A DNA stretch of 64,000 nt from Candidatus Saccharimonadota bacterium (GTDB taxonomy: Bacteria > Patescibacteriota > Saccharimonadia > Saccharimonadales > UBA4665): the NCBI GenBank assembly GCA_027365775.1, contig DAHXLX010000017.1, positions 26,351 to 90,350 on the forward strand. Reading direction: 5' to 3'. Below, one piece after another: positions 1 to 64,000 of the stretch. How positions within the stretch are numbered: the stretch's first letter is position 1; every line of letters starts with the position of its first letter. A program made the translations under genes and the position numbers. The notes below the pieces were generated by a model. The model did no database searches, was not told the origin of the DNA, and saw nothing but the letters and a program-made list of their open reading frames with translations.

Positions 1-681
1 GGCCATGGTTTCAATATTGTCTCCGAGGTTTTCGCATTGGCCAATCAGGCTGGCATCGGAGTGTCAAGAGTGCTCATGCCCGACAGTCTTAGTCATACTA
101 TCGGAAAAATCTGGCCCGATTGTGAATTTGCGCCAAGCACCAAAAGCGGCGGCTTTGCCACTACCGCCTTAACCGAATGGCAAAACTTGGCCTCATGGGC
201 TGACGGCACACTAATCTGCGGCGATTTGGGTAGAAACAGTGAAACCGCGATTCTGCTTGACCGGTTTTTGGAAACTAATTCGGAGTTCGTCGCACTTTTC
301 GGCGACGCTTTGGACCTTGCCATTTCAACGCCGTTAAGTCTAATTAACCGAGGCAACTTGTTAATCGGACCCAGCTTGAGCCAGTTCCAGAAACTTTTGT
401 CGTCAATCCGTTATCCAACCGCTATCAAATCCAGCCTAAGCCTTGACCAACTAGCCGATCTGCTACATTCGCTGACATTGAACTATAAATTATCAATTGT
501 TTATGTCCACGAAGGAATTGTTTTTATCGCCGATGCCGGTCAGGTATCGTCAACGCCAACAACATACGATACGATCGGACGGACCATAACCGCAAGCACC
601 GTTTGGCGGCTGCAACAGCCAGCCAAACCATTCGAAGCAATGACTTCGGCTATCTATAAATTTGGACTTCAGGCGGCCTGA
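1..681 (+). CDS. hypothetical protein, 5' end outside the window (weak ribokinase-like / YjeF C-terminal-like pattern)
   Basis: Frame 1 is open from nt 1, with no stop before the listed Met at 37, to TGA at 679-681. There is weak resemblance (IVYVHEGIVFIADAG ... GRTITASTVWRLQQ..P.EAMTSAIY) to NAD(P)HX-dehydratase-type kinase folds; this is not diagnostic. Confidence 0.4.
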   Translation, partial: GHGFNIVSEVFALANQAGIGVSRVLMPDSLSHTIGKIWPDCEFAPSTKSGGFATTALTEWQNLASWADGTLICGDLGRNSETAILLDRFLETNSEFVALFGDALDLAISTPLSLINRGNLLIGPSLSQFQKLLSSIRYPTAIKSSLSLDQLADLLHSLTLNYKLSIVYVHEGIVFIADAGQVSSTPTTYDTIGRTITASTVWRLQQPAKPFEAMTSAIYKFGLQAA

Positions 682-1282
682 CTGGTTCTAAAGTGATTCT
701 TTTATCGCAGTTTGCACCAAGTCCGGCCACCGAGTCGAGACGGGCAAGAAGCTTTTTATCTTTGAAGTAACCGAAATTATCGCCGTACATCAAGGCTAAA
801 CTAACATGCGGCTTATAGCTGCCGTTACTGTTATAGTCATCTTTTAATGGAAAGTCGGCTGCCGAAAAACAAGATTCATACTCCAGCTCTTCATTAATCA
901 GCTCATCGCTGAAAATATCAATACCAAGCTTGGCTTTTAATTCGGAGCCGTAGACCGCTAATCTGCCCAAAACGACCTCGAGCGGCATCTTTGTGGATGT
1001 TATTTTTTCGCTAATTGAGGCCGTAGACGGTCCAATACCGCGGTGACGTTTATCGAAACGGGAAAAACCGATAACCGTTACACCAAGCATATGGGCATCA
1101 AATAACCGCCCGACATTGTGTAGTTCAGGCAAAAGCTTGACTTCAATTGACTGCATCAGAGACAAACTAGCCGGAGAGATTTTGCGCCGGACTGCATATA
1201 CACCATTTAAATTAGCTCGTCGGATAATGTTTGCCTTGGCGGTTCGGTCGCTTGACCGGTTGTTCCGGGGACTCATAGCCAT
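650..1282 (-). CDS. hypothetical protein (possible 2H-phosphoesterase-like; weak)
   Basis: A 210-aa ORF convergent with the previous CDS. Only one clear H-x-S/T-x motif (KPHVSLAL) is present and the second motif is not convincing. Confidence 0.4.
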   Translation of the reverse strand: MAMSPRNNRSSDRTAKANIIRRANLNGVYAVRRKISPASLSLMQSIEVKLLPELHNVGRLFDAHMLGVTVIGFSRFDKRHRGIGPSTASISEKITSTKMPLEVVLGRLAVYGSELKAKLGIDIFSDELINEELEYESCFSAADFPLKDDYNSNGSYKPHVSLALMYGDNFGYFKDKKLLARLDSVAGLGANCDKRITLEPVRPPEVQIYR

Positions 1283-1438
1283 GCCATCCAGCTATTGATA
1301 TTGTCGACGGTCTTAGGTTCAGTTCGAACAACCCAAACCATTTCCCAGCTCCTTTTGTTTTTGGCTTTTAGGTTTAGCCATTCATAAGTCAATCATAACC
1401 ACTAAAGCTTATGCTTGTAAAGACCGATTTAATGCTGC

Positions 1439-1524
1439 TGGTGCCGGAAGAGGGAATCGAACCCTCAATCCAAAAAGGAACACGATTTTGAGTCGTGCGC
1501 GTATACCAATTCCGCCATTCCGGC
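1439..1524 (-). tRNA. tRNA-Leu (anticodon CAA), class II with long variable arm, CCA encoded
   Basis: The reverse complement folds by hand. Acceptor stem is GCCGGAA/TTCCGGC. Anticodon stem is CACGA/TCGTG with loop CTCAAAA. The variable arm is TCC-TTTTT-GGA. The T-arm is GAGGG-TTCGATT-CCCTC, followed by a terminal ACCA. Confidence 0.9.
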
Positions 1525-1604
1525 ACGCTATGAATTTTAAGGATCCAGGAGTCTTAATTGTACTATACTTGAGAAGTAAAGGGCATTGGCCCTGATGAAG
1601 GATT

Positions 1605-2975
1605 ATGGCAAACAATATACACGACAATCATGATAACTCAATTCCGCAAACGCCGGGTACTATTGTCTCTGCACCGCAAAATCTGGCCATAAATCTTGTC
1701 CGACAAAAAATCAACGCATTGTATGAAACCGAACCGGATGCCCAAACCGAAGCAAACGAAGTGGCAATTGAAACACGCCGGAGCAAACACCAGCAGGTCA
1801 TGTATGAATTGATGACCTCCGGTAAGGATCTCGCCAAAATCCAGACCGAATGGCATGAGTATTACCAGGGGCTATCAAACGAAGACAAAAAACAAGTCTG
1901 GCAGGAATTCTATAACAGCAATAAGAATGCCGTCCATCAGGCTCAAGCTGAAGCGGCCAAGAAACTGGATGACCAAGCAGCAAGCGAAACCGCGTCGAAA
2001 GTACGTCAAGCAATAGACAAACCGCAAGGCAGGCAGGCACAGAAGCTGGCGCAACATGTACATGAACGGGCCAACAAACGGCCTAGAACGAATAACAAGA
2101 ATTCAACAGTTACGGCGATTAGAAACAATCTTCGTACCAAGGCGGCAGCGTCACCGAAGCTTACCTGGAAGCACCACCTGCAATCAGCACTGTTCGGATT
2201 GGGAATGGGCGCAATCGTCGTATTCATTCTGCTGTTCGGATTCTTCAACGAAGTCATTATTGCACCCTTTATTCAACCCAGTCGAAATGATACGGCAACG
2301 CCAATAATTCTAAGCAATGCCACAGTTGCCCCCAGCCCAACACCGGAGGTCATTATACCTAAGATTAATGTCGAGATCCCGGTGGACTACAACGCTACAT
2401 CCACCAATGAAAATGTAATTGAAAATGATTTGAACGGGGGAGTTGTCCATTATCCGACCACATCTTATCCGGGCCAAACCGGTAACGCGGCTTATTTCGG
2501 ACACTCGTCAAATAATATTTTTAACCCCGGCAAGTATAAATTTGCATTCGTGTTACTGCACGATCTGGTTGCCGGTGATGTGTTTTATCTGACTTATAAT
2601 GATAAAGTCTACGCCTATAAAGTGTTCTCAACTACGGTTGTCAGTCCGAACGATGTCAGCGTTCTCGATCCGATTACCGGACATGCCGCTACTGCCACCC
2701 TTATAACTTGCGACCCGCCGGGAACCAGCATTAATCGTTTGGTTGTGGTTGGCGATCAAATAAGCCCAAGTCCAAGCAGCGATACCGCCCCCGCCAATCC
2801 AATTACTACCGCTAATACCACATCACAACTGCCCGGCAATGGACCGACCTTATGGCACCGCTTCTTCTCGACAATTTATGGAAAGCTGCTGACCATTGCG
2901 CTTATCGGTGTCGTCGGGTGGTTGATTTGGCGCTGGTATGCCAAAGAATTTAAGCGACCCGCTAAGACGCAATAA
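1605..2975 (+). CDS. sortase family transpeptidase with long N-terminal extension
   Basis: The C-terminal half carries the catalytic His region (YFGHSSNNIF) and the TLITC motif (ATLITCDPPGT). A TM segment lies near residue 200 and a second at the C-terminus. The ~190-aa N-terminal region is hydrophilic. Confidence 0.85.
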   Translation: MANNIHDNHDNSIPQTPGTIVSAPQNLAINLVRQKINALYETEPDAQTEANEVAIETRRSKHQQVMYELMTSGKDLAKIQTEWHEYYQGLSNEDKKQVWQEFYNSNKNAVHQAQAEAAKKLDDQAASETASKVRQAIDKPQGRQAQKLAQHVHERANKRPRTNNKNSTVTAIRNNLRTKAAASPKLTWKHHLQSALFGLGMGAIVVFILLFGFFNEVIIAPFIQPSRNDTATPIILSNATVAPSPTPEVIIPKINVEIPVDYNATSTNENVIENDLNGGVVHYPTTSYPGQTGNAAYFGHSSNNIFNPGKYKFAFVLLHDLVAGDVFYLTYNDKVYAYKVFSTTVVSPNDVSVLDPITGHAATATLITCDPPGTSINRLVVVGDQISPSPSSDTAPANPITTANTTSQLPGNGPTLWHRFFSTIYGKLLTIALIGVVGWLIWRWYAKEFKRPAKTQ

Positions 2976-4425
2976 GAGATACCTGATTTAAGTCAACGAT
3001 ACCATTGGCGGCCTGACTAAACGTAAAATACGAATGATAATCAGGAGCGAAGAACGGCTTGTACGCCGGTAAAGCCGGGGTCAAGGTTTGATGATTAGTG
3101 TCATCATAGTCGGTGACCATAAGTTTGCCGCCACTGACATAGTCAAGCCGGTCGCCATCCATCCAGTTCACATGAGTCTGGGGACCATCTAAAGGTTGGG
3201 TAGTCAAGTAGTGATATGCAGAGTCACCATAAATGTCATATATCGCAAAATTATTGCCATTTTCTGCCAGGATAAACTGAGCGGTCGGCGCAAAAGAAAG
3301 ATAGGTCGGATCAACAATTTTAATTGCTCGGAAGGCTGAAATCGCCGGTTGAGTCGAAGACGCTATTTGAAGATTAGGATTCAGATAAATATAGACGTAA
3401 CTATCGGCGCTATCGGCTATAGCGGCATAAAGATTGCCATTGTATCCTGCCATGTCCAACAGGTAAGTCGTCGCCTGAGGCATATAACGTACGAAATAAT
3501 CTTTGCCGCTAACATCTAACATAACCTTGACCTGTCCGGCTGGTGCGCCACCCTGAGTAACGAATAAAAGCTCGTTCGAACCGTAACTCTTATATGCCAG
3601 AACGCCTGTTTCAATCTGAGTCGGGGTTGGATTGCCGATTATTGCCGTGGACAGTGTCTGGGTTGAAGAATCATAAAAATAAAACTGGTTATATTTAAGA
3701 TTATTAAAGCTGACCGAAGTCGGATTAACGTTAAAGTTACGGTTTAAATTAATCGATTGATTCGGGTTCTGAGTGTCCAACTCAATAAATTCCTGATTGC
3801 CGTCATAGATATGGTCCAGCAACAGGTGTTGGTTGTCGTCCGCCCAGCCGATGACTTGCCAACTCTGGCTGATTTGCGCCGGACTTAAAAGTCCGGCCGG
3901 TAAGCTTAACGTAGTCGGCGTGGCCGTCGGGTCGGTTAGATTATAGAGGTAAAAACTGCCGAAACTGCCGGGTACCGATACCACCAGATACTGCTGGCCC
4001 GGGCTTTGGGTCGCGACTTCCGGAGCACCGTTAAACTTTGCAATGTTAATAGAATGTAATTTGGTTGGAAAGAGCAGCGGATAGTCATAATGAATGACCG
4101 TGCCACCAAAGACTGTTATCACGTGTTTCCACGGCCGATAGCCGGGAGCGGTTAATTTAAACTTATAAACACCCGAGGGGATAGTTAAGCGAGTATTGGT
4201 TGTTGCAGCATTTAAGACACCATTTATATATATCGAAGCCGGATTGGGTTGGCTGGACAAAAAAATCATACCATTCTGTATTACTTTGCCGTTCTTGACA
4301 CCGTAACCGTATGCTTGCCAGAGCAAGATAACACAGGTGAAGGCAATGGCTATGGCCACGAGCGAATAGCCTGTCCACAGGAAAAGACGATAGCGTCGCT
4401 GCTTCTTGGGGTCTAAATATTCCAT
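2962..4425 (-). CDS. PEGA domain-containing membrane-anchored protein
   Basis: An N-terminal TM is followed by a PEGA-type module (SQPNPASIYINGV...TIPSGVYKFKLTAPGYRPWKHVITV), then a large beta-rich extracellular region. Confidence 0.7.
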   Translation of the reverse strand: MEYLDPKKQRRYRLFLWTGYSLVAIAIAFTCVILLWQAYGYGVKNGKVIQNGMIFLSSQPNPASIYINGVLNAATTNTRLTIPSGVYKFKLTAPGYRPWKHVITVFGGTVIHYDYPLLFPTKLHSINIAKFNGAPEVATQSPGQQYLVVSVPGSFGSFYLYNLTDPTATPTTLSLPAGLLSPAQISQSWQVIGWADDNQHLLLDHIYDGNQEFIELDTQNPNQSINLNRNFNVNPTSVSFNNLKYNQFYFYDSSTQTLSTAIIGNPTPTQIETGVLAYKSYGSNELLFVTQGGAPAGQVKVMLDVSGKDYFVRYMPQATTYLLDMAGYNGNLYAAIADSADSYVYIYLNPNLQIASSTQPAISAFRAIKIVDPTYLSFAPTAQFILAENGNNFAIYDIYGDSAYHYLTTQPLDGPQTHVNWMDGDRLDYVSGGKLMVTDYDDTNHQTLTPALPAYKPFFAPDYHSYFTFSQAANGIVDLNQVSLIAS

Positions 4426-4594
4426 GTCATATATAAAATAAATCTTATATTGGTACCAAAGTTACATTAAGAGTAATCAAAATCCCAAAACTTAACCTTA
4501 ATTTTAGATACACTTGCAGGTTAGTACAAGTAGGATTAAGATGGACTCAACGAATCGTTTTGGTTATGCTAAAACAATTATCAAGAGAAGCTAA

Positions 4595-5644
4595 GTGGAT
4601 AAGAAACTGAGGGCAACCATTAATCTAAACGGCAAGCGCTATAACGCCATAACCGGACAACAGCTCGCGGCCAGCTCATACAAAATGGCAAACATAGATG
4701 GCATATTAAAACGTCCCGCACACAAAAATTATTCAGCTGTTGATTCAACGGTACCTAACGGTCAAAAAAAATCAAACCGTATCGCCCAACATAACATCAA
4801 ACGACCGTCTTCAGCTAAAACACTAATGCGTAATAGTGTTAAGAAACCTGCCAAGAACAAACCATTAATCGCCAAGGTCAATCAGGAACTGACCGTTAAC
4901 AAGTCTGACCTGATAAAGACTTCACCGATGTTCGGCAAGATTGATCATCGACTAGCCAGTCGAGCCAAGGCAATTAAACTTAACAGCAACATAAGCCGGT
5001 TCGGAAGTGAAGTAAAGAATATATCCGGCAGTTTCAATCCATATCGACCGCCACGGCAACAACTAGAACCGCCAATAACCCAGACCAAACGAAAGCCGGA
5101 TATTTTCGAAGCTGCAATAGAGAGAGCCACCAGCCATGAACTACCGCCCTTAACCAAAAAGGAGCTCAAGGCTTTAAACGGTCAAACACCATCAAGCAGA
5201 AGTAAGCTTTTTTATGGTATGTTCGTGCTGCTACTCATAGCGGTTGGCGGTTATGGACTATATGCAAACATGCCCACGGTGATGGTAAAATTTGCCGACA
5301 TGCGCGCCGGTTTTGATGCCAGTTTACCAAGCCACCGACCAGCCGGATACAACTTGGCGTCGGTCGATTATGGTCCGGGCACGGTAAAGCTCAACTATCG
5401 GAACAAAAACCACAGCTTCACATTGACGGAGCATTCATCTAACTGGGATAGTGTCACGCTAGTCAGCAGTGTTATTGCACCAACTCACGGATCTGGGTAC
5501 AAACAGATATCGGTCGCCGGTCAAACCGTCTACCTATATGGACATAACCAAGCGACATGGGTATCGAGCGGTATACTGTATCAGGTTCAGGGCAGGGGCG
5601 GCCTAACCGCCAATCAAATAGCTAAGCTTGCCGCCTCACTTTAG
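4595..5644 (+). CDS. hypothetical single-pass membrane protein (C-terminal DUF4367-like pattern)
   Basis: GTG start, basic N-terminal region and a central TM (LFYGMFVLLLIAVGGYGLY). The C-terminal ~130 aa end in ...WVSSGILYQVQGRGGLTANQIAKLAASL, resembling anti-sigma-associated DUF4367 domains. The assignment is from memory. Confidence 0.5.
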   Translation: MDKKLRATINLNGKRYNAITGQQLAASSYKMANIDGILKRPAHKNYSAVDSTVPNGQKKSNRIAQHNIKRPSSAKTLMRNSVKKPAKNKPLIAKVNQELTVNKSDLIKTSPMFGKIDHRLASRAKAIKLNSNISRFGSEVKNISGSFNPYRPPRQQLEPPITQTKRKPDIFEAAIERATSHELPPLTKKELKALNGQTPSSRSKLFYGMFVLLLIAVGGYGLYANMPTVMVKFADMRAGFDASLPSHRPAGYNLASVDYGPGTVKLNYRNKNHSFTLTEHSSNWDSVTLVSSVIAPTHGSGYKQISVAGQTVYLYGHNQATWVSSGILYQVQGRGGLTANQIAKLAASL

Positions 5645-5681
5645 TTGCCCGGTAATTGTTTTTAGTATTTACTTAGTACCG

Positions 5682-7109
5682 ATGAATGAAGTCAGAACAC
5701 GTTTCGCCCCCAGTCCGACCGGTTATTTACATGTCGGCGGAGTCAGGGCAGCTTTATTTCCGTGGTTGGTCGCCAGACATTACAACGGTAAATTTATATT
5801 AAGGATAGAAGACACCGACCGCGCCCGAGAAGTTGGCGGTTCTGTGGATATTATCAAGCAATCACTCGAGTGGCTTGGTATTCTTTGGGATGAGGGCCCT
5901 GGTGTCGGCGGCGCGTACGGTCCATATTTCCAAACACAGCGAACGCAATATTATCATCAATGGGCCATGCGTCTGCTGGACAGCGGCCGAGCATACGCCG
6001 ATATTAGACAGCCGGGCGAACTGGAACAATTGCGTGCCGATGCCCAAACCAAACATAAACCGTTTTTGATAAGGGATTACCGGCCGGCAAATCCGCCAAG
6101 CTGGAAACCAGGTATGCCGTTAAGGTTCAAATCTGAACCGCAAGCCTACAGCTGGCACGATGAAATTATGGGTGATCTTACGGCCGGCAAAGACGCAGTA
6201 GATGATTTTATTCTGCTGAAGTCAGACGGCTTGCCAACGTACAATTTCGGACATATCGTCGACGATCAGGAGATGCACATCACCCACGTTATCCGCGGCC
6301 TGGAGTATATCGCATCTATGCCCAAATACCTTAACTTGTATGAGGCATTAGGGTTTAATAAACCGCTATTTGCCCATATGCCGCATATTATGGGCCCGGA
6401 CGGCAAAAAGAAACTCAGTAAACGTGACGGTGCTAAAAGCGTTCTGGATTATAAGCAAGAGGGTTTCCTGCCTGAGGCAATGGTAAATTTCCTGGCATTA
6501 CTGGGTTGGAATCCGGGTGACGGCCGGGAAATGTTTAGCCTCGATGAAATGGTTGATAGCTTCAGCCTGGATCGGGTTCAACATAGCGGCGCACGGTTTG
6601 ATGAACGACGGTTGATCTGGATGAATGGCAGTTATATTCGTTTACTAAGTCTGGATGAGCTTTATGATCGGTGCGCCCAATATTGGCCCGTCGAAGCCAA
6701 AGGCTACGATAAAACATACAAGAAACAAGTACTGAAACTGTTACAGGAACGGCTCAAATACTTATCCGAGTTACCCGAACTCAGTCGTTCGTTTTTCGTC
6801 GACTTGCCACTTAATCCTAAGTTAATTTCCACCCATAAACAACTTGCTAAGTACGACAATCAATCACTTAAGCGGCTACTCGAAACCAGCTTAGTAGATC
6901 TAAAGGATTGTGATTTTAGCGTTGACAAGTTGAATGATCGGCTAAATGGATTGCTGGCAAAAACCGGCGAGCCGCCGGCGGTACTATTCAGTCTGATCAG
7001 GATCGCCACCACCCAGGCTCAAGCCAGCCCGCCTCTGGCGGAAAGCCTAGCCGTTATCGGCAAAGAACGGACATTGAAACGGATCGTCCGTCAAATTGAG
7101 ACTTTATAG
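5682..7109 (+). CDS. gltX: glutamate--tRNA ligase
   Basis: The N-terminus RTRFAPSPTGYLHVGGVRAALF contains the HIGH motif, and KLSKRDG is the KMSKS motif. I place the start at ATG 5682 (MNEVRTRF) rather than the ORF-track 5628, which overlaps the upstream CDS. Confidence 0.92.
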   Translation: MNEVRTRFAPSPTGYLHVGGVRAALFPWLVARHYNGKFILRIEDTDRAREVGGSVDIIKQSLEWLGILWDEGPGVGGAYGPYFQTQRTQYYHQWAMRLLDSGRAYADIRQPGELEQLRADAQTKHKPFLIRDYRPANPPSWKPGMPLRFKSEPQAYSWHDEIMGDLTAGKDAVDDFILLKSDGLPTYNFGHIVDDQEMHITHVIRGLEYIASMPKYLNLYEALGFNKPLFAHMPHIMGPDGKKKLSKRDGAKSVLDYKQEGFLPEAMVNFLALLGWNPGDGREMFSLDEMVDSFSLDRVQHSGARFDERRLIWMNGSYIRLLSLDELYDRCAQYWPVEAKGYDKTYKKQVLKLLQERLKYLSELPELSRSFFVDLPLNPKLISTHKQLAKYDNQSLKRLLETSLVDLKDCDFSVDKLNDRLNGLLAKTGEPPAVLFSLIRIATTQAQASPPLAESLAVIGKERTLKRIVRQIETL

Positions 7110-7144
7110 ACAATCAACAGATGATTCCGTGTTAGAATTAGCAT

Positions 7145-8389
7145 ATGCAAGATGACATCCGCTCTGTGCCGTCAACGCCTCAAGCGGACCCGCCACCACC
7201 ACACGTAACCAGTCACGGTTTCAAAACACCGGAAGAAGTAGCGGCTCACGATGATGACATTATCGACATGTCGCAGGAGGATAAGCCAGACCGGCCACTA
7301 ATGATAAAACCTAAACCAAAACATAAGTTCTGGCCACCGACACGTAAACAGTTAATTATCGGCGGTGCGGTTATTGTTGTCATAATCGCCGCGGCAATCG
7401 GCGGTTATTCGGCTCTCAGTCATCACAAGCATACGCTAGTATCAAACATTCCGAAGCCCAAACATATCCAAAAGGTCGCTCCAAAACCAACCACCATAGC
7501 TTCAACCCTTACCGGCCTACCGGTTAACCCGTCTGCTAACCAGCGACCTATTACTGCAGTAATGATTGAGAATACGCCTTATGCCAGACCGCAATCAGGT
7601 CTTAGTCAGGCTGGGGTGGTAATCGAAGCGCTTACCGAAGGCGGTATTTCCAGATTTATGGCATTATTTCAGGACCAATTGCCAACCAGTGTCGGACCGG
7701 TACGTTCGGTCAGGCCGTACTTCCTGGACTGGGCGCTAGGTTTCGATGCCCCGCTAGCCCATGACGGCGGCAGCCCCTTGGCATTATCGGAAATTGGCCC
7801 GTTGGGCATTAAAGACTTGAATCAAATGTATAATCCCGGACCATACACCCGTATTTCCAGCCGGCCGTCACCGCATAATCTATACGCCAGTCTGCCGGCG
7901 CTTGTTAGCCTTGAAGCCAGCAAAGGCTGGACTTCCAGTAATTTCACCGGGTGGCCACGGAAACCTGATCAACCGTCCAAAGATCCCAATGCCACCAATA
8001 TCAGCTTCGATCTGTCATATTCTACTTACAACGTAAACTACAGCTATGATTCATCTACCAACAGCTATAACCGATATGTCGGCGGAGCGCCGCAAATCGA
8101 TGCCAATACTAACAGCCAGTTAAGTCCCAAAGTCGTAATCGGTATGGTAGTGCCTTGGAGTGAGGGACCGCTTGACACTTCTGGTGCATACTATTCCGTA
8201 TATCAGACCACCGGTAGCGGCCAGGCGTACGTCTTTCAAGATGGTACGTTAACTCTTGGCCAATGGAATAAACCAACGCCGCAGTCTCCGCTATCTTTCA
8301 CTACCTCCAGCGGGCAACCATTGAAACTTAACGCCGGCCAGACCTGGATAACAGCAATCGCTTCCAATCAGGACGTATCATATAACTAA
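7145..8389 (+). CDS. DUF3048 (YerB-like) domain-containing membrane-anchored protein
   Basis: A TM anchor is followed by ITAVMIENTPYARPQSGLSQAGVVIEALTEGGISRFMALF and VRSVRPYFLDWA, which is characteristic of the DUF3048 family. Confidence 0.72.
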   Translation: MQDDIRSVPSTPQADPPPPHVTSHGFKTPEEVAAHDDDIIDMSQEDKPDRPLMIKPKPKHKFWPPTRKQLIIGGAVIVVIIAAAIGGYSALSHHKHTLVSNIPKPKHIQKVAPKPTTIASTLTGLPVNPSANQRPITAVMIENTPYARPQSGLSQAGVVIEALTEGGISRFMALFQDQLPTSVGPVRSVRPYFLDWALGFDAPLAHDGGSPLALSEIGPLGIKDLNQMYNPGPYTRISSRPSPHNLYASLPALVSLEASKGWTSSNFTGWPRKPDQPSKDPNATNISFDLSYSTYNVNYSYDSSTNSYNRYVGGAPQIDANTNSQLSPKVVIGMVVPWSEGPLDTSGAYYSVYQTTGSGQAYVFQDGTLTLGQWNKPTPQSPLSFTTSSGQPLKLNAGQTWITAIASNQDVSYN

Positions 8390-8407
8390 ACATAAGATGG
8401 TGGGACA

Positions 8408-9949
8408 GTGGATTATCTAAGTAGAACCAAACGACAGTACTGGATCGTCTTGTTCGTATGTTTCTTAATTTATAACGCCCTAATCGTTGGTCTGTGGTTA
8501 TTGCTTCACTCGCTTGGCTCACATTTCCATGTCGCAAACGATATTGCGCTGCTAATTTGTAGCGTTTTTGGATTGCTGTTGATGATAGTCTTCAGCTCGA
8601 TAATCAGCAAGTATCTGATCGAACCATTGAAAGCCATCTGGCAACTTATTCTCCATATCAGCCCAAGCGGTGTTGCTGTCCCGGCGCCTAATATCGATTC
8701 GCTCAAAACCGGACGCGAACTTGTTGCCAATTTAGCCATGCAAGTCTATCAGCTGACCGCGGTTGCCGGCCAGTATGGCACTAAAGCAGCCGACAGCGAA
8801 TTAAACAACAACTTCGTCGCCAATAAATTGCCCTTGCCACTGTTTATCCTCGATTCCGGGGAAACAATCATCTACGCCAACATCGCAGCCAGTGATTATA
8901 TCGGCACGCCAGTCAAAGACTTAACCGGTAAGAACTTTTATATGGTTATGGACATGTCGTTTCCGAGCGAAAGCACTTTGGATAAATGGCTTAAAGATGT
9001 TAAGGCCAACACCGCTACCGCAAGTATGAGCTGGGAAAGGGTACGCTTAAACGTACTGGATAACCATCCGACTCGGCTGTTCGATCTGGCAGCTTTTTAT
9101 AATAAAGATAATCCCCAAAATTATGAAACCATGTTGGTATTGTTCGATCACACCAAACAGTATTCTCAAGATGATCAGGCTGTTAGCTTCGTCGCCTTAA
9201 GCGTACATGAACTAAGGACACCACTGACACTACTTCGCGGTTATATCGAAGCGTTTGAAGAAGAACTGGGTAATGAAATGAATCCGGACCTTAAAGACTT
9301 TATGCAAAAAATGGGGGCAACGGCTCAACAGTTGAACGCATTTGTAAATAATATTCTAAACGTTGCCAGAGTCGACAATGACCAACTGCAACTCTCACTC
9401 CATGAAGAGAAATGGGACAGCATCGTAGAGTCGGCAATCACTAACATTGCATTACGTGCTAAAGTCAGGGGCATAAAACTCGAGTCACATATCGAACCAG
9501 GCCTGCCAACAGTCGGCGTAGATAGATTAAGCATTTACGAAGTACTTAATAACTTAATCGATAACGCAATCAAGTACAGCAACGACTCAAAAGTCATTAA
9601 AATAGATGCCCATTTGACGCATGAAGGCATGATAGAAACGACAGTACAAGACTTTGGTGTTGGTATCAGTCCAAACATAATGTCTAACCTGTTCACAAAA
9701 TTCTACCGTGATCATCGCAACCGGTCTCAGATCGGTGGCACGGGTCTAGGCTTGTATTTGAGTAAAGCTATCGTCAGTGCCCACGGCGGTAATATTTGGG
9801 TCAGATCGACACTCGGACAGGGAAGCATTTTCGGTTTCACCCTTAAACCATATACAATGCTTGCCGAAGAAATTAAAAACAGTGATAATAAAGATATTGT
9901 CCGTGGAGCACACGGCTGGATTAAAAACCACTCACTATACAGGAGATAA
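8408..9949 (+). CDS. sensor histidine kinase (TM + PAS-like + HisKA + HATPase_c)
   Basis: H-box LSVHELRTPLTLLRGYIE, N-box LNNLIDNAIKYS, G-boxes QDFGVGI and GGTGLGLYLSKAIVSAHGG. GTG start. Confidence 0.86.
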   Translation: MDYLSRTKRQYWIVLFVCFLIYNALIVGLWLLLHSLGSHFHVANDIALLICSVFGLLLMIVFSSIISKYLIEPLKAIWQLILHISPSGVAVPAPNIDSLKTGRELVANLAMQVYQLTAVAGQYGTKAADSELNNNFVANKLPLPLFILDSGETIIYANIAASDYIGTPVKDLTGKNFYMVMDMSFPSESTLDKWLKDVKANTATASMSWERVRLNVLDNHPTRLFDLAAFYNKDNPQNYETMLVLFDHTKQYSQDDQAVSFVALSVHELRTPLTLLRGYIEAFEEELGNEMNPDLKDFMQKMGATAQQLNAFVNNILNVARVDNDQLQLSLHEEKWDSIVESAITNIALRAKVRGIKLESHIEPGLPTVGVDRLSIYEVLNNLIDNAIKYSNDSKVIKIDAHLTHEGMIETTVQDFGVGISPNIMSNLFTKFYRDHRNRSQIGGTGLGLYLSKAIVSAHGGNIWVRSTLGQGSIFGFTLKPYTMLAEEIKNSDNKDIVRGAHGWIKNHSLYRR

Positions 9950-9953
9950 AAAA

Positions 9954-10358
9954 ATGGATCCCAAAGAGCCCGTAGGGGCCAAACAACCTCACAAAAAAGT
10001 CCTATGTATTGAAGACGAGCACTTTATCGGTGAACTCTACCAACGGGCACTAGGCAATGCCGGATACGATACGATTTTAGAAGTTGATGGCGTGAAAGGG
10101 TTGCAATTAGCCCAGACCGATGAATTTGATATCATACTACTTGACTTGATGGTACCAAACCTAACCGGTATAGAAATCTTGAGAGCACTACGTGATCCGA
10201 CTAAGACACCCCACCTCAAAGCTAAAATAATCATTACCACCAATTTAGAACAGCGCGAAGACGTCAAAGAGGATATTGAAAAACAGGCCGATGGATATAT
10301 CGTCAAGGCCGAAATGACTCCCAAAGAGCTGGTTGAATTCCTGACCAATATCGCTTAG
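9954..10358 (+). CDS. response regulator, receiver domain only
   Basis: ATG at 9954 is preceded by AGGAG at 9941-9945. It carries EDE, the acceptor Asp in ILLDLMVPNLTG, plus TT and K(A) motifs. At ~134 aa it has no output domain. The ORF-track extension to 9777 overlaps the kinase and is rejected. Confidence 0.85.
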   Translation: MDPKEPVGAKQPHKKVLCIEDEHFIGELYQRALGNAGYDTILEVDGVKGLQLAQTDEFDIILLDLMVPNLTGIEILRALRDPTKTPHLKAKIIITTNLEQREDVKEDIEKQADGYIVKAEMTPKELVEFLTNIA

Positions 10359-10398
10359 TGTAATTAGGTTAGGAGTTCTAAAGACTCAAAGGAATGTT

Positions 10399-11028
10399 TT
10401 GGGTAAGTTAAAAACATACAAACAACTGATCAGAAACTATCCGATTTTAAGTGATCAGATGACCAAAAAAAGATTAGATATAATACTTCGGCAACTCGAA
10501 CAGATACTTATTAAGAACATACCCGGGAGTATTGTCGAGTTCGGCTGTTATATCGGCACCACCAGCGTATTTCTCAAACGACTCATCAACCAACACGACC
10601 CGAGCATAAGCTTCCATGTTTACGATTCGTTCAAAGGTCTACCACATAAATCAATCAAGGATGCGTCCGTCGCTGGTTCTGGCTTCCGTTCAGGAGAACT
10701 TAAAGCCAGTAAACGCCAACTATTAAAGACTTTTAAAAAGTCTCAACTTAAACCGCCCATAATCCATAAGGGTTGGTTCAACGAACTTAAAGACAAAGAT
10801 ATACCGTCGGAGATTGCTTATGCTTTTCTGGACGGGGATTTCTATAGCTCAATCAGCGACAGTCTTGAGCTAGTCTGGCCGAGATTAGTAACCGGTGGCA
10901 ATATCGTGATTGACGATTTCGGCAAGAGCAACTTACCGGGTGTCAGTCGAGCGGTTGAAGACTTTTTCAAAGACCGGCCCGCCAAGATAAGACACGAACA
11001 AGATCTGGCGATTATAACCAAACCATAA
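10399..11028 (+). CDS. class I SAM-dependent methyltransferase, TylF/MycF-like
   Basis: GSIVEFGCYIGTTSVFL (motif I) and AFLDGDFYSSISDSLELVWPRLVTGGNIVIDDFG. TTG start with AAGGA 5 nt upstream. Confidence 0.62.
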   Translation: MGKLKTYKQLIRNYPILSDQMTKKRLDIILRQLEQILIKNIPGSIVEFGCYIGTTSVFLKRLINQHDPSISFHVYDSFKGLPHKSIKDASVAGSGFRSGELKASKRQLLKTFKKSQLKPPIIHKGWFNELKDKDIPSEIAYAFLDGDFYSSISDSLELVWPRLVTGGNIVIDDFGKSNLPGVSRAVEDFFKDRPAKIRHEQDLAIITKP

Positions 11029-11342
11029 CTCTCACCGGTTTCGGCCCTAAATTATTTAATTTCAAGCATTGTTAGACCGTAAGTCGATAGGGAACATAAA
11101 GCGACCATTTCCCTAAAGCAAGTTATGCAGCAAGTAAAAGTTATAGTAAATTTCGTAAAGGGGGTCTTCAGTTCGGCCATAAAGATACCGCTCCGCCAGT
11201 CTGTGGAATGTACCCATTATTCTAGACAGTGTTGTCTACAATAGTAGCAATACTGCACTAAGTAATGGAGGGCTAGCTCATGCCTAAGCGTCACATGATT
11301 CGTTCAAATGTTAAAGCTCAGATTCTAAAACGCTTAAAGGAG

Positions 11343-11353
11343 GATGGTGACCC
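11343..11353. repeat. 11-bp direct repeat GATGGTGACCC (candidate attL core)
   Basis: Exact copy of 16919-16929, the string that covers the CCA end and acceptor 3' bases of tRNA-Glu. Confidence 0.6.
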
Positions 11354-11432
11354 TAAGCCCCTCGATTTATAAGTCTATTGTAGGTGAAATTATTAGATGG
11401 AATAGTTTAGTTAGGCCCTCGTTAAAAAGTTA

Positions 11433-11852
11433 TTAAGATTTGTCACCCTTAAAAATCCACTGAACACCGTACCTATCATAAAATTGTCCATAAATTCCAA
11501 AAGGCATTTCGTGTAGTTCTTGCAGCCTTTTGTTATTATCGCCATCTTTTAGTTTTTCAAAAACTGTCTTTAATTCATCATAAGACTTACCTGTAACATA
11601 TATGGCTGTTGTATTACCTTGAACAGGGTCATAGTCAGGAGAAGCCATCCAATCGGTTGCTGATATTTCAATATCGCCACTTTTTAGATATGCGTTTATA
11701 AGTCTATTGTGTTTCTTTGGCGGGAACATATTTTTCATTGGTGTATCGCCAAGCTTAGTAAGCGACAATTCACCACCAAGACATTCGTGATAAAACGTCA
11801 TGGCTTCTGCACAGTTACCCTCAAATAGTAAAAATGGTGTTGCTTTAAGCAT
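11433..11852 (-). CDS. VOC / PhnB-like (glyoxalase-fold) family protein
   Basis: ATPFLLFEGNCAEAMTFYHECLGGEL ... FGIYGQFYDRYGVQWIF matches the PhnB/3-demethylubiquinone methyltransferase-like VOC pattern. Confidence 0.62.
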   Translation of the reverse strand: MLKATPFLLFEGNCAEAMTFYHECLGGELSLTKLGDTPMKNMFPPKKHNRLINAYLKSGDIEISATDWMASPDYDPVQGNTTAIYVTGKSYDELKTVFEKLKDGDNNKRLQELHEMPFGIYGQFYDRYGVQWIFKGDKS

Positions 11853-12293
11853 TGTTTATGTCCGTCTTGAAGTTATATTTATATATAAATATTAGCACCA
11901 TAACAGAATCAAACTTAACTAACAGTTATAAAACAAGATAACGTATAAATCGACACTTCAAATGTCAGATATTATAAATGTCAGAACCAACAGATTACAG
12001 CTAAGGATTTTATGCGGTAATGAAAAATTCAATCATGGTGAACCACCAAGCCATTAGTTCTCATTTATTGTTTGATGAATTAAGGCGATGGCAAACAATA
12101 ATCAACAGTAACACCCTAACCAAAGAGAAAAAATATCTAGATAGTTATTCCCATTACACCCCCTCAGTGATTAACACTTAACTAAACTAAGAGTGAATAT
12201 TAATAAACCTGAATAAAAGCTGAAATTTTATTTTAATAGTGCTAATATTTTAACAACAGCATTGCAGTTCAGTCTGGAAGGGAGGAAATTTAA

Positions 12294-13049
12294 ATGTCAG
12301 GCAACACTGTTAAATCTAAAAATGGTAACTGGTTCGGCAGACATAAGATTATAACTACAATTTTAGGATTAATTGTACTCGGGATTATCATATCGGCATT
12401 AGATAATAGTGGAAGCAGCACTAAACCTACTTCATCAACTACTAGTGCCAATACCACGGCGAAAACCACGCAGACGACCTCAAACAAGCCTCAAACAACC
12501 AAAACAAGCTCTGCACCAGCCAAACGACAAGTAAAAGGTACGGCGATAACCTTAGGAGCTGGCACATTCACAGGAGGAAAAGACATTGCGGTAGGTTTAT
12601 ATGACGTTACTGCACCAGCCGGGCAAAGTGGCAACTTTATTGTCAGTGGCACCGACTCTTATAACGAAGTTCTCGGCACAGATACATCAATGAGCGAGGT
12701 TCCAAAAATCAGAGTACAAATATCTAGTGGCGACCAAATACAAATTTCTGGATTGAGCGGTGTTTCATTTACACCAGTTACAACCCCTTTCGTAACAACA
12801 CATGTCCAAACAACATTATATGCTGGCACGTTTATAGTGGGGCAAGATATTGGAGCGGGTAGATACGTTGTGACTCCTGGTTCTGGGCAAAGTGGCAACT
12901 TTATAGTGGACGGTGGAGATAGCTATAACGAAGTATTAGGTACCGATAGTTCAATGGGAGAGGTTCCGAGTTTAACAGTAAATCTGTCACCTGGAGACAC
13001 TATAAACATCTCAGGGATGAGCCAAGTTAACTTCCAGCCCACTAATTAG
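12294..13049 (+). CDS. membrane-anchored secreted protein with internal tandem domain duplication, unknown function
   Basis: Strong SD (GGGAGG), an N-terminal TM and a Ser/Thr-rich linker. Two ~95-aa repeats follow: GAGTFTGGKDIAVGLYDVTAPAGQSGNFIVSGTDSYNEVLGTDTSMSEVP... and YAGTFIVGQDIGAGRYVVTPGSGQSGNFIVDGGDSYNEVLGTDSSMGEVP... Confidence 0.6.
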   Translation: MSGNTVKSKNGNWFGRHKIITTILGLIVLGIIISALDNSGSSTKPTSSTTSANTTAKTTQTTSNKPQTTKTSSAPAKRQVKGTAITLGAGTFTGGKDIAVGLYDVTAPAGQSGNFIVSGTDSYNEVLGTDTSMSEVPKIRVQISSGDQIQISGLSGVSFTPVTTPFVTTHVQTTLYAGTFIVGQDIGAGRYVVTPGSGQSGNFIVDGGDSYNEVLGTDSSMGEVPSLTVNLSPGDTINISGMSQVNFQPTN

Positions 13050-13111
13050 GGGTAATCTGCAATTGTACCAACAGAAAGCTAAGGCGGATAAAAACTAAAG
13101 GAGCAACCGCA

Positions 13112-14620
13112 ATGCAAAAACTCAAAGATATAGGAGCAGTCCTTCTAGGAATCCTAATTATTGTCGGTATTTTAGTCGGTAGCATTCTTATCATTGGTTA
13201 TGGCAGCAAGGTTGCCATTAAAGCAGACCCAATTCTTTCATGGATTAGCTTAGCGATACTCGTGATAAACCTTATAACAATACCCCTGGTTATTTTCAAA
13301 AGAACCCGAGCCTGGTATGGGCTTGAGTTATTCTTCTCTTCAATGATATACGGACTTTCCCTTTGGGTGTATGGATTTTTAGTAACTTATATATTATGGG
13401 GAATAGGCGCGGTTGTAGTAGGTATCTTTATTTTAGGTATTGGCGTGGTTCCTTTTGGATTAATAGCGTCAGTTATTCATCATGAGTGGAGTTATTTTTG
13501 GAACCTTATTTTGATGCTCGTACTTACTTTTGCATCTAGGGGCATTGGTTCAGTCCTAGTCGATAGAGCCGAAAGTGACGAAGGCTATGAGGATGTTGAT
13601 GTTAAAGAAGAGCCGCTCAAAGGTCTTGAAGAGATATATATTGGTAATAAGGCTGCCATAAAAGCTAGTTTATCTAAAGTTAAAAATGCTGGTCAGAATA
13701 CAGAGATAATCGGCTGGTTGGCAATTGCAGTTGGAGCTATCGCAATTTGGCTCCAAGGTCATAATGGTTATCAAGCAATAGCCATATGGTTTATCTATCT
13801 GATAATTGGGCTTTATTTCATTTACTCAGGTAAGTACATACGCTATGCACGAGGCAAACATATAGCAGGACTTTTATTATTAAACGGATTCCTACTATTA
13901 GCTCTAACTCCAGGTATCTTTCCGCTAATAGTGTCTATTCAATCATTCGTTAATTATGGAAGATACAGGAAACTTAAAAACAAGTTTAAGCCTAAGTTTA
14001 GTAAACATCCATCACTTCAAATATCCACATCGCAAGCTATTGTTTTTGTCGTACTTATATTAGCCGGTATTTTATCTATAGGTTTTAAATTCAGTAGTTC
14101 CTCAAATGCCAATACGTCAGCGCAAAGTAACAATGCAACTCTTGCTCAAAGACCAGCATTATTTACTGCCTCAAATAACAACTTCTCAATCAACTTTCCT
14201 GGCACCCCCACCACGTCTAGCTCCAGCCAGCAGGTTTCTGGTTATACGGTGCCAATAACAACTTATGACAGCCAAGTCAATAACGGTAGTCAAGAATATG
14301 ATGTCTACGTTTATAATTGGCCATCACAAGGTTTTGATTTTTCAAATCTATCAACTACTGATATGCAGACAACTCTAAAGGATTCCGCTAGTGGCATAAT
14401 TCAAGCTGTTAACGGTAAATCAGTAAATGATGTTTTTGGGAATTATGATGGACACATCTCTTTAGATTCACAATTCACCACTAAAATATCTGGCAACTCC
14501 TATCCAATGTATTTAAGAGTATTTTTTGTGGGGAACAATGAATATGGCATTGCTTCACTTAATTCTAGCCAGGGAGACTTTAATAGTTTTGCCAATTCAT
14601 TTAGTTATACAGGGCAATAA
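13112..14620 (+). CDS. polytopic membrane protein with C-terminal extracytoplasmic domain, unknown function
   Basis: SD AAGGAG. About 5 TM segments, an acidic loop (AESDEGYEDVDVKEE), about 4 more TM segments, a basic patch, one final TM and a ~190-aa Ser/Asn-rich soluble tail. Confidence 0.6.
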   Translation: MQKLKDIGAVLLGILIIVGILVGSILIIGYGSKVAIKADPILSWISLAILVINLITIPLVIFKRTRAWYGLELFFSSMIYGLSLWVYGFLVTYILWGIGAVVVGIFILGIGVVPFGLIASVIHHEWSYFWNLILMLVLTFASRGIGSVLVDRAESDEGYEDVDVKEEPLKGLEEIYIGNKAAIKASLSKVKNAGQNTEIIGWLAIAVGAIAIWLQGHNGYQAIAIWFIYLIIGLYFIYSGKYIRYARGKHIAGLLLLNGFLLLALTPGIFPLIVSIQSFVNYGRYRKLKNKFKPKFSKHPSLQISTSQAIVFVVLILAGILSIGFKFSSSSNANTSAQSNNATLAQRPALFTASNNNFSINFPGTPTTSSSSQQVSGYTVPITTYDSQVNNGSQEYDVYVYNWPSQGFDFSNLSTTDMQTTLKDSASGIIQAVNGKSVNDVFGNYDGHISLDSQFTTKISGNSYPMYLRVFFVGNNEYGIASLNSSQGDFNSFANSFSYTGQ

Positions 14621-14685
14621 TTAGGTGGGTATTCGATATTTCCCTCAATCAACATTTAGCCCTAATAAACACAATTAGAACGAGT

Positions 14686-14714
14686 GGTAGGAAAATAGCC
14701 CTACCTCTTTATCC
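14686..14714 (+). terminator. weak intrinsic terminator candidate
   Basis: GGTAGG-loop-CCTACC hairpin (14686-14705) followed by TCTTTATCC. Confidence 0.3.
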
Positions 14715-15099
14715 TTAATCCAATTTATTTTAGACCTCTAACCCGTGTTCTTTAATTAAAGATACCCCTACGCATATTTATCTTGAATTTCTATTATCAC
14801 TAAAACTATCCAATGGCATAAAGAAAACTAAAAACCAAAGATAATTTGCCATCAGAAACCAGGGGTATTCTTTGGAATAACTAAGGCAGTTGAATAATTA
14901 TCCTTATCTGTCCAACAAGTTGCGTCAAAAACTCTTTTAGTTTTATTAGGCTTCAGCCATTGACAGATGATATAGAAAAATGTCCTTGAAAAGATTATGG
15001 TCCTGGCTATTATAGAGTTAAGCAGTTTACTTTGTAGCGGAATTCTTACCCGAGTTAGCTAAGTAACAAAGTAAACAACCGGGTGAAGAAGGGAGCGTT

Positions 15100-15276
15100 G
15101 TGGGCCACGCCAGGGTAAAGGCAGCCGCTAAACCAACGCCTGAAAACCAAAGTCAGAAGCAAGTTTTCTACTACACTGACAAAAATCGGGTTCAAAAGGC
15201 ATCACAGCAAGACTTTGACGAGCTTGCTAGGTTACTTTTGCGTGTCTATAAGAAGAAAAAGATTACTATATCATAA
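15100..15276 (+). CDS. speculative small basic ORF (58 aa) upstream of the recombinase
   Basis: GTG start with GGGAG 5-9 nt upstream. Hand translation: VGHARVKAAAKPTPENQSQKQVFYYTDKNRVQKASQQDFDELARLLLRVYKKKKITIS. It is absent from the ORF track because it is shorter than 60 aa. Confidence 0.2.
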   Translation: MGHARVKAAAKPTPENQSQKQVFYYTDKNRVQKASQQDFDELARLLLRVYKKKKITIS

Positions 15277-15398
15277 TATAGACGTACTGACCATTATTAC
15301 GCCATTATTTTCGTTTATATCAATGGCAGCATCGGCGTTGGGGTCATGCAACTGGTCTCTGGAGCTGCCACTCATATTAAAGATTAAGGAGGAATAAA

Positions 15399-17021
15399 AT
15401 GGCTGAATTTTTAGCCATAGCCCAATGTCGGGTCTCAACCTTAGAGCAAAAAGAAGCAGGCAATAGCCTGGAAGCACAAGAAAAATATATTTACGAGTGT
15501 GCCGAAAAGCTGGATGCAAAAATAGTAAAAATGTGGTCACTTAATGTGTCGAGTCGAAAGGGCAAGAACCTAGCCAGAAAAGATTTACAAGAAATATTCC
15601 AATACTGTAAAGAGTATAAAAATATCCGATATTACATCTTAGATGAGGTAGATAGGTTTATGCGTTCCGTCGAAGAATACTATTGGTGGAAAGTGGAGTT
15701 CAAGCGTATTGGAGTCTATCTTGCATATGCTAAACTGCCGGAACTTACGCACCAGGATGACCCGCTAGCAGTCATGCGTGAAATGCTTGAGGTTTTTCGG
15801 GCAGAAGCCAGTAACCACGAGAGGATAACCAAGACCAAAGACAAAATGGCCGCACGCGCAGCTGCCGGTTACTATCCATCTAATCCGAGACAAGGTTACG
15901 TAAGGGGGACAATTCCAGCCCTCCACGTCCCAGACCACAGGCTTGAACGCTTTAACTTGCTAAAACAGGCACTAACCGCAACTGCCCACTTCAAAATGAA
16001 GCCAGAGGAAGCTTTGCGTTGGTTGAATGAAAATGGTTACCGCACTCCGGGTGGCTGCAAATTAGATATGAACCATTGGCGGAGCATCATGCTTGACCCA
16101 TATTACGCTGGCATTATTAAGTTTGGCCAGTGTCCAATTAATGAAAATGGTCTTCATGAAGCTATGATTACTAAAGCAGAGTGGGAGATAAATGTAGCTA
16201 TAATTACCAAACGGCCAACAAATCGCAGGGGGCAGTTCAACCCTAATTACCCCCTCAACAAATACATCGTGCATAAGGATTGTGACAAAGGTGACACTAA
16301 CAAGTTCAGTGGCTTTAATCACTCTAATGGCAAGGGTTGGGAACGTTCTGATTATAGCTGTCGAGGTTGCTCAATATGTCTCTCCAGAGATGACATTCAC
16401 GACCATTTAAGCGCAGTGCTTGATGCTATGGTGTTTATAGGTGGTTCTAAGGATAGGCTCAAGAAATCACTTAAGATTGCCTGGCAAGACGAAGAAAAGT
16501 ACCGATTTGATAAATTAGAGCGCTTAAATAAACTTAAGCTTGGCCAGGAAGAAGTAAAGTCTAAGGTCATTAGCGCCATAGTAAGCAATCCTGACATGGC
16601 AGATGACCTAAAGACGGAGCTAAATAAAACAAAGGCTAAAATAGCCGAATATGAGGCTCAGATTACCGAAGCAGGTCAGGTAGACAAAGAGTTTCGAGAT
16701 TTTACATTGTTTGCCTTAGATTTTGTAGATAATTTACGGCAGAACTTCTGGAGGCTTGAGCCAGAAGATTTTATTGCTTGTTTGAAGTTATTGTTTCCTG
16801 AGGCAATTGAAGTAGATTCTGGCAAAAAACTTCACATTTCCAGGATTAGCCCGCTCTATATCCTAAACTCAGTAACTAAAAATTTAAAAATTGTCCAATT
16901 TGATACAAAATCAGGAATGATGGTGACCCCTGCGGGATTCGAACCCGCGATTGCCGGACTGAGAACCCGGAGTCCTGGACCGCTAGACGAAGGGGCCACT
17001 TGCTTCAGCATGGCATATTAG
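15399..17021 (+). CDS. large serine recombinase (resolvase/invertase-type catalytic domain)
   Basis: AIAQCRVSTLEQ (catalytic Ser), DEVDRFMRS, a Cys cluster (CRGCSIC) and a long coiled-coil (KLERLNKLKLGQEE...KAKIAEYEAQITEAG). Strong SD AAGGAGG. The last ~33 codons are antisense to tRNA-Glu. Confidence 0.85.
   Translation: MAEFLAIAQCRVSTLEQKEAGNSLEAQEKYIYECAEKLDAKIVKMWSLNVSSRKGKNLARKDLQEIFQYCKEYKNIRYYILDEVDRFMRSVEEYYWWKVEFKRIGVYLAYAKLPELTHQDDPLAVMREMLEVFRAEASNHERITKTKDKMAARAAAGYYPSNPRQGYVRGTIPALHVPDHRLERFNLLKQALTATAHFKMKPEEALRWLNENGYRTPGGCKLDMNHWRSIMLDPYYAGIIKFGQCPINENGLHEAMITKAEWEINVAIITKRPTNRRGQFNPNYPLNKYIVHKDCDKGDTNKFSGFNHSNGKGWERSDYSCRGCSICLSRDDIHDHLSAVLDAMVFIGGSKDRLKKSLKIAWQDEEKYRFDKLERLNKLKLGQEEVKSKVISAIVSNPDMADDLKTELNKTKAKIAEYEAQITEAGQVDKEFRDFTLFALDFVDNLRQNFWRLEPEDFIACLKLLFPEAIEVDSGKKLHISRISPLYILNSVTKNLKIVQFDTKSGMMVTPAGFEPAIAGLRTRSPGPLDEGATCFSMAY
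16919..16929. repeat. 11-bp direct repeat GATGGTGACCC (candidate attR core)
   Basis: Overlaps the tRNA-Glu 3' end. Identical to 11343-11353. Confidence 0.6.
16921..16997 (-). tRNA. tRNA-Glu (anticodon CUC), CCA encoded
   Basis: Hand fold of the reverse complement. Acceptor stem GGCCCCT/AGGGGTC with one G-U pair. D-stem GTCT/AGGAC. Anticodon stem CCGGG/TCCGG with loop TTCTCAG. T-arm GCGGG-TTCGAAT-CCCGC. Terminal ACCA. Confidence 0.9.
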
Positions 17022-17137
17022 CACATCTGTTAGATAGCGTCTACAAACCACCTCAAATACTATATTGCTCTATTGCTTATGCTATAGCAAACAGGGATAA
17101 TGATAATCAGTTAACCATAACTAAAATGTATTAAAAC

Positions 17138-18475
17138 ATGAATGTATATGAGATTTCGGATTTTGGGCTTGGTTTAATTATTGTTGTACTGGTTTTGATA
17201 ATTATCAATAAGAACCACAAATCATTGCCAAATTCAGGCGAGAATCTAGAGAACTATCTAAGGGACGAAAAACAGAAATCAGCTATCATCCTTAACGCAA
17301 TTGATGACGGCGTAATGCTTATAGACAATAATGGTATTATCCAGTTATTCAACCCCGGTGCGGTCAAGATTTCCGGCTGGCCGGCGGACGAAGCCAGAAA
17401 ACTAGATTACAAATCGGTATTGAAACTTGTTAACGATAAAGGTGAACCGTATAACGTTCAGCAAGATCCGATAGCCAGGATATTCAACGATCCGTCCAAT
17501 ACCATAAGAGACAATAACGCCAATCTGGAAACTCGTAGCGGCAAACAGCTTCCGCTATCCTTAAGTGTCTCACCACTTGTCGATCAAAAACGGCAGATGA
17601 CCGGTGCGGTCGCAATTTTTCGCGACATCACCCAGGAAAGGCAGGAAGAAAAGCAGCGTTCGGAGTTTATAAGCACAGCCAGCCATGAGATGCGGACACC
17701 GGTAGCCGCGATCGAGGGCTATTTGGCTTTAGCGCTTAATGATAAGGTCAGCACAGTCGACAGCCGGGCTAAGCAGTACTTAGAGAAGGCCCATGAATCA
17801 ACCCAACATCTGGGTAAATTGTTCCAGGACTTACTCACGTCCGCCAAAGCCGAAGACGGAAGGTTAACATCGCATCCGATATCGATCGAGTTAGGAGAAT
17901 TCTTAGAACAATTAAGCAACGATTTACGGTTTGCGGCGGACAAAAAAGGTTTGGCGCTTGAATTTAGTTTAGGTTCCAGTGAAACCATTGATGCAACCCA
18001 AAAAAATACAGCCGGATTTAAAGTCATTAAGCCCTTATATTACGTGCTTGCCGATCCGGATCGATTACGCGAGGTAATCACTAATCTGTTTGATAATGCG
18101 GTCAAGTACACCGACGAGGGCAAAATAACCCTGGGATTAACCGGCGATCCAAAGATCGTTCAGATATACATCAAAGATACAGGAGTTGGCATACCGGCCG
18201 AAGACATACCGCATTTATTCCAGAAATTCTATAGGGTAGACAATTCAGCCACCAGAACAATCGGCGGCACGGGACTGGGACTATACATTTGTCGTAAAAT
18301 TGTCGAATTGTATCAGGGTAGAATATGGGTCGAAAGTACTATCGGAAAAGGTTCGACATTCTTTATTAACTTTCCAAGGTTATCGACTGAACAAGCAGAA
18401 GCCGAAAAACGTAGCGAGGCAGCCGGTAACGGTGTAAACCCGATTACAAGTATAACCACACACATGTTACAATAA
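17138..18475 (+). CDS. sensor histidine kinase (TM + PAS + HisKA + HATPase_c)
   Basis: H-box STASHEMRTPVAAIEGY, N-box ITNLFDNAVKYT, G-boxes KDTGVGI and GGTGLGLYICRKIVELYQG. Confidence 0.88.
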   Translation: MNVYEISDFGLGLIIVVLVLIIINKNHKSLPNSGENLENYLRDEKQKSAIILNAIDDGVMLIDNNGIIQLFNPGAVKISGWPADEARKLDYKSVLKLVNDKGEPYNVQQDPIARIFNDPSNTIRDNNANLETRSGKQLPLSLSVSPLVDQKRQMTGAVAIFRDITQERQEEKQRSEFISTASHEMRTPVAAIEGYLALALNDKVSTVDSRAKQYLEKAHESTQHLGKLFQDLLTSAKAEDGRLTSHPISIELGEFLEQLSNDLRFAADKKGLALEFSLGSSETIDATQKNTAGFKVIKPLYYVLADPDRLREVITNLFDNAVKYTDEGKITLGLTGDPKIVQIYIKDTGVGIPAEDIPHLFQKFYRVDNSATRTIGGTGLGLYICRKIVELYQGRIWVESTIGKGSTFFINFPRLSTEQAEAEKRSEAAGNGVNPITSITTHMLQ

Positions 18476-18514
18476 TGCTAACGTATATGCGTTAAACTAA
18501 AAGGATATAGATAG

Positions 18515-19858
18515 ATGGCAAAAGTACTGCTCGTCGAAGATGATAATAACCTCAGAGAGATATATGAGGCTCGTTTGCAAGCCGAGGGGTATACGATTGC
18601 CTCTGCTAAAGACGGGGAAGAAGCATTAGTTGTCGCCAAGGAAGAAAAGCCGGATTTAATTATTTCCGATGTAATGATGCCAAAAATAAGCGGCTTCGAA
18701 ATGTTGGACATTCTCCGTAACACACCGGAGCTTAAAGACACCAAAGTGATCATGCTAACTGCATTGGGCCAAGCGGAAGACCAAACCCGGGCCAATAAGC
18801 TTGGTGCCGACCGTTATCTAGTGAAATCGCAAGTGACTTTGGAAGATATCGTAAAAGTATCACATGAATTATTAGGTGAAGATGATCCATCTACTGCCGA
18901 TAGCGAAGTAGAGTCACCAACTGTAACTACAACTACCACACAAGCAACCGCACCAGCCAGCCAGGAATCAACCGCAACTGCGGTACAGGATACGCCCGCA
19001 CCCACACCGGCCGTCGAACCGGTTGCAGTCACACCCGAACCAGAACCAACACCACAAGACGCCATCGAGCTGCCGTCGCCACACCAAAACAATACACCGA
19101 CAGCAGAGCCGGTTACATCATCGGACAGTCCTTCAGCCTTGCAGGCCGATGATCAAATCGCTAACAACAATCAAATCAATCAAACTATAAATACGTCCTT
19201 AAACCAATCGCCACCCCAACCATTGTCAACGCCACCAGACAATACCGCTCAACCGTTTAACATGCCAGAGCCTACAGCTGACCCTCTCCAATCTGCTACA
19301 CCCCAAACCGACAACCAAGCTACGCTTCAGGACATGCCAACAACTCCGAACCTGCAAATAGCCATAGATGAAAGCGGTAAATTATCTCAAACAGAAGCCG
19401 AAGAAAATACAGTGATGAATCAACAAATTGCCGATTTTCTGGAGCATACACCAGATACTTCGGATATGGCACCGACCAACCAACCTTCAGTAAGCACCAC
19501 TGCAGCCATGGACAGTCAACCAACCATTGCCCAAGCCGCCAACGATCAAACATTAGCCCAGGCGGTAAATGATTTAATGTCAGCTAATCCCGCCGCCCAA
19601 CCGACGCCTGAGCCTCAACCGGATGCACCGGCCGTCCCAGAGCCACCCGAGCAATCCAGCGAACCCGAAGTGCATCCGACCAATATTGTCGGTCAAAGGG
19701 TCATTCTACCGCCCAAAGATGACCAAAAGAAAAGCCTGAATCAACTGTTATCCGAAGAGGCGGCCAAGGAATCTGCGCAACAGCAAATGGCGGCTACAAA
19801 CCAACCGATCGTTAACCGGCCCTATGACCCTTCCGATCCGAACAATATCGCTCTATAA
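18515..19858 (+). CDS. response regulator receiver domain fused to ~325-aa Pro/Thr/Gln-rich low-complexity tail
   Basis: Canonical receiver over residues 1-120 (VEDD, IISDVMMPKISG, MLTA, VKS). The rest has no recognisable output domain. Confidence 0.85.
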   Translation: MAKVLLVEDDNNLREIYEARLQAEGYTIASAKDGEEALVVAKEEKPDLIISDVMMPKISGFEMLDILRNTPELKDTKVIMLTALGQAEDQTRANKLGADRYLVKSQVTLEDIVKVSHELLGEDDPSTADSEVESPTVTTTTTQATAPASQESTATAVQDTPAPTPAVEPVAVTPEPEPTPQDAIELPSPHQNNTPTAEPVTSSDSPSALQADDQIANNNQINQTINTSLNQSPPQPLSTPPDNTAQPFNMPEPTADPLQSATPQTDNQATLQDMPTTPNLQIAIDESGKLSQTEAEENTVMNQQIADFLEHTPDTSDMAPTNQPSVSTTAAMDSQPTIAQAANDQTLAQAVNDLMSANPAAQPTPEPQPDAPAVPEPPEQSSEPEVHPTNIVGQRVILPPKDDQKKSLNQLLSEEAAKESAQQQMAATNQPIVNRPYDPSDPNNIAL

Positions 19859-19867
19859 TCACTACCG

Positions 19868-20545
19868 ATGAGGATAAATGCCTTCGTAGCGCAAGCAACA
19901 GGTATAGGCAGGCGGAAAGCCGATAAACTCATTCAGTCGGGAAGAGTCAGCATTGGTAATAAAATCGCGGTCAATGGCGATAAAGTCAATCAATCCGATC
20001 AGGTATTTATTGATGGTAAAACTGTAAATTTGAAGCTCAACTACACGACTATAGCCCTAAATAAGCCGACCGGTTATGTTGTCAGTCGGAACGGGCAGGG
20101 CGCAAAAACTATTTACGAACTGCTGCCCAGGAACTATCACCACCTTAAACCTATCGGTAGGTTGGATAAGGATTCCAGCGGATTATTGATACTTACGGAT
20201 AATGGTCAACTCGCCTACAGATTGTCGCATCCCAGCAACAACAAGCTAAAAATATACTCGATTACACTGAATAAGCGTTTGTTAGACCGGCATCTTCGGC
20301 AAATAAAGATTGGTGTCAAATTAAACGACGGCCTCAGTTATCTTGGTATTAACGAACTGTCACCCGACCGAAAAAAAATGGTTATAAACTTAAGCGAAGG
20401 CCGCAACCGACAGATCCGCCGCACCTTTGCACATCTGGGGTATAACGTAATAGCATTGCATCGTATAGCATTCGGCGAATATCAGCTGAATGATTTAGGT
20501 AGCGGCAAATATAAAGTCCTCAATGTCCCACTAGAGGAGAAATAG
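19868..20545 (+). CDS. RsuA/RluB-family pseudouridine synthase
   Basis: N-terminal S4 domain (RINAFVAQATGIGRRKADKLIQSGRVSI) and catalytic motif GRLDKDSSGLLILTDNG. Confidence 0.85.
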   Translation: MRINAFVAQATGIGRRKADKLIQSGRVSIGNKIAVNGDKVNQSDQVFIDGKTVNLKLNYTTIALNKPTGYVVSRNGQGAKTIYELLPRNYHHLKPIGRLDKDSSGLLILTDNGQLAYRLSHPSNNKLKIYSITLNKRLLDRHLRQIKIGVKLNDGLSYLGINELSPDRKKMVINLSEGRNRQIRRTFAHLGYNVIALHRIAFGEYQLNDLGSGKYKVLNVPLEEK

Positions 20546-20568
20546 CATATATCCTATACAATATCCGT

Positions 20569-21939
20569 ATGAGCAATACTAAACTCCCGATCGTTGCACT
20601 AGTCGGACGGACAAACGTCGGTAAATCAAGTCTGTTTAACGCAATCCTTGAAAGAAGGGAGGCAATTGTCGCGAGGGAAACCGGTACTACCCGGGACAGC
20701 ATATCCGCAAAGGCCAGTTTTCACAGCCATCAGTTTTGGATAGTCGATACAGCCGGTGTCAAGGATCCTGAAGACGATTTCGAAGAAACCATTCAATCGC
20801 AAATCCGACAGGCAAGCGAGGATGCCGATGTCATCCTCGTAGTAGTTGAAGCCAATGCGGTAATTAGTCACGAAGACAGACAGGTAGCTACTCTAGCACT
20901 AAAAAGTAAAAAACCAGTGATTCTGGTAGTCAATAAAATCGACAAATCGGATAGCAGTGAAATCTACCGATTTGCTGCTTTGGGCATTAAAGACATAGCA
21001 CCGACAAGCGTGACTCAATCAAAAGGAGTTTATGATCTGCTTGAGAAAATTAGCAGACATATTACTAAAGTACCGATTAAAGCTGAACGTGAACGGCTCA
21101 AGATAGCCTTACTTGGCCGACCCAATGTCGGCAAATCCAGTCTTTTCAATACACTGCTTAACAAACAGCAGGCAATAGTCGCCGAGCGAGCAGGCACCAC
21201 CAGGGATATAAACCGGGCGGTTATTCGTTATATGAACCAGGAGATAGAACTAATGGACACCGCCGGTATTCGACGACCAGGCAGAATTGAGCAGGGCGTC
21301 GAAAAGTTCAGTGTTTTAAGATCACTAGCGGCAATTGACGAAGCAGATATCTGCTTTGTGCTAATCACCGCCGAGGAAGCAAGCGTAGCACTGGATCAGA
21401 AAATAGCCGGTATGGTCAAAGACGCGGGCAAGGGCCTGGTATTGGTAATAAGCAAATGGGATTCCGTCCAGTCGGCAGGAAACTTAACTCATGATCAGTT
21501 TCTAGCCCGGATTACCCGAGATTATGAATTTGTATATTGGGCACCGCTGGTTGTTACTTCCGCCATTAGCGGACAAAATATTACCAAACTCTATGAATTG
21601 GCTATGCAAATCTACGATGCCAGAGCCCAAAGGATACCGACAAAGAAATTAAATGAATGGCTGGGACGGACTATCCGGGCACATCCGCCAGCTGGCTTAA
21701 AGGCCCGGACTCCAAAACTAAATTACATCATTCAGGAAAACGATAATCCAATCCCCGCCTTCAAGATTTTTGGCAGTCAAACGGCATACATACACTGGAG
21801 TTACCGGCGCTATCTGGAACACTCGTTACGTGATACGTACAGGTTCTTTGGTAATCCGGTGCAGTTATGGTTTATTGAGAAACATGTCGCCCACAAACAC
21901 GGCGTCAAACCAACTAATGCCGAAAACGAGGACAACTAA
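20569..21939 (+). CDS. der: ribosome-biogenesis GTPase Der (EngA)
   Basis: Two tandem GTPase domains (GRTNVGKSSLFN..DTAG..NKID and GRPNVGKSSLFN..DTAG..SKWD) plus a KH-like C-terminus. Confidence 0.92.
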   Translation: MSNTKLPIVALVGRTNVGKSSLFNAILERREAIVARETGTTRDSISAKASFHSHQFWIVDTAGVKDPEDDFEETIQSQIRQASEDADVILVVVEANAVISHEDRQVATLALKSKKPVILVVNKIDKSDSSEIYRFAALGIKDIAPTSVTQSKGVYDLLEKISRHITKVPIKAERERLKIALLGRPNVGKSSLFNTLLNKQQAIVAERAGTTRDINRAVIRYMNQEIELMDTAGIRRPGRIEQGVEKFSVLRSLAAIDEADICFVLITAEEASVALDQKIAGMVKDAGKGLVLVISKWDSVQSAGNLTHDQFLARITRDYEFVYWAPLVVTSAISGQNITKLYELAMQIYDARAQRIPTKKLNEWLGRTIRAHPPAGLKARTPKLNYIIQENDNPIPAFKIFGSQTAYIHWSYRRYLEHSLRDTYRFFGNPVQLWFIEKHVAHKHGVKPTNAENEDN

Positions 21940-22580
21940 TGGCCTGGTTACAAAAACGACCCCAAGTAGCATTGCCGATTAATTACTATACAGTCGGACA
22001 AAACACGGTTTTATTGTTAGTTGGTCTAGGTAACCCGGGCACCAAATATGATAACACCCGTCACAATATCGGTTTTGCATGTATCGATGCTTTTGTCGAT
22101 AAGTATGATGAGATGTCCGAATGGGTAGGCAAGAGAGACTTAAAGTGCTTGATGTCAACCGGTCGAATCGGTGAGAATCAGGTGATTGCAATAAAGCCAA
22201 CAACGTACATGAACCTTAGCGGAGAAGCAGTATCACTGGTAATGAGTTTTTATAAGCTCCAGCTAGCGCATATAGCAGTCGTCCACGATGAGCTGGATAT
22301 CGACTTCGGCTATATTCGCACCCGCCTCGGTGGCAGTGCTGCCGGCCACAACGGTATCAAATCGATCACAGATCATATAGGGGAAGATTACGCACGCATA
22401 AGAATCGGAATCGGACCGAAGCGACCAGCGCAAATCGATAGTGCCGACTTTGTCTTGCAGCCGTTTAACGATACGGAGAAACGGCAATTGGACAACCTGA
22501 AACAGGAAGTAACGGCAATTATTAGTGAATTTGTTTATGCCAAAACAATCAGCCAAGAAACCAGAACATTTATCGTGTAA
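21939..22580 (+). CDS. pth: peptidyl-tRNA hydrolase
   Basis: LLVGLGNPGTKYDNTRHNIGF, YMNLSGEAV and HDELD motifs. The start overlaps the der stop (TAATG). Confidence 0.9.
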   Translation: MAWLQKRPQVALPINYYTVGQNTVLLLVGLGNPGTKYDNTRHNIGFACIDAFVDKYDEMSEWVGKRDLKCLMSTGRIGENQVIAIKPTTYMNLSGEAVSLVMSFYKLQLAHIAVVHDELDIDFGYIRTRLGGSAAGHNGIKSITDHIGEDYARIRIGIGPKRPAQIDSADFVLQPFNDTEKRQLDNLKQEVTAIISEFVYAKTISQETRTFIV

Positions 22581-22581
22581 T

Positions 22582-22625
22582 ACAAAAACAGACCGACGAG
22601 AGGGGGTGGGCACCGCTCGTCAGTC
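22582..22625 (-). terminator. intrinsic terminator (minus-strand orientation)
   Basis: On the minus strand, the GAC-T-GACGAG ... CTCGTC-G-GTC stem is followed by TCTGTTTTTGT. The T-tract is present only in this orientation. Confidence 0.5.
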
Positions 22626-22924
22626 TGTCTCAGCGGACAGAAGAACTGTCCGCAAACAAACTCCCTTCAAGCCCACCCGGGCGAAACATCATGCAAAAAA
22701 ATAAGGCACGTGTCTTTACTATAAGTAAAACCGTTCAGGCTCGCGCTTGATCGGGGGATCACTTAAAGGGGTTAGTATGCTTTAGAACGATGCCTTAAAG
22801 GCACCTAAAGGACGTAGTAGTGGAGGGTAACAACTACTTTATATGGTCCCGATCTAAAGCAATCTAACATTTGTTAGAATGGGGTAAAAGGTGCGTAAAT
22901 CCTAATAAATTAAGACTTACAGCT
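22582..22924 (-). ncRNA. candidate ~340-nt structured RNA of unknown class
   Basis: It lies between a consensus promoter and the terminator above and has stops in all frames. Several nested helices are visible: GATCGGG/CCCGATC, CTTTAG/CTAAAG, AGTAG/CTACT, GCGGACAG/CTGTCCGC and GGGTGGGC/GCCCACCC. Confidence 0.45.
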
Positions 22925-22928
22925 GGCA

Positions 22929-22957
22929 ATAATAGCAAAATTGTGTTTTTATGTCAA
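22929..22957 (-). promoter_or_regulatory. sigma70-type promoter TTGACA-N17-TATTAT
   Basis: The reverse complement reads GTATTGACATAAAAACACAATTTTGCTATTATTGCCAGCT. The predicted TSS is near 22922-22924. Confidence 0.5.
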
Positions 22958-23025
22958 TACTTTCTAATAATTTCTATATACTGACAAATTCATGTTGTTA
23001 TCATGCTTGTGTTAATATATAATCT

Positions 23026-23211
23026 ATGGGCAATATAAATAAAAAAATAACCATTATGTGTTTCACCGTTCTAGGATTAGTTGGCAGCTGGATTGGCGCC
23101 GCTATGCAGCACAATAATTGGTTCGGTTTATGGAGTAACGTACTGGGCATCGTCGGATCGTTAGTCGGCATCTGGGTAGGTATTATCATCGGCAATTACA
23201 TCGATTCTTAA
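23026..23211 (+). CDS. small two-TM membrane protein (GlsB/YeaQ/YmgE-like pattern)
   Basis: Gly-rich TM helices VLGLVGSWIGAAM and VLGIVGSLVGIWVGIIIG. The start is uncertain, with an alternative ATG at 23056. Confidence 0.45.
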   Translation: MGNINKKITIMCFTVLGLVGSWIGAAMQHNNWFGLWSNVLGIVGSLVGIWVGIIIGNYIDS

Positions 23212-23296
23212 AAATTGTTAGAATCCTCTGTATTCAAACTTAAGATTATTTAAATATTAATTGCATAAAGGTCATATTGTGCTTAAGATGTACGAT

Positions 23297-25582
23297 ATGC
23301 CGAAAAATCTAGTTATAGTGGAAAGCCCAGCTAAAGCACAAACAATCGAGAAATTTTTAGGTAAAGATTACATCGTTAAAAGTAGCTTTGGCCATATCCG
23401 GGACCTCCCTAAAAAGGGCCTAAATATAGACATAGAAAACGGCTTTACACCAAAATACGAAATAAATAGCGACAAAAAGACTGTGGTAAGGGATTTAAAA
23501 AAACTTGCCAAAGGCAGTGAAGTACTGCTGGCAAGTGATGAAGATAGAGAAGGGGAAGCCATTGCCTGGCACTTGACTCAGGCCTTGGATTTGGATCCGA
23601 AGAAAACCAAGCGGATAGTGTTCCATGAAATTACCAAACCGGCAATCGAGCAGGCCATCAAGCATCCCCGCACGCTTGATCTGCGACTGGTAGACGCGCA
23701 ACAGGCGCGACGTGTACTTGACCGGTTGGTAGGTTATGAACTGAGCCCCTTACTTTGGAAGAAAGTTAGAACCGGTTTAAGTGCAGGACGGGTTCAGTCC
23801 GTAGCAGTTAGACTAATTGTTGAACGAGAGCGTGAAATCAGGCAATTCACAGCCGAATCGTCATTCAAGGTCACAGCAATTTTCGAACACAATAATGACT
23901 CGATACCGGCAACACTTAATAGCCCTCTCAAGGACTACGTACAGACTAAAAATTGGTTAACAGAAACAGCATCTGCATCGTTTAAGGTCGTAAATCTGGA
24001 TACGAAGCCAAGCCGAAGAAGTCCTAGCGCACCTTTTACAACCAGTACGCTACAGCAAGAGGCGTCTATAAAGCTCGGCTTCAATGTCAGGCAGACAATG
24101 ACGCTTGCCCAACGCTTGTACGAAGCGGGATTGATTACCTATATGCGTACTGACAGCACGATATTGTCCGATTTGGCAATAAAATCAATTGGCGACTACA
24201 TTAAAAGTCAGTATGGGCAAAGTTACCACAGTGCCAGACAATACAAAACCAGGAATCGAAGCGCCCAAGAGGCGCATGAGGCAATTCGACCAACCAACAT
24301 ATCAACAACAGCCATAGCCGGTGACGGCGGCGAAAAAAAACTTTATGATTTAATTTGGCGTCGGGTTGTTGCGTCACAGATGTCCGAGGCTAGAATATCG
24401 AGAACGGCAATTCAAATAGCGATTTCCAATCAAAAGGAGCTTTTTATTGCCAAGGGTGAAGCACTTGAGTTTGACGGGTATATGAAAGTTTACGGAGGGG
24501 CCAAAGACGATATTGTACTACCGCCGCTTAAAGTTAATGATCCGCTTATTCTAAAGCAGTTGGGTGCCAGAGAGCAATTCAGTCGCGGACCAGCCCGTTA
24601 CAGCGAAGCCGGACTGGTTAAGAAACTAGAGGAGCTGGGCATCGGTAGACCGAGTACCTACGCGCCAACAATAACAACTATCCAATCCCGGGGTTATGTT
24701 GAGAAGCGCGATTTAATGGGTGAACAGCGAAAACTTAAGTTGCTAACAATAAAGGATAAACAAGTCCAGGAATCAGAAGAAGAAGAGACAACAGGAGCGG
24801 ACCGCAACAAACTAGTACCCACGCCAATAGCGGAAGTGACGACAGACTTTTTAACTAAATACTTCTCATCGGTTGTAGATTATGATTTTACCGCCAGAGC
24901 CGAAGAGAACTTCGACGCGATTGCTATGGGCCAGCAAAAGTGGAATGCAATGATTAGTGATTTCTATAAGGATTTTCATCCGTTAATTGAGAGAACCGAA
25001 GATGTGTCAAGGCATGAGGTCTCCCAGGCACGACTGGTGGGCAACGATCCGAACAGTGGCAAACCAATATATGCCCGCTTCGGCCGTTATGGACCAATGC
25101 TTCAGCTTGGCGAAACGACTGAAAAGCAAAAACCAGACTTTGCTCCGTTACCAGAGGGGTCGTCGATCGATTCGATAACGCTTGAACAGGCATTAACAAT
25201 GTTTAGACTGCCGAGAAAAGTAGGTGTTACTGCCGATGGCGAAGAAATCCAGGCAAATATCGGCCGGTTCGGGCCATATATTAAAGTAGGCGGCAAATCG
25301 GTATCGATTAGAGGTCACGATCCGCATAATATTACCCAAGAACAAGCCATATTACTCTATGAAGAAAAATTAAAGAAAGATGCCGAGAAATATATCAAAG
25401 ATCTGGGCCAGGACGTCAAGATATTAAACGGACCCTATGGGCCATATATTACCAACGGTAAAAAAAACGCCAAAATTGATAATAATACTGATCCTACTAC
25501 AATAACCCTGGCTCAAGCTGAGAAAATGCTGGCTAAGGCTCCAGACAAAAAAAGACGATTCAGACGCAAGAAAACAAAGTAG
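23297..25582 (+). CDS. topA: DNA topoisomerase I
   Basis: TOPRIM N-terminus MPKNLVIVESPAKAQTIEKFLG and LASDEDREGEAIAWH, and the catalytic Tyr region LITYMRTDS. The start is chosen at MPKNLVIV rather than the TTG at 23261. Confidence 0.92.
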   Translation: MPKNLVIVESPAKAQTIEKFLGKDYIVKSSFGHIRDLPKKGLNIDIENGFTPKYEINSDKKTVVRDLKKLAKGSEVLLASDEDREGEAIAWHLTQALDLDPKKTKRIVFHEITKPAIEQAIKHPRTLDLRLVDAQQARRVLDRLVGYELSPLLWKKVRTGLSAGRVQSVAVRLIVEREREIRQFTAESSFKVTAIFEHNNDSIPATLNSPLKDYVQTKNWLTETASASFKVVNLDTKPSRRSPSAPFTTSTLQQEASIKLGFNVRQTMTLAQRLYEAGLITYMRTDSTILSDLAIKSIGDYIKSQYGQSYHSARQYKTRNRSAQEAHEAIRPTNISTTAIAGDGGEKKLYDLIWRRVVASQMSEARISRTAIQIAISNQKELFIAKGEALEFDGYMKVYGGAKDDIVLPPLKVNDPLILKQLGAREQFSRGPARYSEAGLVKKLEELGIGRPSTYAPTITTIQSRGYVEKRDLMGEQRKLKLLTIKDKQVQESEEEETTGADRNKLVPTPIAEVTTDFLTKYFSSVVDYDFTARAEENFDAIAMGQQKWNAMISDFYKDFHPLIERTEDVSRHEVSQARLVGNDPNSGKPIYARFGRYGPMLQLGETTEKQKPDFAPLPEGSSIDSITLEQALTMFRLPRKVGVTADGEEIQANIGRFGPYIKVGGKSVSIRGHDPHNITQEQAILLYEEKLKKDAEKYIKDLGQDVKILNGPYGPYITNGKKNAKIDNNTDPTTITLAQAEKMLAKAPDKKRRFRRKKTK

Positions 25583-25682
25583 TTTTTCCACTACCGCAAA
25601 TCTGTTGCATTGCTATAATTCTACAACATCGTCTATGCAAGATAGTCATTATTGTGCTACAATAAACACATAAGGCAATTTT

Positions 25683-25711
25683 TTGACATTTAATAATTAG
25701 TGTTATATAAT
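25683..25711 (+). promoter_or_regulatory. consensus sigma70 promoter TTGACA-N17-TATAAT
   Basis: TTGACA at 25683-25688, an exact 17-nt spacer and TATAAT at 25706-25711, ~54 nt upstream of the 25765 start. Confidence 0.6.
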
Positions 25712-25764
25712 AGAACATCCTAGATCTCTAGCGTTCAAGGGAAGTAGATAAGTATATATATAAG

Positions 25765-26793
25765 ATGTCAGAGAAAATATCGACGAAAAATTTGGTAAAC
25801 GGGGTACTGCAGTCCATAGATCACGATCGTGAAAGAGAGATTGTATCTCGACGTTTTGGCCTATTCGAGCGCAAGGAAACCCTTGAGCAAATAGGAGAAC
25901 TGTTAAGTATTACCCGTGAAAGAGTACGCCAACTCGAAAAAGCTGTTATCCAAAAACTCAAGGCGGCCGGCGAACAGCATAAACTTGCGGGTATCGATGA
26001 TTTTCAAACTCAAATTCTGGCAATAGTAAAAAGCTCAGGCCAGGTAGTACGAATCAGCGAATTGGCTAACCGGTTGGTCGAGGATCCTAACCGTATCGAA
26101 CAATCAAGGTTGGCCTTCCTGTGCGGGCTATGTCCTGATCTTGTATTAATATCTGACGATGATACTTTCTATGCGTGTGTAGCCGATAGACAACAGTATA
26201 GCGAAAAGTCACTTAAAGAGGCGATTGGCAACATTACCAAAACCATCTCTAAGATTGGTGAGCCTAAACCAATCGAATATATCGCTAAACAGGCAGGTAT
26301 AGCCGATATCAAGCATGCCAAAGCATTAGCCGGTGCATCAAAACTACTGACAAGCCTGAATGGACAGTGGGGGCTAGTTAAATGGCCATTAGTTAACCCA
26401 AAGAATATCCGCGACAAAATATATGTTATTTTGAAGGAAAACGGTCGCCATATGCATTTTAACGAAATAGCTGAAGCAATCAAGTCCAGTGAATTCAAAC
26501 GAAAAGACGTAACAACTCAGGCTATACACAATGAATTGATTAAAGACAAGCGATTCGTTCTGATCGGCCGTGGAATCTATGCACTTAAAGAATGGGGTTA
26601 TGAAAAGGGTACTGTGGCTGATATCATTAGCCAGGTACTAAGAGAAGCAAACCAACCGTTACATCGTGATGAAATAGTTAAACGCGTTCTAAAGAGTCGT
26701 TTTGTAAAAGAAACTACAATATTATTAAATTTACAGGGTAAACCACAATTCCGTCGCGTGGCGAAAGCTACTTACGAGTTATCTGACGATTAG
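25765..26793 (+). CDS. sigma-70 region-4-like HTH plus HARE-HTH domain protein
   Basis: ETLEQIGELLSITRERVRQLEKAVIQKLK matches sigma region 4.2. The C-terminal half contains two HARE-HTH-like units (MHFNEIAEAIKS...RFVLIGRGIYALKEWG and LHRDEIVKRVL...FRRVAKATYEL). Confidence 0.68.
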   Translation: MSEKISTKNLVNGVLQSIDHDREREIVSRRFGLFERKETLEQIGELLSITRERVRQLEKAVIQKLKAAGEQHKLAGIDDFQTQILAIVKSSGQVVRISELANRLVEDPNRIEQSRLAFLCGLCPDLVLISDDDTFYACVADRQQYSEKSLKEAIGNITKTISKIGEPKPIEYIAKQAGIADIKHAKALAGASKLLTSLNGQWGLVKWPLVNPKNIRDKIYVILKENGRHMHFNEIAEAIKSSEFKRKDVTTQAIHNELIKDKRFVLIGRGIYALKEWGYEKGTVADIISQVLREANQPLHRDEIVKRVLKSRFVKETTILLNLQGKPQFRRVAKATYELSDD

Positions 26794-26819
26794 ATCATAT
26801 TAAACACAATTGTTTGCCT

Positions 26820-26840
26820 TACTGAACAATTTGCGAACTA
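26820..26840. repeat. 21-bp perfect direct repeat TACTGAACAATTTGCGAACTA, copy 1
   Basis: Identical to 27401-27421. Confidence 0.9.
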
Positions 26841-27210
26841 TTATTAATCAAACTCAGCTAATAACAGTGCAATAAATTAGATAGCAATAATAAGTTAGTC
26901 AATTAAGACAAACAGGGATTAAGTTAAGGCAAACGTTAATAAAATATACAATCCTCGTAAAAGTACGCGCCTAGGGCAGACTAAAAGATATACAAGTTAT
27001 CAATACAGACCATACGTCGTACAATGTATATTTTGCGACGTGGCATAAGTTTATTGTGTCCATTAGGTAATACCCCGGGACAAGGGGAGTATCGGCTCTA
27101 TAGACAAGTTTATGTCTGCTTATTAGATTAAAACACTATTGAACGCATAGCTTCGGGACAATATTATTTAACAAGCGGCCGTTATCAGATACACCTAGAT
27201 GGACGTCAAT

Positions 27211-27239
27211 TTGACACTTGTGATATTTAGCACTATAAA
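27211..27239 (+). promoter_or_regulatory. sigma70-like promoter TTGACA-N17-TATAAA with no downstream plus-strand gene
   Basis: TTGACA at 27211-27216, a 17-nt spacer and TATAAA at 27234-27239. The only plus-strand sequence downstream is non-coding and then antisense to ftsQ. Confidence 0.4.
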
Positions 27240-27400
27240 TAGGTTTTTCCACAGCTTAGAACCTGAGTATTTGCATTTTTAACACTTTCATTATCTTTGT
27301 TTCATTCCCTGTCCTTTTCCCCGTTAAACATATAAATTTGACATTTAGTTACGTATATATATTCATATAACTTTTCTATATATAATTAACTTATTGGGCA

Positions 27401-27421
27401 TACTGAACAATTTGCGAACTA
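27401..27421. repeat. 21-bp perfect direct repeat, copy 2
   Basis: Identical to 26820-26840. A third partial copy (TTACTGAAC) lies at about 27449. Confidence 0.9.
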
Positions 27422-27485
27422 CAAGGGTAGAGAATCGGGGAGTATATCATTACTGAACGTCTTGTTCTTATTCATATTTATTTGT

Positions 27486-28406
27486 TTATTTGTAATATGC
27501 CCTGCCATCAACCCTAACGTCAACATATTGCGTAGGTGCCTTGCCCTGTTGTTTAAGCGTTGCAATAGTTGCCAGATAAGTTCCCACCTGTTGCAGCGCA
27601 TCCGTCTGGTATAAATTAAACTTAATATAATATGGATCCCCTTGGGGATATACTTCTAACTCTTCTGCTCCTGGTACCAAATCCATCTTCGTTAGGCTTA
27701 TACCTTTAACTTTTAGTGCCTGAGCCACTGTTTGAATAAAGCGGACATCTTGTTGGGTCAATACTTGATCCCCCGAGTTTGGACGATTGGTTAGACTAGT
27801 ATTATTGACCGTAAATAGACTATCTGGTTGTGGCTTGGTTAAGGCCGCAGCCCGATCGATAATAACACCTTCCGAGTTAAGAACATAACTGCCAAAATTG
27901 GTTGCATAGATCAATTGGGGCTGTGCAAGCTGAATATATATAGTTGGTCGACTACCAATGAACGGCGCAACTACCGATACATAATTAATTTCGGGAAAGT
28001 CCTGCTTGATTGAATTCTCGATTTGATTTTGGTTAATCGTAATTTTGAAATGATTATACAGCGACTCGTTGATTGCCTTGGCGGCTGATTGCCGATATTG
28101 ATTTAATGTGTGTGGTTGGTAGTTAAATCCGGCCGGCATAATTATTTTTATATTTGCATTAGAGCCAACCCATAAGCCGGCTATAACCACCACAAAAACG
28201 ACAACCATTAATGAGAAAACAATAACCCGCTTAATAGTCGGCTTATTTTCGACGTTCTGAGACTGATTCATGCCACTAAGCGGTGCTCTACCCTGTAGGC
28301 CGATTTGCCGTTTCGAGTGGTTGGTGCGATACAACAAGTCTTCGCCCTTATTTGCTAGTCGATGCCGGTCAAGCATTGCTGGTTGCTTTTTTTTGCCTAT
28401 GTGCAC
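27486..28406 (-). CDS. ftsQ: cell division protein FtsQ/DivIB-like
   Basis: Single TM after a basic N-terminus, plausible size, and a position directly after murG in the dcw cluster. No strong sequence motif was recognised. Confidence 0.55.
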   Translation of the reverse strand: MHIGKKKQPAMLDRHRLANKGEDLLYRTNHSKRQIGLQGRAPLSGMNQSQNVENKPTIKRVIVFSLMVVVFVVVIAGLWVGSNANIKIIMPAGFNYQPHTLNQYRQSAAKAINESLYNHFKITINQNQIENSIKQDFPEINYVSVVAPFIGSRPTIYIQLAQPQLIYATNFGSYVLNSEGVIIDRAAALTKPQPDSLFTVNNTSLTNRPNSGDQVLTQQDVRFIQTVAQALKVKGISLTKMDLVPGAEELEVYPQGDPYYIKFNLYQTDALQQVGTYLATIATLKQQGKAPTQYVDVRVDGRAYYK

Positions 28407-28419
28407 AATAAATTACCCG

Positions 28420-29586
28420 TTAACTTCTGTTCTTGTCGGCAACAGACAAAATTAATTTCACGAGATCGGTTGTTGCATTAGGCTTAGAGAATTGAGCAAA
28501 TTTATTAGCAAGTTCTTCCCGGGTTTTAGGATTATCGATTAATCCGGCAATAGTATAAGCCATTCGTCGTTCGTGTTCGGCTTGGTCTTCACTTAACATA
28601 ATTATTGCATTGACATCGGCTAACGTTTGGGTGTTCTTTACGTTCCAGATAAGTTGAGGCGATGGAATTATAATACAGGCCTTATGCTGAGTTGCGAACT
28701 CGGCTAAATTGGTTGCTCCACCCCTGGCAATAATAATATCAGCAGCACCGCTATAACGATATAAGTCAGTCACATAGTCTTTGACTATGACCCTTGATCG
28801 GTCATTCGGCGACAGCCATCCGGCATATGCTTTGCTGACATCATCGGCCAAGCTTCTACCGGCAATATGGATTATTGCCATGTTTGGATACTGCTTGAGC
28901 AAAAATCGGGCATTATCAATAAAAATGTCATTAAGTTTTTTAGCACCATTTCCGCCGCCAGTCACGCAAATCACGTATTCAAACCCGGACAAACCAAGTC
29001 CTGTACGTAGCGAGTGCATAACTTCTTTACTAACCGGTTTATACTCCGCACTAATCGGAACGCCCACACAGACAGTTTTCGTTTCTGGATAAGGATAGTA
29101 TTGCACCGGCAATGCAACAGCGTGCAGTGTTGCCCAAGGCGCTATTATCCTGTTTGCCAGACTGGGAGTGCTATCTGAATCGTGAGTGATAAAAGGTATT
29201 CTTCTCAATCGGGACGACAAGGCTACAGGTACACTGACAAATCCACCGCGAGTAAACACTACATCTGGCCGTATGCGACCAAGCAGCCGCCAACTTTGCC
29301 ACAGACCAATAATGATACGAAAGCCGTCGCGAAGATTAAGATATTGAATTCTTAAGTTCAACAGCTGGCGGATTCCTTCACCATGATAGCGTCGAAATTT
29401 ACCGGCAGTAATCATATAGCTTTCGTCGATATTATGATCATTCTGGGGTATATCTATTAGACGGTCCCCGCGCAAACCTATATATACTACTTTAACGTTC
29501 GGGCGTTGTTTCTTAACCGTCGATGCGACCGCTAAGATCGGGGTGATATGCCCGCCCGACCCCCCGCCGGTGACTACTATCGTCAT
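28420..29586 (-). CDS. murG: undecaprenyldiphospho-muramoylpentapeptide beta-N-acetylglucosaminyltransferase
   Basis: MTIVVTGGGSGGHITPILAVA and a C-terminal GGATNLAEF-type motif. The start at 29586 has a GGAAGGA SD; the ORF-track start at 29634 is less likely. Confidence 0.9.
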   Translation of the reverse strand: MTIVVTGGGSGGHITPILAVASTVKKQRPNVKVVYIGLRGDRLIDIPQNDHNIDESYMITAGKFRRYHGEGIRQLLNLRIQYLNLRDGFRIIIGLWQSWRLLGRIRPDVVFTRGGFVSVPVALSSRLRRIPFITHDSDSTPSLANRIIAPWATLHAVALPVQYYPYPETKTVCVGVPISAEYKPVSKEVMHSLRTGLGLSGFEYVICVTGGGNGAKKLNDIFIDNARFLLKQYPNMAIIHIAGRSLADDVSKAYAGWLSPNDRSRVIVKDYVTDLYRYSGAADIIIARGGATNLAEFATQHKACIIIPSPQLIWNVKNTQTLADVNAIIMLSEDQAEHERRMAYTIAGLIDNPKTREELANKFAQFSKPNATTDLVKLILSVADKNRS

Positions 29587-30808
29587 CTGATCCGTTCCTT
29601 CCGTTAAACTGACTTCTAGCACCATGGTTGACAAAATAAGTGTAACGCGACACCTGATATACTAGTCCGATCGCGCCGGCAAAAAAAATTATCGACGTAC
29701 CACCGTAACTAATAAACGGTAAAGTTATGCCCTTTAATGGCAACAGACCAACCATTGCACCAATATTGATCATTGTCTGAACACTAATCCAAGTCAATAC
29801 ACCGACGACTATTAACCGGCTGAAGTCGTCAGGCGCATTAGTTGCGACACGGTTTATACGGTAAAACAGATACCCAAATACTGCCAGCAAAGCAATTGAA
29901 CCGACAAAACCGAATTTTTCCGCATAGATAGCAAATATTGAGTCATTATCTGCTTCCGGCAAATAACCATAGGCCTGAACACTGCTACCCAAGCCCAAAC
30001 CTGAAAACCCGCCGCTACCGACGGCAATTAAAGCCTGACATGCCTGATAGTCACTGCCCTGACAGTTTGATGTCGGATGCAAAAATGCCTCAAGCCTGGC
30101 GCGACGATAAGGAAAGGCAGCAATAGCCAGTGTCGTGCCCAGTAGTATGATACAACCGATTATTAATATTCGTTTAAGAGGTAATCCAGCAACAAATGCC
30201 ATGATTCCCATCATCGCAATGATTACCGCAGTAGATCCGAGATCGCTTTGTATAAACGCCACGACTACGCCGATAATCAAAATCGCAATTATCATCGGTA
30301 CCGCAGTTAACCTCACATTGCTGATCTGACTTTTTTTTATTTTGGTGGTCAGAAAATGCGCCATCCAAATCAACAATGAAAATATAACCAGCTCAACTGA
30401 TTCAAACGATAAACTACCTAAACGCACCCACCGGTGCGCCGGATAGTTAGGATTAACCGGTAATGCTATGGCTACCAAAGTAGCCAAAATACCTGCACCG
30501 ATAAGTAATTTATATGATTTCCGCCAACGTTCCATTGGTATGTTAGCAGTGACAAAAAACGCGATAATTGACAGCCCTACAGCCAATGCTTGCCGTTCGA
30601 CGAAGTAGCTACCGTTAGTTCCGGTTGTTATGGACAAAGCCGGGCTTATGGCGTAGATAACTACAAGACCCACGGCCAACAAAATAGCACATAGAACCAT
30701 GAGCCAATGATCGGGTTTATGCCTTCTGACAGTTATCGCTTCGTCCAACGCTGTATCTGATAATGTTGCCCGCTTGCGCTCCCTCAAGGCACCAGCTCGC
30801 GGCAACAT
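29513..30808 (-). CDS. ftsW: SEDS-family peptidoglycan glycosyltransferase FtsW/RodA
   Basis: About 10 TM segments, with PEADNDSIFA and LPLKGITLPFISYGGTS motifs. The 3' end overlaps murG. Confidence 0.88.
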   Translation of the reverse strand: MLPRAGALRERKRATLSDTALDEAITVRRHKPDHWLMVLCAILLAVGLVVIYAISPALSITTGTNGSYFVERQALAVGLSIIAFFVTANIPMERWRKSYKLLIGAGILATLVAIALPVNPNYPAHRWVRLGSLSFESVELVIFSLLIWMAHFLTTKIKKSQISNVRLTAVPMIIAILIIGVVVAFIQSDLGSTAVIIAMMGIMAFVAGLPLKRILIIGCIILLGTTLAIAAFPYRRARLEAFLHPTSNCQGSDYQACQALIAVGSGGFSGLGLGSSVQAYGYLPEADNDSIFAIYAEKFGFVGSIALLAVFGYLFYRINRVATNAPDDFSRLIVVGVLTWISVQTMINIGAMVGLLPLKGITLPFISYGGTSIIFFAGAIGLVYQVSRYTYFVNHGARSQFNGRNGSDDDSSHRRGVGRAYHPDLSGRIDG

Positions 30809-31851
30809 CAGCCATACCTACCGAACAGAAACACAATCAAACCGACAACCGCTGCCATTTGGCCAAGTATCCAAAAGCGCATCGTAACTTTAGTCTCCGG
30901 CCATCCCAAAGCCTCAAAATGATGATGGATGGGAGAAGATAAAAAGACTTTTTTGCCATGCCTTAACTTTCTGGATATCCGATTAACAATAACCGAGCCC
31001 GTTTCAATCACATAGACAGCGCCAATTATCGGCAGCACATAAATAGTATCGGTCTGCATGGCAATTATACCAAGAGCCATGCCAAGTGCGAATGATCCAA
31101 CGTCGCCCATAAAGAAGCGGGCGGGATAAATATTGAACCAAGTGTAACTAAGCAATGCGCCTACGGTTGCCAGACAAAAACCGGCAATATCATACTTACT
31201 CTCCACTGCGGCGATTATTGCATATGCTAGGAACGAGGAAACTAATAAGCCGCCGGCCAAACCATCCAGTCCATCAGTAATATTAACTGCGTTCGCCGTA
31301 GCGACAACGACAAACCAAAAAAGAAAAATAATACCTAAGCCTATGTCTAGATGATGAATCGCCGGTAAATAAATCGTGTGTACACCGAGCTTCTGATAAA
31401 ACCAATACCCTCCAATTAATCCAACCACGCTGTACAGCAGGAATTTAATAGTTGATCGCATTCCGGCTATCGAACTATTGATACCTTTAATGTTCATAAT
31501 ATCATCCACCAAACCGATAGCACCGGCAGCTAACATTCCGGCTAATGGCAACCAGGTCTGACTACGTTCGAGATCAGTAAAAAATGTAACCAGGGCAATC
31601 GAAATGACAAATATTATGCCGGCCATATTTGGAATGTTCCGTTTGTGTTTGGCGGCATGCAGTTTAGCATAAACCGACGCCTCCCCGCCGCCCCATGCAT
31701 CAGTCCGTGCCTTCTTCCACCACTTATATTTATAGGCAATCGTGGTATAGATCGGCGTTAAAGCCATTGATAAAATAAATGCCAAGAACCCCAATAGAAG
31801 CATGTGAACCAATACATGACTTTGAATTGCAATATGTAGAGTTCGATTCAT
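30808..31851 (-). CDS. mraY: phospho-N-acetylmuramoyl-pentapeptide transferase
   Basis: NAVNITDGLDGLAGG, FMGDVGSFALG and HHHFE motifs. Confidence 0.92.
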   Translation of the reverse strand: MNRTLHIAIQSHVLVHMLLLGFLAFILSMALTPIYTTIAYKYKWWKKARTDAWGGGEASVYAKLHAAKHKRNIPNMAGIIFVISIALVTFFTDLERSQTWLPLAGMLAAGAIGLVDDIMNIKGINSSIAGMRSTIKFLLYSVVGLIGGYWFYQKLGVHTIYLPAIHHLDIGLGIIFLFWFVVVATANAVNITDGLDGLAGGLLVSSFLAYAIIAAVESKYDIAGFCLATVGALLSYTWFNIYPARFFMGDVGSFALGMALGIIAMQTDTIYVLPIIGAVYVIETGSVIVNRISRKLRHGKKVFLSSPIHHHFEALGWPETKVTMRFWILGQMAAVVGLIVFLFGRYG

Positions 31852-31898
31852 GAATTTTTGTTTAAGTATACTCCTATAATTAAGCCATTAACAGATAA

Positions 31899-33683
31899 CT
31901 AGTTCTTAGGTATTATATATCCTTCATTTATCAACATGTGAACAATATCGGCGAATATCGGTTGTCCACCATACGAACCGGCGTAACCCGGTACATTTGG
32001 CTTGATGTTATATACAACTATGACGTATTGGGGTTTGTTCCCGCCGACAAAACCAACATATGTACCATTATATATATTCGCATAGTACCCGCCCGTAGGT
32101 TTAGCCACCTGTGCAGTACCGGTTTTACCGCCGACTATGTAGTTGCTTGGAAAATTCATGAATGAAAACCCACCATTTAAATAGGCCTTCACTACCCCCT
32201 CCATTAAAGGTTCGAGTTCTGGACCAATATTCGGCTTAACGACATTGCGCTCCAGAATTTTCGGCTTATTAACCGTTTCATGACCATTCGGGGCTATAGT
32301 TGCATCAACAAGCGTCGGTTGATAATAAGTACCGCCGTTTAAAACACTGCTTAACGCGGCTGAAAGTTGTATTGCCGTAACTGATACTCCTTGACCAAAA
32401 GCTGTATTGGCGTAACGTAAATTAATGCTCGGGTCATTTAAATTAGCCGGCGGCACATATCCCGATGCCTCATACCCCTGCTCTATACCGGTAGGCCGGC
32501 CTAACAAGAAATGATTAACCATGTAATTATGCCATGTCTGAATACCATGACCATTAATGATTGTATTGCCCTTTTGGCTCATTTGCATCAACATCCAAGT
32601 TGCACCGGTATTCAAAGATAACGCTAATATACTGGCGATGTTTTGCTCTCTAGCACCGCCATCGATTTTAATGTCATGGATATTAAACCCGTCAATAACC
32701 CAATGTGCCGGATCATAAAAAGATTCGTTGGGCGTTATGGCGCCGGTATTCAACGCTGCCGATGTGGTCAATGTCTTCATCACCGATCCGGGTTCAATAG
32801 GATAGTCGACAGCATTATTGTCAAATAGTTTTGGATTGCTGACACTGGCGTAATTCGCAGGATTATAGGTTGGATAATTAGCCATTGCTACGACATGGCC
32901 ATTATACGGGTCCATAACGACCGCACTAACACCCTGAGATTTTGTAGCTTTATATTCTCTGGCGAGAATTTGCTGTAATTGCTCTTGGATGCCTACATTT
33001 AAAGTTAGAACAATGTTTTCCCCTGGTACTGGCGGGATCTGGGTATTTTGTCTGCTTGCCGCTAACGGTACACCTCTAACGTCAGTAATTGCTTTGAGTA
33101 GACCCGGGGTTCCGGATAGCTGTTTATTTAGCGCCTGTTCCACGCCGTAGACCCCGACACCGTTATTGTTGACAAACCCCAACACCTGAGCCGCCAGATC
33201 ACCATCCGGATAAACTCGATAATATTGACCTTGCGTACCCAAACCGGGATCCTGGAGCTTGCCAATTGCATCACTTTGCGCTTGAGTCAGTTTATGAGCA
33301 ATGATTGAGTACTGCGTACCTTTAACTGTTAACTCAGGGATGTAGCTACTTGGCTTTCCGCCGATAATCCGACTTATTTGATCAGCTACTTGCTGTGGAT
33401 GTTTTATAAACGGCGGATCGGCAAATAAAGTATACAGTCTTTGGTTCAAGACTATCGGAACAATATTATTACCGTCTTTTGCCTCAATCAGCCCGCGCGT
33501 TGCCGGAATCTGGTATTGTTTGAGTTGATCATTTAGTGCAGCTTGTTTGTAGTAACTATACCTAACCACCTGCAGATAAAACAGACGCAAACCAATAACT
33601 ACGGTTATGGCTATTATTATGCCGTTCCATAATCGAATTCTACTATCAGACTTTGCCGGCGAATCGCCACTATTAATCGCCAT
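31899..33683 (-). CDS. ftsI: class B penicillin-binding protein (FtsI-type transpeptidase)
   Basis: N-terminal TM, SXXK (GSVMKT), SXN (LSLNTG) and KTG (GKTGTA) motifs. Confidence 0.88.
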   Translation of the reverse strand: MAINSGDSPAKSDSRIRLWNGIIIAITVVIGLRLFYLQVVRYSYYKQAALNDQLKQYQIPATRGLIEAKDGNNIVPIVLNQRLYTLFADPPFIKHPQQVADQISRIIGGKPSSYIPELTVKGTQYSIIAHKLTQAQSDAIGKLQDPGLGTQGQYYRVYPDGDLAAQVLGFVNNNGVGVYGVEQALNKQLSGTPGLLKAITDVRGVPLAASRQNTQIPPVPGENIVLTLNVGIQEQLQQILAREYKATKSQGVSAVVMDPYNGHVVAMANYPTYNPANYASVSNPKLFDNNAVDYPIEPGSVMKTLTTSAALNTGAITPNESFYDPAHWVIDGFNIHDIKIDGGAREQNIASILALSLNTGATWMLMQMSQKGNTIINGHGIQTWHNYMVNHFLLGRPTGIEQGYEASGYVPPANLNDPSINLRYANTAFGQGVSVTAIQLSAALSSVLNGGTYYQPTLVDATIAPNGHETVNKPKILERNVVKPNIGPELEPLMEGVVKAYLNGGFSFMNFPSNYIVGGKTGTAQVAKPTGGYYANIYNGTYVGFVGGNKPQYVIVVYNIKPNVPGYAGSYGGQPIFADIVHMLINEGYIIPKN

Positions 33684-33697
33684 ATGGCTTATTCTAA

Positions 33698-34045
33698 CTA
33701 ATTTTGCGCGGTAGCTGAAGGCGTTAATGGAACCATACTTTTAGCCACTTGGCTGTTTTGCGCCCGACTAACGGACTGCAGTTGCGCTGATGCAACCTGT
33801 AAATTTGCATATTCCGACTTAAGCTGATTCTGTTGCTGCTGCAGTGAATTTAAACTGAATCCGTATGCATTGGTTTTAGTTACCTGAGCTAAGTAAAGCA
33901 AGCCAAGCAGGCAGGCTAGAACTATTAAAATAATCGTATTACTCACTGGTCCCAAGGTCCTGGTTCGGGCTATGAAACTCACAGAGTTCCTATTCCGGCC
34001 CGAATACTGCGAACGACTGAGTGCTAATGTGCTTGAATAGGTCAT
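33698..34045 (-). CDS. ftsL: FtsL-like cell division protein
   Basis: A small bitopic protein with a TM followed by a coiled-coil (LQQQQNQLKSEYANLQVASAQL). It sits between rsmH and ftsI. Confidence 0.55.
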   Translation of the reverse strand: MTYSSTLALSRSQYSGRNRNSVSFIARTRTLGPVSNTIILIVLACLLGLLYLAQVTKTNAYGFSLNSLQQQQNQLKSEYANLQVASAQLQSVSRAQNSQVAKSMVPLTPSATAQN

Positions 34046-34175
34046 AATTATTTTCCTTTGCCCGGCTCTGCCGTATAAAGACAGAGCCGGATTTTGGCTT
34101 TAGACCACGCGAACGTGGATCTTATACGCCCGGGAGTTGCTTTTTACCTGAATAGGCATTCGCATTTCCCTTTCT

Positions 34176-35063
34176 TTATTTTTGTTTCGCGGCGGCTCGT
34201 AGTTTAGCACTTCGAGACCGCGGATTAATGGCTATTTCTTGAGGTCCAGGCGTAACTGGATGCTTGGTTAACAAAGTCAGGACGGCGTCGTATCGATCGC
34301 CCGACTCGCTAACGAAAAATTGTTTTACGATCCTGTCTTCCAAGCTATGAAAGCTTAAGACCGCTATCCTGCCACTAGGAGCCAACAATTTAAGCCAGAG
34401 CGGTAAAGCTTTACTTAGCTGCGCTAGTTCGTCATTAACGACGATCCTTATAGCCTGAAAAGTCCTAGTCGCCGGATGGTTACGGCTATACCCTGGCCAA
34501 GCGCGGCTTGCAATAGCCGCCAGTTGACCGGTTGTATTTATGGGACGGTTCCTGACTATTTGACGGGCAATCTGTCTGGCTTTCGGTTCTTCCCCGTATC
34601 GCCATAATATTTCGGCTAGATCGCTTTCGCTGGAATGATTGACGATGTCCCTGGCAGTTATTGGCTGCCGTTGGTCCATTCGCATATCCAACGGTGCATC
34701 TTCGGTAAAGCTAAAACCTCTACTAACCTCGTTAAGGTGCAGTGACGATACCCCTAGATCCGCCACAATTACGTCAAATTGACGGTGGTGTGCGAGCATA
34801 TCCTGGCTTACGCTCAAATAGTCCTGCCTTAACAGTCCTATACCTGTATGCCCGAACTTACTTTTCAGCTCGGCAATAGCTTTCTCGTCCCTGTCGACCA
34901 GAACCGACTCCTTGTAGTTGCCGGTTAATTCCAGTATCGCTTGGGCGTGTCCGCCGTAACCTGCCGTAACATCTAAGTACTTATCGCCTTTTTGGGGCGA
35001 AGTGTAGCTCAATATATCGGCAAGCATTACCGGGGCATGAATATTGTGAGGATTTTGGTGCAT
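34176..35063 (-). CDS. rsmH: 16S rRNA (cytosine1402-N4)-methyltransferase
   Basis: HAPVMLADIL, LDVTAGYGGHA, ADLGVSSLHL and SFHSLEDRIVK motifs. Confidence 0.92.
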   Translation of the reverse strand: MHQNPHNIHAPVMLADILSYTSPQKGDKYLDVTAGYGGHAQAILELTGNYKESVLVDRDEKAIAELKSKFGHTGIGLLRQDYLSVSQDMLAHHRQFDVIVADLGVSSLHLNEVSRGFSFTEDAPLDMRMDQRQPITARDIVNHSSESDLAEILWRYGEEPKARQIARQIVRNRPINTTGQLAAIASRAWPGYSRNHPATRTFQAIRIVVNDELAQLSKALPLWLKLLAPSGRIAVLSFHSLEDRIVKQFFVSESGDRYDAVLTLLTKHPVTPGPQEIAINPRSRSAKLRAAAKQK

Positions 35064-35398
35064 TTTTCTTGTTTTTGTTTTTGCAAGGTCACCTAATCAG
35101 CAGCCAACTTTTTGTTTTAAAAAGTGTTTGTTTTTGTGGTTTGTAAAAACATGTATGTAAAGAAGAATTCATGGATTTTAAAAAAATCTTTTTAACTTCT
35201 TACTGCTTTTACAAAAGATTGAGAGACTTATGTGTGAGGTGGAGTTTTGGGAGGTGTTTTGAGAAAAGAGCGAGGACCTTTTAGAGTGGTGTCCAATGAT
35301 CCACTTGTTGACTGCCGAATAGCTAACCTCGAGGTTGTATTCGGTTTTTAGTTCTCTGCGCTAATTGTTAAGGTGCATTGAGACGTAGAACCGGAAGG

Positions 35399-35761
35399 TT
35401 ATGACTTGGCCATAAGTCGCCAGTACTGGCCGGCTCGCACCGCTACAAGTTCTTTCTTTATACCCGCATAGTCCAACAAATGTTGTTCAAGGAGTATTCT
35501 TCCCTGTTTTGCATCAATCGGACCTTCTATCTTTCCTTTTCGGAATTGAACGTTGATATCAGCCGTTGCCTCATCGAGGATGTTGCCCTTCAGAGCCGGC
35601 TCAACTTCTCCGTCCCATACCTGTTTAGGGTATAGATGCAGGTATTTTTTAAAACCCGGGGTAACTACAAAGCCACTCGCGAACTCTGCTCTTAGCTCAA
35701 CCGGTATGGTTAAGCGCTTTTTGTCATCGAGCTTTCGTTCGAAGTAGTCTATTGTTGCCAT
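35399..35761 (-). CDS. mraZ: transcriptional regulator MraZ (short form, 120 aa)
   Basis: Two SpoVT/AbrB-type repeats carrying the DxxxR signature (LDDKKRLTIPVELR and IDAKQGRILLEQHL). It is the first gene of the dcw cluster. Confidence 0.85.
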   Translation of the reverse strand: MATIDYFERKLDDKKRLTIPVELRAEFASGFVVTPGFKKYLHLYPKQVWDGEVEPALKGNILDEATADINVQFRKGKIEGPIDAKQGRILLEQHLLDYAGIKKELVAVRAGQYWRLMAKS

Positions 35762-35849
35762 CCCTTTTAGCGTGCTAGTGGTTTTTTATTTTTGATAGTT
35801 AAACGCTATTTTGCCGTTTAATTATTTTAGCCACTACAGTGAATATACT

Positions 35850-35874
35850 ACCCACTGCTACCCACTGCAACCCA
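35850..35874 (-). promoter_or_regulatory. candidate MraZ operator: three TGGGT repeats at 10-bp spacing
   Basis: The minus strand reads TGGGTTGCAG-TGGGTAGCAG-TGGGTAGTATATTC. The plus-strand ACCCA copies are at 35850, 35860 and 35870. The site lies ~90-115 nt upstream of the mraZ ATG. Confidence 0.6.
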
Positions 35875-35879
35875 TTTTA

Positions 35880-35911
35880 CATAAAAAAAGTGGTGTTTTT
35901 GACACCACTTT
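35880..35911 (-). terminator. intrinsic terminator of the upstream minus-strand gene
   Basis: A perfect 10-bp stem AAAGTGGTGT/ACACCACTTT (35887-35911) is followed on the minus strand by TTTTTAT. Confidence 0.7.
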
Positions 35912-35942
35912 CCCACTATTGTCTAATTTACCAATGCCAAAA

Positions 35943-36299
35943 CTACTGCTTTGTCTGATTCTTTGTCTGATCTTTCGCTACCGGTACAGCCAACACCTGC
36001 CCATAGTGAACAATAGTACTGCCACCATTTTCAGCATCTAGATATTCGATTTCAGCATTGCGTAAAGCTGCACCCATGTATCCACCGTTGGCATACGTAG
36101 CTGCGGCATCAATCGTTGGTATTTCCGGTGAGATTACCACTTCCACTTTTGGATCGTGACTTAAGTTCGGACTCTGCTGACCAGCATTAGCCCAGGCGTA
36201 ACCGCCAGTTAACGCACCGCCTGCTAATGCCACTTTACCAATTTTGGCAAGCATTTTTGCTCGCGGGGTCCATTTAATTTCAGATTTATCCTTTTCCAT
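35943..36299 (-). CDS. hypothetical small secreted/membrane-anchored protein
   Basis: A 118-aa ORF with an N-terminal hydrophobic segment (MLAKIGKVALAGGALTGG). It has its own terminator. Confidence 0.5.
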   Translation of the reverse strand: MEKDKSEIKWTPRAKMLAKIGKVALAGGALTGGYAWANAGQQSPNLSHDPKVEVVISPEIPTIDAAATYANGGYMGAALRNAEIEYLDAENGGSTIVHYGQVLAVPVAKDQTKNQTKQ

Positions 36300-36342
36300 A
36301 GCTAAACATTACCACTTTGTTACCAGATTGTCAACTGCTTGT

Positions 36343-37218
36343 TCACGATACATTTTTAGATATAGCGTTTAGCGTGTTGATATCAGCCTCGTCGATTTCT
36401 AATGCCGCAGCGCTGACGTTCTCCTCCAAATGTTTTATTGACGAAGTTCCCGGAATCGGCAATATATTAGCCGAGTGATCCAGCAGCCAAGCAATAGCTA
36501 TTTGGTAGGGTGATGCGTTGTATTTGGCAGCCACTTTTGATACCACATCATTAGCGAAACCGTCAGGCAGATTACCGCCTACGGGGAAATAAGGTATAAA
36601 AGTAACGCCGTGCTGTTGACAGAGGCGTAAAATATCCTCGTGCTCGCGATTTATTAAATTATAATTGTTCTGTACACTAACAAACTCACCCATATTCATA
36701 GCCGTCGTGAATTGTTGAGGCTCAATATTTGATAAGCCAATATGCTTGATTTTTCCTTCACTTTGCAGGTCGAGCAAGGTACCGAACGAGTCTTCAAATC
36801 TCACTTTGGGATCGACAGTATGCAGCTGATAAAGATCGATTGAGTCGAGGTGCAGCCGACGCAAACTATCTTCACAGGCCCTGCGTAAATGCTCGGGCGA
36901 ACAGTCCGCAATCCATATTCCCGGGCCACGTCTGATCAGCCCGCCTTTCGTTGCCACGACTATTCCCCTATAAGGAAACAAGGCTTCTTTGATCAGATTC
37001 TCGCTTACCTCCGGGCCATAGGCATCAGCGGTGTCGATAAAATTCACGCCCAGTTCAACCGCCCGTTTAAGCAATCTTATTGCACCCTGACGACTCGCTG
37101 GATCACCCCATATACCCGGGCCCGTGATTCGCATCGCTCCATAACCCAAACGATTGACTTTAAAATTGCCAAGTTTTATCGTTCCTGCCGCCTCAGCATT
37201 AACATCTACCGTTAACAT
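36343..37218 (-). CDS. aldo/keto reductase
   Basis: LGYGAMRITG, FIDTADAYGP, VVATKGG and IPGTSSIKHLEEN motifs. Confidence 0.88.
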   Translation of the reverse strand: MLTVDVNAEAAGTIKLGNFKVNRLGYGAMRITGPGIWGDPASRQGAIRLLKRAVELGVNFIDTADAYGPEVSENLIKEALFPYRGIVVATKGGLIRRGPGIWIADCSPEHLRRACEDSLRRLHLDSIDLYQLHTVDPKVRFEDSFGTLLDLQSEGKIKHIGLSNIEPQQFTTAMNMGEFVSVQNNYNLINREHEDILRLCQQHGVTFIPYFPVGGNLPDGFANDVVSKVAAKYNASPYQIAIAWLLDHSANILPIPGTSSIKHLEENVSAAALEIDEADINTLNAISKNVS

Positions 37219-37303
37219 TATTTGCCTCCGTTAACATACTAGCTCATCGATTAAATTACTGTTTTAGATTATGTCTCATATCTGTTATCTACAGTTAGAA
37301 AAT

Positions 37304-38674
37304 TTACTGACTTTTAGTTGCTGATAGTGAACAATTTTGTAGTTCAAGCTTGTACAACTCCAACTGCTCTTTTGTTATACCTAGGCTGGTGATTATAAAG
37401 CTGTCCGGTACTGCGGAAGAATAAAGCGCTAATGCAGTCTTCTGGATTGAGATATCCGTTTTATCGGCCGGTTGTTTTCTAGCTTTATTTAAGCCACAGC
37501 GATCATAGAAAGAACGTACTTTTGGATCAGTCTGCAGTGACCGGCTATTTAAGCCGAGCAAATAAAGACCGTCTAATGATCGAATCCGACTCAATGCTAC
37601 ATATCCCATGCCATAAGTGAAGCTCCTGGTTAAGTCGATTGCCGCCGTTTCTAAACTCATACCCTGACTTTTATGTATGGTTATTGCCCATGCCAGTTTA
37701 AGGGGTATTTGTATTAGCTCCGCTAAAACTTGACCATATTCTAAATATGTCCACCGGTAAACATCTACGGTCAGTCTAGCTCTATTATCAGTCTCGACTA
37801 CCGGCAAACCGTGTTTGAAACCGACAACACTACCCTGTGTACCGTTAACATAACCGACTTTGGGATTGTTGGCCGTAAACATTACTCGAGCGCCGGTTTT
37901 TAAGCTTAACAACTTTGGCGTTAAGACTGCAGCGGATAATTCATTCGCCGCCCTTGGTATACCATTAACTAATTGCCTGTAAGACCTTGTCTCGCCCTTT
38001 AGATTATCTAATTTGAGGCGATTGTTCATTTCAACCGCCTGATTATGAGTTAACAACATCGGAGTATCTGATTTAGGTTCAAGACATCGAGTCATTAAAT
38101 CGTTGAGGTTATCTACTGAAAATAATCCGTCTCTAAGTGATGACAACGCTGTGAATAGTTTGTCATTGATCTGCCGGTGCTGTTCACTCAGCGAACACAC
38201 GACCAGGCTAAGTAGCTTCCAACTTTTTGATTCAAACGCATAACCGCCATTATTTCTATCAACCGGAGGTAATTGAAAGAAATCGCCGCAGACTATAACT
38301 TGAACACCACCAAATGGTTGGCTATTGTGGCGTGCTTTAACCAACAATCGGTTAAGCTTGTCAAAAATATTCGCTGACAGCATTGATATTTCATCAATAA
38401 TTAAGATTTCAGCGTTTCTGAGCCGCTCAGTCCAATAATTATTAGCGGACATTGAATGATCTCGATAATAAATGCCAGCCCAGGAATGAATCGTCACTCC
38501 GCCAAGTAAATTTGCTGCAATACCAGTCGTAGCCGTCAGGGCGACCCTCTTACCTCGACCTTCCATCTGGTTCACAAACTGTCTTATGACATAACTTTTC
38601 CCGGATCCTGGCGGACCGGTCAAAAAAACATTTTGCCCACCAATCATAATAGCGAGCGCCTGTGACTGTTTCAT
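37304..38674 (-). CDS. PIF1/RecD-like SF1B DNA helicase
   Basis: Walker A LTGPPGSGKSY, Walker B ILIIDEISML, plus GDFFQLPPV, ITIHKSQGMS and YVALSR motifs. Confidence 0.8.
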   Translation of the reverse strand: MKQSQALAIMIGGQNVFLTGPPGSGKSYVIRQFVNQMEGRGKRVALTATTGIAANLLGGVTIHSWAGIYYRDHSMSANNYWTERLRNAEILIIDEISMLSANIFDKLNRLLVKARHNSQPFGGVQVIVCGDFFQLPPVDRNNGGYAFESKSWKLLSLVVCSLSEQHRQINDKLFTALSSLRDGLFSVDNLNDLMTRCLEPKSDTPMLLTHNQAVEMNNRLKLDNLKGETRSYRQLVNGIPRAANELSAAVLTPKLLSLKTGARVMFTANNPKVGYVNGTQGSVVGFKHGLPVVETDNRARLTVDVYRWTYLEYGQVLAELIQIPLKLAWAITIHKSQGMSLETAAIDLTRSFTYGMGYVALSRIRSLDGLYLLGLNSRSLQTDPKVRSFYDRCGLNKARKQPADKTDISIQKTALALYSSAVPDSFIITSLGITKEQLELYKLELQNCSLSATKSQ

Positions 38675-38701
38675 ATCCCTAAACGATGGGATTATAGCAG
38701 C

Positions 38702-39283
38702 TTACTGGCGTTTATCGCTGGTGTTTTTGTGCTTTTGACGCCTCTGATAGTCTTTATATGCTAATTGATTCCTGAGCTGATCAATTCTGATTATGTACTT
38801 GTCCCATGGTTTCAATAGACTCGAATATTGCCAATTGGGCGTCATGATATGCAACAGTTTGTTTTTTTCTGCCAAATACTCAATTAGACTAACAAAATCC
38901 CCGTCACCTGAAACAATTATTGCCTTATGATAATTTGGCAACTCTTTCATTGCATAAAGAACCAGATCGGCGTCTATGTTACCCTTGATTATTGGTTTGT
39001 GCTCTTCGGTTGCAGTACGATCATCACCAATTTTCATGTCTACGGTCGGCTTCAACGCAATCAAATACCCCAATTCGTGCATATGCTCATATAACGGTTC
39101 ATTCTCTGCCATATAGCCTATGAACATGAAGGCTTTAGTAACGTTAAAATTGTCTTTCAAATATGCCCTGAAAGCTCGCCAGTCCATTTTCCAACCTACT
39201 TTTTGCACACCCAGATTCAAGTTTTGGCTATCAATGAACGCATAAACCTGCCGACGTTTCTGTTTACGTTTTAATACACTCAT
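38702..39283 (-). CDS. NYN (LabA/DUF88-like) domain protein
   Basis: AFIDSQNLNLG near the N-terminus and IIVSGDGDFVSLIEYL. The start overlaps the glyQS stop by 4 nt. Confidence 0.75.
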   Translation of the reverse strand: MSVLKRKQKRRQVYAFIDSQNLNLGVQKVGWKMDWRAFRAYLKDNFNVTKAFMFIGYMAENEPLYEHMHELGYLIALKPTVDMKIGDDRTATEEHKPIIKGNIDADLVLYAMKELPNYHKAIIVSGDGDFVSLIEYLAEKNKLLHIMTPNWQYSSLLKPWDKYIIRIDQLRNQLAYKDYQRRQKHKNTSDKRQ

Positions 39284-40632
39284 CGAGACAATTCTTTATT
39301 TAATAGCTGTTTTAATTTATCCACGGCGTACCTTTCTTGCTTTAGATCATCCCGGAAACGTATGGTAACCGAGCGGTTATCGAGTGATTCGAAATCGATG
39401 GTTATACAAAAAGGTGTGCCAATTTCATCCTGCCTTCTGTAACGTTTACCGATATTACCATTATCATCCCAGATCACCATGCCATAATCTTGCTTCAAAT
39501 CGTTATAAATTTCCCTAGCCATCCTTACCAGTTCAGGTTTATTTTTTAACAGAGGGCTCACGGCTAACTTATAGGGAGCAATGGCTGGCTTTAATTTCAA
39601 TACGGTCCGCTCCTCTCCATTAACTGATTCTTTAACGAATGCGTCGGACATCACAGCCAACAACATCCTGCCGACACCGACCGATGATTCTATAACGTAC
39701 GGTATAAACCGTTCACCGGTTTGCTCGTCGACATAACTAAGATCTTTACCGCTTACTCGCGCGTGATTAGATAAGTCATAGTCAGTACGATTGTGTGTGC
39801 CCCAAAGTTCTTTCGTGCCGTGTGGAAACTTAAAGTAGATGTCGTGCGCCGCTGCCGCATAATGGGCTCTTTCATTTGCATCATGTTCATGCCAACTCAA
39901 GCTGCTTTCTTTTAGGCCAATCTTATCAATTAGAAAATGCCAGGCAAACTGCCGCCATTGGTCATACGCACTTTCTTGCATATCCTTGCTTATAAAGTAC
40001 TGCATCTCCATTTGTTCCAGCTCACGTACCCGGAATATGAAATCACGCGGCGATATCTCGTTGCGGAAAGCCTTACCTATTTGAGCAATACCGAACGGTA
40101 ATTTTGCCCTCATCGTGTCCTTAACGTTTAAAAAATTGGTGAATATAGCGCCGGCAGTTTCCGGACGAAGGTATGTCTTTGCCGCATCGTCTTGGACCGG
40201 TCCTACCCAGGTTTGCATCATCATGTTGAAGTAACGCGGTTCGCTGATCGGGTTCCCCTCTGGTGATTTCTTGTCTTTTAGTATTGCCGCAAGTTCTTTT
40301 AGGTCGGCGGTATCGACGCCGGCCAAATGATCAGCACGGTAACGTTTATGGGTTATTGTGTCTTCAACCATCGGATCGGTAAAGCCGGCGACATGTCCGC
40401 TGGCTTCCCATAGCAGCGGGTTCTGAATAATTGATCCGTCAACCCCGAAAATATTATCGTGATCCCTGACCATAGCGTTCCACCAGAGAGTTTTTAGATT
40501 ATTAACCAGTTCAATGCCTAATGGTCCATAATCATAGAATCCGGCTAACCCGCCATAAATTTCACTGGATTGAAAAACAAATCCGCGCCGCTTAGATAAA
40601 CTGACAATGTCTTCCATTTGAACTGTCTTCAT
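39280..40632 (-). CDS. glyQS: glycine--tRNA ligase (homodimeric type)
   Basis: LSKRRGFVFQSSEIYGGLAGFYDYGPLG, FRNEISPR and GVGRMLLA motifs. Confidence 0.92.
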   Translation of the reverse strand: MKTVQMEDIVSLSKRRGFVFQSSEIYGGLAGFYDYGPLGIELVNNLKTLWWNAMVRDHDNIFGVDGSIIQNPLLWEASGHVAGFTDPMVEDTITHKRYRADHLAGVDTADLKELAAILKDKKSPEGNPISEPRYFNMMMQTWVGPVQDDAAKTYLRPETAGAIFTNFLNVKDTMRAKLPFGIAQIGKAFRNEISPRDFIFRVRELEQMEMQYFISKDMQESAYDQWRQFAWHFLIDKIGLKESSLSWHEHDANERAHYAAAAHDIYFKFPHGTKELWGTHNRTDYDLSNHARVSGKDLSYVDEQTGERFIPYVIESSVGVGRMLLAVMSDAFVKESVNGEERTVLKLKPAIAPYKLAVSPLLKNKPELVRMAREIYNDLKQDYGMVIWDDNGNIGKRYRRQDEIGTPFCITIDFESLDNRSVTIRFRDDLKQERYAVDKLKQLLNKELSR

Positions 40633-40681
40633 GAATATTTCACTCTATGGGTAGGATTATAACCATTTTTGACGGTTTTAA

Positions 40682-41374
40682 CTAACTGCTCAAATGTAGA
40701 CTATGCATCAAGTTAACCAATGGTGATAAGTCTTGCGCAAATTTAACCGAGCCATTAATACGGGCAAGAACGTTTGGCTTACCGCTGGCAAACACGATCC
40801 GTAAATATTTTATGTGATCAATCCCGAAACGCCCGCCAGCATTTGACTCAAAAGACATCGCATCGCTATTAAATATAAACCGGCCGCTAGCGGTTAAAGG
40901 CTTACCGTTAGAGTTTGACACTAAGTTGGGGGCATGTCCGGATATTGCAATCATACGGGCGTTAAACCATAGTCTGATAAGCACATTATCGATGTTTAGA
41001 TCATTAAGCCCCTCGAGTGCTGCATGCAACAAATCGAAGTATTCGCTTTCTGCACCTGATTCAGTCAATTTTTCGACGGATGATAACAATTCATAGCCTA
41101 AGCGGACCCGGTCAATACTTTTGATTATCTCCGGGTAATTTGTCTTCAGTCGGGACGATACCAAGGTAGCCAAGTCTCCCTTACCCCTGACAAAATTTAT
41201 ATCATCCACAGTGAACAGCTCTATTCCTCCGGCTAGCTTACTTTTTAGAACACGAGTTCCCCGGGCGACTAACGAGATCTTGCCATAATCCGGGGTAATA
41301 ACCGTTATAATACGATCGGTTTCCCGATAGTTTCGTCGGGACAATACAATGGCACTAGTCCTGAGCTGCAACAT
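40682..41374 (-). CDS. recO: DNA repair protein RecO
   Basis: The N-terminal OB-fold pattern (SAIVLSRRNYRETDRIITVITPDYGKISLVARG) and the size are typical. Confidence 0.8.
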   Translation of the reverse strand: MLQLRTSAIVLSRRNYRETDRIITVITPDYGKISLVARGTRVLKSKLAGGIELFTVDDINFVRGKGDLATLVSSRLKTNYPEIIKSIDRVRLGYELLSSVEKLTESGAESEYFDLLHAALEGLNDLNIDNVLIRLWFNARMIAISGHAPNLVSNSNGKPLTASGRFIFNSDAMSFESNAGGRFGIDHIKYLRIVFASGKPNVLARINGSVKFAQDLSPLVNLMHSLHLSS

Positions 41375-41762
41375 TATTTACCGATAATGAATCCTCGATC
41401 GTTCTAAGCAGCAACACTAGACTGGTCGATGGTTTATAAAGATACTTGCGTACACCAAGATGATCCTGAAGACCGTTGCGGCTGTTGTCGAATTCCATCG
41501 CCGGTACGGAACTTAATATGATTACCGGAATCGTTTGCCAATCAGTATAAGATCGGAACTCGTACAGAAATTCGATGCCACTGTGCCTGACCAACTGTAT
41601 CTCACACACAACTATGTCCGGACATCGTTCATCGGCAGCAATTACAGCCTCTTGGGCTGTCATTACATGACACACATAATAACCCTTGACCCTTAATGCG
41701 CTGGCGTAAACCGACCCAAGGACCTTATCGGGTTCAACTAGTAAGACTACTTTAGCAATCAT
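41355..41762 (-). CDS. receiver-domain protein with Glu at the phospho-acceptor position (pseudo-receiver)
   Basis: It aligns by eye to the other receivers. PDIVVCEIQLVRHSG corresponds to PDLIISDVMMPKISG, so Asp becomes Glu and Pro becomes Val. The Ser/Thr (ILSS) and Lys (YKPS) positions are retained. Confidence 0.7.
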   Translation of the reverse strand: MIAKVVLLVEPDKVLGSVYASALRVKGYYVCHVMTAQEAVIAADERCPDIVVCEIQLVRHSGIEFLYEFRSYTDWQTIPVIILSSVPAMEFDNSRNGLQDHLGVRKYLYKPSTSLVLLLRTIEDSLSVNNVAAQD

Positions 41763-41768
41763 AATCAG

Positions 41769-42488
41769 TCAGACCAATACCAATTGAGATGATGGCCTCA
41801 GGACCACCCCAAGCCCGTACAACTTATGGTGCCGGGATACATTAAGCCTTAAGCTCATGGCTTTAAAAATTGCATCGGCAACAAAGATACCGGCGCCGCT
41901 CGTATGACTTACATCGACTATCGGCTGACGAGAGAGTCCATATAATCGTCTGCCTTTACGCAGTGCATCACTAGTTAGGCCCGGTACGGTTGCATAAACT
42001 CCGGCTACGATACCGTATCGGCAACGATGCGTTGCCAACTGGAGCACGGCTTTATCCTTATTACCTTGTGCCGGCAACGTCTCGATTAAGGCACTGGCGA
42101 TACCGACTATCGCCGATTGCAGGCCTCGCTTGTGGGCAAGAACCGGCCCGTATTTACCGCTAATGTTTAACTCCAGCTGCACGTTATAAAGTCGAGCTAA
42201 GCCGTCCAATTGTTGACAGGCATCATACAATACTGAGGCAACAGATACCGAATCAGGAGTTAACTCAAATTTAAACTGCCGCTGAAGCTGTAATCCCAGG
42301 CTATACGCATCAATTAGATACAACGTATTAGCAGCCAGTGCTTGAATCTGATTTAAATCCGGCTCTAAACCCAACCTGGATAGCTCAACCTGACGAGAAA
42401 TCTGCAATAAAGGTAGCTTCATCTGCTCGGCGATGGATAAGAGCAGCTGCTGTGAAATTTCAGGACCCTGTCGATCTGCCGAATGCAC
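41769..42488 (-). CDS. degenerate histidine-kinase-like protein lacking the H-box His
   Basis: SIAEQMKLPLLQI aligns to TASHEMRTPVAAI, so His becomes Glu. The N-box Asn is lost (IVGIASALIETL). A G2-like remnant remains (SGAGIFVADAIF). There are no TM segments. Confidence 0.5.
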   Translation of the reverse strand: MHSADRQGPEISQQLLLSIAEQMKLPLLQISRQVELSRLGLEPDLNQIQALAANTLYLIDAYSLGLQLQRQFKFELTPDSVSVASVLYDACQQLDGLARLYNVQLELNISGKYGPVLAHKRGLQSAIVGIASALIETLPAQGNKDKAVLQLATHRCRYGIVAGVYATVPGLTSDALRKGRRLYGLSRQPIVDVSHTSGAGIFVADAIFKAMSLRLNVSRHHKLYGLGVVLRPSSQLVLV

Positions 42489-42562
42489 TTTAAATATGTC
42501 CCCTCCTACCCTATCAGTAGCCCAAATTATACTACCAGCCGGTTAAGCCGTCCAAAAACAAA

Positions 42563-43222
42563 CTAAGGCTGGAAACTAATTTGTGGCAGAATCTGGCCAA
42601 CAAATTGGTTGACGTATTGCGGTTGTTCGGTCCATATCTCAAGCGTATTTGTCCTTAAAGGCAGCATAACCATTACTCCCGAAATATTAGGTTCAATCTG
42701 CCCGCTAATTTTGACACCTACAACACTAGGCACCTTAGGTAATGAATAGGGGGTTATTGTAAGATTACCAGGCTGTTGTTGACTAGTGTAATTCGATAAC
42801 TGGGAACTGTAGGGATTGGCATTAACTTCGATTCTCAACGCATAGAGACTGTCTGTTCCACCAATAGCAGGTACGACCACCGGATTAAAATATTCATCTA
42901 ATGGATTATTGTTTCCCGTGTTATCTACATAACCGCTCCAGTTTTTCGGATAAGCGACATATATACTTCCATACTGCGGCGGTCCGGTATAGGACGTGTA
43001 CGGATTCTGGCTTTCCAATTGAAACTTCTGATTGAGCAGGTTATCTTCCTTGGTTTTCTCATTTTGGACCGCCATAGCTATCAAAGCGTTAACGTTATCT
43101 TTATAATACTGACGGCCGTTAAAAGCCCATACTCCGAATATAATTGCCGCAACTGCAATTATGCTAACGACCATAAACGGTAACAGTAATCTAATAAACC
43201 CTTCGGAATTCAGCCGTTTCAT
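42563..43222 (-). CDS. hypothetical membrane-anchored protein
   Basis: A 219-aa ORF with an N-terminal TM (LLLPFMVVSIIAVAAIIFGVWAF). No motif was recognised. Confidence 0.5.
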   Translation of the reverse strand: MKRLNSEGFIRLLLPFMVVSIIAVAAIIFGVWAFNGRQYYKDNVNALIAMAVQNEKTKEDNLLNQKFQLESQNPYTSYTGPPQYGSIYVAYPKNWSGYVDNTGNNNPLDEYFNPVVVPAIGGTDSLYALRIEVNANPYSSQLSNYTSQQQPGNLTITPYSLPKVPSVVGVKISGQIEPNISGVMVMLPLRTNTLEIWTEQPQYVNQFVGQILPQISFQP

Positions 43223-43425
43223 AGCGCTTATGTTAGCTTAAATAGGGTTTTCTGGCAATAATTAATGGCTTTAATAATACAAAATGCCGTATCATCCTTC
43301 GGGCATAATACTAGTTAAGTTTCGTTTACCGCTAATATCAAAAGGCAATAAATTGGCGGCATAATCAGGCCATCGGACTGGCCGCGAATCATCAGTAATC
43401 AGGCAACTGGGGTCTTGCAGACTAT

Positions 43426-43947
43426 TTACAAACTACTTAGCCGATGCCCCGGGTGACTGAAGTCGTAAAGAAATACTCCCCGATTCTGAGCAACCGGTTT
43501 ATGTACCGGAAACGTAAACGCAAAACTAATTACTTTATGATTGGCCGGCTCAACTTCGGCTATTCGTGCTTCAAGCTTTGACATTAATCGAGGTAGCAGA
43601 AACACGTATATCGCATCGGCCGGAGGCCATTTTTTACGCCAAAAATCACCATATACAACCTTTACCCGGTGGCCGTATTTCCTGGTTCTGGCCCAGGCAT
43701 AGACAAACAACAGCGGGTTGAGCTCATAGCCGACTGAGTTTAAGCCTTGTTTAGCGGCCTCGACCAGTACCCTGCCATCTCCACAACCCAATTCGATAAT
43801 CGTATCGCCGGGTTTAAGCTTGGCCAATTCAAATGCAAGCTCGATCTGTTTTCTTAACGTTGGCATATATGGAGCACCAACCAGCAGTACCACACTGAAG
43901 CAAAACGCCAACAATAAGGCCAATATCAATACTAGCTGCCACCACAT
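43426..43947 (-). CDS. class I SAM-dependent methyltransferase with N-terminal TM
   Basis: Motif I IIELGCGDGRVLVEAAK. Confidence 0.7.
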   Translation of the reverse strand: MWWQLVLILALLLAFCFSVVLLVGAPYMPTLRKQIELAFELAKLKPGDTIIELGCGDGRVLVEAAKQGLNSVGYELNPLLFVYAWARTRKYGHRVKVVYGDFWRKKWPPADAIYVFLLPRLMSKLEARIAEVEPANHKVISFAFTFPVHKPVAQNRGVFLYDFSHPGHRLSSL

Positions 43948-44153
43948 TAATTTGCTTCTTTCTTTTGGTTTATCTTTACCAGCCGGTTTTTAGCATTTTT
44001 GAGATACTTGGCCATCTGATCGGTTATGGAAACCCCTTGTTCGTATAAAGCTAATGACTCATCAATCGACGTTGAACCATCCTGCAATTTGGCGATAACT
44101 ACATCTAATTTAGCTGACAACTCCTCGTAAGTCGGTTGAACCTTGTTAGCCAT
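43947..44153 (-). CDS. xseB: exodeoxyribonuclease VII small subunit
   Basis: A 68-aa helical protein (YEELSAKLDVVIAKLQDGSTSIDESLALYEQG). It overlaps the xseA stop. Confidence 0.85.
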   Translation of the reverse strand: MANKVQPTYEELSAKLDVVIAKLQDGSTSIDESLALYEQGVSITDQMAKYLKNAKNRLVKINQKKEAN

Positions 44154-45273
44154 CTGAACTCCTTATGACTCTGGTGATCCCAGCCTCAAACTCGATTTTA
44201 GCCATTTCAATAGTTACTATATCATTTTGTTTTAGCCCGCTGCCGTCGGTTATGATAGAACCGATTCGTACGATCGCAAACCCGCGTCGTAATATATCTT
44301 TCGGATTAAGCGCCTCAAGCAGTCGACGGTATTGACCCAACCGGTTGAGATCTGTTTCAATTCTTGCTTTTGCCAATCTGGGGATGAAAGATTTAATTTC
44401 AATCAGCCGTTCATCGGCATAACGCAGCCGGCGATCAACATACGATCGTAGTTCTACCGGTAAAGTAGATAATCGTTTGGATACCTCACGCTTGTCCGGT
44501 ACTAAAATTTCGGCCGCGTTGCTGGGTGTTGAGGCCCGCTTATCGGCTGCAAGTTCGCTCAGACTGATGTCACGTTCGTGACCGATTGCCACCAAAGTCG
44601 GTACTCTGCTGGCTGCTACTGCTCTTGTTACCTGTTCACTATTAAAAGCCGCCAGATCCTCGGGGCTACCGCCACCTCGTACCATAACGATTACGTCTGG
44701 CGGTTCTGCCTGTGAGGAAAAGAACTCCAATCCGTTAATTATGTCTGCCGGAGCTTGTTCCCCTTGGACGTTGACATCATAACATTCGATCGTCAAGCCT
44801 GCCCAGCGATCGCTTAGTATCTTTATAAAATCAGCGTAAGCTGCCGACTGAATCGAAGTTATCAGCCCAATTCTAGATGGCAGATAGGGTAGGTTTCGCT
44901 TACGCTCCGGTGCGAATAAACCTTCGGCTGTTAACTTAGCCATTAGAAGATCATTCAGTCGTTTAATCGATCCTGACCCCAATGCGCTTATATTGCTAAA
45001 AGAGATACTGAATCCATATTGTGGATGCAACCGGGGTATGCCCCTGACCTTAAGCATCATGCCATCCTCAAGCGGACCGGGCAAATTATAAACTGAACCA
45101 AAGAATGAGACTTTGGCCAGCTCGTCCTTAAGATCAAAATACACCCAACGGTTCTTGTTAACCCTAAAGTTTGCCAATTCACCGAAAACTACGACCTGCG
45201 GATACGCGAATTCCAGCGTCTGATTAAAAACGGCTACAAACTGGCTAACCGAAAGCTCTGGATTAACGTTCAT
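44146..45273 (-). CDS. xseA: exodeoxyribonuclease VII large subunit
   Basis: N-terminal OB fold (SVSQFVAVFNQTLEFAYPQVVVFGELANF) and the GGGSPEDLAAFN and IGHERD motifs. Confidence 0.85.
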   Translation of the reverse strand: MNVNPELSVSQFVAVFNQTLEFAYPQVVVFGELANFRVNKNRWVYFDLKDELAKVSFFGSVYNLPGPLEDGMMLKVRGIPRLHPQYGFSISFSNISALGSGSIKRLNDLLMAKLTAEGLFAPERKRNLPYLPSRIGLITSIQSAAYADFIKILSDRWAGLTIECYDVNVQGEQAPADIINGLEFFSSQAEPPDVIVMVRGGGSPEDLAAFNSEQVTRAVAASRVPTLVAIGHERDISLSELAADKRASTPSNAAEILVPDKREVSKRLSTLPVELRSYVDRRLRYADERLIEIKSFIPRLAKARIETDLNRLGQYRRLLEALNPKDILRRGFAIVRIGSIITDGSGLKQNDIVTIEMAKIEFEAGITRVIRSSDG

Positions 45274-46331
45274 GCAGCTCCATGATTGTTGGTTACAGCC
45301 CGGGCAGATATCTGCTTCTGGTAAAGATAATACCCGGGTGGTACCTGCAGCAAGGTGTTAAGCACCCGATACATAATTACAACCGGCAAGCTGATTGCTG
45401 CCGGTATACCGGTAGCTACTAGTACGGCAGTCATTAGGGCTTCATAGATACCTATACCACCAGGTAATATGGAAACCATGCCGGCAAAATTGGATACTCC
45501 GTATGCCAGTATCACAGCACCAACATTGACCAGCCTGCCGAATGCCAAAAACACGACATAGACAACTGCGACTTCGGTAATATTGCACAATAACGCATAC
45601 AAAAACGGTGCCCGCATTTGCCGGCGGTTGTTTTGGATCTGACGGAAAGAAGAATGAAAGTCGCCAAATACCTTCCGGGCACGATTAATGTTTATTATGT
45701 CATATTTGCGCGGACGTATATGATTGATAAATCTGTTTAATTGTTTGGTGACAAATTCCAAGAAATAATTAATCCTTTCTTCCCTGCCGACGATAAATAC
45801 AAACAAAACCGATCCGACTATCAACAAGGTTGACAGAATTCCGGCAACCAACATGGTAAAACTATTGACCCTGCCTTGCAGTGCCAACGCTATCACACTT
45901 AGAATCACCAATACCTCAAAGCTAAAGAAAATCATTCCCAGTTTCAATACCTGTATAAGAGTTGCTTTACCTCCGGTGATTTCATTATTCTTGATCTTCA
46001 ACCCGAAATAAGATAAGCCGGCGGCACCGCCGCTGGGGAATACGTGGTTTACGAAGTTAATTTCAAGTGAAGCCAAATATAGATACTTATACGAAAGCTC
46101 ATTACCGACGTTCTTAAACAGATGCTGGTAAAGTTTAGCTTGAGCATGATAGTTCAATATTTCAATTGGAATAATCGCTATCAGTATCCAAGCATGGACT
46201 TTGGTCAGATTCTGGAAAGTAGTTTCCAGGTCATGCCGGACCAGATAAAGGGTAATTAATAACGCTGCTATGGTTGCGACATTCAGGATCAGTTTCCATC
46301 TGGTAATCATTAAGTGCGACAATTTACCCAT
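45270..46331 (-). CDS. UPF0104 / flippase-like (LPG-synthase TM domain) membrane protein
   Basis: About 8 TM segments, with the pattern PGGIGIYE near the C-terminus. Confidence 0.62.
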   Translation of the reverse strand: MGKLSHLMITRWKLILNVATIAALLITLYLVRHDLETTFQNLTKVHAWILIAIIPIEILNYHAQAKLYQHLFKNVGNELSYKYLYLASLEINFVNHVFPSGGAAGLSYFGLKIKNNEITGGKATLIQVLKLGMIFFSFEVLVILSVIALALQGRVNSFTMLVAGILSTLLIVGSVLFVFIVGREERINYFLEFVTKQLNRFINHIRPRKYDIININRARKVFGDFHSSFRQIQNNRRQMRAPFLYALLCNITEVAVVYVVFLAFGRLVNVGAVILAYGVSNFAGMVSILPGGIGIYEALMTAVLVATGIPAAISLPVVIMYRVLNTLLQVPPGYYLYQKQISARAVTNNHGAA

Positions 46332-46398
46332 GTTTGCACAATTATATCCCTTATCATGCTAAGCTGGCTAATAACCTCTTTACGATACAATATATATT

Positions 46399-47646
46399 AT
46401 GCAGAGTCTTCTAATTCTTGGCAGACAACCGGCCCTTGGTCTAGCTGAGTTGGAGAGCCTTTATGGACCGGATAAAGTACATCCACTATTACCGGCGGCA
46501 GCCGTACTCGACGTAGATCCATGCATATTGGCATATGACCGGCTTGGCGGCTCGATAAAATTCTGCAAAGTCTTAACCGAATTGGCTGTTTGCGATTGGG
46601 CAGAAATCGAGAGAGTCTTAGTTAAAGTTTCTCCCAAACATAGCCAGTCAATGCCAGCCGGCAAACTACTACTCGGAATAAGCGGTTATGGTTTTTCGGT
46701 TTCCGCAAAACAAATCATGTCAACAGCCATCAAACTCAAACAAGCTATCCGGACCACCGGGCGAAGCGTAAGGGTTATACCCAATAAAGATGCCAGCCTA
46801 AGCAGCGCACAGGTAATACATAATAAGTTAACTAGTCCTAACGGTTGGGAGCTTATTATCGTCAAAGCTGGACAACACAGTATTATTGCCCAGACGGTTA
46901 AAGTTCAGGACATTGCCGGATATGCTAGACGTGATCAGGTCAGGCCGGAAAGAGATACGAGAATCGGTATGTTGCCGCCTAAGTTGGCTCAAATAATCAT
47001 CAACCTAGCGGTTGGTAAACTGACGGCGGAAGCTGCTCAGTCTATTTGCAATACACCGCCCGACCAACCGATAGCTAAAAACCATTTCGACAACACAATA
47101 ATTCTCGACCCGTTTTGTGGAACCGGCGTAGTCCTGCAGGAGGCGTTAATCATGGGCTACGACTGTATCGGCAGCGATATTAGCCCGCGGATGGTTGAAG
47201 CTACCAGAAATAACATTGACTGGCTGTGCAAACTTAAGCCTCCACTGTTGCACAGTCGCGCCAAAGCCATAGTTATGGCCGGTGATGCCGGCAGGACTAA
47301 CTGGCCAAAACCAGTAAGTTTTGTTGCGACCGAAACCTACTTAGGCAAGCCGCTTAGCGTTATACCCTCAGCCAAAATGATGCAATCGATTATTGATGAA
47401 TGCGATCACCTGATCAGACAATTCCTGATAAATATAGCATCTCAATTAACTGCTGGATCCCGATTGTGCCTAGCCGTACCGTGCTGGATAGCAGGGGAAA
47501 ATTTTATACACCTCCCCCTCCTTGACTCTCTTGAGGTAATTGGCTATAATCGTGTGAGTTTTCGGCACGCTTTGAATACGGAATTGATATATTATCGTAA
47601 TCAACAAATTGTTGCCAGAGAGTTGCTTGTTATAAACGTAAGGTAA
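46399..47646 (+). CDS. putative RNA methyltransferase (UPF0020/Trm11-like class I fold)
   Basis: Motif I ILDPFCGTGVVLQEA. The expected (D/N)PPY position reads ATETYLG. Confidence 0.55.
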   Translation: MQSLLILGRQPALGLAELESLYGPDKVHPLLPAAAVLDVDPCILAYDRLGGSIKFCKVLTELAVCDWAEIERVLVKVSPKHSQSMPAGKLLLGISGYGFSVSAKQIMSTAIKLKQAIRTTGRSVRVIPNKDASLSSAQVIHNKLTSPNGWELIIVKAGQHSIIAQTVKVQDIAGYARRDQVRPERDTRIGMLPPKLAQIIINLAVGKLTAEAAQSICNTPPDQPIAKNHFDNTIILDPFCGTGVVLQEALIMGYDCIGSDISPRMVEATRNNIDWLCKLKPPLLHSRAKAIVMAGDAGRTNWPKPVSFVATETYLGKPLSVIPSAKMMQSIIDECDHLIRQFLINIASQLTAGSRLCLAVPCWIAGENFIHLPLLDSLEVIGYNRVSFRHALNTELIYYRNQQIVARELLVINVR

Positions 47647-47650
47647 GCCT

Positions 47651-47953
47651 ATGTCCCACGTAAAAGCCGGCGGTACAGCCAAAAACATCCATGATTCACC
47701 AGGCCAACGGCTTGGCGTCAAACTATACGGTGGCCAACAGGTTAAAGTCGGCCAAGTAATTGTCCGACAAGTCGGCATGACTAAACGAGCCGGCGCCGGT
47801 ACACTTATGAGTCGTAACTATACCATCCATGCAGCAAAAAACGGTATCGTCCAGTTCAAAACCCGGAAAGTACGACTTTTTTCCGGTAAATCCGTTCGGC
47901 GAACAGAGGTCAGTGTAATTTCGGTTTTTCTAAGACACGACGTCACCGATTAG
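47651..47953 (+). CDS. rpmA: 50S ribosomal protein L27
   Basis: HVKAGGTAKNIHDSPGQRLGVKLYGGQQV...IVRQ.G matches the L27 signature. Confidence 0.9.
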   Translation: MSHVKAGGTAKNIHDSPGQRLGVKLYGGQQVKVGQVIVRQVGMTKRAGAGTLMSRNYTIHAAKNGIVQFKTRKVRLFSGKSVRRTEVSVISVFLRHDVTD

Positions 47954-48351
47954 TTCTCTAGATGGTGCCTGATCCGATCAATTACATCCGCAATTACTAC
48001 TTGCGACTTTACAAGGTACTCATCGACACCTAAACTCTCTGCCCGCTGTTTATCACTTTCCTGGCTTAATGCCGTGAGCATGATAACTTTAAGATTAGCG
48101 GTTTCCGGCGTATTCCTCAGTATATCCAGTACATCAAAACCACTAACCTTCGGCATCATTACGTCCAACAACACCAAGTCCGGATGGTAGCTAAGTGCTG
48201 CCGCCAACGCATCCTCACCGTTAGCTACTCGACGTACGTCAAAACCTTCAGCTTGTATCCGAGTTACATAGACATTGGCTAAAGCGTCGTCATCCTCTAC
48301 AAGCAGTATCCGTTTGGGGTTTTTATTTCCGCCGGCTGGTTGTTCATCCAT
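47950..48351 (-). CDS. response regulator, receiver domain only
   Basis: Canonical VEDDD, LLDVMMPKVSG, MLTA and VKS motifs. It looks like a close paralog of the receiver of 18515-19858. Confidence 0.85.
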   Translation of the reverse strand: MDEQPAGGNKNPKRILLVEDDDALANVYVTRIQAEGFDVRRVANGEDALAAALSYHPDLVLLDVMMPKVSGFDVLDILRNTPETANLKVIMLTALSQESDKQRAESLGVDEYLVKSQVVIADVIDRIRHHLEN

Positions 48352-48366
48352 AATGCTAAAGCTACC

Positions 48367-49983
48367 TTATTTATCCATATTTTGCAAGGCAGCTTTAACC
48401 AGACCATCAAATAATGGATGAGGCCTAGTCGGCCTAGACTTAAATTCAGGGTGAAATTGGGTAGCCACAAAGAACCGGTGATTGATCCCTTCTATAACTT
48501 CTATTAAGCCGGTTTCCGGATTGATTCCGACCGCTCTTATACCCCAACGCTCATATTCAGCAGCATACTTAGGATTACATTCATAACGATGGCGGTGTCT
48601 TTCAACAATAGCCGTTTTGCCATACAGCTTTGCTGCCAGACTGTCTTTAGTCAAACGACAGTCGTAGTTACCCAAACGCATTGTCCCGCCTGTATTCTCT
48701 TTGCCTTTCTGATCCGTCATCGTATCGATTACCGGATCAGGAGTGTTCGGATCTACTTCCGTCGTATTGGCTTGCTTAAGGCCATTTAACCTAGCAGCAG
48801 CTATAACCGCCATGTGCAACCCATAACATAGTCCCAAATAAGGTAAATTATTGGTAAGAGCATACTCGGCGGCAATTATTTTTCCGTTTACGCCACGACT
48901 GCCGAACCCGCCCGGCACTACGATGGCATTACAGCTTGCCAGAGCTTCGCTGGGGTTTCTTGCGTCACCAAGCTTAACGGCATCCACCCAAACTATCTCT
49001 AAGTCTGTTTCGTTGGACCAAGCCGCCGCCTTTAATGCCTCAAAAACAGACATATAAGTATCGGTATTGTCCATATATTTAGCGACCACTCCTACGGTAA
49101 TCTTTTTGTCGTAAGCAGTCGTTGCCCGCTTAACCATCGACCGCCATGCTTTTAGATCAGCCGGTTGACGGTATTTTATGCCTAACTTATTAATAATGAC
49201 TTTGGCAATCCCGCTGTCTTCCAAGGTTAAAGGTACTTCATAAATAGTTCGCGCGTTAGGCAATAAAGCGATCGCATCTTCGTTTACGCCCGAGAATAAA
49301 CTGAGTTTTCTGGTGGCAGCTCCATTGGTTTGAACTTCACTTCTGGCGACAAGTATATCCGGCAAGATACCCAAACCCCTTAGCTCGCGGACTGAATTCT
49401 GTGCCGGTTTAGTCTTTATTTCGTGACTGGCCGACAAGTACGGCAGATATACAACATGAACAAACAGACAATTTTCGCGGCCTACCTTTATCGAGAACTC
49501 TCTAATTGCCTCTATAAAACTTAGCGACTCGTAATCCCCTACGGTGCCGCCTATTTCGACAATGTGTATATCGTAGCCCTGACCGGCAACATATATATAC
49601 TGCTGGATGGCATTAGTCAGGTGGGGGATTATCTGCACATCATCGCCATTGTATTTCCCGGCTCTTTCGTCCTGTATAACCTTAGCCAAAACCCTACCTG
49701 CCATTAACGAGCTGTCTTTGGTCATCTCTTCGTCAGTAAACCGCTCATAATGCCCCAGGTCCAAATCGGTTTCCGCACCATCTCGGGTGACAAAACATTC
49801 GCCATGTTCCCTAGGATTCAACAAGCCGGCGTCAACATTGAGATAGGGATCGCATTTTTGCAGGTTAACTTTCAATCCCCTTGCTCGTAAGAGGTTGCCA
49901 ATAGAGGCGGCAGTAATACCCTTGCCTAACCCGGATAACACCCCACCGGTTACAAATATGTATTTGGTATGGCCTTCAGCCAC
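48367..49983 (-). CDS. pyrG: CTP synthase
   Basis: KYIFVTGGVLSGLGKGI and GLCYG (the glutaminase Cys). The size is typical. Confidence 0.95.
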   Translation of the reverse strand: MAEGHTKYIFVTGGVLSGLGKGITAASIGNLLRARGLKVNLQKCDPYLNVDAGLLNPREHGECFVTRDGAETDLDLGHYERFTDEEMTKDSSLMAGRVLAKVIQDERAGKYNGDDVQIIPHLTNAIQQYIYVAGQGYDIHIVEIGGTVGDYESLSFIEAIREFSIKVGRENCLFVHVVYLPYLSASHEIKTKPAQNSVRELRGLGILPDILVARSEVQTNGAATRKLSLFSGVNEDAIALLPNARTIYEVPLTLEDSGIAKVIINKLGIKYRQPADLKAWRSMVKRATTAYDKKITVGVVAKYMDNTDTYMSVFEALKAAAWSNETDLEIVWVDAVKLGDARNPSEALASCNAIVVPGGFGSRGVNGKIIAAEYALTNNLPYLGLCYGLHMAVIAAARLNGLKQANTTEVDPNTPDPVIDTMTDQKGKENTGGTMRLGNYDCRLTKDSLAAKLYGKTAIVERHRHRYECNPKYAAEYERWGIRAVGINPETGLIEVIEGINHRFFVATQFHPEFKSRPTRPHPLFDGLVKAALQNMDK

Positions 49984-50059
49984 TTTTTCAACCTCTCTAC
50001 GTAACCTATCTATTTAACCAAAATACTACCATAAACTCCTTATAAGCAACAAGCTTATC

Positions 50060-51250
50060 TTAATGATTATTCAAATAAGCCTCTGCCGCTGCTAATTGAT
50101 TATCCGATTTACCGTTATACTTAACGATTTGATCGGGCGTAATGCCGATCTTATTTATGTCTTGGCCGTCCGGCCGATACCAGGCGGCTATGGTCACTTT
50201 CAGTTCGCCGCCGTCTGAAAGATTAAGTAATGCCTGAACGACACCCTTGCCAAAGGTTTTGGTACCGATTATGTAGGCGTCATGGTTGTCATGCAGCGCA
50301 CCGGCCGTAATCTCGCTTGCGGAAGCCGATCCGCCATTGACCAACACAACAGTCGGTATACCATTCAATATATCGCCGCCAGTTGCCCGATAGGTCTTTA
50401 CAACTTGACTCCCCCGCCTTTCCTGCATAATCTCCTGGCCCGGTTTAAGCCACTCACTGGCGGTCGCCACCGCAGAGGTAACTAAACCACCAGGATTATC
50501 CCGAAGATCGAGAATTATCCCCTTGACATGATGATTAACCATGCTCTGAGCAGCCTGTTGAATCAGACCACTGGTATCGTTCGCGAAGGTAATTATTGAA
50601 ATATAACCGATATTGCCGCTAAGAATCTTGTAGGAGACACTCGGCACGGTAATATTCTGACGTTCAATTGACACGTTAAATACGTTATTGCCTCTTGCTA
50701 TTGTCAATTTAACTTCCGTACCGGCTTTACCGCGGATTGCATCAACTGCTTGGGTGACCGTCATATTGGCCGTCGAATTGCCATTGATGTCCGCTATGAT
50801 ATCCTTCGCCTGCAAGCCTGCTTTAGCTGCCGGATAACCCTTTAATGGCGACATGACTTCAATTTCGCCACTACTATTCTGGCTAAGCTCAGCTCCGATA
50901 CCGCCGAAAGAATTGTTTAGCTCGTTGTTGAATGATTTAGCTTCAGCCGATGTGAAATATTCGGTATAGGGATCGTTGGCAGCTTGTGCTAGGCCATGTT
51001 TCAGGCCGTTTAAGAGTTGGCTTTGAGTAAGTTTACCATCGTAATTATCTATCAATGCCCGGTATTCCTGGGTCACCGAAGAATAGTTAAGCGTGCCGGG
51101 TAGCCCATTGTTTAACCCGCCGGAAGAGAACCGAATATTGCCATTACCAACGTTTAACCCGATTAGGAACGCGGCGCCGACAACGGCCAACGCTACTACA
51201 GCGGTAATCAGGTATCGCCACGAATCAATAAAACGCTTATTTAAATTCAT
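50060..51250 (-). CDS. S41 family carboxy-terminal processing peptidase
   Basis: PDZ region (GGIGAEL...SPLKGYPAAKAGL), LRDNPGG, VNGGSASASEI and TFGKG motifs. Confidence 0.88.
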   Translation of the reverse strand: MNLNKRFIDSWRYLITAVVALAVVGAAFLIGLNVGNGNIRFSSGGLNNGLPGTLNYSSVTQEYRALIDNYDGKLTQSQLLNGLKHGLAQAANDPYTEYFTSAEAKSFNNELNNSFGGIGAELSQNSSGEIEVMSPLKGYPAAKAGLQAKDIIADINGNSTANMTVTQAVDAIRGKAGTEVKLTIARGNNVFNVSIERQNITVPSVSYKILSGNIGYISIITFANDTSGLIQQAAQSMVNHHVKGIILDLRDNPGGLVTSAVATASEWLKPGQEIMQERRGSQVVKTYRATGGDILNGIPTVVLVNGGSASASEITAGALHDNHDAYIIGTKTFGKGVVQALLNLSDGGELKVTIAAWYRPDGQDINKIGITPDQIVKYNGKSDNQLAAAEAYLNNH

Positions 51251-51337
51251 TGTCTGCTTAATCGGGGCACTGACTCTAGAGCCCGTATAATCCTCTATTG
51301 TTTATATTGTAAGCAATCGACGGCAGTTTGGATAGAC

Positions 51338-52630
51338 CTATTGCGGGTTAATATACATCAGATAATTTACCGGCCAAAAATTGTACATGAAGTGCCCGGC
51401 TTCATCTTCATTCATACTCATTACCAATACGTCGCCTTGTGGAACAGTTACTCCAGCCACATTACTGGTGTACGGGAAATGTCCGTCGTATGTAGTACCC
51501 GGCAAAGCTAAAACAATCATTACATGGCCATAATAACCGCCATGAAGACTTGGCACGGGAGCATTCAAGGCACTAGACGGTTCGACGCCAATCGCTCCCG
51601 GTTGAACATTCGGGTAAGTTGAAACAGCATAATTGCTAGTTTCCCACCACCAACCGGCATTGCCATTAACCTGAAATCCAGATTGACCTTCTTCACTGGT
51701 AAAGTACCAGTTGGCAAACGAAGTGCATTCTCGGTTCGGGAATCCGGCCGCATCGACAATAGCATCTTGCGGAGAGTCACAGAGGCTGGACGGATAGCCA
51801 CCGTTGCCATAGCCAATATCACAGGCGCCACCCCCGCCACTTGACGGAGCAATATCTACCGATCTGGCGACCGCCGCATTGGCGGCAGCCTGCTCGGCCC
51901 TTAATGTTGCAATCTCGTTATTGTTGGCGGCAAGCTGGGCGTTATAGGCAGATTGTTGCTGTTGATTCATTGCCAGCAACTGGTTTTGTTGAGACTCGTC
52001 ATTATTTAGCTGTGCCTGCTGGGCTTGCTCAGTTTTCAGCAAGGCAGCCACCTGATTTTTGTTTTGTTGAGCTTGGTCTTGAAGCTGCTTGATGGTTTTT
52101 AACAGACCATCCAGTTGGTCTTGGACCTTGATATCATCTTCCTGTTTATTGACAAACATACTTAAGCTCTGACTGGTTGCCAGCTGCTCAATCATCGTCA
52201 TTTGACCTTGAACATACATGGTCTTCAAGTCGTCTGCCAGATAGCTTTTGTTCAACGCTATCTTTTCCTGATCCTGTTGTATTTCCAGCTGATATTCAGC
52301 TTGTTTTTGCTGGTTGGCCGCGATGCTGTTTTCAATCGCGGTTATCTGATTCTGATAAGCTGTGATAGCCTGTTGATAATTGTTGGCTTGGACTTGCAGG
52401 CCGTTAATTAGACTCTGTGTTTGAGCATTCTGACCATTCAAGCTATTAATTTGTGCCTGATAGTTAGTGGCCTTGACTGCCGGAGACAGACAGAAAGCGA
52501 GTATAAGCACACTAAGACCCATGGCAGCGAAGCCGGATCGGGCGCGCTTAATTATGTGAGGCTTCAGATCTTTTTTCATTTGCGGATTTTTATTTTCTAT
52601 CCGTATATTAACTATACCACGCTCCGTCAA
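51338..52630 (-). CDS. coiled-coil plus CHAP-domain peptidoglycan hydrolase (PcsB-like architecture)
   Basis: A signal/TM segment, a ~210-aa Gln-rich coiled-coil, then a CHAP-like C-terminus with Cys (NRECTSFANWY) and His (YGHVMIV). An alternative start is at 52579. Confidence 0.7.
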   Translation of the reverse strand: MTERGIVNIRIENKNPQMKKDLKPHIIKRARSGFAAMGLSVLILAFCLSPAVKATNYQAQINSLNGQNAQTQSLINGLQVQANNYQQAITAYQNQITAIENSIAANQQKQAEYQLEIQQDQEKIALNKSYLADDLKTMYVQGQMTMIEQLATSQSLSMFVNKQEDDIKVQDQLDGLLKTIKQLQDQAQQNKNQVAALLKTEQAQQAQLNNDESQQNQLLAMNQQQQSAYNAQLAANNNEIATLRAEQAAANAAVARSVDIAPSSGGGGACDIGYGNGGYPSSLCDSPQDAIVDAAGFPNRECTSFANWYFTSEEGQSGFQVNGNAGWWWETSNYAVSTYPNVQPGAIGVEPSSALNAPVPSLHGGYYGHVMIVLALPGTTYDGHFPYTSNVAGVTVPQGDVLVMSMNEDEAGHFMYNFWPVNYLMYINPQ

Positions 52631-52790
52631 AGATTTACACCTTTCGTTAATAACCCCTTCATGGAATAGTTGTTACATAGGCATAACCTCAATTCAGAGT
52701 ACAACTAACCTATCTGGCGTTTAACCGCCAGCGGTTATTTGTCACTAATTATTACTTCCCACTGCTATAGTTGATTGCTTAGAATTTAAT

Positions 52791-53738
52791 TTACTTGGTT
52801 TTAAATTTTAGATACCGTCTGGTCGCTATTAAAGATGACACGGCTCCTATAACAATACCAAGGCTCAACTGTATGGTCAACAGCAACAGAAAACGATTGT
52901 CAAAAAAACTATTCGCATAACCGATATCGAGTAAGCCTAAGCTGCTGGCTTGAAGAGTGCCGCTGCTGGCCTGAAAGGACGCATTGATAATCAATATAGA
53001 TATTATGGCCGATAATAAGCCGTAAACAATCGACTCGACAATGAACGGACCACGGATATACCAGGTTCCAGCACCCAACAACCGCATAATTTGAATTTCG
53101 TCACGACGATTAAAAATTGCCATCTGAATAGTGTTGAAAATAATCAATACACTGACTACCGCAAATATGATCACCGCCACAACTCCGATTTCCTGGAGTA
53201 CGTTGGTCGCATGAGTGATGCGATCTATGGCTTCTTTTTCCTGGCCGCTATAGCTGGGCGGATCGGTTTGTAGCGCACTGATTGATGGTTCAGACAAAAA
53301 ATTTTTAATCGAACTAAGATTATTCAAATTCCGGGGTTTGATTATAATTGTCGCTGGAATCGGATTGGATGTCTCGTTAACGGCTTGGAGTAGCTGTTGG
53401 TTTGACGAATTCTGGCTTTCATATTCGGCCAATGCCTGAGCTTTAGACAAATACTGGACGGTTTGAACGTTCGGCTGGGCTTTAATCTCACTGATTAGCT
53501 TGTCGGTCTGCGATTGCGTCACCCGGTTTTTCAAATAGACCGAAACGTCGATTTTATTTGTTATCTGGGAGATGGTGTGCGAAAAAGTATAGTTTACAAT
53601 AATCGAAAACAAAACGATAGTCAAGGTTACAACCATAATCGCCATAGCGGCAATGGCCAGCGATAAATTACGGATAAAGTTAACAAGGCCGGTATGAATC
53701 ACCCGCCACAAGGTTATTAGTTTTCGTTTACCCCTCAC
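52791..53738 (-). CDS. ftsX: cell division permease-like protein FtsX
   Basis: TM1, a large extracellular loop and three C-terminal TMs. It lies directly downstream of ftsE. Confidence 0.85.
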   Translation of the reverse strand: MRGKRKLITLWRVIHTGLVNFIRNLSLAIAAMAIMVVTLTIVLFSIIVNYTFSHTISQITNKIDVSVYLKNRVTQSQTDKLISEIKAQPNVQTVQYLSKAQALAEYESQNSSNQQLLQAVNETSNPIPATIIIKPRNLNNLSSIKNFLSEPSISALQTDPPSYSGQEKEAIDRITHATNVLQEIGVVAVIIFAVVSVLIIFNTIQMAIFNRRDEIQIMRLLGAGTWYIRGPFIVESIVYGLLSAIISILIINASFQASSGTLQASSLGLLDIGYANSFFDNRFLLLLTIQLSLGIVIGAVSSLIATRRYLKFKTK

Positions 53739-53765
53739 CTTATCACCGTTTCTATAAATATTTCC

Positions 53766-54449
53766 TTATATCTTATAGCCTGCATTAGCTCGATCGCTGA
53801 TTATTTTTCCGTCTTTCAACGTTACTACCCTACGCTTCAGCCGGTTAACAATATCCTGATTGTGGGTTGTCAGCAAAACCGTAGTGCCGAATCGATTGAT
53901 CTTTTCCAGAATTTTAATTACATCCCAGGCATGTTTCGGATCCAGGTTACCGGTTGGCTCATCGGCGATTAAGATCCTCGGCTGCCTAACAATCGCTCTT
54001 GCAATAGCAACCCGTTGTTTCTCACCGCCACTTAGCTGCATCGGCATACTATCTTCTTTTCCGATCAAGTTCACAATATCCAACACCTTCGGTACAGTAT
54101 TACGAATTTCCTTATTTCCCATGCCTACCATTTCCAGGGCATAGGCGACATTCTCGAATATTGTTTTGTTCGGTAGTAGTTTGAAGTCTTGGAATACAAC
54201 CCCTATCTTGCGTCTTAATAGAGGTATTTCCCTGTCCTTAAGCTTATCATAATCAATGCCGCCGACAATTATCTTCCCAGAAGTCTGTCTTTCTTCGCGT
54301 GTCAGCAACCTCAAAAGCGTGGTTTTACCGGCGCCGCTCTGGCCGACAACGATAACAAACTCTTTTGGATCAACATGCAGACTGATGCGATCCAGTGACG
54401 GCTTGCTACCCCGAGAGTATGTTTTACTTACCCTATCAAGTAAAATCAT
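53766..54449 (-). CDS. ftsE: cell division ATP-binding protein FtsE
   Basis: Walker A GQSGAGKTT, signature LSGGEKQR and Walker B ILIADEPTG. Confidence 0.9.
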   Translation of the reverse strand: MILLDRVSKTYSRGSKPSLDRISLHVDPKEFVIVVGQSGAGKTTLLRLLTREERQTSGKIIVGGIDYDKLKDREIPLLRRKIGVVFQDFKLLPNKTIFENVAYALEMVGMGNKEIRNTVPKVLDIVNLIGKEDSMPMQLSGGEKQRVAIARAIVRQPRILIADEPTGNLDPKHAWDVIKILEKINRFGTTVLLTTHNQDIVNRLKRRVVTLKDGKIISDRANAGYKI

Positions 54450-54469
54450 TCATAAAATTATAGCATGAA

Positions 54470-55570
54470 CTACGCTGTTTTATCTGTTAGATTCTCGGAT
54501 AAATTGTATTCCAAAAAAGATTTTATTAACGGGTCTAAATTACCTGCCAATACGCCGTCTACATCGCTGGTTTCATATCTGGTGCGCAGATCCTTAACTT
54601 GCTTATAAGGATGTAGCACATAACTCCTAATCTGATTTCCCCATTCTGCCGATTGGTTCGGTCCTTTGATTTGGCTGATCCCCTGCGCCTGCTGTTCCAT
54701 TTTTAGCCGGGCTAAACGTGATCTGAGGATTGTCATTGCCGTTTCCTTATTCTGCAATTGACTGCGTTCATTTTGAATCGAGACTGTTATTCCGGTTGGC
54801 GTATGAGTTAGCCGGACAGCCGAATCGGTAGTGTTGACCGATTGGCCGCCGTGCCCGCCGCTCCTATAGACATCGACTTTAATGTCCTTGTCATCAATCT
54901 CAACCTCATTCTGAGAATCAATCTTGGGTGTTACTTCTACCTTAGCGAAGCTGGTCTGCCTTAAGTTGTCGGCATTATACGGACTTAACCGGACCAGTCG
55001 GTGGACGCCATGTTCGCTCACTAATTTACCATACACGAAATCGTCACCATCAACTTCTACTACGATGCTTTTCAACCCGGCTTCTTCCCCTGGTGATTCT
55101 TCGTCAATCACATATTTCCAGCCTCTTTTGTCAAAATATCGACTATACATTCTGAATAACATTTGTGTCCAGTCTTGAGCATCTGTACCGCCGGCGCCGG
55201 CTGATATAGTAATAATAGCGCCATGATCATCATATGGCCCCGACAACATTAAATCCTGTGTCAGGTCAGCAAACTCGGTAGCCAGCGTATCAAGACTGTT
55301 TTTAATTTCCTTTTGTAAGCTGGCATCTTTAAGTGACGCAAGTTCTACCAGGTCATTTGCCGCAGTAATTAATTTTTTCCACGGCCCTATCCGAGCTTGC
55401 AACTTCGCTATGCGCTGCATAACGTATGCGGCGTGCTTAGTGTTCTCCCAAAAGCCCGTATGGCTGCTTTCCTGTTCCAAACGATGCAACTCACCAGCTA
55501 AATCATTAATTTTGATCCGTTCCGCTGCCGAATCTATTTGTTTTTTAAGATTGGCTACTTCTATTTCCAC
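54470..55570 (-). CDS. prfB: peptide chain release factor 2 (single uninterrupted ORF)
   Basis: GGQ motif (SGGHGGQSVNTTDSAV) and an SPF-equivalent region (RLSPYNADNLRQTSFA). GTG start. It is full length at 366 aa with no frameshift. Confidence 0.9.
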   Translation of the reverse strand: MEIEVANLKKQIDSAAERIKINDLAGELHRLEQESSHTGFWENTKHAAYVMQRIAKLQARIGPWKKLITAANDLVELASLKDASLQKEIKNSLDTLATEFADLTQDLMLSGPYDDHGAIITISAGAGGTDAQDWTQMLFRMYSRYFDKRGWKYVIDEESPGEEAGLKSIVVEVDGDDFVYGKLVSEHGVHRLVRLSPYNADNLRQTSFAKVEVTPKIDSQNEVEIDDKDIKVDVYRSGGHGGQSVNTTDSAVRLTHTPTGITVSIQNERSQLQNKETAMTILRSRLARLKMEQQAQGISQIKGPNQSAEWGNQIRSYVLHPYKQVKDLRTRYETSDVDGVLAGNLDPLIKSFLEYNLSENLTDKTA

Positions 55571-55578
55571 GGATAACC

Positions 55579-56919
55579 TTATCTTTCAGCAGCTATCAGC
55601 ACATTCCAAAGTGGTGAAATCTGATCTCTGAGCTGGTTGCTGAATGTTTTGCCGCAACCGCCCAGTACACCAAAACCCCAGATGTTATCTTTAAACATAT
55701 TCCGAGCTACATCGACGATTGCTTGCTTGTTTATAGCCTCTATGCGTGCTGGTATATTGTAATAATCCTCGATGATTCCGTCAAAAAAGTAACGTCCGGT
55801 ATAGCCGGCAGCGGTGCCGCCTACCGTTTGAGCCGACCGCTGGAACCGGCCCAAAGAATATTGCTTGGTGGATGCAATATCCTGCTCGTTGATACGACCA
55901 TCCATGACCTTGCTAAGTTCTGAAAATATAATGTTCATTAATGCCGGCGCATTTTTATCCGACACCTGTGCCCCGAACCACCAGTTACTGACTTCTCGCG
56001 TCTGTGACAGTCCTGAATTCATACCATAAACCAGCCCTCTTTCCCTCGCCGTGCCAAGAATCTTTGAATAAAGCGTCTCCGTCAGCATTGTGTTAACCAG
56101 ATTTAATGCATCAGCTTCGGGATCTTCAAGCCGCCGTTTCATGAAAGTATCTATATAGAAATACAGGTTTTCGACCGTCTTATTTCTAATATACGCTGCT
56201 TGGTGCATGAGTTTCGGATGTTCATGGGGCAATTTATAACGTCGTCCGTTGCGCGGCAACTCAATCATTTCCAATACGTTTTGGATATGCTCACGTCGTC
56301 TGGAACTAAGATCGCCGGCAATAACAAAACGCATATTTGGAGCCGTGTGGGTCCGCTGGTAATGTTCCTTTATGTCTTCGGCAGTAACGTTATGCATTAA
56401 CTTCAGTCGTTCGGAATCGGTTTTTACTAATAAACCGAATTGTTTGCGCATTTCCAGGCTTAGCCTCCGGAAATGGTTATTGGCTCTGGCAGCCATTTCT
56501 TCCTGAACATTGCCGAACTCGGCTCGAAACTCCTCTTCCAAAAATAAGGGTCTGGTTATGGCCACTAAAAGCAAATCGAAAACCCGATCCCATTCGAAAT
56601 CGGCACATTCCGCCTCGTATGTTATATCGTAAACGCTCGTCGATGCGTTTGAATAAGCACCATTTTTTTCCAATTCCGCCTGGAAATCCCGTGCACGCGG
56701 TATAAGTTCGTTTGCGCCTAAAACAACGTGCTCCATCAGATGTGGCACTTCCCATTTGTTCGGATCCACCAAAAACTCCCCGGCTCTGAAATTAACATCA
56801 AAGGTCATTACCGTTGCACCGGGTATATGAATTAACAAACCCTTGCCCCCATTACCCAAGGTTATCTCGGAAACGGTGTGTTTCATATGTCGTTGTCTAG
56901 TGCTTCCTTCGCTTTGCAA
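55579..56919 (-). CDS. M16 (pitrilysin/insulinase) family peptidase
   Basis: Inverted zinc motif HxxEH (HLMEH). Confidence 0.8.
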   Translation of the reverse strand: MQSEGSTRQRHMKHTVSEITLGNGGKGLLIHIPGATVMTFDVNFRAGEFLVDPNKWEVPHLMEHVVLGANELIPRARDFQAELEKNGAYSNASTSVYDITYEAECADFEWDRVFDLLLVAITRPLFLEEEFRAEFGNVQEEMAARANNHFRRLSLEMRKQFGLLVKTDSERLKLMHNVTAEDIKEHYQRTHTAPNMRFVIAGDLSSRRREHIQNVLEMIELPRNGRRYKLPHEHPKLMHQAAYIRNKTVENLYFYIDTFMKRRLEDPEADALNLVNTMLTETLYSKILGTARERGLVYGMNSGLSQTREVSNWWFGAQVSDKNAPALMNIIFSELSKVMDGRINEQDIASTKQYSLGRFQRSAQTVGGTAAGYTGRYFFDGIIEDYYNIPARIEAINKQAIVDVARNMFKDNIWGFGVLGGCGKTFSNQLRDQISPLWNVLIAAER

Positions 56920-59533
56920 CTGTTCTGCGTTTGCGTTCTGATTTGCGGGCTTTTTTACGGTTATTTGTACTTACTATCCGTTTTGAACCAGACTGTGGTA
57001 GCGGTTGAAGCGCAGCTTTGCTGGACACTTTTTGAAAATCTTCTTCATGGAACTCTTCTTGATTCTTTACAATTTGACCGGAATTCTCAATCGAACCCCT
57101 GGCCGCTCGTGTCAGCGGCGTTTCAACCGGTCGGTCCAATTGACCGACATCAACCGGATAAGTATTGAACAGTGTTCGGATCACCATATGCGTCAGATTA
57201 AGTTGCATAGCATCAAATAACAGTTGGCCTTGACGGCGGTATTCAACTAACGGGTCTTGTTGGCCGACACCCATCCAATGGATTCCCTCTCTAAGGTGAT
57301 CCATATTTTCCAGGTGCTGCATCCAAAGTTCATCCAGCACTTGCAGGTATATATCTCTTTCCAAGCGCCGCATGAAATCTTTACCAAAAGCAACTTCTCG
57401 AGTTGAATATAATTCTTTCGCTTCGCTCAACAGCACAAGATTGAACTTGTCCGCATCGGTGTCGAACAAACGATCAAGCGTCGGTTCGTCAAAAGGGAAT
57501 ACTTCCTTAATTTTATCTTCGAAATCTTCGGATAATAAGTCAGGGGAACTGGCCAAAGCCTTAACCTCGTCTTCTATTAATGCCTTGATCCGTTTATTAA
57601 TATTTTCGGCTTTAAGTATTTCCCGACGCATACTGTAGACCGCTTTTCGGTGCCGGTTCATGACATCGTCATATTGCACAACCGTTTTCCGTTGGTCGAA
57701 ATTGTAACCTTCAACTCGTTCTTGAGCCTTTTCAAGCGATCTGGATATAATCCGGTTTTCGATCGGAGTATCGGCATCGGCACCTAATCGACTCATGATT
57801 GAACCGATTCTTTCGCCACCGAATATGCGCATCAGATCATCTTCGGTACTGACAAAAAACTGGGTGACGCCAGGATCGCCCTGCCGGCCGGATCGGCCTC
57901 GAAGCTGATTATCTATCCGTCTTGATTCATGACGTTCGGATCCTAGCACAAACAGACCGCCCAGCTGTTTAACTTCATCCGACAGTACGATGTCAGTACC
58001 CCGACCGGCTATGTTAGTAGCTAAGGTGACTGACCCCTTTTCACCGGCTTTAGCAATAATTGCCGCTTCGCGTTCATTATTTTTAGCATTCATCATCTGG
58101 TGTGGTATGTTCGCCTTACGCAAAAGCGTACTAAGCAGCTCGTTTTTTTCGATGGACGCCGTACCAAGTAGCACTGGTTGACCTTTTGCGTGCAACATCT
58201 GCACTTCCCTTGTTATGGCACGGAATTTGGCTGCTTCGCTACGGTATATTCTGTCCGGCCGATCAATCCGAACGATTGGCTTGTTTGGTGGAATCTCGAC
58301 AACATTGAGCTTATAGATCTGGTGGAACTCTTCACTTTCCGTAGCAGCCGTACCGGTCATACCGGAAAGTTTGTCATATAGACGGAAATAATTCTGAAAG
58401 GATATGCTTGCCAGGGTCATTGATTCTTCCTGTACTTCAACTCCTTCTTTGGCTTCTATAGCTTGATGTAAGCCCTCGTTATAACGTCGACCCGGCAGCA
58501 ATCTACCAGTAAATTCATCTACGATAATAACTTCCCCGTCCTTACTTACCACATAATCCTTGTCGAGCTTGAACAGCGCCTGAGCGCGTAATGCCTGCTG
58601 AAGATGGTAAATGATTCTAATATTCTCCGAGGCATATAAGTTTGAAATACCAAGGGCTTTTTCAAGTTTGTCAACCCCCTGATCAGTCAAAATAACCTGC
58701 CGACGTTTTTCGTCAGTTTCATAATCAATATCTTTTTTAAGCGGACGAACGATTTTAGCAAATTGCGCATAGGCGGTACCGCTGGTAACGCTCGGGGCAC
58801 TGATGATCAATGGCGTTCTCGCCTCATCGATCAGGATTGAGTCTACTTCATCTACAATGGCAAAGTTTAAGTCTCGCTGACGCAATTGGTCAACTTCTCT
58901 GACCATATTGTCCCGCAGATAGTCGAAGCCAAATTCATTGTTTGTGCCATAAGTCACGTCGGCCGCATAAGCAGCCTGACGGGAACATTCTTTCAGATGT
59001 CGCATACGAGGATCATCATGATCTTTATTTTCATAGTCTGGATCATACAGAAATGATCGTTCTGCCATAATCACGCCTACGCTCATACCCAAAAAGTGAT
59101 AAATTTGGCCCATCCAGCCAGCATCCCGCTGCGCCAGATAATCATTGACCGTAACTACGTGGACACCTTTTTCGGTCAGTGCATTAAGATATACCGGAGC
59201 TGTGGCCACCAGAGTTTTGCCTTCGCCGGTCTTCATTTCGGCGACACTGCCTTCGTGCAGTACGATACCGCCAATCAACTGCACATCAAAGTGCCGCTGT
59301 CCAAGCGTACGGGTAGCCGCCTCTCTGACTATTGCAAACGCATCCGGTAGAATATCATCCAGAGTTTCCTTAGTTAATCTTTTCTTTAATGTGTCGGTTT
59401 GTGCCTTCAGTTCGGCGTCCGACATTTTTGCATACTTATCGGCCAACTGGTTGATGAAAACAACGCGTTTTTTCAGACGCTTGATGGTTTTTGCTTGTGG
59501 ATCACCTAATATCTTTTTAAAGACAACGTGCAT
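56897..59533 (-). CDS. secA: preprotein translocase ATPase SecA
   Basis: MKTGEGKTLV (Walker A), DEVDSILIDEARTPLIIS and TNIAGRGTDI motifs, with a basic C-terminal tail. Confidence 0.95.
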   Translation of the reverse strand: MHVVFKKILGDPQAKTIKRLKKRVVFINQLADKYAKMSDAELKAQTDTLKKRLTKETLDDILPDAFAIVREAATRTLGQRHFDVQLIGGIVLHEGSVAEMKTGEGKTLVATAPVYLNALTEKGVHVVTVNDYLAQRDAGWMGQIYHFLGMSVGVIMAERSFLYDPDYENKDHDDPRMRHLKECSRQAAYAADVTYGTNNEFGFDYLRDNMVREVDQLRQRDLNFAIVDEVDSILIDEARTPLIISAPSVTSGTAYAQFAKIVRPLKKDIDYETDEKRRQVILTDQGVDKLEKALGISNLYASENIRIIYHLQQALRAQALFKLDKDYVVSKDGEVIIVDEFTGRLLPGRRYNEGLHQAIEAKEGVEVQEESMTLASISFQNYFRLYDKLSGMTGTAATESEEFHQIYKLNVVEIPPNKPIVRIDRPDRIYRSEAAKFRAITREVQMLHAKGQPVLLGTASIEKNELLSTLLRKANIPHQMMNAKNNEREAAIIAKAGEKGSVTLATNIAGRGTDIVLSDEVKQLGGLFVLGSERHESRRIDNQLRGRSGRQGDPGVTQFFVSTEDDLMRIFGGERIGSIMSRLGADADTPIENRIISRSLEKAQERVEGYNFDQRKTVVQYDDVMNRHRKAVYSMRREILKAENINKRIKALIEDEVKALASSPDLLSEDFEDKIKEVFPFDEPTLDRLFDTDADKFNLVLLSEAKELYSTREVAFGKDFMRRLERDIYLQVLDELWMQHLENMDHLREGIHWMGVGQQDPLVEYRRQGQLLFDAMQLNLTHMVIRTLFNTYPVDVGQLDRPVETPLTRAARGSIENSGQIVKNQEEFHEEDFQKVSSKAALQPLPQSGSKRIVSTNNRKKARKSERKRRTVAKRRKH

Positions 59534-59640
59534 ATATGCTTTGAGCTACTCCAATACCGTTAACTAACGGTCAAATTTTTTTCTTAACCAATTATACAAG
59601 ACGATAAACTAAATGCGATAGGGATTAGTAAAGTTTTGGC

Positions 59641-59997
59641 TCAAAACTGGAAACGAACTCGGCCCAAAAGATGTCGTTCTTTACGACCACCTTGATGGAG
59701 ATCTTTATACTTCTTAAGGGCCAACTTAAGTTTTTCTTCTACAATATCCACAGCCGCAAACATATTGATGGTACTTTCTTTGATCCTGATTGATTCTTTT
59801 GGTAAATGCACAACAACTTCGCACTCACATTGTTTGCCGCCATGAGTTTTTGTTTCTGTGAGATAAACTTCAGCGTGAGCACTGCTGCGGACTTTCGATG
59901 GGATATATTTATTCAACCGGCTCATTTTTTTGGTGATATATTTCTTTAAATTCTCATCGATGTCGAAATGTATTCCTTGTATATCAAGATTCTGCAC
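59641..59997 (-). CDS. hpf: ribosome hibernation factor (short HPF/RaiA family)
   Basis: The S30EA pattern (IQGIHFDIDENLKKYITKKMSRLNKY ... VDIVEEKL). Confidence 0.85.
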   Translation of the reverse strand: MQNLDIQGIHFDIDENLKKYITKKMSRLNKYIPSKVRSSAHAEVYLTETKTHGGKQCECEVVVHLPKESIRIKESTINMFAAVDIVEEKLKLALKKYKDLHQGGRKERHLLGRVRFQF

Positions 59998-60069
59998 TTT
60001 GCCCTCCTGTTATGGTTGCGACTTAGTATATTCGCCCCACCTGATATTTTAGCTTATTTTTTTTAAATT

Positions 60070-61365
60070 TTATATCTGTTCCTGATCCAAATAAGGACGT
60101 ATTGCCTGCGGAGTCTTGATATAACCCTCGGCTGTCTGGTTGTTTTCCATGATGGCCGCCATAATTCGACCCAGTGCAAAGGCAGTAGCATCATTGGTAT
60201 GTATAAAATCAATTTCCCCCGTTTTACGCCTGAGCCTAATCTTTAAGTCACGACTCTGGTAATCGGTCATAAAATCTGCCGTATGCGTCTCTCGATACGT
60301 AGCCTGCGATGGAAACCATACATTAATATCTACACCTCTTGCGTTAGGTTTACCAATGTCCGCCGTACATTTTTGAATTAGCTGGTATGCTAATCCTAGT
60401 TCACTGACCAGGTACTCCTGAATGGCAATCAATAATTTGTGTTCGTCCAATCCGGTCTCGGGGGTGCTCAATACTTCCATTTCTAGTTTATCAAACTGGT
60501 GCATCCTGAGGATACCATCCATATCCTTACCGTAAGTACCGGCTTCGCGACGAAAACTGGTAGAGTAGCCTAACATCCTAATCGGCAAATCCTGTTCGTC
60601 TATTATTTCGTCCATATACATCGTACAAAGAGTATGTTCGGCACTAGCATTCAGCCACAAATCGTCCTGTTCGATTTTGTATGTCATTTCCTCGGCGTTG
60701 AGACGAGCACTGGCCTGATACGGTCCGGTTCTAAGCATTGCCGGTGGAATTACCGGAATAAACGGCCGGTTGTCAAGTTTAAGATTGTTTGTTTCGACGA
60801 TTTTGGCTATAACCGATCTGTCGGTTAACCTGCTGATAACAAAGCTGATGATTGCAAATTGCAATTTAACCAAATCCGATTTCAGGTACGTGAACCGACT
60901 TCCTGCAATCTTTGCCGCCCGGGCTTTATCGATGAAGCCTCTCTGCTCGCCAATTACTTGATGCGCCTTGGGCTCAAACGCAAAAGTTGGTTTGTCGCCC
61001 ACGGTCTTGACAACCACATTGTCATCCTCACTAGAACCAACCGGCACATCTTCATATGGCATATTCGGCACTTGCTTCAGTGCTGCGCTAAATTCCTTCT
61101 CGGCAGTATCTAGCTGATCCTCGATAACGGATAATTGTTGCTTAAGCTGCTTGCCCAACGTCTGTTCCGCCTCATCGGGAAGACGGCCCTTGATCTTTTC
61201 ATTATGTTCGTTCCGCCGACGTCTTAAACTGTCGGCTTCACTTAATAACCGACGCCTTTGATCATCTTTAGCAAGAAGGTCATTAATATCCACCGGATAG
61301 CCTTTTTGGGCGGATTTTTCGGCTACTTTGTCTCTATTCTCCCTTATATATTGGATATCTAGCAT
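60070..61365 (-). CDS. serS: serine--tRNA ligase
   Basis: N-terminal coiled-coil arm (MLDIQYIRENRDKV) and class II motifs (FRREAG, TADIG). Confidence 0.95.
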   Translation of the reverse strand: MLDIQYIRENRDKVAEKSAQKGYPVDINDLLAKDDQRRRLLSEADSLRRRRNEHNEKIKGRLPDEAEQTLGKQLKQQLSVIEDQLDTAEKEFSAALKQVPNMPYEDVPVGSSEDDNVVVKTVGDKPTFAFEPKAHQVIGEQRGFIDKARAAKIAGSRFTYLKSDLVKLQFAIISFVISRLTDRSVIAKIVETNNLKLDNRPFIPVIPPAMLRTGPYQASARLNAEEMTYKIEQDDLWLNASAEHTLCTMYMDEIIDEQDLPIRMLGYSTSFRREAGTYGKDMDGILRMHQFDKLEMEVLSTPETGLDEHKLLIAIQEYLVSELGLAYQLIQKCTADIGKPNARGVDINVWFPSQATYRETHTADFMTDYQSRDLKIRLRRKTGEIDFIHTNDATAFALGRIMAAIMENNQTAEGYIKTPQAIRPYLDQEQI

Positions 61366-61374
61366 TAAACCCCC

Positions 61375-62211
61375 CTAGGACACTGAAGCCATTTTATCGC
61401 TGTCAGATTTATCGATAGCTGCCAAGGTAAGCTCCGTACGTTGACGGGCATAAGTGCAAAACTCGCATAATCCCCCCATCGCAGAAGAGCCGACAGGCGG
61501 GATGTTTTCGCTGTCTAGACACTGTTTTAGCTTGACTAAAGTGGGCTCCACCCAACTATCATCACCTTTGTATGGAATTAGTTTGGTTCTAAATTCAATT
61601 TTATCGAAGAAACCGTCCGCATCCAGTCGACCATTGGTATATACAAAGTAGCCGGTATCGGCGACCTTTAACCCATTTCGCCTGAGCAGCCACTGGTAAA
61701 CCTCAAGCTGGCGTTTATAACTGATTTGCCAATCGCTATCAATATCTACATCTTTATCCTTGGCAGTCGCTTTATAATCCACGACTACCGCCAATTTATT
61801 GGAATCAATCCATAGATCATCGATCGCACCATAGACCCATAGGTTAGTTGGCTTGTGTAATACCGACACGCCAGTGAAATTTTGCCGCCAATCGTCTAGT
61901 TTATCGTGCTGCATAGGTATAGCATCAACTGAGAATTCCAGCATTAACGGATGCGGCTCGCCTTTTATCCGGTATTGATCAAACTCTTTTTTAAAGAGTT
62001 CGTCAATCGCTTTATTGATGGTAAATGGCGGACTGCTGGGTCGCACGATGTGAAATCGGGCATCAAGCCAGAAACAACGCGGACATTGCATAAACAACTC
62101 TATCTTGCTTCGTGATATCTTGTAAGGCATTGTCTGACCGGGCTTGTATGATGAACGGTGATAATTGTTTGTCGCCATGATTACTCTCATTGTACCAGTC
62201 TTTAGGCTCAT
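61375..62211 (-). CDS. PD-(D/E)XK nuclease family protein with Cas4-like Cys cluster
   Basis: N-terminal CPRC, the GAIDDLW...VVDYK nuclease core and a C-terminal C...CEFC. Confidence 0.62.
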   Translation of the reverse strand: MSLKTGTMRVIMATNNYHRSSYKPGQTMPYKISRSKIELFMQCPRCFWLDARFHIVRPSSPPFTINKAIDELFKKEFDQYRIKGEPHPLMLEFSVDAIPMQHDKLDDWRQNFTGVSVLHKPTNLWVYGAIDDLWIDSNKLAVVVDYKATAKDKDVDIDSDWQISYKRQLEVYQWLLRRNGLKVADTGYFVYTNGRLDADGFFDKIEFRTKLIPYKGDDSWVEPTLVKLKQCLDSENIPPVGSSAMGGLCEFCTYARQRTELTLAAIDKSDSDKMASVS

Positions 62212-62379
62212 ACGACGGTACTGATTATGGATTTACTGCAACCGTCGTTACAATATAACCCATATATCATGCTTCTATAATATGCTTTAACGGCTAAACT
62301 TTAATTATGCTTAATCGTAAAAATGTCATTCAAACCAAACTATCGATTTTATTTATGATAACAACTCAAGGCACTAACA

Positions 62380-63420
62380 ATGGCCGCTAGACGCGCACAG
62401 CTGCATTATTTACTGACCATTTTCGGACTGGCCGGTTTTATTATGATTATATTATTATATCAACACCAGTTCGAAAGCTTCTGGCACGATTATCGATTAC
62501 TTCGTTGGTACATGATCTTAGTTGTCATAGCAGTATTGTTGGGCAGCTATCTGGCCAATTCAATCTGTTATCGATCAACTCTAAAAATGTTTAATCGTAA
62601 AGTTAAAATTAGTCATTTGTTCGGTGCTGGATTAGCGGCAAATTTCGTCAATTATATACTCCCCTCAGCCGGATTAGCTGGAACGGGATATTTTTCACAA
62701 GCTTTGTCGCCGGATGTGGCACGAGGTGAAAGCGTTTTGACTCAATTGACTCATTATGCGTTGAGTGCATTAGCATTAATCGTAACCGCTCCGTTAGGAT
62801 TGGCGTTAATAATACTAAATAGCAGCGCCAATCGAGCTATTGTTCGTCCGACAGTTTTTTCGGCAGCCGGCATCTTTATGTTTACTGCTATACTCATCGC
62901 ATTCATCGAACAGGAAAAAAAATTACGCCAATCATCTGCCTGGTTAGATAAAAAAATCAGCTCTATATTAACGAAACTCGGCGGCAAAGAAATATCAACC
63001 GAGAAATTCCTTAATGATTTTTACCAGGGTTACCGTGTGTTGACTAGTAAAAAAATACAACTTCTAAAGCCCTTTGCCTGGACCGTGATTTATGTGATGG
63101 TTGAATGGCTGTCGTTTTATTTAGTGTTTGCAGCATTCGACCGATATGTAAATCCCGGAATAATTATTATGTTCTATTTTTTCTCCAGCATTGCCAGTAT
63201 TGTAGGTGGCAATCTTTTCAGTCTGGGAATATATGAACTTGGATCAGCCGGTATATTGGTTGTACTTGGCGTACCGTTTGCCTTAGCCTTAGCGGTAAAT
63301 GTCACATATCGGGTTTTAAGTATTGCCACCGGAATTCCTTTAGGCTTCTACTACTATCGACGGTATTTACCGCGTACTTTGCGCACCGGTACTCCGATCA
63401 CCGAAGAGTCAAATAAATGA
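62380..63420 (+). CDS. UPF0104 / flippase-like membrane protein (second paralog)
   Basis: About 8 TM segments. The architecture is similar to 45270-46331. Confidence 0.6.
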   Translation: MAARRAQLHYLLTIFGLAGFIMIILLYQHQFESFWHDYRLLRWYMILVVIAVLLGSYLANSICYRSTLKMFNRKVKISHLFGAGLAANFVNYILPSAGLAGTGYFSQALSPDVARGESVLTQLTHYALSALALIVTAPLGLALIILNSSANRAIVRPTVFSAAGIFMFTAILIAFIEQEKKLRQSSAWLDKKISSILTKLGGKEISTEKFLNDFYQGYRVLTSKKIQLLKPFAWTVIYVMVEWLSFYLVFAAFDRYVNPGIIIMFYFFSSIASIVGGNLFSLGIYELGSAGILVVLGVPFALALAVNVTYRVLSIATGIPLGFYYYRRYLPRTLRTGTPITEESNK

Positions 63421-63427
63421 TTCAGTA

Positions 63428-64000
63428 TCACCGTCCCCATTCGGTAAGTACTTTTTCTAGCTGTTGTGGCGTACGTACTACCACCATGGGGGCATATGAA
63501 GCCAGGAGAACGTCGCTATTATAGCCCCAGGCAACCGCCGCACAAGGCATGCCTAGGCGTTTGGCTGCTTCAATGTCTCTTACTTCGTCGCCAACATAGA
63601 TTGCGGATGATGGATCCAGCCGTTCGTGCTTTAAGACTCTCTTAATCACTTTATCTTTTTCCAGCAACCCTACGCCACCATAAATACGGTTAAAATACGA
63701 TTCCAGATTTTTTTCTTTTAAGAAACGTTCAACGTTTGATCTACTATTAGTGCTGACAATGTAAAGCTGAAACCGGTTTTGTTTTAGGGTCCGTAGCACT
63801 TCTTCAAGACCGGGAAACACTGGAACTTGTTTAATGCGATCGGCCATCAACCGCCGGCCGCGTTGTAATAGCCAAAGCAGCTTCCACTTGGAAATTTTCA
63901 AACCTTTCAGGGCCTGAGCCAGCCCGACATTGTTATCACGCATCCACTTAACCTTATCTAAATCCGCCAATTGATCCAATTTCGTCAGTTGATAGGCTAT
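63428..64000 (-). CDS. HAD-superfamily hydrolase, N-terminus outside the window
   Basis: HAD motifs II to IV (YIVSTNS; K...; YVGDEVRDIEAA) are present. The frame stays open past the listed TTG at 63979 to the window edge, and the DxD motif I is not yet seen. Confidence 0.75.
   Translation of the reverse strand: MAYQLTKLDQLADLDKVKWMRDNNVGLAQALKGLKISKWKLLWLLQRGRRLMADRIKQVPVFPGLEEVLRTLKQNRFQLYIVSTNSRSNVERFLKEKNLESYFNRIYGGVGLLEKDKVIKRVLKHERLDPSSAIYVGDEVRDIEAAKRLGMPCAAVAWGYNSDVLLASYAPMVVVRTPQQLEKVLTEWGR

Follow-up and report, generated by a model that had tools for sequence, protein, structure and literature searches.

A putative integrative element at a Saccharimonadales tRNA-Glu(CUC) gene, with a serine recombinase gene that spans its own attachment site

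The window, the whole 64,000-nt stretch of DNA analysed here, comes from a Saccharimonadales (Saccharibacteria/TM7) bacterium and contains a tRNA-Glu(CUC) gene, a large serine recombinase (LSR) ORF, a small ORF and two genes for membrane or surface proteins (Table 1). ARAGORN and Rfam (54 bits) upheld the tRNA call of an initial annotation made from the sequence, and its reading of the 540-aa ORF as a large serine recombinase was borne out by HMM searches, which matched Pfam Resolvase (E 1.5e-12), Pfam Recombinase (E 3.2e-4) and the PHROG integrase phrog_95 (1e-32). R11, S13, D85, R86 and R89 are invariant in a family alignment of 39 sequences. Profile searches matched the A118 integrase (4kis, E 6e-10) and TP901-1 (3bvp), phmmer against PDB chains gave zero matches, and Foldseek with a family model retrieved LSR cryo-EM structures, with 9dxd, 9iu2 and 4kis among the matches (E 1e-15 to 1e-9). 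That the ORF adjoins the tRNA gene had been recognised; that it has no stop before attR and crosses the whole tRNA gene antisense had gone unnoticed. Residues 1-509 are recombinase, and the last 31 residues (510-540) are the antisense translation of the tRNA gene and of 24 nt past it.

Table 1. Features of the locus (positions in the window)
Feature	Position	Strand	Basis or remarks
Older attL core (ATGGTGACCC)	11344-11353	+	Also in the empty allele; left repeat of the initial annotation
Recombinase-less remnant cassette	11354-12034	.	ATGGTGACCC repeats on both sides in the empty allele
VOC/glyoxalase-fold gene	11433-11852	-	Inside the remnant cassette
attL core ATGGTGA, intact element	12035-12041	+	Comparison with empty allele L006, L007, L010
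Detached 3' exon-like end of the LSR gene	12041-12181	+	46 codons (NHQAISSHLLFDELRRWQTIINSN...INT) and stop; direct translation
Integrative element	12042-16926	+	4,885 bp; presence/absence between near-identical genomes (BLAST of L002/L006 against the window)
Cargo, 251-aa membrane-anchored protein	12294-13049	+	ORF list; Ser/Thr-rich linker, duplicated ~80-aa domain
Cargo, 502-aa polytopic membrane protein	13112-14620	+	ORF list; C-terminal extracytoplasmic domain
58-aa small ORF (motif DFDELARLLLRVYKKKK)	15100-15276	+	Gene call in the source contig; just upstream of the LSR
LSR ORF, integrated state, 540 aa	15399-17021	+	Pfam, PHROG, family alignment, structure profiles
attR core ATGGTGA	16920-16926	+	Overlap of the two alignments to the empty allele
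tRNA-Glu(CUC), integration target	16921-16997	-	ARAGORN; Rfam RF00005, 54.3 bits

The limits of the element were given by the assembly GCA_027426835.1 (loci L002/L006), which lacks exactly 12042-16926 and is 99.92-99.99% identical in the flanks (BLAST against the window). Alignments to this empty allele overlap at 12031-12041 and 16916-16926. The empty allele in L006 reads ...aaaaattcaatcATGGTGAcccctgcggg..., the window at attL reads ...aaaaattcaatcATGGTGAaccaccaagcc..., a further locus (L007) terminates within the empty junction, and attL is present in L010. An identical tRNA-Glu gene adjoins the empty site (L006, 11638-11714). Identity between the sites is confined to a 7-bp att core, ATGGTGA, which comprises the complement of ACCA and two bases of the acceptor stem. 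Besides the LSR, the element holds the conserved small upstream ORF and the two membrane or surface cargo genes, and no transfer, replication or packaging genes were recognisable within its 4,885 bp. The 251-aa protein matches phrog_32160, a family of unknown function, over two stretches (E 1.9e-46) and has no counterpart in other loci of the recombinase family; the 502-aa protein, likewise not seen in other family loci, had zero matches in Pfam, PHROG and NCBIfam. A promoter-like site lies at 14986-15013. Clustering found small ORFs similar to the 58-aa ORF, stopping 50-170 nt upstream of the LSR, in at least 45 loci, and an iterative HMM search found them in 63. The 58-aa ORF is a conserved partner of the recombinase and a candidate recombination directionality factor or regulator.

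The initial annotation had placed an AT-rich island of ~5.6 kb between two copies of the 11-mer GATGGTGACCC. The 64 kb do contain exactly two copies of this 11-mer, at 11343 and 16919 (0.01 expected), and the shift in composition is genuine and modest: GC is 39.5% in 12042-16926, 34.2% in 11343-12041, 45.6% and 45.9% in the flanks and 44.1% in the window, and the 4,885-bp element falls in the lowest 4.4% of equal-sized windows by GC and, an outlier, in the top 1.3% by tetranucleotide distance. The proposed limits, however, have to be redrawn. The empty allele still has the 11-mer at 11343 and the VOC gene, which had been counted as part of the element; the true left junction is at 12035-12041, the polymorphic segment measures 4,885 bp, and the crossover is marked by ATGGTGA and not by the 11-mer, of which the 11343 copy is a separate, older attL. 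The empty allele that had been predicted was found, with the tRNA gene joined to the sequence left of 12042 and not left of 11343. The circular junction predicted earlier, ...GATGGTGACCCTAAGCCCC..., would belong to a composite and not to the active element, for which ...AATCAGGAATGATGGTGAACCACCAAGCC... is expected. What stands is the central proposal of an integrative element with the tRNA-Glu 3' end as attB, moved by the LSR; it is supported by the empty site, the precision of the junctions and the restored tRNA. Taken jointly, the best explanation, and a highly probable one, is that the 4,885-bp element was inserted into the 3' end of tRNA-Glu(CUC) by site-specific recombination of the serine-recombinase type. 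Because a search for a read across the circular junction or attP of this element found none, present-day mobility rests solely on the presence/absence polymorphism. This polymorphism does not separate integration from excision.

After integration, the right end of the element would furnish the 3'-terminal A73-C-C-A of the tRNA, and its right arm appears to bring a terminator-like hairpin as well. Crossover is predicted at the dinucleotide GA, 16925-16926 (tRNA nt 71-72); in a scan of 46 loci, dyad symmetry of attP was maximal at +4/+5, counted from the T of TGG, whichever of the four tRNA types was targeted. The Gly-targeting subfamily has GC, a palindromic dinucleotide, at the symmetry centre, and the exact crossover there is thus uncertain. 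No orientation control is expected from a palindromic central dinucleotide in known serine integrases.

Integration splits the LSR gene, because attP is situated within its ORF. The circular form would encode 555 aa, of which the last 46, a linker and a conserved E-x-x-R-W-x-x-I-L helix (RW motif), are encoded at the left end of the integrated element; the integrated LSR reads antisense through the tRNA gene and ends in an unrelated 31-residue tail. Only when read across the circular attP junction does the detached end share the frame of the LSR ORF. It is the best tail-HMM match in a six-frame scan of the window (E 3e-11), and its DNA is nearly identical to the attL of L013. In the AlphaFold model, the att-encoded residues form a linker that is disordered (512-530, pLDDT <50) and, C-terminal to it, a helix (532-557) with a confidence of only ~62. 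The tail swap would make the free and integrated enzymes functionally different. An integrase gene that spans its own att site has so far been described only for archaeal tyrosine integrases.

The split architecture is common to a large recombinase family of Saccharibacteria and other Patescibacteria that targets tRNA and tmRNA 3' ends. An antisense tRNA gene (Gly, Lys, Arg, Glu, Val or Ala) lies at the 3' end of the LSR in 63 of 79 Saccharibacteria/Patescibacteria loci, 62 ORFs pass the crossover, and four further loci target tmRNA. The integrated ORF is uninterrupted and full-length in nearly all of 80 loci; no family locus has a stop between the conserved LSR domain and the core. ORF clusters and HMM searches placed a detached tail 1.7-9.3 kb upstream in ~70 of 81 loci. 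The 6-nt core from TGG shares the LSR reading frame in 46 loci and is out of frame in 2 (binomial p 6e-20), and the tails stay open for 30-60 codons, with RW present in all but one of the 46. Across these 46 loci the pooled pN/pS of the tail is 0.39, and close pairs have pN 0.03-0.08 against pS 0.24-0.67, substitution ratios that indicate purifying selection on the tail. RW lies 50-115 nt from the core, at a distance that varies by tens of nucleotides, and the tail is therefore not a fixed DNA half-site. Uninterrupted full-length LSR forms were found in P0044, P0098, P0110, P0101 and P0007. The P0044 contig (8,006 bp) has a 30-nt terminal overlap and thus corresponds to a 7,976-bp circle without a tRNA gene, which holds an uninterrupted LSR gene and has the same minimal make-up. 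Family elements are small, about 3-11 kb, and their cargo includes methyltransferases, nucleases and proteins that are defence-like or of the cell surface.

The 11-mer copy at 11343 is not a chance occurrence; it is the attL of an older cassette with the VOC gene. Its core is followed in frame by MVTLSPSIYKSIVGEIIRWNSLV..., the second-best tail-HMM match in the whole window, and it is homologous to the attL of a sister species (L095, at 6267), where the cargo differs. The VOC gene is absent from the corresponding position in that species and in L099. The remnant cassette, ~0.69 kb and without a recombinase, adjoins the intact element on its left side, which makes the locus a two-cassette tandem array. 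The site thus accretes cassettes in tandem, the older one having its own attL and no recombinase. Recombinase-less remnants are common at these sites (11344-12034 in the window, L095, L025), and where elements are arrayed in tandem the full tail is regained by the upstream recombinase alone (L059). Since the element is integrated beside a remnant, its left target half-site is element-derived and there is no naive attB arm. Element-derived half-sites are disfavoured as targets by canonical serine integrases, and this half-site counts against the best explanation.

A single 5.6-kb island at 11343-16929, between the TylF-methyltransferase flank and tRNA-Glu, with the 11-bp repeats at its ends and the VOC gene included, would move as a unit through the circular junction ...GGAATGATGGTGACCCTAAGCCCC.... 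The 11-mer occurs nowhere else in the window, the site at 11343 is truly of att type, with a P'-like arm and an RW tail in frame, and the composite could in principle be excised if a recombinase used the outermost sites. Such an island is nevertheless improbable: the sole polymorphism observed removes 12042-16926 and touches neither the VOC gene nor the 11-mer, and the attL type at 11343 (TGGTGA followed by CCCTAAG...EIIRWN) differs from that of the intact element (TGGTGA followed by ACCACCAAG...ELRRWQ) and recurs with other cargo in a sister species. A decayed prophage or a phage satellite, in place of an autonomous integrative element, is similarly improbable. The 251-aa cargo belongs to a phage protein family (phrog_32160) and serine integrases are common in temperate phages, but capsid, terminase, portal, tail and replication genes are absent from the element (Pfam, PHROG, NCBIfam), and the family is uniformly small (3.3-11 kb), with cargo of the kinds given above and a 7,976-bp circular member of the same minimal make-up.

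For the autonomous 4,885-bp element, we propose that the circular form would carry attP within the LSR gene and make a 555-aa enzyme with the RW tail. Recombination at GA would join attP to the tRNA-Glu 3' end, the right arm re-supplying A73-CCA and the hairpin, and would exchange the 46-residue conserved tail for the 31-residue tRNA-derived one. This swap could be a built-in directionality switch, possibly with the 58-aa ORF as directionality factor, or could lock the element in until a tandem neighbour or incoming copy supplies full-length enzyme. Read-through into the tRNA gene would be incidental if the functional LSR stopped before att and tail conservation reflected DNA conservation of the attP P' arm. 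The first ~25 nt past the core are conserved as DNA, with a recurrent AGTTTACAC motif, and encode the S/N-L-H/Y residues at the tail start, and the pLDDT of the tail helix is only moderate. We regard this as very improbable, however, given an open, in-phase frame in 46 loci and out-of-frame occurrences in 2, the absence of stops before the core in every family locus, the large excess of synonymous over non-synonymous changes around RW, the variable position of RW beyond an LSR half-site, and the unbroken ORFs with tail on circular or unintegrated contigs. It is unlikely, though conceivable, that the integrated LSR is dead and strictly 'suicidal', with the element locked in and decaying and the empty allele ancestral, not an excision product. 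The frequent remnants, the restriction of the full tail to the upstream recombinase in arrays and an archaeal precedent that acts likewise (PMC8371274) are consistent with a dead enzyme. Against it, integrated ORFs are intact in nearly all loci, the 46 of 555 residues lost include none of the catalytic, recombinase, zinc-ribbon or coiled-coil domains, and beside the gene there is a small conserved ORF of the type usual for directionality factors.

The A118/LI, TP901-1, Bxb1 and phiC31 integrases have the same domain order, with a Ser-nucleophile resolvase-type catalytic domain, a recombinase domain and a zinc ribbon with inserted coiled-coil, and phage LSRs likewise use short att sites with dyad symmetry round a central dinucleotide and a few bp of attP/attB identity. 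Small directionality factors are known for TP901-1 and SPbeta, and the small neighbouring ORF could be one here. Unlike the phage enzymes, the Patescibacteria family targets tRNA/tmRNA 3' ends as a family trait, its attP is inside the LSR ORF so that integration replaces a conserved C-terminal helix, and its sequence similarity to characterised LSRs is low (no phmmer match in the PDB; profile E 6e-10 to 4kis). To our knowledge, targeting of tRNA 3' ends is typical of tyrosine and not serine integrases; it is unusual for a serine recombinase, as the initial annotation had remarked, and here it characterises a whole family. Islands at tRNA genes and ICE/CIME accretion likewise involve a tRNA 3' end, a restored tRNA and a recombinase gene adjoining it, and att-bounded recombinase-less cassettes pile up beside an intact element; here, in contrast, the elements are of 3-11 kb, without conjugation or mobilisation genes, with a serine recombinase and in ultra-small Patescibacteria genomes. 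The archaeal 'suicidal' SSV-type, pTN3 and pT26-2 tyrosine integrases also have their site in their own gene, target tRNA genes and leave the two gene segments flanking the element (PMC8371274). In those enzymes the split parts the N-terminal part from the catalytic domain and yields two inactive fragments, whereas in this bacterial serine recombinase only the last 46 residues are detached and the recognised domains stay intact. The split also resembles integration-dependent immunity in mycobacteriophages, which Broussard et al. are said to have described in 2013, where attP reportedly lies inside the repressor gene, integration is by a tyrosine recombinase and the tail that the repressor loses is a degradation tag. 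In both, integration into a tRNA gene alters a protein C-terminus through an attP near the 3' end of an ORF, and free and integrated states give functionally different proteins (here presumptively), whereas here it is the recombinase gene that is split and a conserved helix that makes up the tail.

An empty allele of the insertion site was identified by exact-protein look-ups of the flanking genes in GCA_027426835.1, where tRNA-Glu and the histidine kinase gene come immediately after the VOC gene; the window itself was matched by these look-ups to ENA contig ERZ27237454:k141_718273. Its flanks align with those of the window at 99.92% and 99.99% identity, and both alignments overlap at window 12031-12041 and 16916-16926. 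The junctions read ...aaaaattcaatcATGGTGAcccctgcggg... at the empty site, ...aaaaattcaatcATGGTGAaccaccaagcc... at attL and ...aatcaggaatgATGGTGAcccctgcggg... at attR. The overlapping alignments and the junction sequences therefore define an insertion of 4,885 bp with a 7-bp core, a repeat that is the complement of ACCA plus 2 nt of tRNA-Glu. The tRNA is intact after insertion, and the element is exactly present or absent between close relatives, as in a tRNA-gene island. The initial annotation was right in its central inference of an integrative element at the 3' end of a tRNA-Glu(CUC) gene, a gene call on which ARAGORN and Rfam agree. It had placed the left boundary at 11343, with an 11-mer, GATGGTGACCC, as the boundary repeat. 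This 11-mer does occur only twice in the 64 kb (at 11343 and 16919; 0.01 matches expected). Both assignments were wrong for the polymorphic element: the 11-mer at 11343 and the VOC gene are retained in the empty allele and thus lie outside the element that comes and goes.

A second empty junction was found at the end of a Logan contig from SRR13221996, and either attL or stretches from within the element are present in contigs from SRR13221994 and ERZ27237460. As would be expected if the sampled populations are polymorphic at this site, a number of contigs terminate at the core. No exact match to the circular junction predicted for the window element was found in viral contigs or JGI metagenome contigs. 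The AT-richness of the interval, remarked on initially, was borne out by both GC and tetranucleotide distance. GC is 39.5% in the element, 34.2% at 11343-12041, 45.6% and 45.9% in the flanks and 44.1% in the whole window. Among equal-sized windows the element lies in the lowest 4.4% for GC and the top 1.3% for tetranucleotide distance, and all windows more extreme than the element overlap that same region.

The assignment of the 540-aa protein of the element to the large serine recombinases (LSRs) is secure. Pfam Resolvase and Recombinase and PHROG integrase matches agree with the initial call: the catalytic domain matches PF00239 (E 1.5e-12, 48 bits, cut-off 23.3), the Recombinase domain is barely above the cut-off of PF07508 (21.3 vs 21.1 bits), and residues 6-477 match the integrase family phrog_95. 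The LSR has >229 relatives, with identities of 36-78%. An alignment of 39 of these shows R11, S13, D85, R86, R89 and the zinc-ribbon cysteines to be invariant and conservation to extend to residue ~490 (KVYTPxISPIYRY). The zinc ribbon proposed initially is borne out: C295, C321 and C324 are conserved (HxxC...CxxC in the window protein, CxxC...CRxC in the family consensus). PF13408 itself has no match in the window protein. A phmmer search of the LSR against PDB sequences gave no match and the family profile was required; it matched the C-terminal domains of A118 integrase (4kis/6dnw; positions 208-441, E 6e-10) and the catalytic domain of TP901-1 Int (3bvp). The AlphaFold model of a related LSR protein, P0044 (mean pLDDT 83.9), contains long paired helices at 366-466, and Foldseek matched it best to cryo-EM structures of full-length serine integrases and to Bxb1 (E 1e-15 to 1e-12). 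Two related loci, L025 and L038, have a short resolvase-like N-terminal fragment immediately 5' of the intact LSR, with 28% identity to residues 2-105. Interruption of the LSR gene was rejected at both, the extra match being a separate resolvase-like fragment and a decayed upstream copy.

The window LSR ORF crosses the entire tRNA gene antisense and stops 24 nt past it. We surveyed this arrangement at 80 genomic loci, almost all of them in MAGs of Saccharibacteria/Saccharimonadales and a few in other Patescibacteria. In 63 of 79 loci the LSR 3' end is overlapped by a tRNA gene on the opposite strand, and in all but one of these (62/63) the ORF extends beyond the crossover. The tRNA genes targeted are Gly-GCC/TCC, Lys-TTT/CTT, Arg-GCG/TCG/CCG, Glu-TTC/CTC, Val-GAC and Ala-TGC. 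In 4 further loci the 3' end of the tmRNA gene is overlapped; the loci remaining without tRNA or tmRNA overlap are mostly cut by contig ends. Past residue ~505, nearly all tails of the relatives resemble antisense tRNA translations (MVTPAGFEPAI..., LEGPVGLEPTTPCLKGRCSNQLSYGP, GGPGGTRTLDTLLKRQVL, LVELAGTAPAS), and the ORFs of the tmRNA subfamily finish with MVELxGxAP..., which is what the acceptor and T arm of the tmRNA give when translated antisense. In no LSR member does a stop codon of its own precede the att core.

Clustering of all ORFs in the 10 kb upstream of the LSRs revealed small plus-strand ORFs, 2.3-6.7 kb away, with the common motif E-(I/L)-x-R-W-(R/Q)-x-I-L. In the window ORF, reading through the reconstructed attP takes ...KSGMMV on into NHQAISSHLLFDELRRWQTIINSN...INT and a stop codon, a tail (RW tail) with the same motif that is encoded at the left end of the element. 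An HMM of this tail matched the plus strand 1.7-9.3 kb upstream of the LSR in ~70 of 81 loci, distances that imply element sizes of roughly 3.3-11 kb. Antisense tRNA and tail match occur together in 49 loci. In 46 of the 49, a 6-nt core that begins with TGG (CCA on the complementary strand) precedes the tail by <100 nt in the LSR frame, against 2 out-of-frame core occurrences (binomial p 6e-20). Each of the 46 tails stays open for 30-60 codons, and RW is missing from only one. Around the motif, pooled pN/pS is 0.39, and close pairs have pN of 0.03-0.08 vs pS of 0.24-0.67. Core-to-motif spacing varies by tens of nt, which argues against a fixed DNA half-site. Furthermore, LSR and RW tail form a single uninterrupted ORF in five database proteins (P0044, P0098, P0110, P0101 and P0007). 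The contig of P0044 (L094, Logan ERR12387302_38228; 8,006 bp) is without a tRNA gene, and its ends overlap by 30 nt (k-1), indicating a circle of 7,976 bp. In the AlphaFold model of P0044 the att-encoded residues form a disordered linker (512-530, pLDDT <50), followed by a C-terminal helix (532-557, pLDDT ~62). Taken together, the tail evidence places attP within the linker-coding part of the LSR gene, so that integration detaches the final helix, in the window LSR only the last 46 of 555 residues. This self-splitting architecture of a serine integrase gene at tRNA and tmRNA ends, shown across the family, is the most interesting feature of the locus and was absent from the initial annotation.

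Coordinates and junction sequences of the features discussed in the text
Feature	Locus	Coordinates	Strand or sequence
Inserted element	window	12042-16926	
LSR gene (540 aa, integrated form)	window	15399-17021 (+)	
Detached RW tail	window	12041-12181	
tRNA-Glu(CUC)	window	16921-16997	minus
58-aa ORF	window	15100-15276	
Terminator-like hairpin	window	16932-16912	tRNA strand
Older VOC cassette	window	11344-12034	
30-aa ORF	window	11280-11372	
tRNA-Leu(CAA)	window	1439-1524	minus
attP junction, predicted circular form of the element	window		AATCAGGAATGATGGTGAACCACCAAGCC
attB junction	window		AAAAATTCAATCATGGTGACCCCTGCGGG
Composite junction (outer sites, 11343 copy)	window		GGAATGATGGTGACCCTAAGCCCC
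tmRNA (ssrA) 3'-end subfamily	L023	11493-11878	
tmRNA (ssrA) 3'-end subfamily	L045	11481-11867	
tmRNA (ssrA) 3'-end subfamily	L055	11490-11880	
tmRNA (ssrA) 3'-end subfamily	L064	11502-11879	
Resolvase-like N-terminal fragment	L025	8558-8848	
Resolvase-like N-terminal fragment	L038	9090-9437	
Upstream full-length LSR	L059	1696-3417	
Decayed LSR C-terminal fragment	L025	2465-3109	
Recombinase-less cassettes	L095	5228-7805	

Across 46 reconstructed pairs, identity between attP and attB usually starts exactly at TGG and is 6 nt long. The cores are TGGAGG (Lys), TGGTGC (Gly) and TGGTGA (Glu), with 9 nt for Arg (TGGTACACC). Dyad symmetry of attP has a sharp peak with the central dinucleotide at offsets +4/+5 in all four tRNA types (46 reconstructed sites; mean 6.3 of 14 arm positions at the peak vs ~3.4 elsewhere), and the centre of the window attP is TGGT-GA-ACCA. 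These sequences place the predicted crossover at tRNA positions 71-72. The four bases left of the centre, the complement of A73-C-C-A, would be supplied by the element after integration, which would explain why the match is needed. In the Gly subfamily (21 loci, e.g. L075, L086 and L089) the attP symmetry centre is GC, which is palindromic, and attB symmetry is absent. In known serine integrases a palindromic central dinucleotide should give no orientation control. Most family members (e.g. L046, L059 and L071) have a conserved AGTTTACAC-like motif in the P' arm, about 20 nt to the right of the core; the S/N-L-H/Y residues that open the tail are encoded by the same motif, which is thus constrained both as DNA and as protein. 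A terminator-like hairpin followed by a T-run (ATTTTGT) is formed on the tRNA strand by the tRNA 3' end together with the right arm of the element; the element may supply the terminator of the tRNA gene.

In known serine integrases attP x attB integration proceeds with the recombinase alone, and attL x attR recombination requires a directionality factor. In the free circular form the gene would encode the full-length enzyme with its conserved C-terminal RW helix; integration detaches the helix and fuses the enzyme to antisense-tRNA sequence. The position of the site itself, and not solely a separate directionality factor, might then provide directionality control or a reversible lock. Some serine integrases use small directionality factors, comparable in size and position to the 58-aa ORF of the element, which fits as a candidate on these two properties. 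It is one of the small ORFs that end 50-170 nt upstream of the LSR, found in at least 45 loci by clustering and in 63 by an iterative profile that may have drifted. The tail swap itself is shown, and what it does is inferred. It might act as a directionality switch, which is less likely than not, or as a lock that requires the full-length enzyme in trans, which is slightly less likely still; the remaining probability falls to a role in stability or to no large effect. It is likewise possible, and on balance unlikely, that the whole amounts to a bacterial counterpart of the archaeal 'suicidal' (SSV-type) integrases: widespread miniature tRNA/tmRNA-targeting elements in Saccharibacteria/Patescibacteria, with an integrase rewritten by its own reaction and a built-in direction control or lock.

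Self-partitioning integrase genes are so far known only among archaeal tyrosine recombinases, and according to a 2021 review they are exclusive to Archaea. The likeness to the archaeal 'suicidal' integrases is that attP lies inside the integrase's own ORF, that the gene is partitioned on integration and that the target is a tRNA gene. Theirs, however, have a tyrosine recombinase fold (Phage_integr_3), an archaeal host and a split that separates the catalytic domain, whereas here a serine recombinase in Saccharibacteria/Patescibacteria loses only its C-terminal end. Because enzyme class, host domain and extent of the split all differ, the present system is an analogue of the 'suicidal' integrases and not a member. 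The element also resembles a classical tRNA-gene island in behaviour but has a serine instead of a tyrosine integrase. We found no description of such Saccharibacteria elements in the open-access full-text literature, an absence that is not proof. If true, the same logic in bacterial serine recombinases would represent convergent evolution in an unrelated enzyme class. Serine integrases are valued for genome engineering owing to their strict directionality, and a C-terminus that differs between free and integrated forms would be a directly testable, factor-independent way to control direction. Genetic tools for Saccharibacteria are scarce; the family offers dozens of integrase/att pairs for conserved tRNA/tmRNA ends in these bacteria.

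Besides the LSR and the 58-aa ORF, the element encodes a 251-aa membrane-anchored protein with a duplicated domain (phrog_32160, a PHROG without known function) and a 502-aa polytopic membrane protein without a family match in Pfam, PHROG or NCBIfam. These two cargo proteins were found in none of the 80 related loci. Cargo differs among elements and includes DNA methyltransferases, nucleases, HTH proteins, ATPases, DUF-rich defence-like genes and surface proteins. In L094 the cargo consists of a Dam-like methyltransferase and two further proteins, one DUF6996/6997/7226 and one DUF7380, a set that resembles a defence or restriction module. Pfam, PHROG and NCBIfam searches of all element ORFs gave none of the virion structural, packaging or lysis genes of a prophage, and the four ORFs contain none of the relaxase, coupling protein or type IV secretion domains of conjugative or mobilisable elements; transfer and replication genes were likewise not found in the element. 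An Rfam scan of 10900-17300 returned the tRNA alone, with no structured RNA in the 780-bp gap between the 502-aa gene and the LSR, where one had been suspected.

The whole interval initially taken for the island is a tandem array. The VOC gene, assigned to the island at first, is not in the polymorphic element and does belong to this array. At the 11343 site, a core, ATGGTGACCC (11344-11353), is followed in the LSR phase by a frame reading MVTLSPSIYKSIVGEIIRWNSLVRPSLKSY and a stop, and the DNA 3' of this core resembles the P' arm of the element. In a six-frame scan, the two best tail-HMM matches in the window were at 12044-12145 (E 3e-11) and 11374-11400. Sister species (histidine-kinase identity 77-79%) have conserved synteny and no VOC gene at the corresponding position. 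In one, a serpin gene alone lies between the methyltransferase and tRNA-Glu. The other (L095, GCA_027426895.1) has a gene array including a 1.5-kb cassette (NYN, YdjC) whose head, TGGTGACCCTAAGGGG...LAREIIRWNKLMPY, aligns closely with the window 11343 site, and a more degenerate copy lies further left. Tail frame, HMM rank and sister homologue thus identify the stretch left of the element as an older cassette of a different att/tail type, without a recombinase. A chance match would account for a 11343 copy that is retained in the empty allele; it was rejected because the RW tail is in frame, the adjoining DNA resembles the P' arm and a sister species has a homologue. In a comparison for a retained P-type arm, the right end of this older cassette aligned only weakly with the LSR gene's 3' end.

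The same accretion and decay is seen at five other loci (L059, L063, L086, L028 and L025). The family also indicates that these streamlined genomes retain active hot spots that accrete small cargo cassettes with surface proteins, methyltransferases and defence-like genes. At L059 a second full-length LSR lies upstream, and its ORF continues directly into the RW tail of the next cassette, so that the tandem array regenerates a full-length enzyme. At L025 the corresponding position is taken by a decayed LSR C-terminal fragment. In L095 the tRNA-Glu(CUC) locus contains at least two recombinase-less cassettes headed by TGGTGACCCTAAG...IIRW attL sites, with genes for NYN, YdjC, a YafQ-like toxin and others; a serpin gene adjoins the methyltransferase there and is missing from the window. 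In the window, further low-GC stretches at 26500-27500 (0.345), 22500-23500 (0.38) and 59500-60500 (0.395) have no tail-HMM match. A second tRNA gene, tRNA-Leu(CAA), lies near the window start and has no RW-tail match beside it in the 1.4 kb covered on its 3' side. A 30-aa ORF, a called gene in public contigs, crosses the att core of the older cassette in a frame that differs from that of the tail, and is probably a gene-calling artefact.

Follow-up and report, generated by a model that had tools for sequence, protein, structure and literature searches.

A large structured RNA gene between pth and topA of Saccharibacteria, without an Rfam model and with a terminal hairpin that recurs in phage contigs

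The minus strand at ~22922-22582 of the window (the whole stretch of 64,000 nucleotides that was analysed) carries a stand-alone gene whose product is a large non-coding RNA with extensive structure; both its expression and its ends are inferred from sequence alone. The RNA family is present in every Saccharibacteria (TM7, Patescibacteria/CPR) locus with enough sequence to test. It is classed here as an uncatalogued, lineage-wide large structured RNA because it matched no Rfam family, ARAGORN returned nothing, and the signatures of RNase P RNA, tmRNA and SRP RNA are absent.

Gene model

A preliminary description of the locus had proposed an orphan structured RNA gene of ~340 nt, convergent with pth. 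This proposal held, and about 100 relatives lend it strong further support through conservation, synteny and covariation. The promoter it read as TTGACA-N17-TATTAT at 22929-22957 was confirmed and extended by a -10 TG at 22936-22937, with a promoter score of 11/12 (near-consensus). The region is AT-rich, and its five promoter-like sites compare with 4.0 expected, which means that a lone site is not above chance; the site at 22929-22957 is significant because it is conserved in 103/103 homologues. The -35 box is kept in all of them (TTGACA in 94, TTGACT in 9), the 17-bp spacer in 98 and the TG in 102.

The GC-rich hairpin and T-tract placed beside the pth stop by the same description (22582-22625) likewise held. 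The stem of the intrinsic terminator is now assigned to 22627-22616/22600-22589, 12 bp formed by CAGACUGACGAG and CUCGUCGGUCUG around a 15-nt loop, and is followed by UUUUUGU (22588-22582), which ends 2 nt from the pth stop (22578-22580). This element escaped a simple terminator scanner solely because the scanner accepts loops of at most 8 nt. The 5' end of the RNA was inferred to lie 7 nt past the -10 box (+/-3 nt) and the 3' end within the U-tract; neither was measured. The locus thus meets the generic criteria for a non-coding RNA gene, namely its own promoter and intrinsic terminator, both kept across relatives, and no same-strand gene downstream.

Folding of the minus strand yielded -127 kcal/mol, with a z score against shuffled sequences of -8.8, compared with -4.5 for the plus strand. 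The homologues also favour the minus strand as the RNA, with 622 G-U cells versus 136 A-C cells. The earlier statement that the gap has no open reading frame in any frame failed literally, as short ORFs of 31-59 aa exist; they are not conserved. Distances between conserved blocks of the homologues are uniform modulo 3. Because this spacing is random modulo 3, the region is not coding, and a coding reading was rejected.

Homologues and synteny

A total of 103 full-length homologues were gathered from Saccharibacteria MAGs and metagenomes, 98 of them at <90% identity; this 98-sequence set is the basis of the per-pair tables, the invariance counts and the motif searches. An 18-mer scan supplied 120 metagenome loci. 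The homologues are 285-565 nt long and share a multi-branched fold, with variable hairpins inserted at fixed sites. When Saccharibacteria loci were reached by way of pth, nhmmer found the RNA in 15 of 20. One of the remaining five is a 16th match cut by the contig end, and the other four contigs stop before topA.

The position of the gene is constant, antisense and between der-pth and topA: pth lies downstream on the opposite strand in 79/79 loci and topA upstream on the opposite strand in 64/64. The neighbourhood in the window includes the translation genes pth, der and rluB. Full-length copies have one terminal hairpin per locus; second nhmmer matches in two loci (L085 and L189) represent a single copy split by an insertion, and the 64-kb window holds no further copy of the terminal hairpin besides that of the RNA gene. 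No protein gene specifically linked to the RNA was identified, and the conserved neighbours are transcribed from the opposite strand. A KH-domain protein that adjoins the RNA in locus L225 was considered and rejected, being absent from all other loci.

Secondary structure and conserved elements

The consensus fold comprises a 5' hairpin (H1), a long helix H2 that carries H3 and H4, a multi-branched domain of H5, H5b and H6, the hairpin H7 and the terminal hairpin H8 (Table 1). At least nine helices are backed by compensatory changes. Across 79 pairs, 84.7% of cells can pair, compared with 37-48% in controls with slid partners; changes on both sides occur in 45 pairs, compared with 21-33 in these controls; and the covariation score is 0.21, compared with 0.07-0.09. 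The observed values were reached by 0/500 shuffles.

Table 1 Features of the promoter and the RNA in window coordinates.
Feature	Position	Strand	Evidence or content
Sigma-70 promoter	22929-22957	minus	-35 TTGACA 22952-22957, 17-nt spacer, -10 TATTAT 22929-22934
RNA, about 341 nt (ends inferred)	22582-22922	minus	nhmmer homologues span whole length; folding z = -8.8
H1, 5' hairpin	22894-22921	minus	base UGUAAG/YUUACG conserved, tip variable; compensatory changes
Single-stranded element GCACCUUUUACCCC (family consensus GCACCUUAUAcCCCC)	22881-22894	minus	unpaired in consensus fold
P2alt hairpin UUCUAAC...GUUAGAU	22862-22879	minus	96-99% of cells pair
H2 5' strand GUUAGAUUGCUUUAGAUCG	22850-22868	minus	helix of 14-16 pairs, 98% of cells paired
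H2 3' strand CGUUCUAAAGCAUACUAAC	22771-22789	minus	as for H2 5' strand
H3 hairpin	22816-22838	minus	stem covaries; invariant loop UGUUACCCUCC at 22822-22832 contains CCUCC
H4 variable hairpin, GUGCC/GGCAU in window	22790-22804	minus	relatives also have a hairpin here, differing in length and sequence
H5 5' strand CCCUUUAAG	22762-22770	minus	100% of cells pair
H5 3' strand CUUGAAGGG	22663-22671	minus	as for H5 5' strand
Inner domain	22681-22744	minus	closed by H5b, GCGA 22741-22744 with UCGC 22681-22684
G-rich strand GGGUGGG	22672-22678	minus	candidate pseudoknot partner of CCCACCC in H8 loop
H7 hairpin GCGGACAG/CUGUCCGC	22633-22653	minus	strong covariation, columns 299-320 of 98-sequence alignment
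H8 terminal hairpin	22589-22627	minus	12-bp covarying stem; loop AGCGGUGCCCACCCCCUCU, core 22601-22615
Terminator U-tract UUUUUGU	22582-22588	minus	T-run 3' of H8 in 103/103 homologues

Seven pairs of H2 changed on both sides. Its distal 5 bp compete with the P2alt hairpin for the GUUAG segment, and the P2alt pair C46:G60 becomes U:A in the same sequences in which G60:C151 becomes A:U. The P2alt loop carries inserted variable hairpins in several genomes, and its 5' strand is missing in four lineages. In H5, C164:G285 is replaced by G:C in 14/98 sequences and a U:G pair varies also to U:A and C:G. The inner domain contains a small hairpin with an A-rich loop, a variable hairpin and H6 (22709-22714 with 22685-22691). 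H5b pairs in 94% of cells, with 4/4 pairs changed on both sides, and H6 in 88%, with 5/6 pairs changed. Pair counts for H4 are low because this hairpin is poorly aligned, and H7 is missing in some lineages. Three stem pairs of H8 each occur as four or five standard pair types.

Most helices of the preliminary description are conserved in relatives: CUUUAG/CUAAAG is part of H2, AGUAG/CUACU is H3, the UGCC/GGCA hairpin is H4 and the 8-bp hairpin GCGGACAG/CUGUCCGC is H7. The long-range GGGUGGGC/GCCCACCC pair also held as conserved, and is a pseudoknot candidate. The GAUCGGG/CCCGAUC helix failed, since it is specific to the window, not conserved and in conflict with H2; within the family, CCCGAUC belongs to a small variable hairpin.

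Three exposed C-rich elements are almost invariant: GCACCUUAUACCCC near the 5' end, the H3 loop UGUUACCCUCC and the H8 loop AGCGGUGCCCACCCCCUCU. In the 98 sequences, positions G27, A29, C30, U32 and U33 of the 5' single-stranded element do not vary, nor do U93 to C99 of the H3 loop (98/98), and none of these sequences was selected on the H3 motif. For the H8 loop, the metagenome loci were retrieved with the 18-mer, so part of the invariance among them follows from this selection; independent evidence comes solely from the 15 genome loci found through pth, in all of which GGUGCCCACCCCC is invariant. GGGUGGG and CCCACCC are complementary in 92-98% of cells. They show no covariation, as neither strand changes much. 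The G-rich strand is lost in a few lineages that retain the H8 loop, which counts against a pseudoknot.

Comparison with catalogued RNA families and literature

The preliminary description had suggested a comparison with Rfam and an analysis of conservation and covariation in relatives; the latter revealed both, as described above, and the former returned no match to any family. A scan with the 4227 models of Rfam 15, including OLE, raiA, ROOL, GOLLD, HEARO and T-box, gave no match at the gathering score in the window and none at E<=10 in either 22450-23100 or 20 homologous loci. The absence of the P4 motifs of RNase P RNA and of tmRNA and SRP motifs, first claimed for the gap after pth, held and was extended to 98 homologues, and the noted size fit to RNase P RNA and tmRNA is a likeness in size alone.

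For RNase P RNA, neither RF00010 nor RF00011 matched 22450-23100 or any of 20 homologous loci at E<=10, and the gathering score was not reached either. Exact CR-I (GGAAAGUCC) and exact CR-IV each occur in 0/98 sequences, and CR-V (ACAGAANNCGGCUUA) occurs in 0/98 even with one mismatch allowed; the P4 pseudoknot is thus unmet. The two ends do not pair into a P1 helix; they fold separately, into hairpin H1 at the 5' end and hairpin H8 at the 3' end, and each hairpin is supported by covariation. For tmRNA (RF00023 and permuted forms), ARAGORN predicted 0 genes in the region and 0 in the 98 homologues. The exact T-loop GGUUCGA and UCCACCA are found in 0/98; neither a tRNA-like domain nor a 3' CCA is present, and no reading frame for a tag peptide is conserved, block distances being uniform modulo 3. 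The SRP RNA (RF00169/RF01854) helix 8 motif GGAAGCAG with a GNRA loop occurs in 0/98 sequences, without an Rfam match. 6S RNA is a rod of ~180-200 nt closed by paired ends, with a central bubble. The 6S RNA description (RF00013) is unmet by a multi-branched RNA of 285-565 nt with unpaired ends, again without an Rfam match.

Since the H8 loop, read as its reverse complement, resembles GGGUGGNACCGC, a T-box leader on the plus strand was considered; such leaders precede an aminoacyl-tRNA synthetase or amino-acid gene and have the T-box sequence close to their 3' end. It was rejected on the strand evidence (promoter, U-tract and 622 G-U versus 136 A-C cells). Read on the plus strand, the motif would immediately follow pth and so begin the region instead of closing it, and there is no Rfam T-box match in 22450-23100 at E<=10.

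No description of the RNA was found in the full-text literature searched. The only TM7 entry in Weinberg 2017 is lysM-TM7, a small leader unrelated to this RNA; Saccharibacteria and TM7 go unmentioned in Narunsky 2024; and Lui 2021 treats divergent CPR RNase P RNAs without coordinates. The preliminary description had left a choice between strong divergence from a known RNA and an undescribed RNA; Rfam, ARAGORN and the motif searches in 98 homologues support the second.

Terminal hairpin in phages

The 16-mer of the H8 loop is present in 34 IMG/VR contigs of uncultured phages. In most of these it again forms the loop of a hairpin, and ~30 contigs carry the hairpin, with its invariant C-rich loop of 19 nt, as a stand-alone module. 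The stems differ among contigs yet remain complementary, and G-U wobbles favour the C-rich strand as RNA. The hairpin runs in the direction of the neighbouring phage genes (terminase, head, lysis, RecT) in most loci examined, and many copies lie within late operons without a U-tract. The stand-alone phage hairpins gave no Rfam match. Phage mini-RNAs comprise little beyond the H8 hairpin, preceded by a short hairpin at the 5' end and a stretch with CCUU. No integrase adjoins the hairpin at any locus examined.

Locus L225 has phage-like genes beside the RNA gene, on its promoter side and not its 3' side. In the phage contigs it is the sole real match to a 17-mer of H2, and matches to a 15-mer of the H3 loop occur, apart from L225, in unrelated contexts without a hairpin; about half of the latter share the start region of one gene (its ribosome-binding site, on the opposite strand). 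GenBank phages contain no match to the RNA or the hairpin.

Proposed function

Taken as a whole, the data are best explained by a Saccharibacteria RNA gene that works as the RNA of a housekeeping ribonucleoprotein. We favour this reading by a modest margin, and both the function and the binding of a partner are inferred. By analogy to well-studied large conserved bacterial RNAs, the molecule may act as a scaffold or decoy, with the C-rich loops as contact surfaces. The H8 hairpin would probably be the site recognised by a conserved partner, which could be a protein or a G-rich RNA; no partner has been identified. CCCACCC of the H8 loop is inferred to pair with the internal GGGUGGG, and the resulting pseudoknot would stack on H5. 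Phages that presumably infect Saccharibacteria (the hosts are inferred) may carry the hairpin in their own transcripts and small RNAs, and the copies would let them use or compete for the partner of the RNA.

A bolder reading is conceivable, though we consider it clearly more likely to be wrong than right. Here the RNA would be an unrecognised class of housekeeping ribonucleoprotein or catalytic RNA, universal in Saccharibacteria beside RNase P RNA, tmRNA and SRP RNA; its terminal hairpin would dock a conserved partner, and phages would have copied the hairpin into mRNAs and small RNAs to hijack or titrate that partner. Coexistence with those three RNAs was not shown directly.

Alternative explanations

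Among the alternatives, a trans-acting base-pairing regulator survives best and is nevertheless unlikely. In such a molecule the C-rich strands would pair with purine-rich ribosome-binding sites or G-rich RNA, the rest serving as scaffold. In its favour, there are three invariant exposed C-rich elements, and the single strands CCUCC, CACCUU and CCCCCUC are similar to the anti-Shine-Dalgarno sequence. Read as its reverse complement, the H3 loop looks like a ribosome-binding site and matches Shine-Dalgarno regions of unrelated phage genes, and the mini-RNAs of phages are barely more than a 5' hairpin, a CCUU stretch and the H8 hairpin. Against it, the size, the number of helices and their near-invariant sequences go far beyond what a seed-pairing small RNA needs, and targets complementary to the H3 and H8 loops are not above chance in the 64-kb window. 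Few genes of the window have a clear Shine-Dalgarno sequence, and this apparently weak use argues against a simple Shine-Dalgarno-binding (sponge) role.

A lineage-specific ribozyme acting on an unknown substrate is very unlikely. It would agree with the complex multi-domain fold and its likely pseudoknot, with the clustering of invariant nucleotides in junctions and loops, and with expansion hairpins at constant positions, a feature also of RNase P RNA and rRNA. However, no Rfam ribozyme model is similar, no candidate substrate or reaction is known, and the H8 hairpin is detachable in phages, a property more in keeping with a binding site than with an active site.

A very divergent RNase P RNA can be all but dismissed. 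The size fits, and CPR RNase P RNAs are known to escape Rfam thresholds (PMC8172020): lowered RF00010 thresholds were needed in 10/35 complete CPR genomes to detect this RNA. The arrangement GGGUGGG-UUGAAGGGUG ... CCCACCC also bears a loose resemblance to P11/J11-12 in RNase P RNA of type A. However, there is no model match at E<=10, exact CR-I and CR-IV are absent from 98 sequences, as is CR-V even with one mismatch, and the ends form no P1 helix. Unlike the unpaired J11/12, GAAGGG is paired in H5 with covariation. Moreover, PMC8172020 reports for all of its 35 CPR genomes, two Saccharimonadia among them, an RF00010-detected RNase P RNA with conserved features.

A divergent tmRNA, SRP RNA or 6S RNA, suggested by the tmRNA-like size, the strong housekeeping-type promoter and the nearby translation genes pth, der and rluB, is as good as ruled out: ARAGORN found nothing in the window or the 98 homologues, which have no tRNA-like domain, T-loop, CCA or conserved frame; the SRP helix 8 motif is missing; the fold is not an end-closed rod with a central bubble; and there is no Rfam match.

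A DNA-level element, in which the terminal hairpin would be an attB site at the 3' end of the RNA gene and the phage copies attP, is likewise virtually excluded: one copy per host and per phage locus, an identical 19-nt core between inverted repeats, the classic use of tRNA and tmRNA genes as integration sites and the phage-like genes adjoining the RNA gene in L225 speak for it, but no integrase lies beside any hairpin examined, most examined hairpins are co-directional with phage genes, G-U wobbles favour one strand, many copies lack a U-tract and lie inside late operons, host loci showed no duplicated half-sites, and the phage-like genes of L225 are on the promoter side of the RNA gene.

Significance

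Large, intricate bacterial RNAs without an evident function are rare, and every known one, among them OLE, raiA, ROOL and GOLLD, has led to new biology. The RNA described here, for which the housekeeping ribonucleoprotein reading remains the preferred one, belongs to the core genome of Saccharibacteria, CPR epibionts with reduced genomes in which nearly every retained gene is expected to matter. The strong promoter, the strict synteny and ~100 diverse covarying homologues make it experimentally tractable, and cultured strains and genetic tools now exist for Saccharibacteria. The reuse of the terminal hairpin by phages offers a direct handle on the partner of the RNA, and the hairpin is a possible sequence marker for linking phages with Saccharibacteria hosts. 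As current annotation pipelines leave the locus blank, the family merits addition to annotation resources.

Comparison with known systems

RNase P RNA (RF00010, RF00011) and tmRNA (RF00023) are likewise 300-450 nt core-genome RNAs with a strong promoter and expansion hairpins at fixed sites. In contrast to RNase P RNA, the TM7 RNA has neither P4 (CR-I, CR-V) nor a closing P1 helix, and in contrast to tmRNA it has no tRNA-like domain, tag reading frame or CCA end; the covariance models of both fail to match it.

RsaE/RoxS and RNAIII of Firmicutes also expose conserved C-rich motifs, and their terminator hairpin is part of the functional RNA. However, RsaE is only ~100 nt, RNAIII encodes a peptide, both have a far less conserved architecture, and there is no homology. 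Pairing with ribosome-binding sites has been demonstrated for RsaE/RoxS and RNAIII, whereas for the TM7 RNA it is conjecture.

Lambda boxB/nut and coat-protein operator hairpins resemble H8 in being short, with a conserved apical sequence and a free lower stem, and in lying between genes in phage transcripts. No protein is known to bind H8, a hairpin that has a much longer loop (19 nt) of another sequence and also forms the 3' end of a core RNA of the host.

The raiA motif, OLE, ROOL and GOLLD are also lineage-restricted, stand-alone RNAs of hundreds of nucleotides, with many covarying helices, invariant junction and loop nucleotides and a function that is not evident from their sequences; ROOL and GOLLD occur in phages as well. 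The TM7 RNA does not match their Rfam models and differs from them in its host, Saccharibacteria/CPR rather than Firmicutes/Actinobacteria, in its strict pth-topA synteny and in a detachable terminal hairpin that is reused in phages.

Gene model and genomic setting

The RNA gene occupies the minus strand from ~22922 to 22582, convergent with pth (Table). The folding energy of the transcript is -127 kcal/mol, corresponding to z = -8.8 against dinucleotide shuffles, compared with z = -4.5 for the plus strand. The terminator was overlooked by the scanner solely because its loop exceeds the 3-8 nt range that the program accepts. Promoter-like sites in this AT-rich stretch occur at chance level (5 seen vs 4.0 expected), and thus the case for an RNA gene depends on its relatives.

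The surrounding genes are rluB-like, der (engA) and pth, followed by topA and a gene encoding a 342-aa protein (25765-26793, +), which unusually combines an N-terminal sigma-70 region 4 with a HARE-HTH domain further on and is retained after topA in 23 related loci. The HARE-HTH domain occurs in the RNA polymerase delta subunit. The 61-aa protein divergent from the RNA promoter is GlsB/Transglycosylase-associated-like; only 18 related loci have a detected homologue on the upstream side of the RNA, so the two are not in fixed association. A tRNA-Glu(CUC) gene (16921-16997, -) falls within the 3' end of an opposite-strand 540-aa ORF (15399-17021, +), which may reflect either an overrun ORF call or a genuine gene overlap.

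Table. Features of the RNA locus (positions in the window), elements of the RNA, and related hairpins in phage contigs (positions in the contig).
Feature	Position	Strand	Description
Intergenic gap			445 bp, pth to 61-aa membrane protein gene; hosts the RNA gene on the minus strand
pth	21939-22580	+	Left border of gap
61-aa membrane protein gene	23026-23211	+	Right border of gap
RNA promoter	22957-22929	-	TTGACA, 17 nt, TATTAT, TG upstream; 11/12 matches
RNA terminator	22627-22582	-	12-bp hairpin, 15-nt loop, then UUUUUGU; ~340 nt past promoter
H1			Hairpin at 5' end of RNA
Single strand			GCACCUUAUACCCC, conserved; 3' of H1
P2alt	22862-22879		Hairpin UUCUAAC...GUUAGAU; often with a further hairpin inserted in it
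H2			Long helix GUUAGAUUGUUUUAGAGCG / CGCUCUAAAACANACUAAC; encloses H3 and variable hairpin H4
H3			Hairpin inside H2; loop UGUUACCCUCC, invariant in 98/98
H5			CCCUUUAAC / GUUGAAGGG; encloses variable hairpin, H5b, small A-rich-loop hairpin, second variable hairpin, H6
G-rich strand			GGGUGGG; after H5 in 5'-to-3' order
H7			Hairpin between GGGUGGG strand and H8
H8			Terminal hairpin; 19-nt loop AGCGGUGCCCACCCCCUCU
H8-type phage hairpin/mini-RNA (L092)	7400-7520
H8-type phage hairpin/mini-RNA (L125)	about 6000-6060

Conservation in Saccharibacteria

Among 185,579 species genomes, the nearest pth relatives belong to Saccharibacteria MAGs (L001-L020). Using the window RNA as query, nhmmer located a homologue 3' of pth in 15 of these 20 loci, without exception on the strand opposite to pth. 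A sixteenth (L007) carries the RNA 3' end at the contig edge, and the other four contigs stop before topA, so that none counts as a counter-example. The same program returned no homologue in the non-Saccharibacteria loci L021-L080. One contig (L005, DASRLG010000021.1) is labelled Candidatus Dormiibacterota and contains a Saccharibacteria-type pth (64% identity) together with the RNA; it is likely a mis-binned Saccharibacteria sequence. Scanning metagenome contigs for exact copies of the loop 18-mer GCGGTGCCCACCCCCTCT retrieved at least 120 loci, nearly all of which have the RNA.

Genome and metagenome loci together provided 103 full-length copies (98 at < 90% identity) of ~285 to 565 nt, counted from the inferred start. 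All 103 place the -35 box at a constant position (TTGACA in 94, TTGACT in 9) and end with a T-run after the terminal hairpin; the spacer is 17 bp in 98, the extended -10 TG is present in 102, and the -10 box takes the forms TAAAAT, TAGAAT, TATTAT and similar. Wherever pth is visible it is downstream of and convergent with the RNA (79/79 loci), and topA is upstream and divergent in 64/64. As promoter and terminator are kept and the pth/topA placement is constant, the RNA is a stand-alone gene that is inherited vertically, keeps its synteny and is apparently present in single copy. The preliminary description, which had proposed an orphan structured RNA after pth with a TTGACA-N17-TATTAT promoter and a hairpin plus T-tract terminator, is supported on each of these counts. 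The RNA is a strongly promoted, terminated, syntenic and structurally constrained gene of the Saccharibacteria core genome.

A leader or 3' UTR was rejected on the basis of the RNA's own conserved promoter and terminator and its constant synteny. A protein gene was likewise rejected, since the spacings that separate conserved blocks are spread evenly over the three remainders modulo 3. The excess of G-U over A-C cells in the helices (622 vs 136) settles the minus strand as that of the RNA.

Secondary structure

The structure was derived by running RNAalifold on 98 sequences, scanning for mutual information and checking by hand. Its 79 pairs were then counted in 30 sequences aligned independently with MAFFT (alignment A1), with partners slid by 1-3 columns serving as control. 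Standard pairs filled 84.7% of cells (37-48% when slid), 45 pairs were changed on both sides (21-33), and the covariation score was 0.21 (0.07-0.09); none of 500 shuffles attained any of the five measures observed. Compensatory changes in A1 are concentrated in H2, H5b, H6 and H8; for H7, strong covariation comes from the alignment of 98 sequences. The covariation check named in the preliminary description is thus positive, and five of the helices noted there are confirmed in relatives; its GAUCGGG/CCCGAUC helix failed, being window-specific and clashing with H2.

H5 and a candidate pseudoknot between GGGUGGG and the CCCACCC stretch in the H8 loop are nearly invariant, which is compatible with pairing without proving it; a few lineages lack the GGGUGGG strand while retaining the loop. 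Invariance of the H8 loop in the metagenome set arises partly by construction, because that set was fished with the 18-mer. The 15 genome loci were found through pth, and GGUGCCCACCCCC is invariant in all of them. GUUAG (22864-22868) can pair with either CUAAC copy, forming P2alt or distal H2 (22771-22775). A rare G-to-A change in GUUAG is compensated in both partners, and the 5' CUAAC copy is missing in four lineages. A conformational switch is conceivable, by inference only.

The terminal hairpin in phages

The H8-loop 16-mer GGTGCCCACCCCCTCT is present in 34 IMG/VR contigs, of which L225 alone contains the whole RNA. In most others the 16-mer again forms a hairpin loop, as stem-AGC-GGUGCCCACCCCCUCU-stem; at a few matches the hairpin is barely formed or missing, and 16-mer variants without the final UCU have mostly lost the hairpin context. 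The stand-alone hairpin with the 19-nt loop occurs in ~30 uncultured phage contigs (noted for L201-L234 and L294) and has no Rfam match. Its stems vary between contigs with complementarity kept, and G-U wobbles point to the C-rich strand. The hairpins sit between phage genes (late, head, lysis or RecT), mostly co-oriented with them, for example upstream of the large terminase, between head-module genes, after an endolysin or adjoining RecT. Neither RNA nor hairpin was found in 50,697 GenBank phage records, hence the carriers are uncultured phages; that they infect Saccharibacteria is a plausible inference.

Some phage hairpins have a -10-like box before them and a U-tract after them, and may, judging from sequence, yield mini-RNAs of 40-100 nt. 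The one in L092 consists of a hairpin, GCACCUUGAUCCC and an H8-type hairpin, resembling the full RNA in its 5' single strand and its 3' hairpin, a likeness that could be due to chance. The same phage contig encodes a homologue of the Thoeris anti-defence protein Tad3 (3017-3517, -; Pfam PF25185, E = 4e-30), along with an exonuclease, RecT and an HNH endonuclease.

L225 (IMGVR_UViG_3300049064_000004, 1-8444), flagged viral, has its RNA copy at 7933-8376, at the contig end, adjoined, where topA would otherwise be, by RecT, a PD-(D/E)XK nuclease-FtsK fusion, C5 and Dam methylases and a KhpA-like protein of 81 aa with a KH domain. The simplest reading, and a likely one, is a prophage whose insertion separated topA from the RNA gene, on the upstream side of the latter. 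Since C-rich RNA is bound by KH domains, the KhpA-like protein might be relevant to the RNA, or its presence might be coincidence.

Possible function

By analogy with well-studied large conserved bacterial RNAs, the RNA is inferred to work, probably, with a partner. Its near-invariant exposed elements would be the probable contact surfaces, and the reuse of the hairpin by phages on unrelated stems leads to the inference that H8 is a recognition element in its own right. Taken jointly with the gene model, a ribonucleoprotein scaffold/decoy is the picture that we favor, with moderate confidence.

It remains possible that the RNA is purely a base-pairing regulator, its C-rich seeds resembling an anti-Shine-Dalgarno sequence. 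However, the complexity of the RNA weakens this reading, no targets were found in the window, and Shine-Dalgarno use there is weak. A recognizable Shine-Dalgarno precedes few window genes, and in several a TATAAT-like box lies no more than ~15 nt from the start codon (for example 19868, 20569, 36343-37218 and 53766-54449). Short leaders or leaderless mRNAs are thereby suggested for this organism, with the reservation that start codons are raw ORF calls. A ribozyme is also possible and is rated below the base-pairing regulator. That H8 and the phage hairpins are attB/attP integration sites is unlikely, as no integrase lies near any hairpin copy examined.

Comparison with known RNA families

A divergent member of a known family is unlikely; direct evidence for a canonical RNase P RNA in the same genomes is lacking. 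Searched against Rfam 15 (4227 models), the whole window gave two tRNAs and nothing else, 22450-23100 gave no match at E<=10, and 20 homologous loci gave nothing consistent; of the alternatives in the preliminary description, a very divergent known RNA or an undescribed one, the latter is favored. ARAGORN detected no tmRNA in the window region or in 98 homologues. These homologues also lack exact RNase P CR-I and CR-IV motifs, CR-V with one mismatch allowed, exact tmRNA T-loop and 3' end motifs, and the exact SRP helix 8 motif. No description of the RNA was found in the literature searched, with the loop sequence included as a query. RNase P RNAs of CPR bacteria are divergent, and all those reported were detected with RF00010 at lowered thresholds, with conserved features retained (Lui et al. 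2021, PMC8172020); Saccharimonadia are among the genomes of that study. As far as Rfam 15 and the literature open to searching reach, the RNA is new. In RNase P RNA and tmRNA there is a P1 or acceptor stem; in contrast, the Saccharibacteria RNA has neither, and its ends form separate hairpins.

Follow-up and report, generated by a model that had tools for sequence, protein, structure and literature searches.

A pseudo-histidine kinase and pseudo-receiver gene pair, predicted to lack phosphotransfer, encoded upstream of recO in Saccharimonadia

Described pseudo-enzymes and the Saccharimonadia pair

Pseudo-kinases and aspartate-less receivers are already known, each separately. The closest described kinase-like protein is DivL of Caulobacter crescentus, which has Tyr550 in the phospho-His column and works without kinase activity, its DHp domain binding the single-domain receiver DivK (PMC4211667). 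Receivers that belong to PF00072 and lack the acceptor Asp have been described as aspartate-less receivers or pseudo-receivers, the plant PRRs included (Maule et al. 2015, PMC4395418; PMC12632262). Glu is the commonest replacement of the acceptor Asp and can mimic phospho-Asp, and the working mode of the bacterial pseudo-receivers has been called ‘a mystery’ (PMC12632262). That work lists 20 bacterial atypical regulators that have been characterised; only two of them are non-orphans, and none is described with a pseudo-kinase partner (PMC12632262). An engineered counterpart is PhoB D10A/D53E, whose receiver domain double mutant is called constitutively-active in the title of PDB entry 2jb9. 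In our literature searches, neither a co-encoded pseudo-kinase/pseudo-receiver pair nor a description of the present pair in Saccharibacteria was found.

The window, i.e., the whole analysed stretch of 64,000 nucleotides, encodes such a candidate pair on its minus strand, on which all features below lie. According to the open reading frame list, a soluble 239-aa protein with a GTG start (PK, 41769–42488) is followed by a 135-aa single-domain, aspartate-less receiver (RR, 41355–41762), whose 3′ end overlaps recO (40682–41374; Pfam RecO_N/RecO_C and TIGR00613) by 20 nt. Both reading frames and the overlap agree with the original prediction, which had called the pair a ‘fossil’ without phosphotransfer chemistry in either partner. 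The peptides that it quoted were all located at verified coordinates (SIAEQMKLPLLQI, IVGIASALIETL, SGAGIFVADAIF, and PDIVVCEIQLVRHSG), and the two bona fide kinases and two canonical receivers to which it compared them are indeed present in the window.

PK resembles DivL in its DHp–CA core and its replaced phospho-His; DivL/DivK were among the top structural matches of both models, and one divergent PK clade shares the Tyr of DivL in the His column. However, the H, N, G1, F, and G2 boxes are all still present in DivL, which in addition has several PAS domains and a TM segment, whereas PK is a bare 239-aa DHp–CA protein that has lost the N and G1 boxes. DivK is a normal receiver whose phosphorylation state is read by DivL; RR is predicted not to be phosphorylatable, so that no phospho-state would be left for PK to read. 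The best structural matches of PK and RR were HK853 and RR468 of Thermotoga maritima, respectively, a canonical HisKA kinase and its single-domain receiver; the two best matches are thus themselves a cognate pair. HK853 has His260, Asn376/380, and the G1 and G2 boxes, all of which are replaced in PK except part of G2, and RR468 has Asp9/10 and Asp53, all of which are replaced in RR. The changes in RR are of the same two kinds as those engineered into PhoB D10A/D53E. Unlike the listed aspartate-less receivers, RR stands alone as a domain, is translated together with a degenerate kinase, and shows an alpha3 face that is invariant and specific to its family. One feature that sets the present pair apart is that both partners of one operon are, as far as their sequences predict, dead for phosphotransfer.

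Fold and catalytic columns of the two proteins

No family model covers PK, and its present annotation is just ‘hypothetical protein’. PK had no match in Pfam at E ≤ 1 and none in NCBIfam, and phmmer against PDB sequences returned only chance matches to CD44. The PK profile reached CpxA (4biz) among PDB sequences at a non-significant E-value of 0.14, and hhalign of a 40-member alignment of close homologues against one of the window kinases found nothing. The relationship to kinases was invisible to single-sequence and narrow-profile searches, and it took a structure model together with an alignment of greater divergence to reveal it. The AF2 model (pLDDT 81, pTM 0.81) comprised two helices (residues 7–38 and 45–71) followed by an alpha/beta domain, and Foldseek matched it over its full length to HK853 (E-value 2.8e-9, TM 0.62–0.66) as well as to DivL (4q20), CpxA, WalK, and other kinase cores, with 288 matches at E ≤ 1e-3. 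A 47-member PK family alignment matched four true kinases in hhalign with a probability of 94.7% and an E-value of 6.2e-8 over 216 columns. HisKA was the sole Pfam family matched by several divergent members (6 of 47), with a best E-value of 6.6e-5 that lies below the gathering score (23 bits versus a cutoff of 26.9); the best HATPase_c value among them was 0.0016. An HMM built from the four kinases matched family members at 6e-9 and 3e-8, placing ‘aEELKLPL’ of the PK family opposite ‘sHELRTPL’ of the kinases.

AF2, Foldseek, and hhalign together place a DHp hairpin at approximately residues 7–71 of PK and a degenerate CA/GHKL domain at approximately 79–230. The absence of a TM segment, as originally proposed, was borne out (maximum KD19 of 1.29). 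Judged from the alignments and the model, PK is a histidine-kinase homologue without the phospho-His, the N-box Asn, and the G1 motif. It fits, by sequence, the definition of a pseudo-histidine kinase as a kinase homologue in which at least one kinase function is missing (Collins & Childers 2021, as cited in PMC12632262), the phospho-site and the ATP-binding residues being the features judged here, and its two-component context is given by the adjoining, co-translated receiver-fold gene at all readable loci.

In the H-box remnant SIAEQMKLPLLQI (42399–42437), hhalign placed Glu21 (42426–42428) opposite His260 of HK853 and Pro26 opposite the H-box Pro, in line with the claimed exchange of phospho-His for Glu; the profile alignment upheld the column assignments and put no real His at the catalytic column. 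Glu21, Lys24, and Pro26 were invariant in all 81 close orthologues. Among 140 representatives at 50% identity, the His column was occupied by Glu (115), Asp (9), Gln (9), His (1), Arg (1), or Ala (1). Outside the clade of the window protein, the residue is Asp, Gln, Tyr, Phe, or Leu. A search for more canonical relatives that started from the most kinase-like member (P0234) gave 13 matches, the Tyr/Phe/Leu clade among them, none of which was canonical. When metagenomes were scanned for the PK H-box with His, seven matches resulted, all to unrelated kinases of 500+ aa; the pattern was calibrated locally, where its Glu form matched 43 of 82 PK family loci.

The missing N-box Asn was likewise confirmed, since the remnant IVGIASALIETL (42075–42110) has Gly129 and Ala133 at the two Asn columns and Glu136 at that of the N-box Lys in the hhalign alignment. 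Column 133 contained Ala, Ser, or Thr in the 81 orthologues (67, 12, and 2, respectively), and Asn in only 3 of the 140 representatives (Ser 44, Ala 32, Val 27, Thr 13, Gly 10, Glu 4, and Asn 3). The G1 box DxGxG is absent: Ala166-Thr167-Val168-Pro169-Gly170 stands opposite D-N-G-I-G, with Ala166/Thr167 on the Asp-Asn, in an alignment that could be off by one residue; column 167 was Asp in 54 of the 81 orthologues, and the G1 glycines are missing. What persists, as had been noted, is a G2-like remnant, SGAGIFVADAIF (41865–41900), with Gly198 and Gly200 opposite two G2 glycines, an invariant Ala204, and a segment of ATP-lid length (hhalign), which may retain the capacity to bind a nucleotide or some other ligand. 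PK also carries an Arg/His-rich set that is without counterpart in true kinases, consisting of the family-specific invariant motif HRCRYG (residues 154–159, 42012–42029) in a beta-hairpin of the CA-like domain, framed by strands 147–156 and 159–166 in the AF2 model, and the conserved RQP (41922–41930) and SRH (41829–41837).

RR was recognised directly by Pfam Response_reg (PF00072; 3.8e-10, 40.4 bits versus a cutoff of 30.2), and its matches among PDB sequences included RR468, KdpE, and DivK, the best being 6azr_B (4.7e-10), a chain of an HK853–RR468 complex, followed by RR468 (1.3e-9). Its AF2 model (pLDDT 88.7) had five strands and five helices, and its top Foldseek matches were RR468 (E-value 1e-8, TM 0.78/0.86) and DivK (1mb3 and 1m5t), with TM values of 0.75–0.80 across RR468, DivK, and PhoB. 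In the phmmer alignment to RR468 (3dge_C), the acceptor Asp53 stands opposite Glu54 (41601–41603; within PDIVVCEIQLVRHSG, 41577–41621), as the original prediction had it, and ‘LLVDDS’ stands opposite ‘LLVEPD’, such that Glu10-Pro11-Asp12 (41727–41735) takes the place of the metal-binding Asp-Asp pair. The triplet was invariant in 77 of 77 sequences, and Glu10 and Pro11 in all 121 homologues of another set. Glu54 was found in 75 of 76 members (the exception, L075, has Asp), in 121 of 121 sequences of the other set, and also in the most divergent clade. The switch residues Ser84 (Ser or Thr in all members), Tyr107, and Lys110 are kept, with Thr aligned to Ser84 and Lys to Lys110, which agrees with the Ser and Lys retention claimed at the outset. 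With PF00072 recognised and the acceptor Asp absent from its sequence, RR classifies as a pseudo-receiver. The beta3-alpha3 loop and helix alpha3 (helix 62–71 in the model), HSGIEFLYEFRSYTDW (41538–41585), are almost fully invariant and may represent a partner-binding face.

Gene order and positional orthologues

A block of genes for an MTase, a TM protein, PK, RR, RecO, and GlyRS was shared by 80 species-level genomes, with coupled starts and stops, and was also found in the most divergent PK clade. In relatives, the PK–RR gaps were mostly −8 to +12 nt, and the RR–recO overlap was 4 nt in most loci, usually ATGA. The co-conserved gene 5′ of PK (42563–43222) encodes a protein of 219 aa that has a single TM helix at its N-terminus and no family match. 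The intergenic 74 nt preceding the PK start contain a promoter-like site (TGGACG-17-TATAAT, 42526–42554), which is a consensus match only, the count of such sites in the region being not above the shuffled expectation.

The positional orthologues of PK and RR in Southlakia epibionticum ML1, SEML1_0246 and SEML1_0247, are annotated as ‘HAMP domain-containing histidine kinase’ and ‘response regulator’, respectively. They occupy the same position in the order xseA-xseB-MTase-hypothetical-HK-RR-RecO-GlyRS (PMC10633639), and their gene lengths (708 and 366 bp) are near-identical to those of the window pair. Both were class II essential by Tn-seq (GD/GD/ES and NE/GD/ES, respectively), and recO downstream of them was NE/NE/GD (PMC10633639 Table S1). 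SEML1_0245, the positional orthologue of the 219-aa gene, was class I essential, Patescibacteria-enriched, and Mog1p/PsbP-like by DPAM (PMC10633639 Tables S1/S2). Unlike the window pair, which scored none and 3.8e-10 in Pfam, the Southlakia pair matched HATPase_c at 1e-9, HisKA at 5e-8, and REC at 6e-22, and it may keep some or all of its catalytic residues. If it is catalytically competent, its essentiality says less about the dead version. The gradation of Pfam scores from clade to clade suggests that present-day genomes may still show how the conversion proceeded step by step.

Mode of action and alternative readings

The DHp helical hairpin of histidine kinases normally dimerises and docks the receiver. 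PK retains this hairpin together with a GHKL-type domain, i.e., the kinase body. With Glu in place of the phospho-His and neither the Mg-binding Asn nor the G1 adenine-binding motif, it is predicted neither to bind Mg-ATP normally nor to autophosphorylate, and the usual phosphorylation would not be possible in RR, where Glu occupies the acceptor column and the metal-binding pair reads Glu-Pro. The prediction that both partners have lost phosphotransfer chemistry is in this respect upheld by sequence, as the catalytic columns are replaced on both sides: the phospho-His, the N-box Asn, and G1 in PK, and the acceptor Asp and the second acidic residue in RR. Its further suggestion of a coordinated acidic, phosphomimetic exchange stood for RR, where Glu54 is essentially universal, and not for PK, where the column also contains Gln, Tyr, Phe, or Leu. 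Since Asp, Gln, Tyr, Phe, or Leu takes this position in other clades, an acidic residue is not required there, and Glu21 itself may be unimportant.

We consider it fairly probable that the pair is a phosphotransfer-dead module that works by protein binding. On this view, both members of a two-component pair would have been turned into parts of a module without phosphate transfer. The two genes form a single operon with recO, in which they are tightly coupled, so that PK and RR are produced alongside RecO. The longer side chain of Glu54 would most likely lock RR in or near an ‘on-like’ conformation, and PK would bind RR through the conserved DHp helix 1 and the alpha1/active-site face of RR. 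The output may then be protein–protein binding through helix alpha3 of RR and the Arg/His-rich set on the CA-like domain of PK. More tentatively, and with somewhat more doubt than belief, we extend this to a class-wide, fitness-critical ‘pseudo two-component system’ in Saccharimonadia, in which neither partner transfers phosphoryl groups and yet the two form an obligate co-translated pair, acting as a new kind of constitutive or ligand- or metal-gated protein–protein switch that is assembled from two-component parts. Such a system may have arisen in steps from an essential pair that is still canonical in the oral clade. If true, this would be the first natural cognate pair in which both partners are pseudo-enzymes, in some of the smallest bacterial genomes. 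The pair is, in addition, a tractable natural system for the role of the two-component scaffold once phosphorylation has been removed.

The pair might instead modulate the canonical two-component systems of the genome, with PK heterodimerising with real kinases or sequestering their receivers and RR competing for docking sites. Canonical kinases and receivers coexist with the pair in the window, binding competition has been hypothesised for pseudo-two-component proteins (Collins & Childers, as cited in PMC12632262), and DivL likewise joins two pathways (PMC4211667). We regard this as unlikely, given that PK and RR are co-translated and co-conserved as a unit with strongly conserved docking-region residues of their own and that the canonical systems have no genomic linkage to them.

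An equally doubtful reading is that PK and RR act independently, e.g., as a ligand-binding GHKL protein and a stand-alone adaptor receiver whose adjacency reflects an old unbroken operon. Mutual information between the two proteins (APC-corrected, 72 pairs, Neff 55) revealed no covariation signal, with no enrichment at DHp/alpha1 and with clade-specific N-terminal differences dominating, which makes this measure uninformative here, and the universal Glu of RR beside a drifting His column in PK suggests different constraints. Against this, the pairing was retained at every locus where both positions were readable, including those of the most divergent clade, starts and stops were coupled mostly within −8 to +12 nt, and the Tn-seq profiles of SEML1_0246 and SEML1_0247 are similar.

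Persistence of phosphotransfer through non-canonical residues, e.g., His154 or His220 as the donor and Asp12 as the acceptor, is highly improbable. These three residues are invariant in the close family, and the G2 glycines and the lid-length segment persist in PK; however, the N-box Asn and the G1 motif are gone, many representatives have Tyr, Phe, or Arg in place of His154 and His220, which lie in CA-domain beta strands off the DHp (AF2), and Pro11 of RR takes away a metal ligand.

Returning to the binding module, its genes bear the marks of sustained use. Saccharimonadia are ultrasmall, genome-reduced epibionts that have discarded most dispensable genes, and the pair is conserved across the whole class. 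At 90% identity, the PK family splits into no fewer than 1054 clusters, and at 50% identity into 487, every one of them from Saccharimonadia; of the 150 representatives listed among the 487, nearly all were full-length (~235 aa), with a few shorter fragments. Related genomes carry the same kind of substitutions as the window pair, with Glu54 of RR in 121 of 121 sequences and Glu21 of PK in 81 of 81. The positional orthologues are essential in the sole genetically tractable Saccharibacterium, and the pair marks a core, uncharacterised function in Patescibacteria. As it is strictly conserved and not decaying, it seems to be kept for a job without phosphate transfer.

The ‘fossil’ of the original prediction, taken literally as a decaying relic of a two-component system, was rejected as practically untenable: both partners lack catalytic residues and PK has no Pfam match, but dN/dS is far below 1, all 80 species have intact reading frames in the conserved gene order, the substitutions are family-wide among hundreds of divergent members with many invariant family-specific residues, and the positional orthologues are essential in culture. 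PK and RR are a core, selected gene pair of Saccharimonadia under strong purifying selection, with dN/dS values of 0.02–0.13 and 0.05–0.19, respectively, and the PK gene evolves more slowly than recO.

Gene arrangement, folds and catalytic columns

The 239-aa kinase-like protein (PK; 41769-42488, minus strand, GTG start), the adjoining 135-aa receiver (RR; 41355-41762, minus strand) and recO (40682-41374, minus strand) are encoded head to tail by three ORFs, with RR starting 6 nt past the PK stop and its 3' end, as originally predicted, overlapping recO by 20 nt. The gene order in the window was LPG_synthase_TM protein, XseA, XseB, class I methyltransferase with a TM helix, 219-aa TM-anchored protein, PK, RR, RecO, class II GlyRS, NYN and PIF1 helicase. 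The 219-aa protein (42563-43222, minus strand) carries a single N-terminal TM helix and matches no family; its gene is conserved directly before the pair at nearly every locus, and it may be functionally part of the set. The PK stop codon (TGA) and the RR start (41763-41771, minus strand) were in the same frame, two codons apart (…LVLV*LIMIAK…), so that read-through of the stop would yield one protein resembling a hybrid kinase, with the kinase-like domain fused to the receiver. This frame match is probably incidental, because the spacing varies among relatives (mostly -8 to +12 nt).

The PK sequence showed no match in Pfam, NCBIfam or PDB, and its close-family profile did not match the one real kinase compared. 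The AlphaFold model (40 homologues; pLDDT 81, pTM 0.81) had an alpha/beta domain after two long helices (residues 7-38 and residues 45-71). Using Foldseek, this model matched histidine-kinase cytoplasmic cores over its full length (288 matches at E<=1e-3), including HK853 in RR468 complexes (E 2.8e-9, TM 0.62-0.66), DivL, CpxA, WalK, EnvZ chimeras and others. The sequence link to kinases emerged only once divergent members entered the comparison: HisKA was the sole Pfam family matched by several of them (6/47, best 6.6e-5), an HMM built from four real kinases matched family members at 6e-9 and 3e-8, and hhalign aligned the 47-member PK alignment with the same four kinases at 94.7% probability (E 6.2e-8, 216 columns). 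In this profile alignment, Glu21 was placed on the phospho-His of HK853 (His260), Pro26 on the H-box Pro, Gly129 and Ala133 on both N-box Asn, Glu136 on the N-box Lys, Ala166-Thr167-Val168-Pro169-Gly170 on the G1 D-N-G-I-G, and Gly198 and Gly200 on the two G2 glycines. The catalytic columns assigned by eye in the original prediction were thus right; its quoted peptides were all found at their positions, its two reference kinases and two reference receivers in the window were canonical by Pfam, and PK indeed lacks a TM helix, no hydrophobic segment being present. The top, non-significant sequence match of the PK-family profile was a CpxA chain (PDB 4biz_A) that carries Glu at the His position ('ISEELRTPL'), unlike other CpxA entries, and it probably ranks first through this shared Glu.

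RR matched Pfam Response_reg (40.4 bits; gathering score 30.2) and many solved receivers in the PDB sequence comparison. Its AlphaFold model (43 homologues; pLDDT 88.7) had the five strands and five helices of the receiver layout, and RR468, RpaA, VicR, PhoB and DivK were the closest structures. In the phmmer alignment with RR468, PDLIVLDIMMPVMDG was aligned with PDIVVCEIQLVRHSG, so that Glu54 corresponds to the acceptor Asp53, and 'LLVDDS' with 'LLVEPD', which makes Glu10-Pro11 the metal-binding pair; Ser84 and Lys110 occupied the Thr and Lys columns, respectively.

Conservation of the substitutions and of the locus

The substitutions were shared by relatives. Glu21, Lys24 and Pro26 were invariant in 81 close PK orthologues, none of which had Asn at column 133 (0/81). 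Among 140 full-length representatives (50% identity), the His column contained Glu in 115, Asp in 9, Gln in 9, and His, Arg and Ala in one each; the sole His-bearing representative (P0223) still lacked the N and G1 boxes. In a more divergent clade, whose genes lie in the same block (ribosomal protein L27 through GlyRS), the position is occupied by Tyr, Phe or Leu ('LAYELKHPL'). A search of 241 million metagenome records with the His form of the family H-box signature gave only seven matches, all in unrelated sensor kinases of 500+ aa; the Glu form of that signature matched 43/82 PK-family loci. In RR, Glu10 and Pro11 were invariant among homologues and Asp12 nearly so, and Glu54 was present in 75/76 homologues in one set and 121/121 in another, as well as in receivers of the Tyr/Phe/Leu clade (VVLEIAMPKHNG). 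A single orthologue carries Asp at the acceptor position (VVIVDLQLVEHSG; locus L075, CAXSFI010000001.1, downstream of 4001-4696); it keeps Glu-Pro-Asp after beta1, and its PK partner has Glu21. The RR substitutions were therefore more strictly kept than the PK residue: judging from these alignments, Glu54 is a deep, fixed feature, whereas the PK column need only be non-His. The proposal of a coordinated acidic replacement in both partners accordingly held across the family for RR only; in PK, which has Glu in the window, other clades have Asp, Gln, Tyr, Phe or Leu.

Clustered at 90% identity, the PK family comprised at least 1054 groups; a 50% threshold gave 487 representatives, and 233 of these fell below 1e-30. 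Listed members were ~225-255 aa, except for a few shorter fragments, and the named sources were Saccharimonadia/Patescibacteria MAGs. Homologues from the first search were annotated solely as 'hypothetical protein'; a divergent member (P0234) bears a JGI kinase name. The block from methyltransferase through TM protein, PK, RR and RecO to GlyRS was near-exceptionless in 80 species-representative genomes; RR and recO shared 4 nt in the majority of loci, 14 nt in seven of them and 20 nt in the window. Pairwise dN/dS values were 0.02-0.13 for PK, the slowest-evolving of the four, 0.05-0.19 for RR, 0.03-0.20 for RecO and 0.04-0.21 for the upstream TM protein. The label 'fossil' was not borne out by this large, uniform family, its conserved block and the PK dN/dS, and decay of the pair was refuted.

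Within these loci, syntenic GlyRS identity to the window GlyRS was bimodal (about 46-53% versus 68-80%), whereas PK identity varied smoothly, which suggests two GlyRS lineages, or replacement, at one locus within Saccharimonadia. Some contigs with the Saccharimonadia-type block (including L029, L035, L042 and L078) were deposited as Verrucomicrobiia, Dormiibacterota, Methylomirabilota or Polaromonas, and are probably mis-binned MAG contigs.

Proposed mechanism and alternative readings

Based on sequence, PK and RR most likely form a phosphotransfer-dead pair. PK would be incapable of autophosphorylation because the His, the Mg-binding Asn and G1 are missing, and RR would be incapable of accepting phosphate because the Asp is missing and the second metal ligand is Pro; RR retains the Ser/Thr-Tyr-Lys switch. 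PK has invariant sets absent from real kinases, namely His154-Arg-x-Arg-Tyr-Gly at a beta-hairpin, Arg187-Gln-Pro within the segment of ATP-lid length, and Ser218-Arg-His on the strand that follows. Conservation of helix 1 of the DHp (the hairpin bearing the phospho-His in kinases) extends well past the H-box, from Gln29 to Glu35, positions that determine partner specificity in real kinases. Family-specific invariance in RR covers nearly all of the beta3-alpha3 loop and helix alpha3 (His60 to Trp75), and the motif Val86-Pro-x-x-Glu-Phe after beta4, which real receivers lack. We infer that these features represent maintained docking and new binding surfaces.

Glu is the commonest acceptor replacement in aspartate-less receivers and can be a partial phosphomimetic (PMC12632262), and engineered PhoB D10A/D53E, with the same two kinds of change as RR, was deposited as constitutively active (PDB 2jb9); by this analogy, RR is probably fixed close to an 'on-like' state. 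Among working systems, DivL-DivK is the nearest analogue; there DivL, a Tyr-for-His pseudokinase, acts purely through DHp binding of the single-domain receiver DivK (PMC4211667). However, DivL retains all ATP-binding boxes and PAS domains and senses whether a normal receiver is phosphorylated, whereas PK/RR has no phospho-state left to sense, so that the complex would be constitutive or gated in some other way. We infer direct PK-RR binding, this receiver state and an output that the new conserved surfaces would mediate. Rival readings are that the pair modulates canonical two-component systems, that PK and RR function independently, or that they perform non-canonical phosphotransfer.

Pseudo-histidine kinases and aspartate-less receivers are each known types: the His is missing in 0.9% of HisKA domains and the Asp in 2% of receivers, and only 2/20 of the atypical bacterial regulators reviewed as characterised were non-orphans (PMC12632262). 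The literature searched contained no description of a co-encoded pair with both partners dead, nor of the PK family.

Southlakia epibionticum positional orthologues and other window receivers

Cultivated Southlakia epibionticum has the gene order of the window (Wang et al. 2023 Table S1, PMC10633639). Its Tn-seq calls (T0/T1/T2) were GD/GD/ES for SEML1_0246, the PK positional orthologue ('HAMP domain-containing histidine kinase', 708 bp), NE/GD/ES for SEML1_0247 ('response regulator', 366 bp), ES/ES/ES for SEML1_0245 (hypothetical), NE/NE/GD for SEML1_0248 (RecO) and GD/ES/ES for SEML1_0249 (GlyRS), with a dash for SEML1_0242/0243 (xseA/xseB) and SEML1_0244 (methyltransferase). SEML1_0246 and SEML1_0247 are class II essential by the definition of that study, and SEML1_0245, the positional orthologue of the 219-aa protein, belongs to class I of the essential genes, is labelled 'Patescibacteria enriched' and resembles Mog1p/PsbP according to its structure-based annotation (PMC10633639). 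Polarity on glyS is unlikely to cause the essentiality of the pair, because the downstream recO tolerates insertions. SEML1_0246 matched HATPase_c (1e-9) and HisKA (5e-8), and SEML1_0247 matched Response_reg at 6e-22 (PMC10633639 Table S2), which comes near the canonical window receivers (1e-23 to 1e-25). The Tyr-clade receivers were weaker (5e-16 and 3.5e-13), and the window proteins scored far worse (RR 3.8e-10; PK none). These better scores suggest that the oral-clade pair may have degenerated less, or may even be active.

A canonical 138-aa single-domain receiver (47953-48366, minus strand), a few genes upstream of the pair, has the same position as SEML1_0238; therefore, synteny with the cultivated strain reaches beyond the studied block. 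A 447-aa protein (18515-19858, plus strand), encoded right after a PAS-HisKA-HATPase_c kinase, starts with a canonical receiver domain (Pfam 1e-25), after which ~340 residues without Pfam match constitute an uncharacterised output domain. In the composition profile, AT skew was unusually high at 18000-26000 (0.13-0.27, versus about 0.0-0.1 elsewhere).
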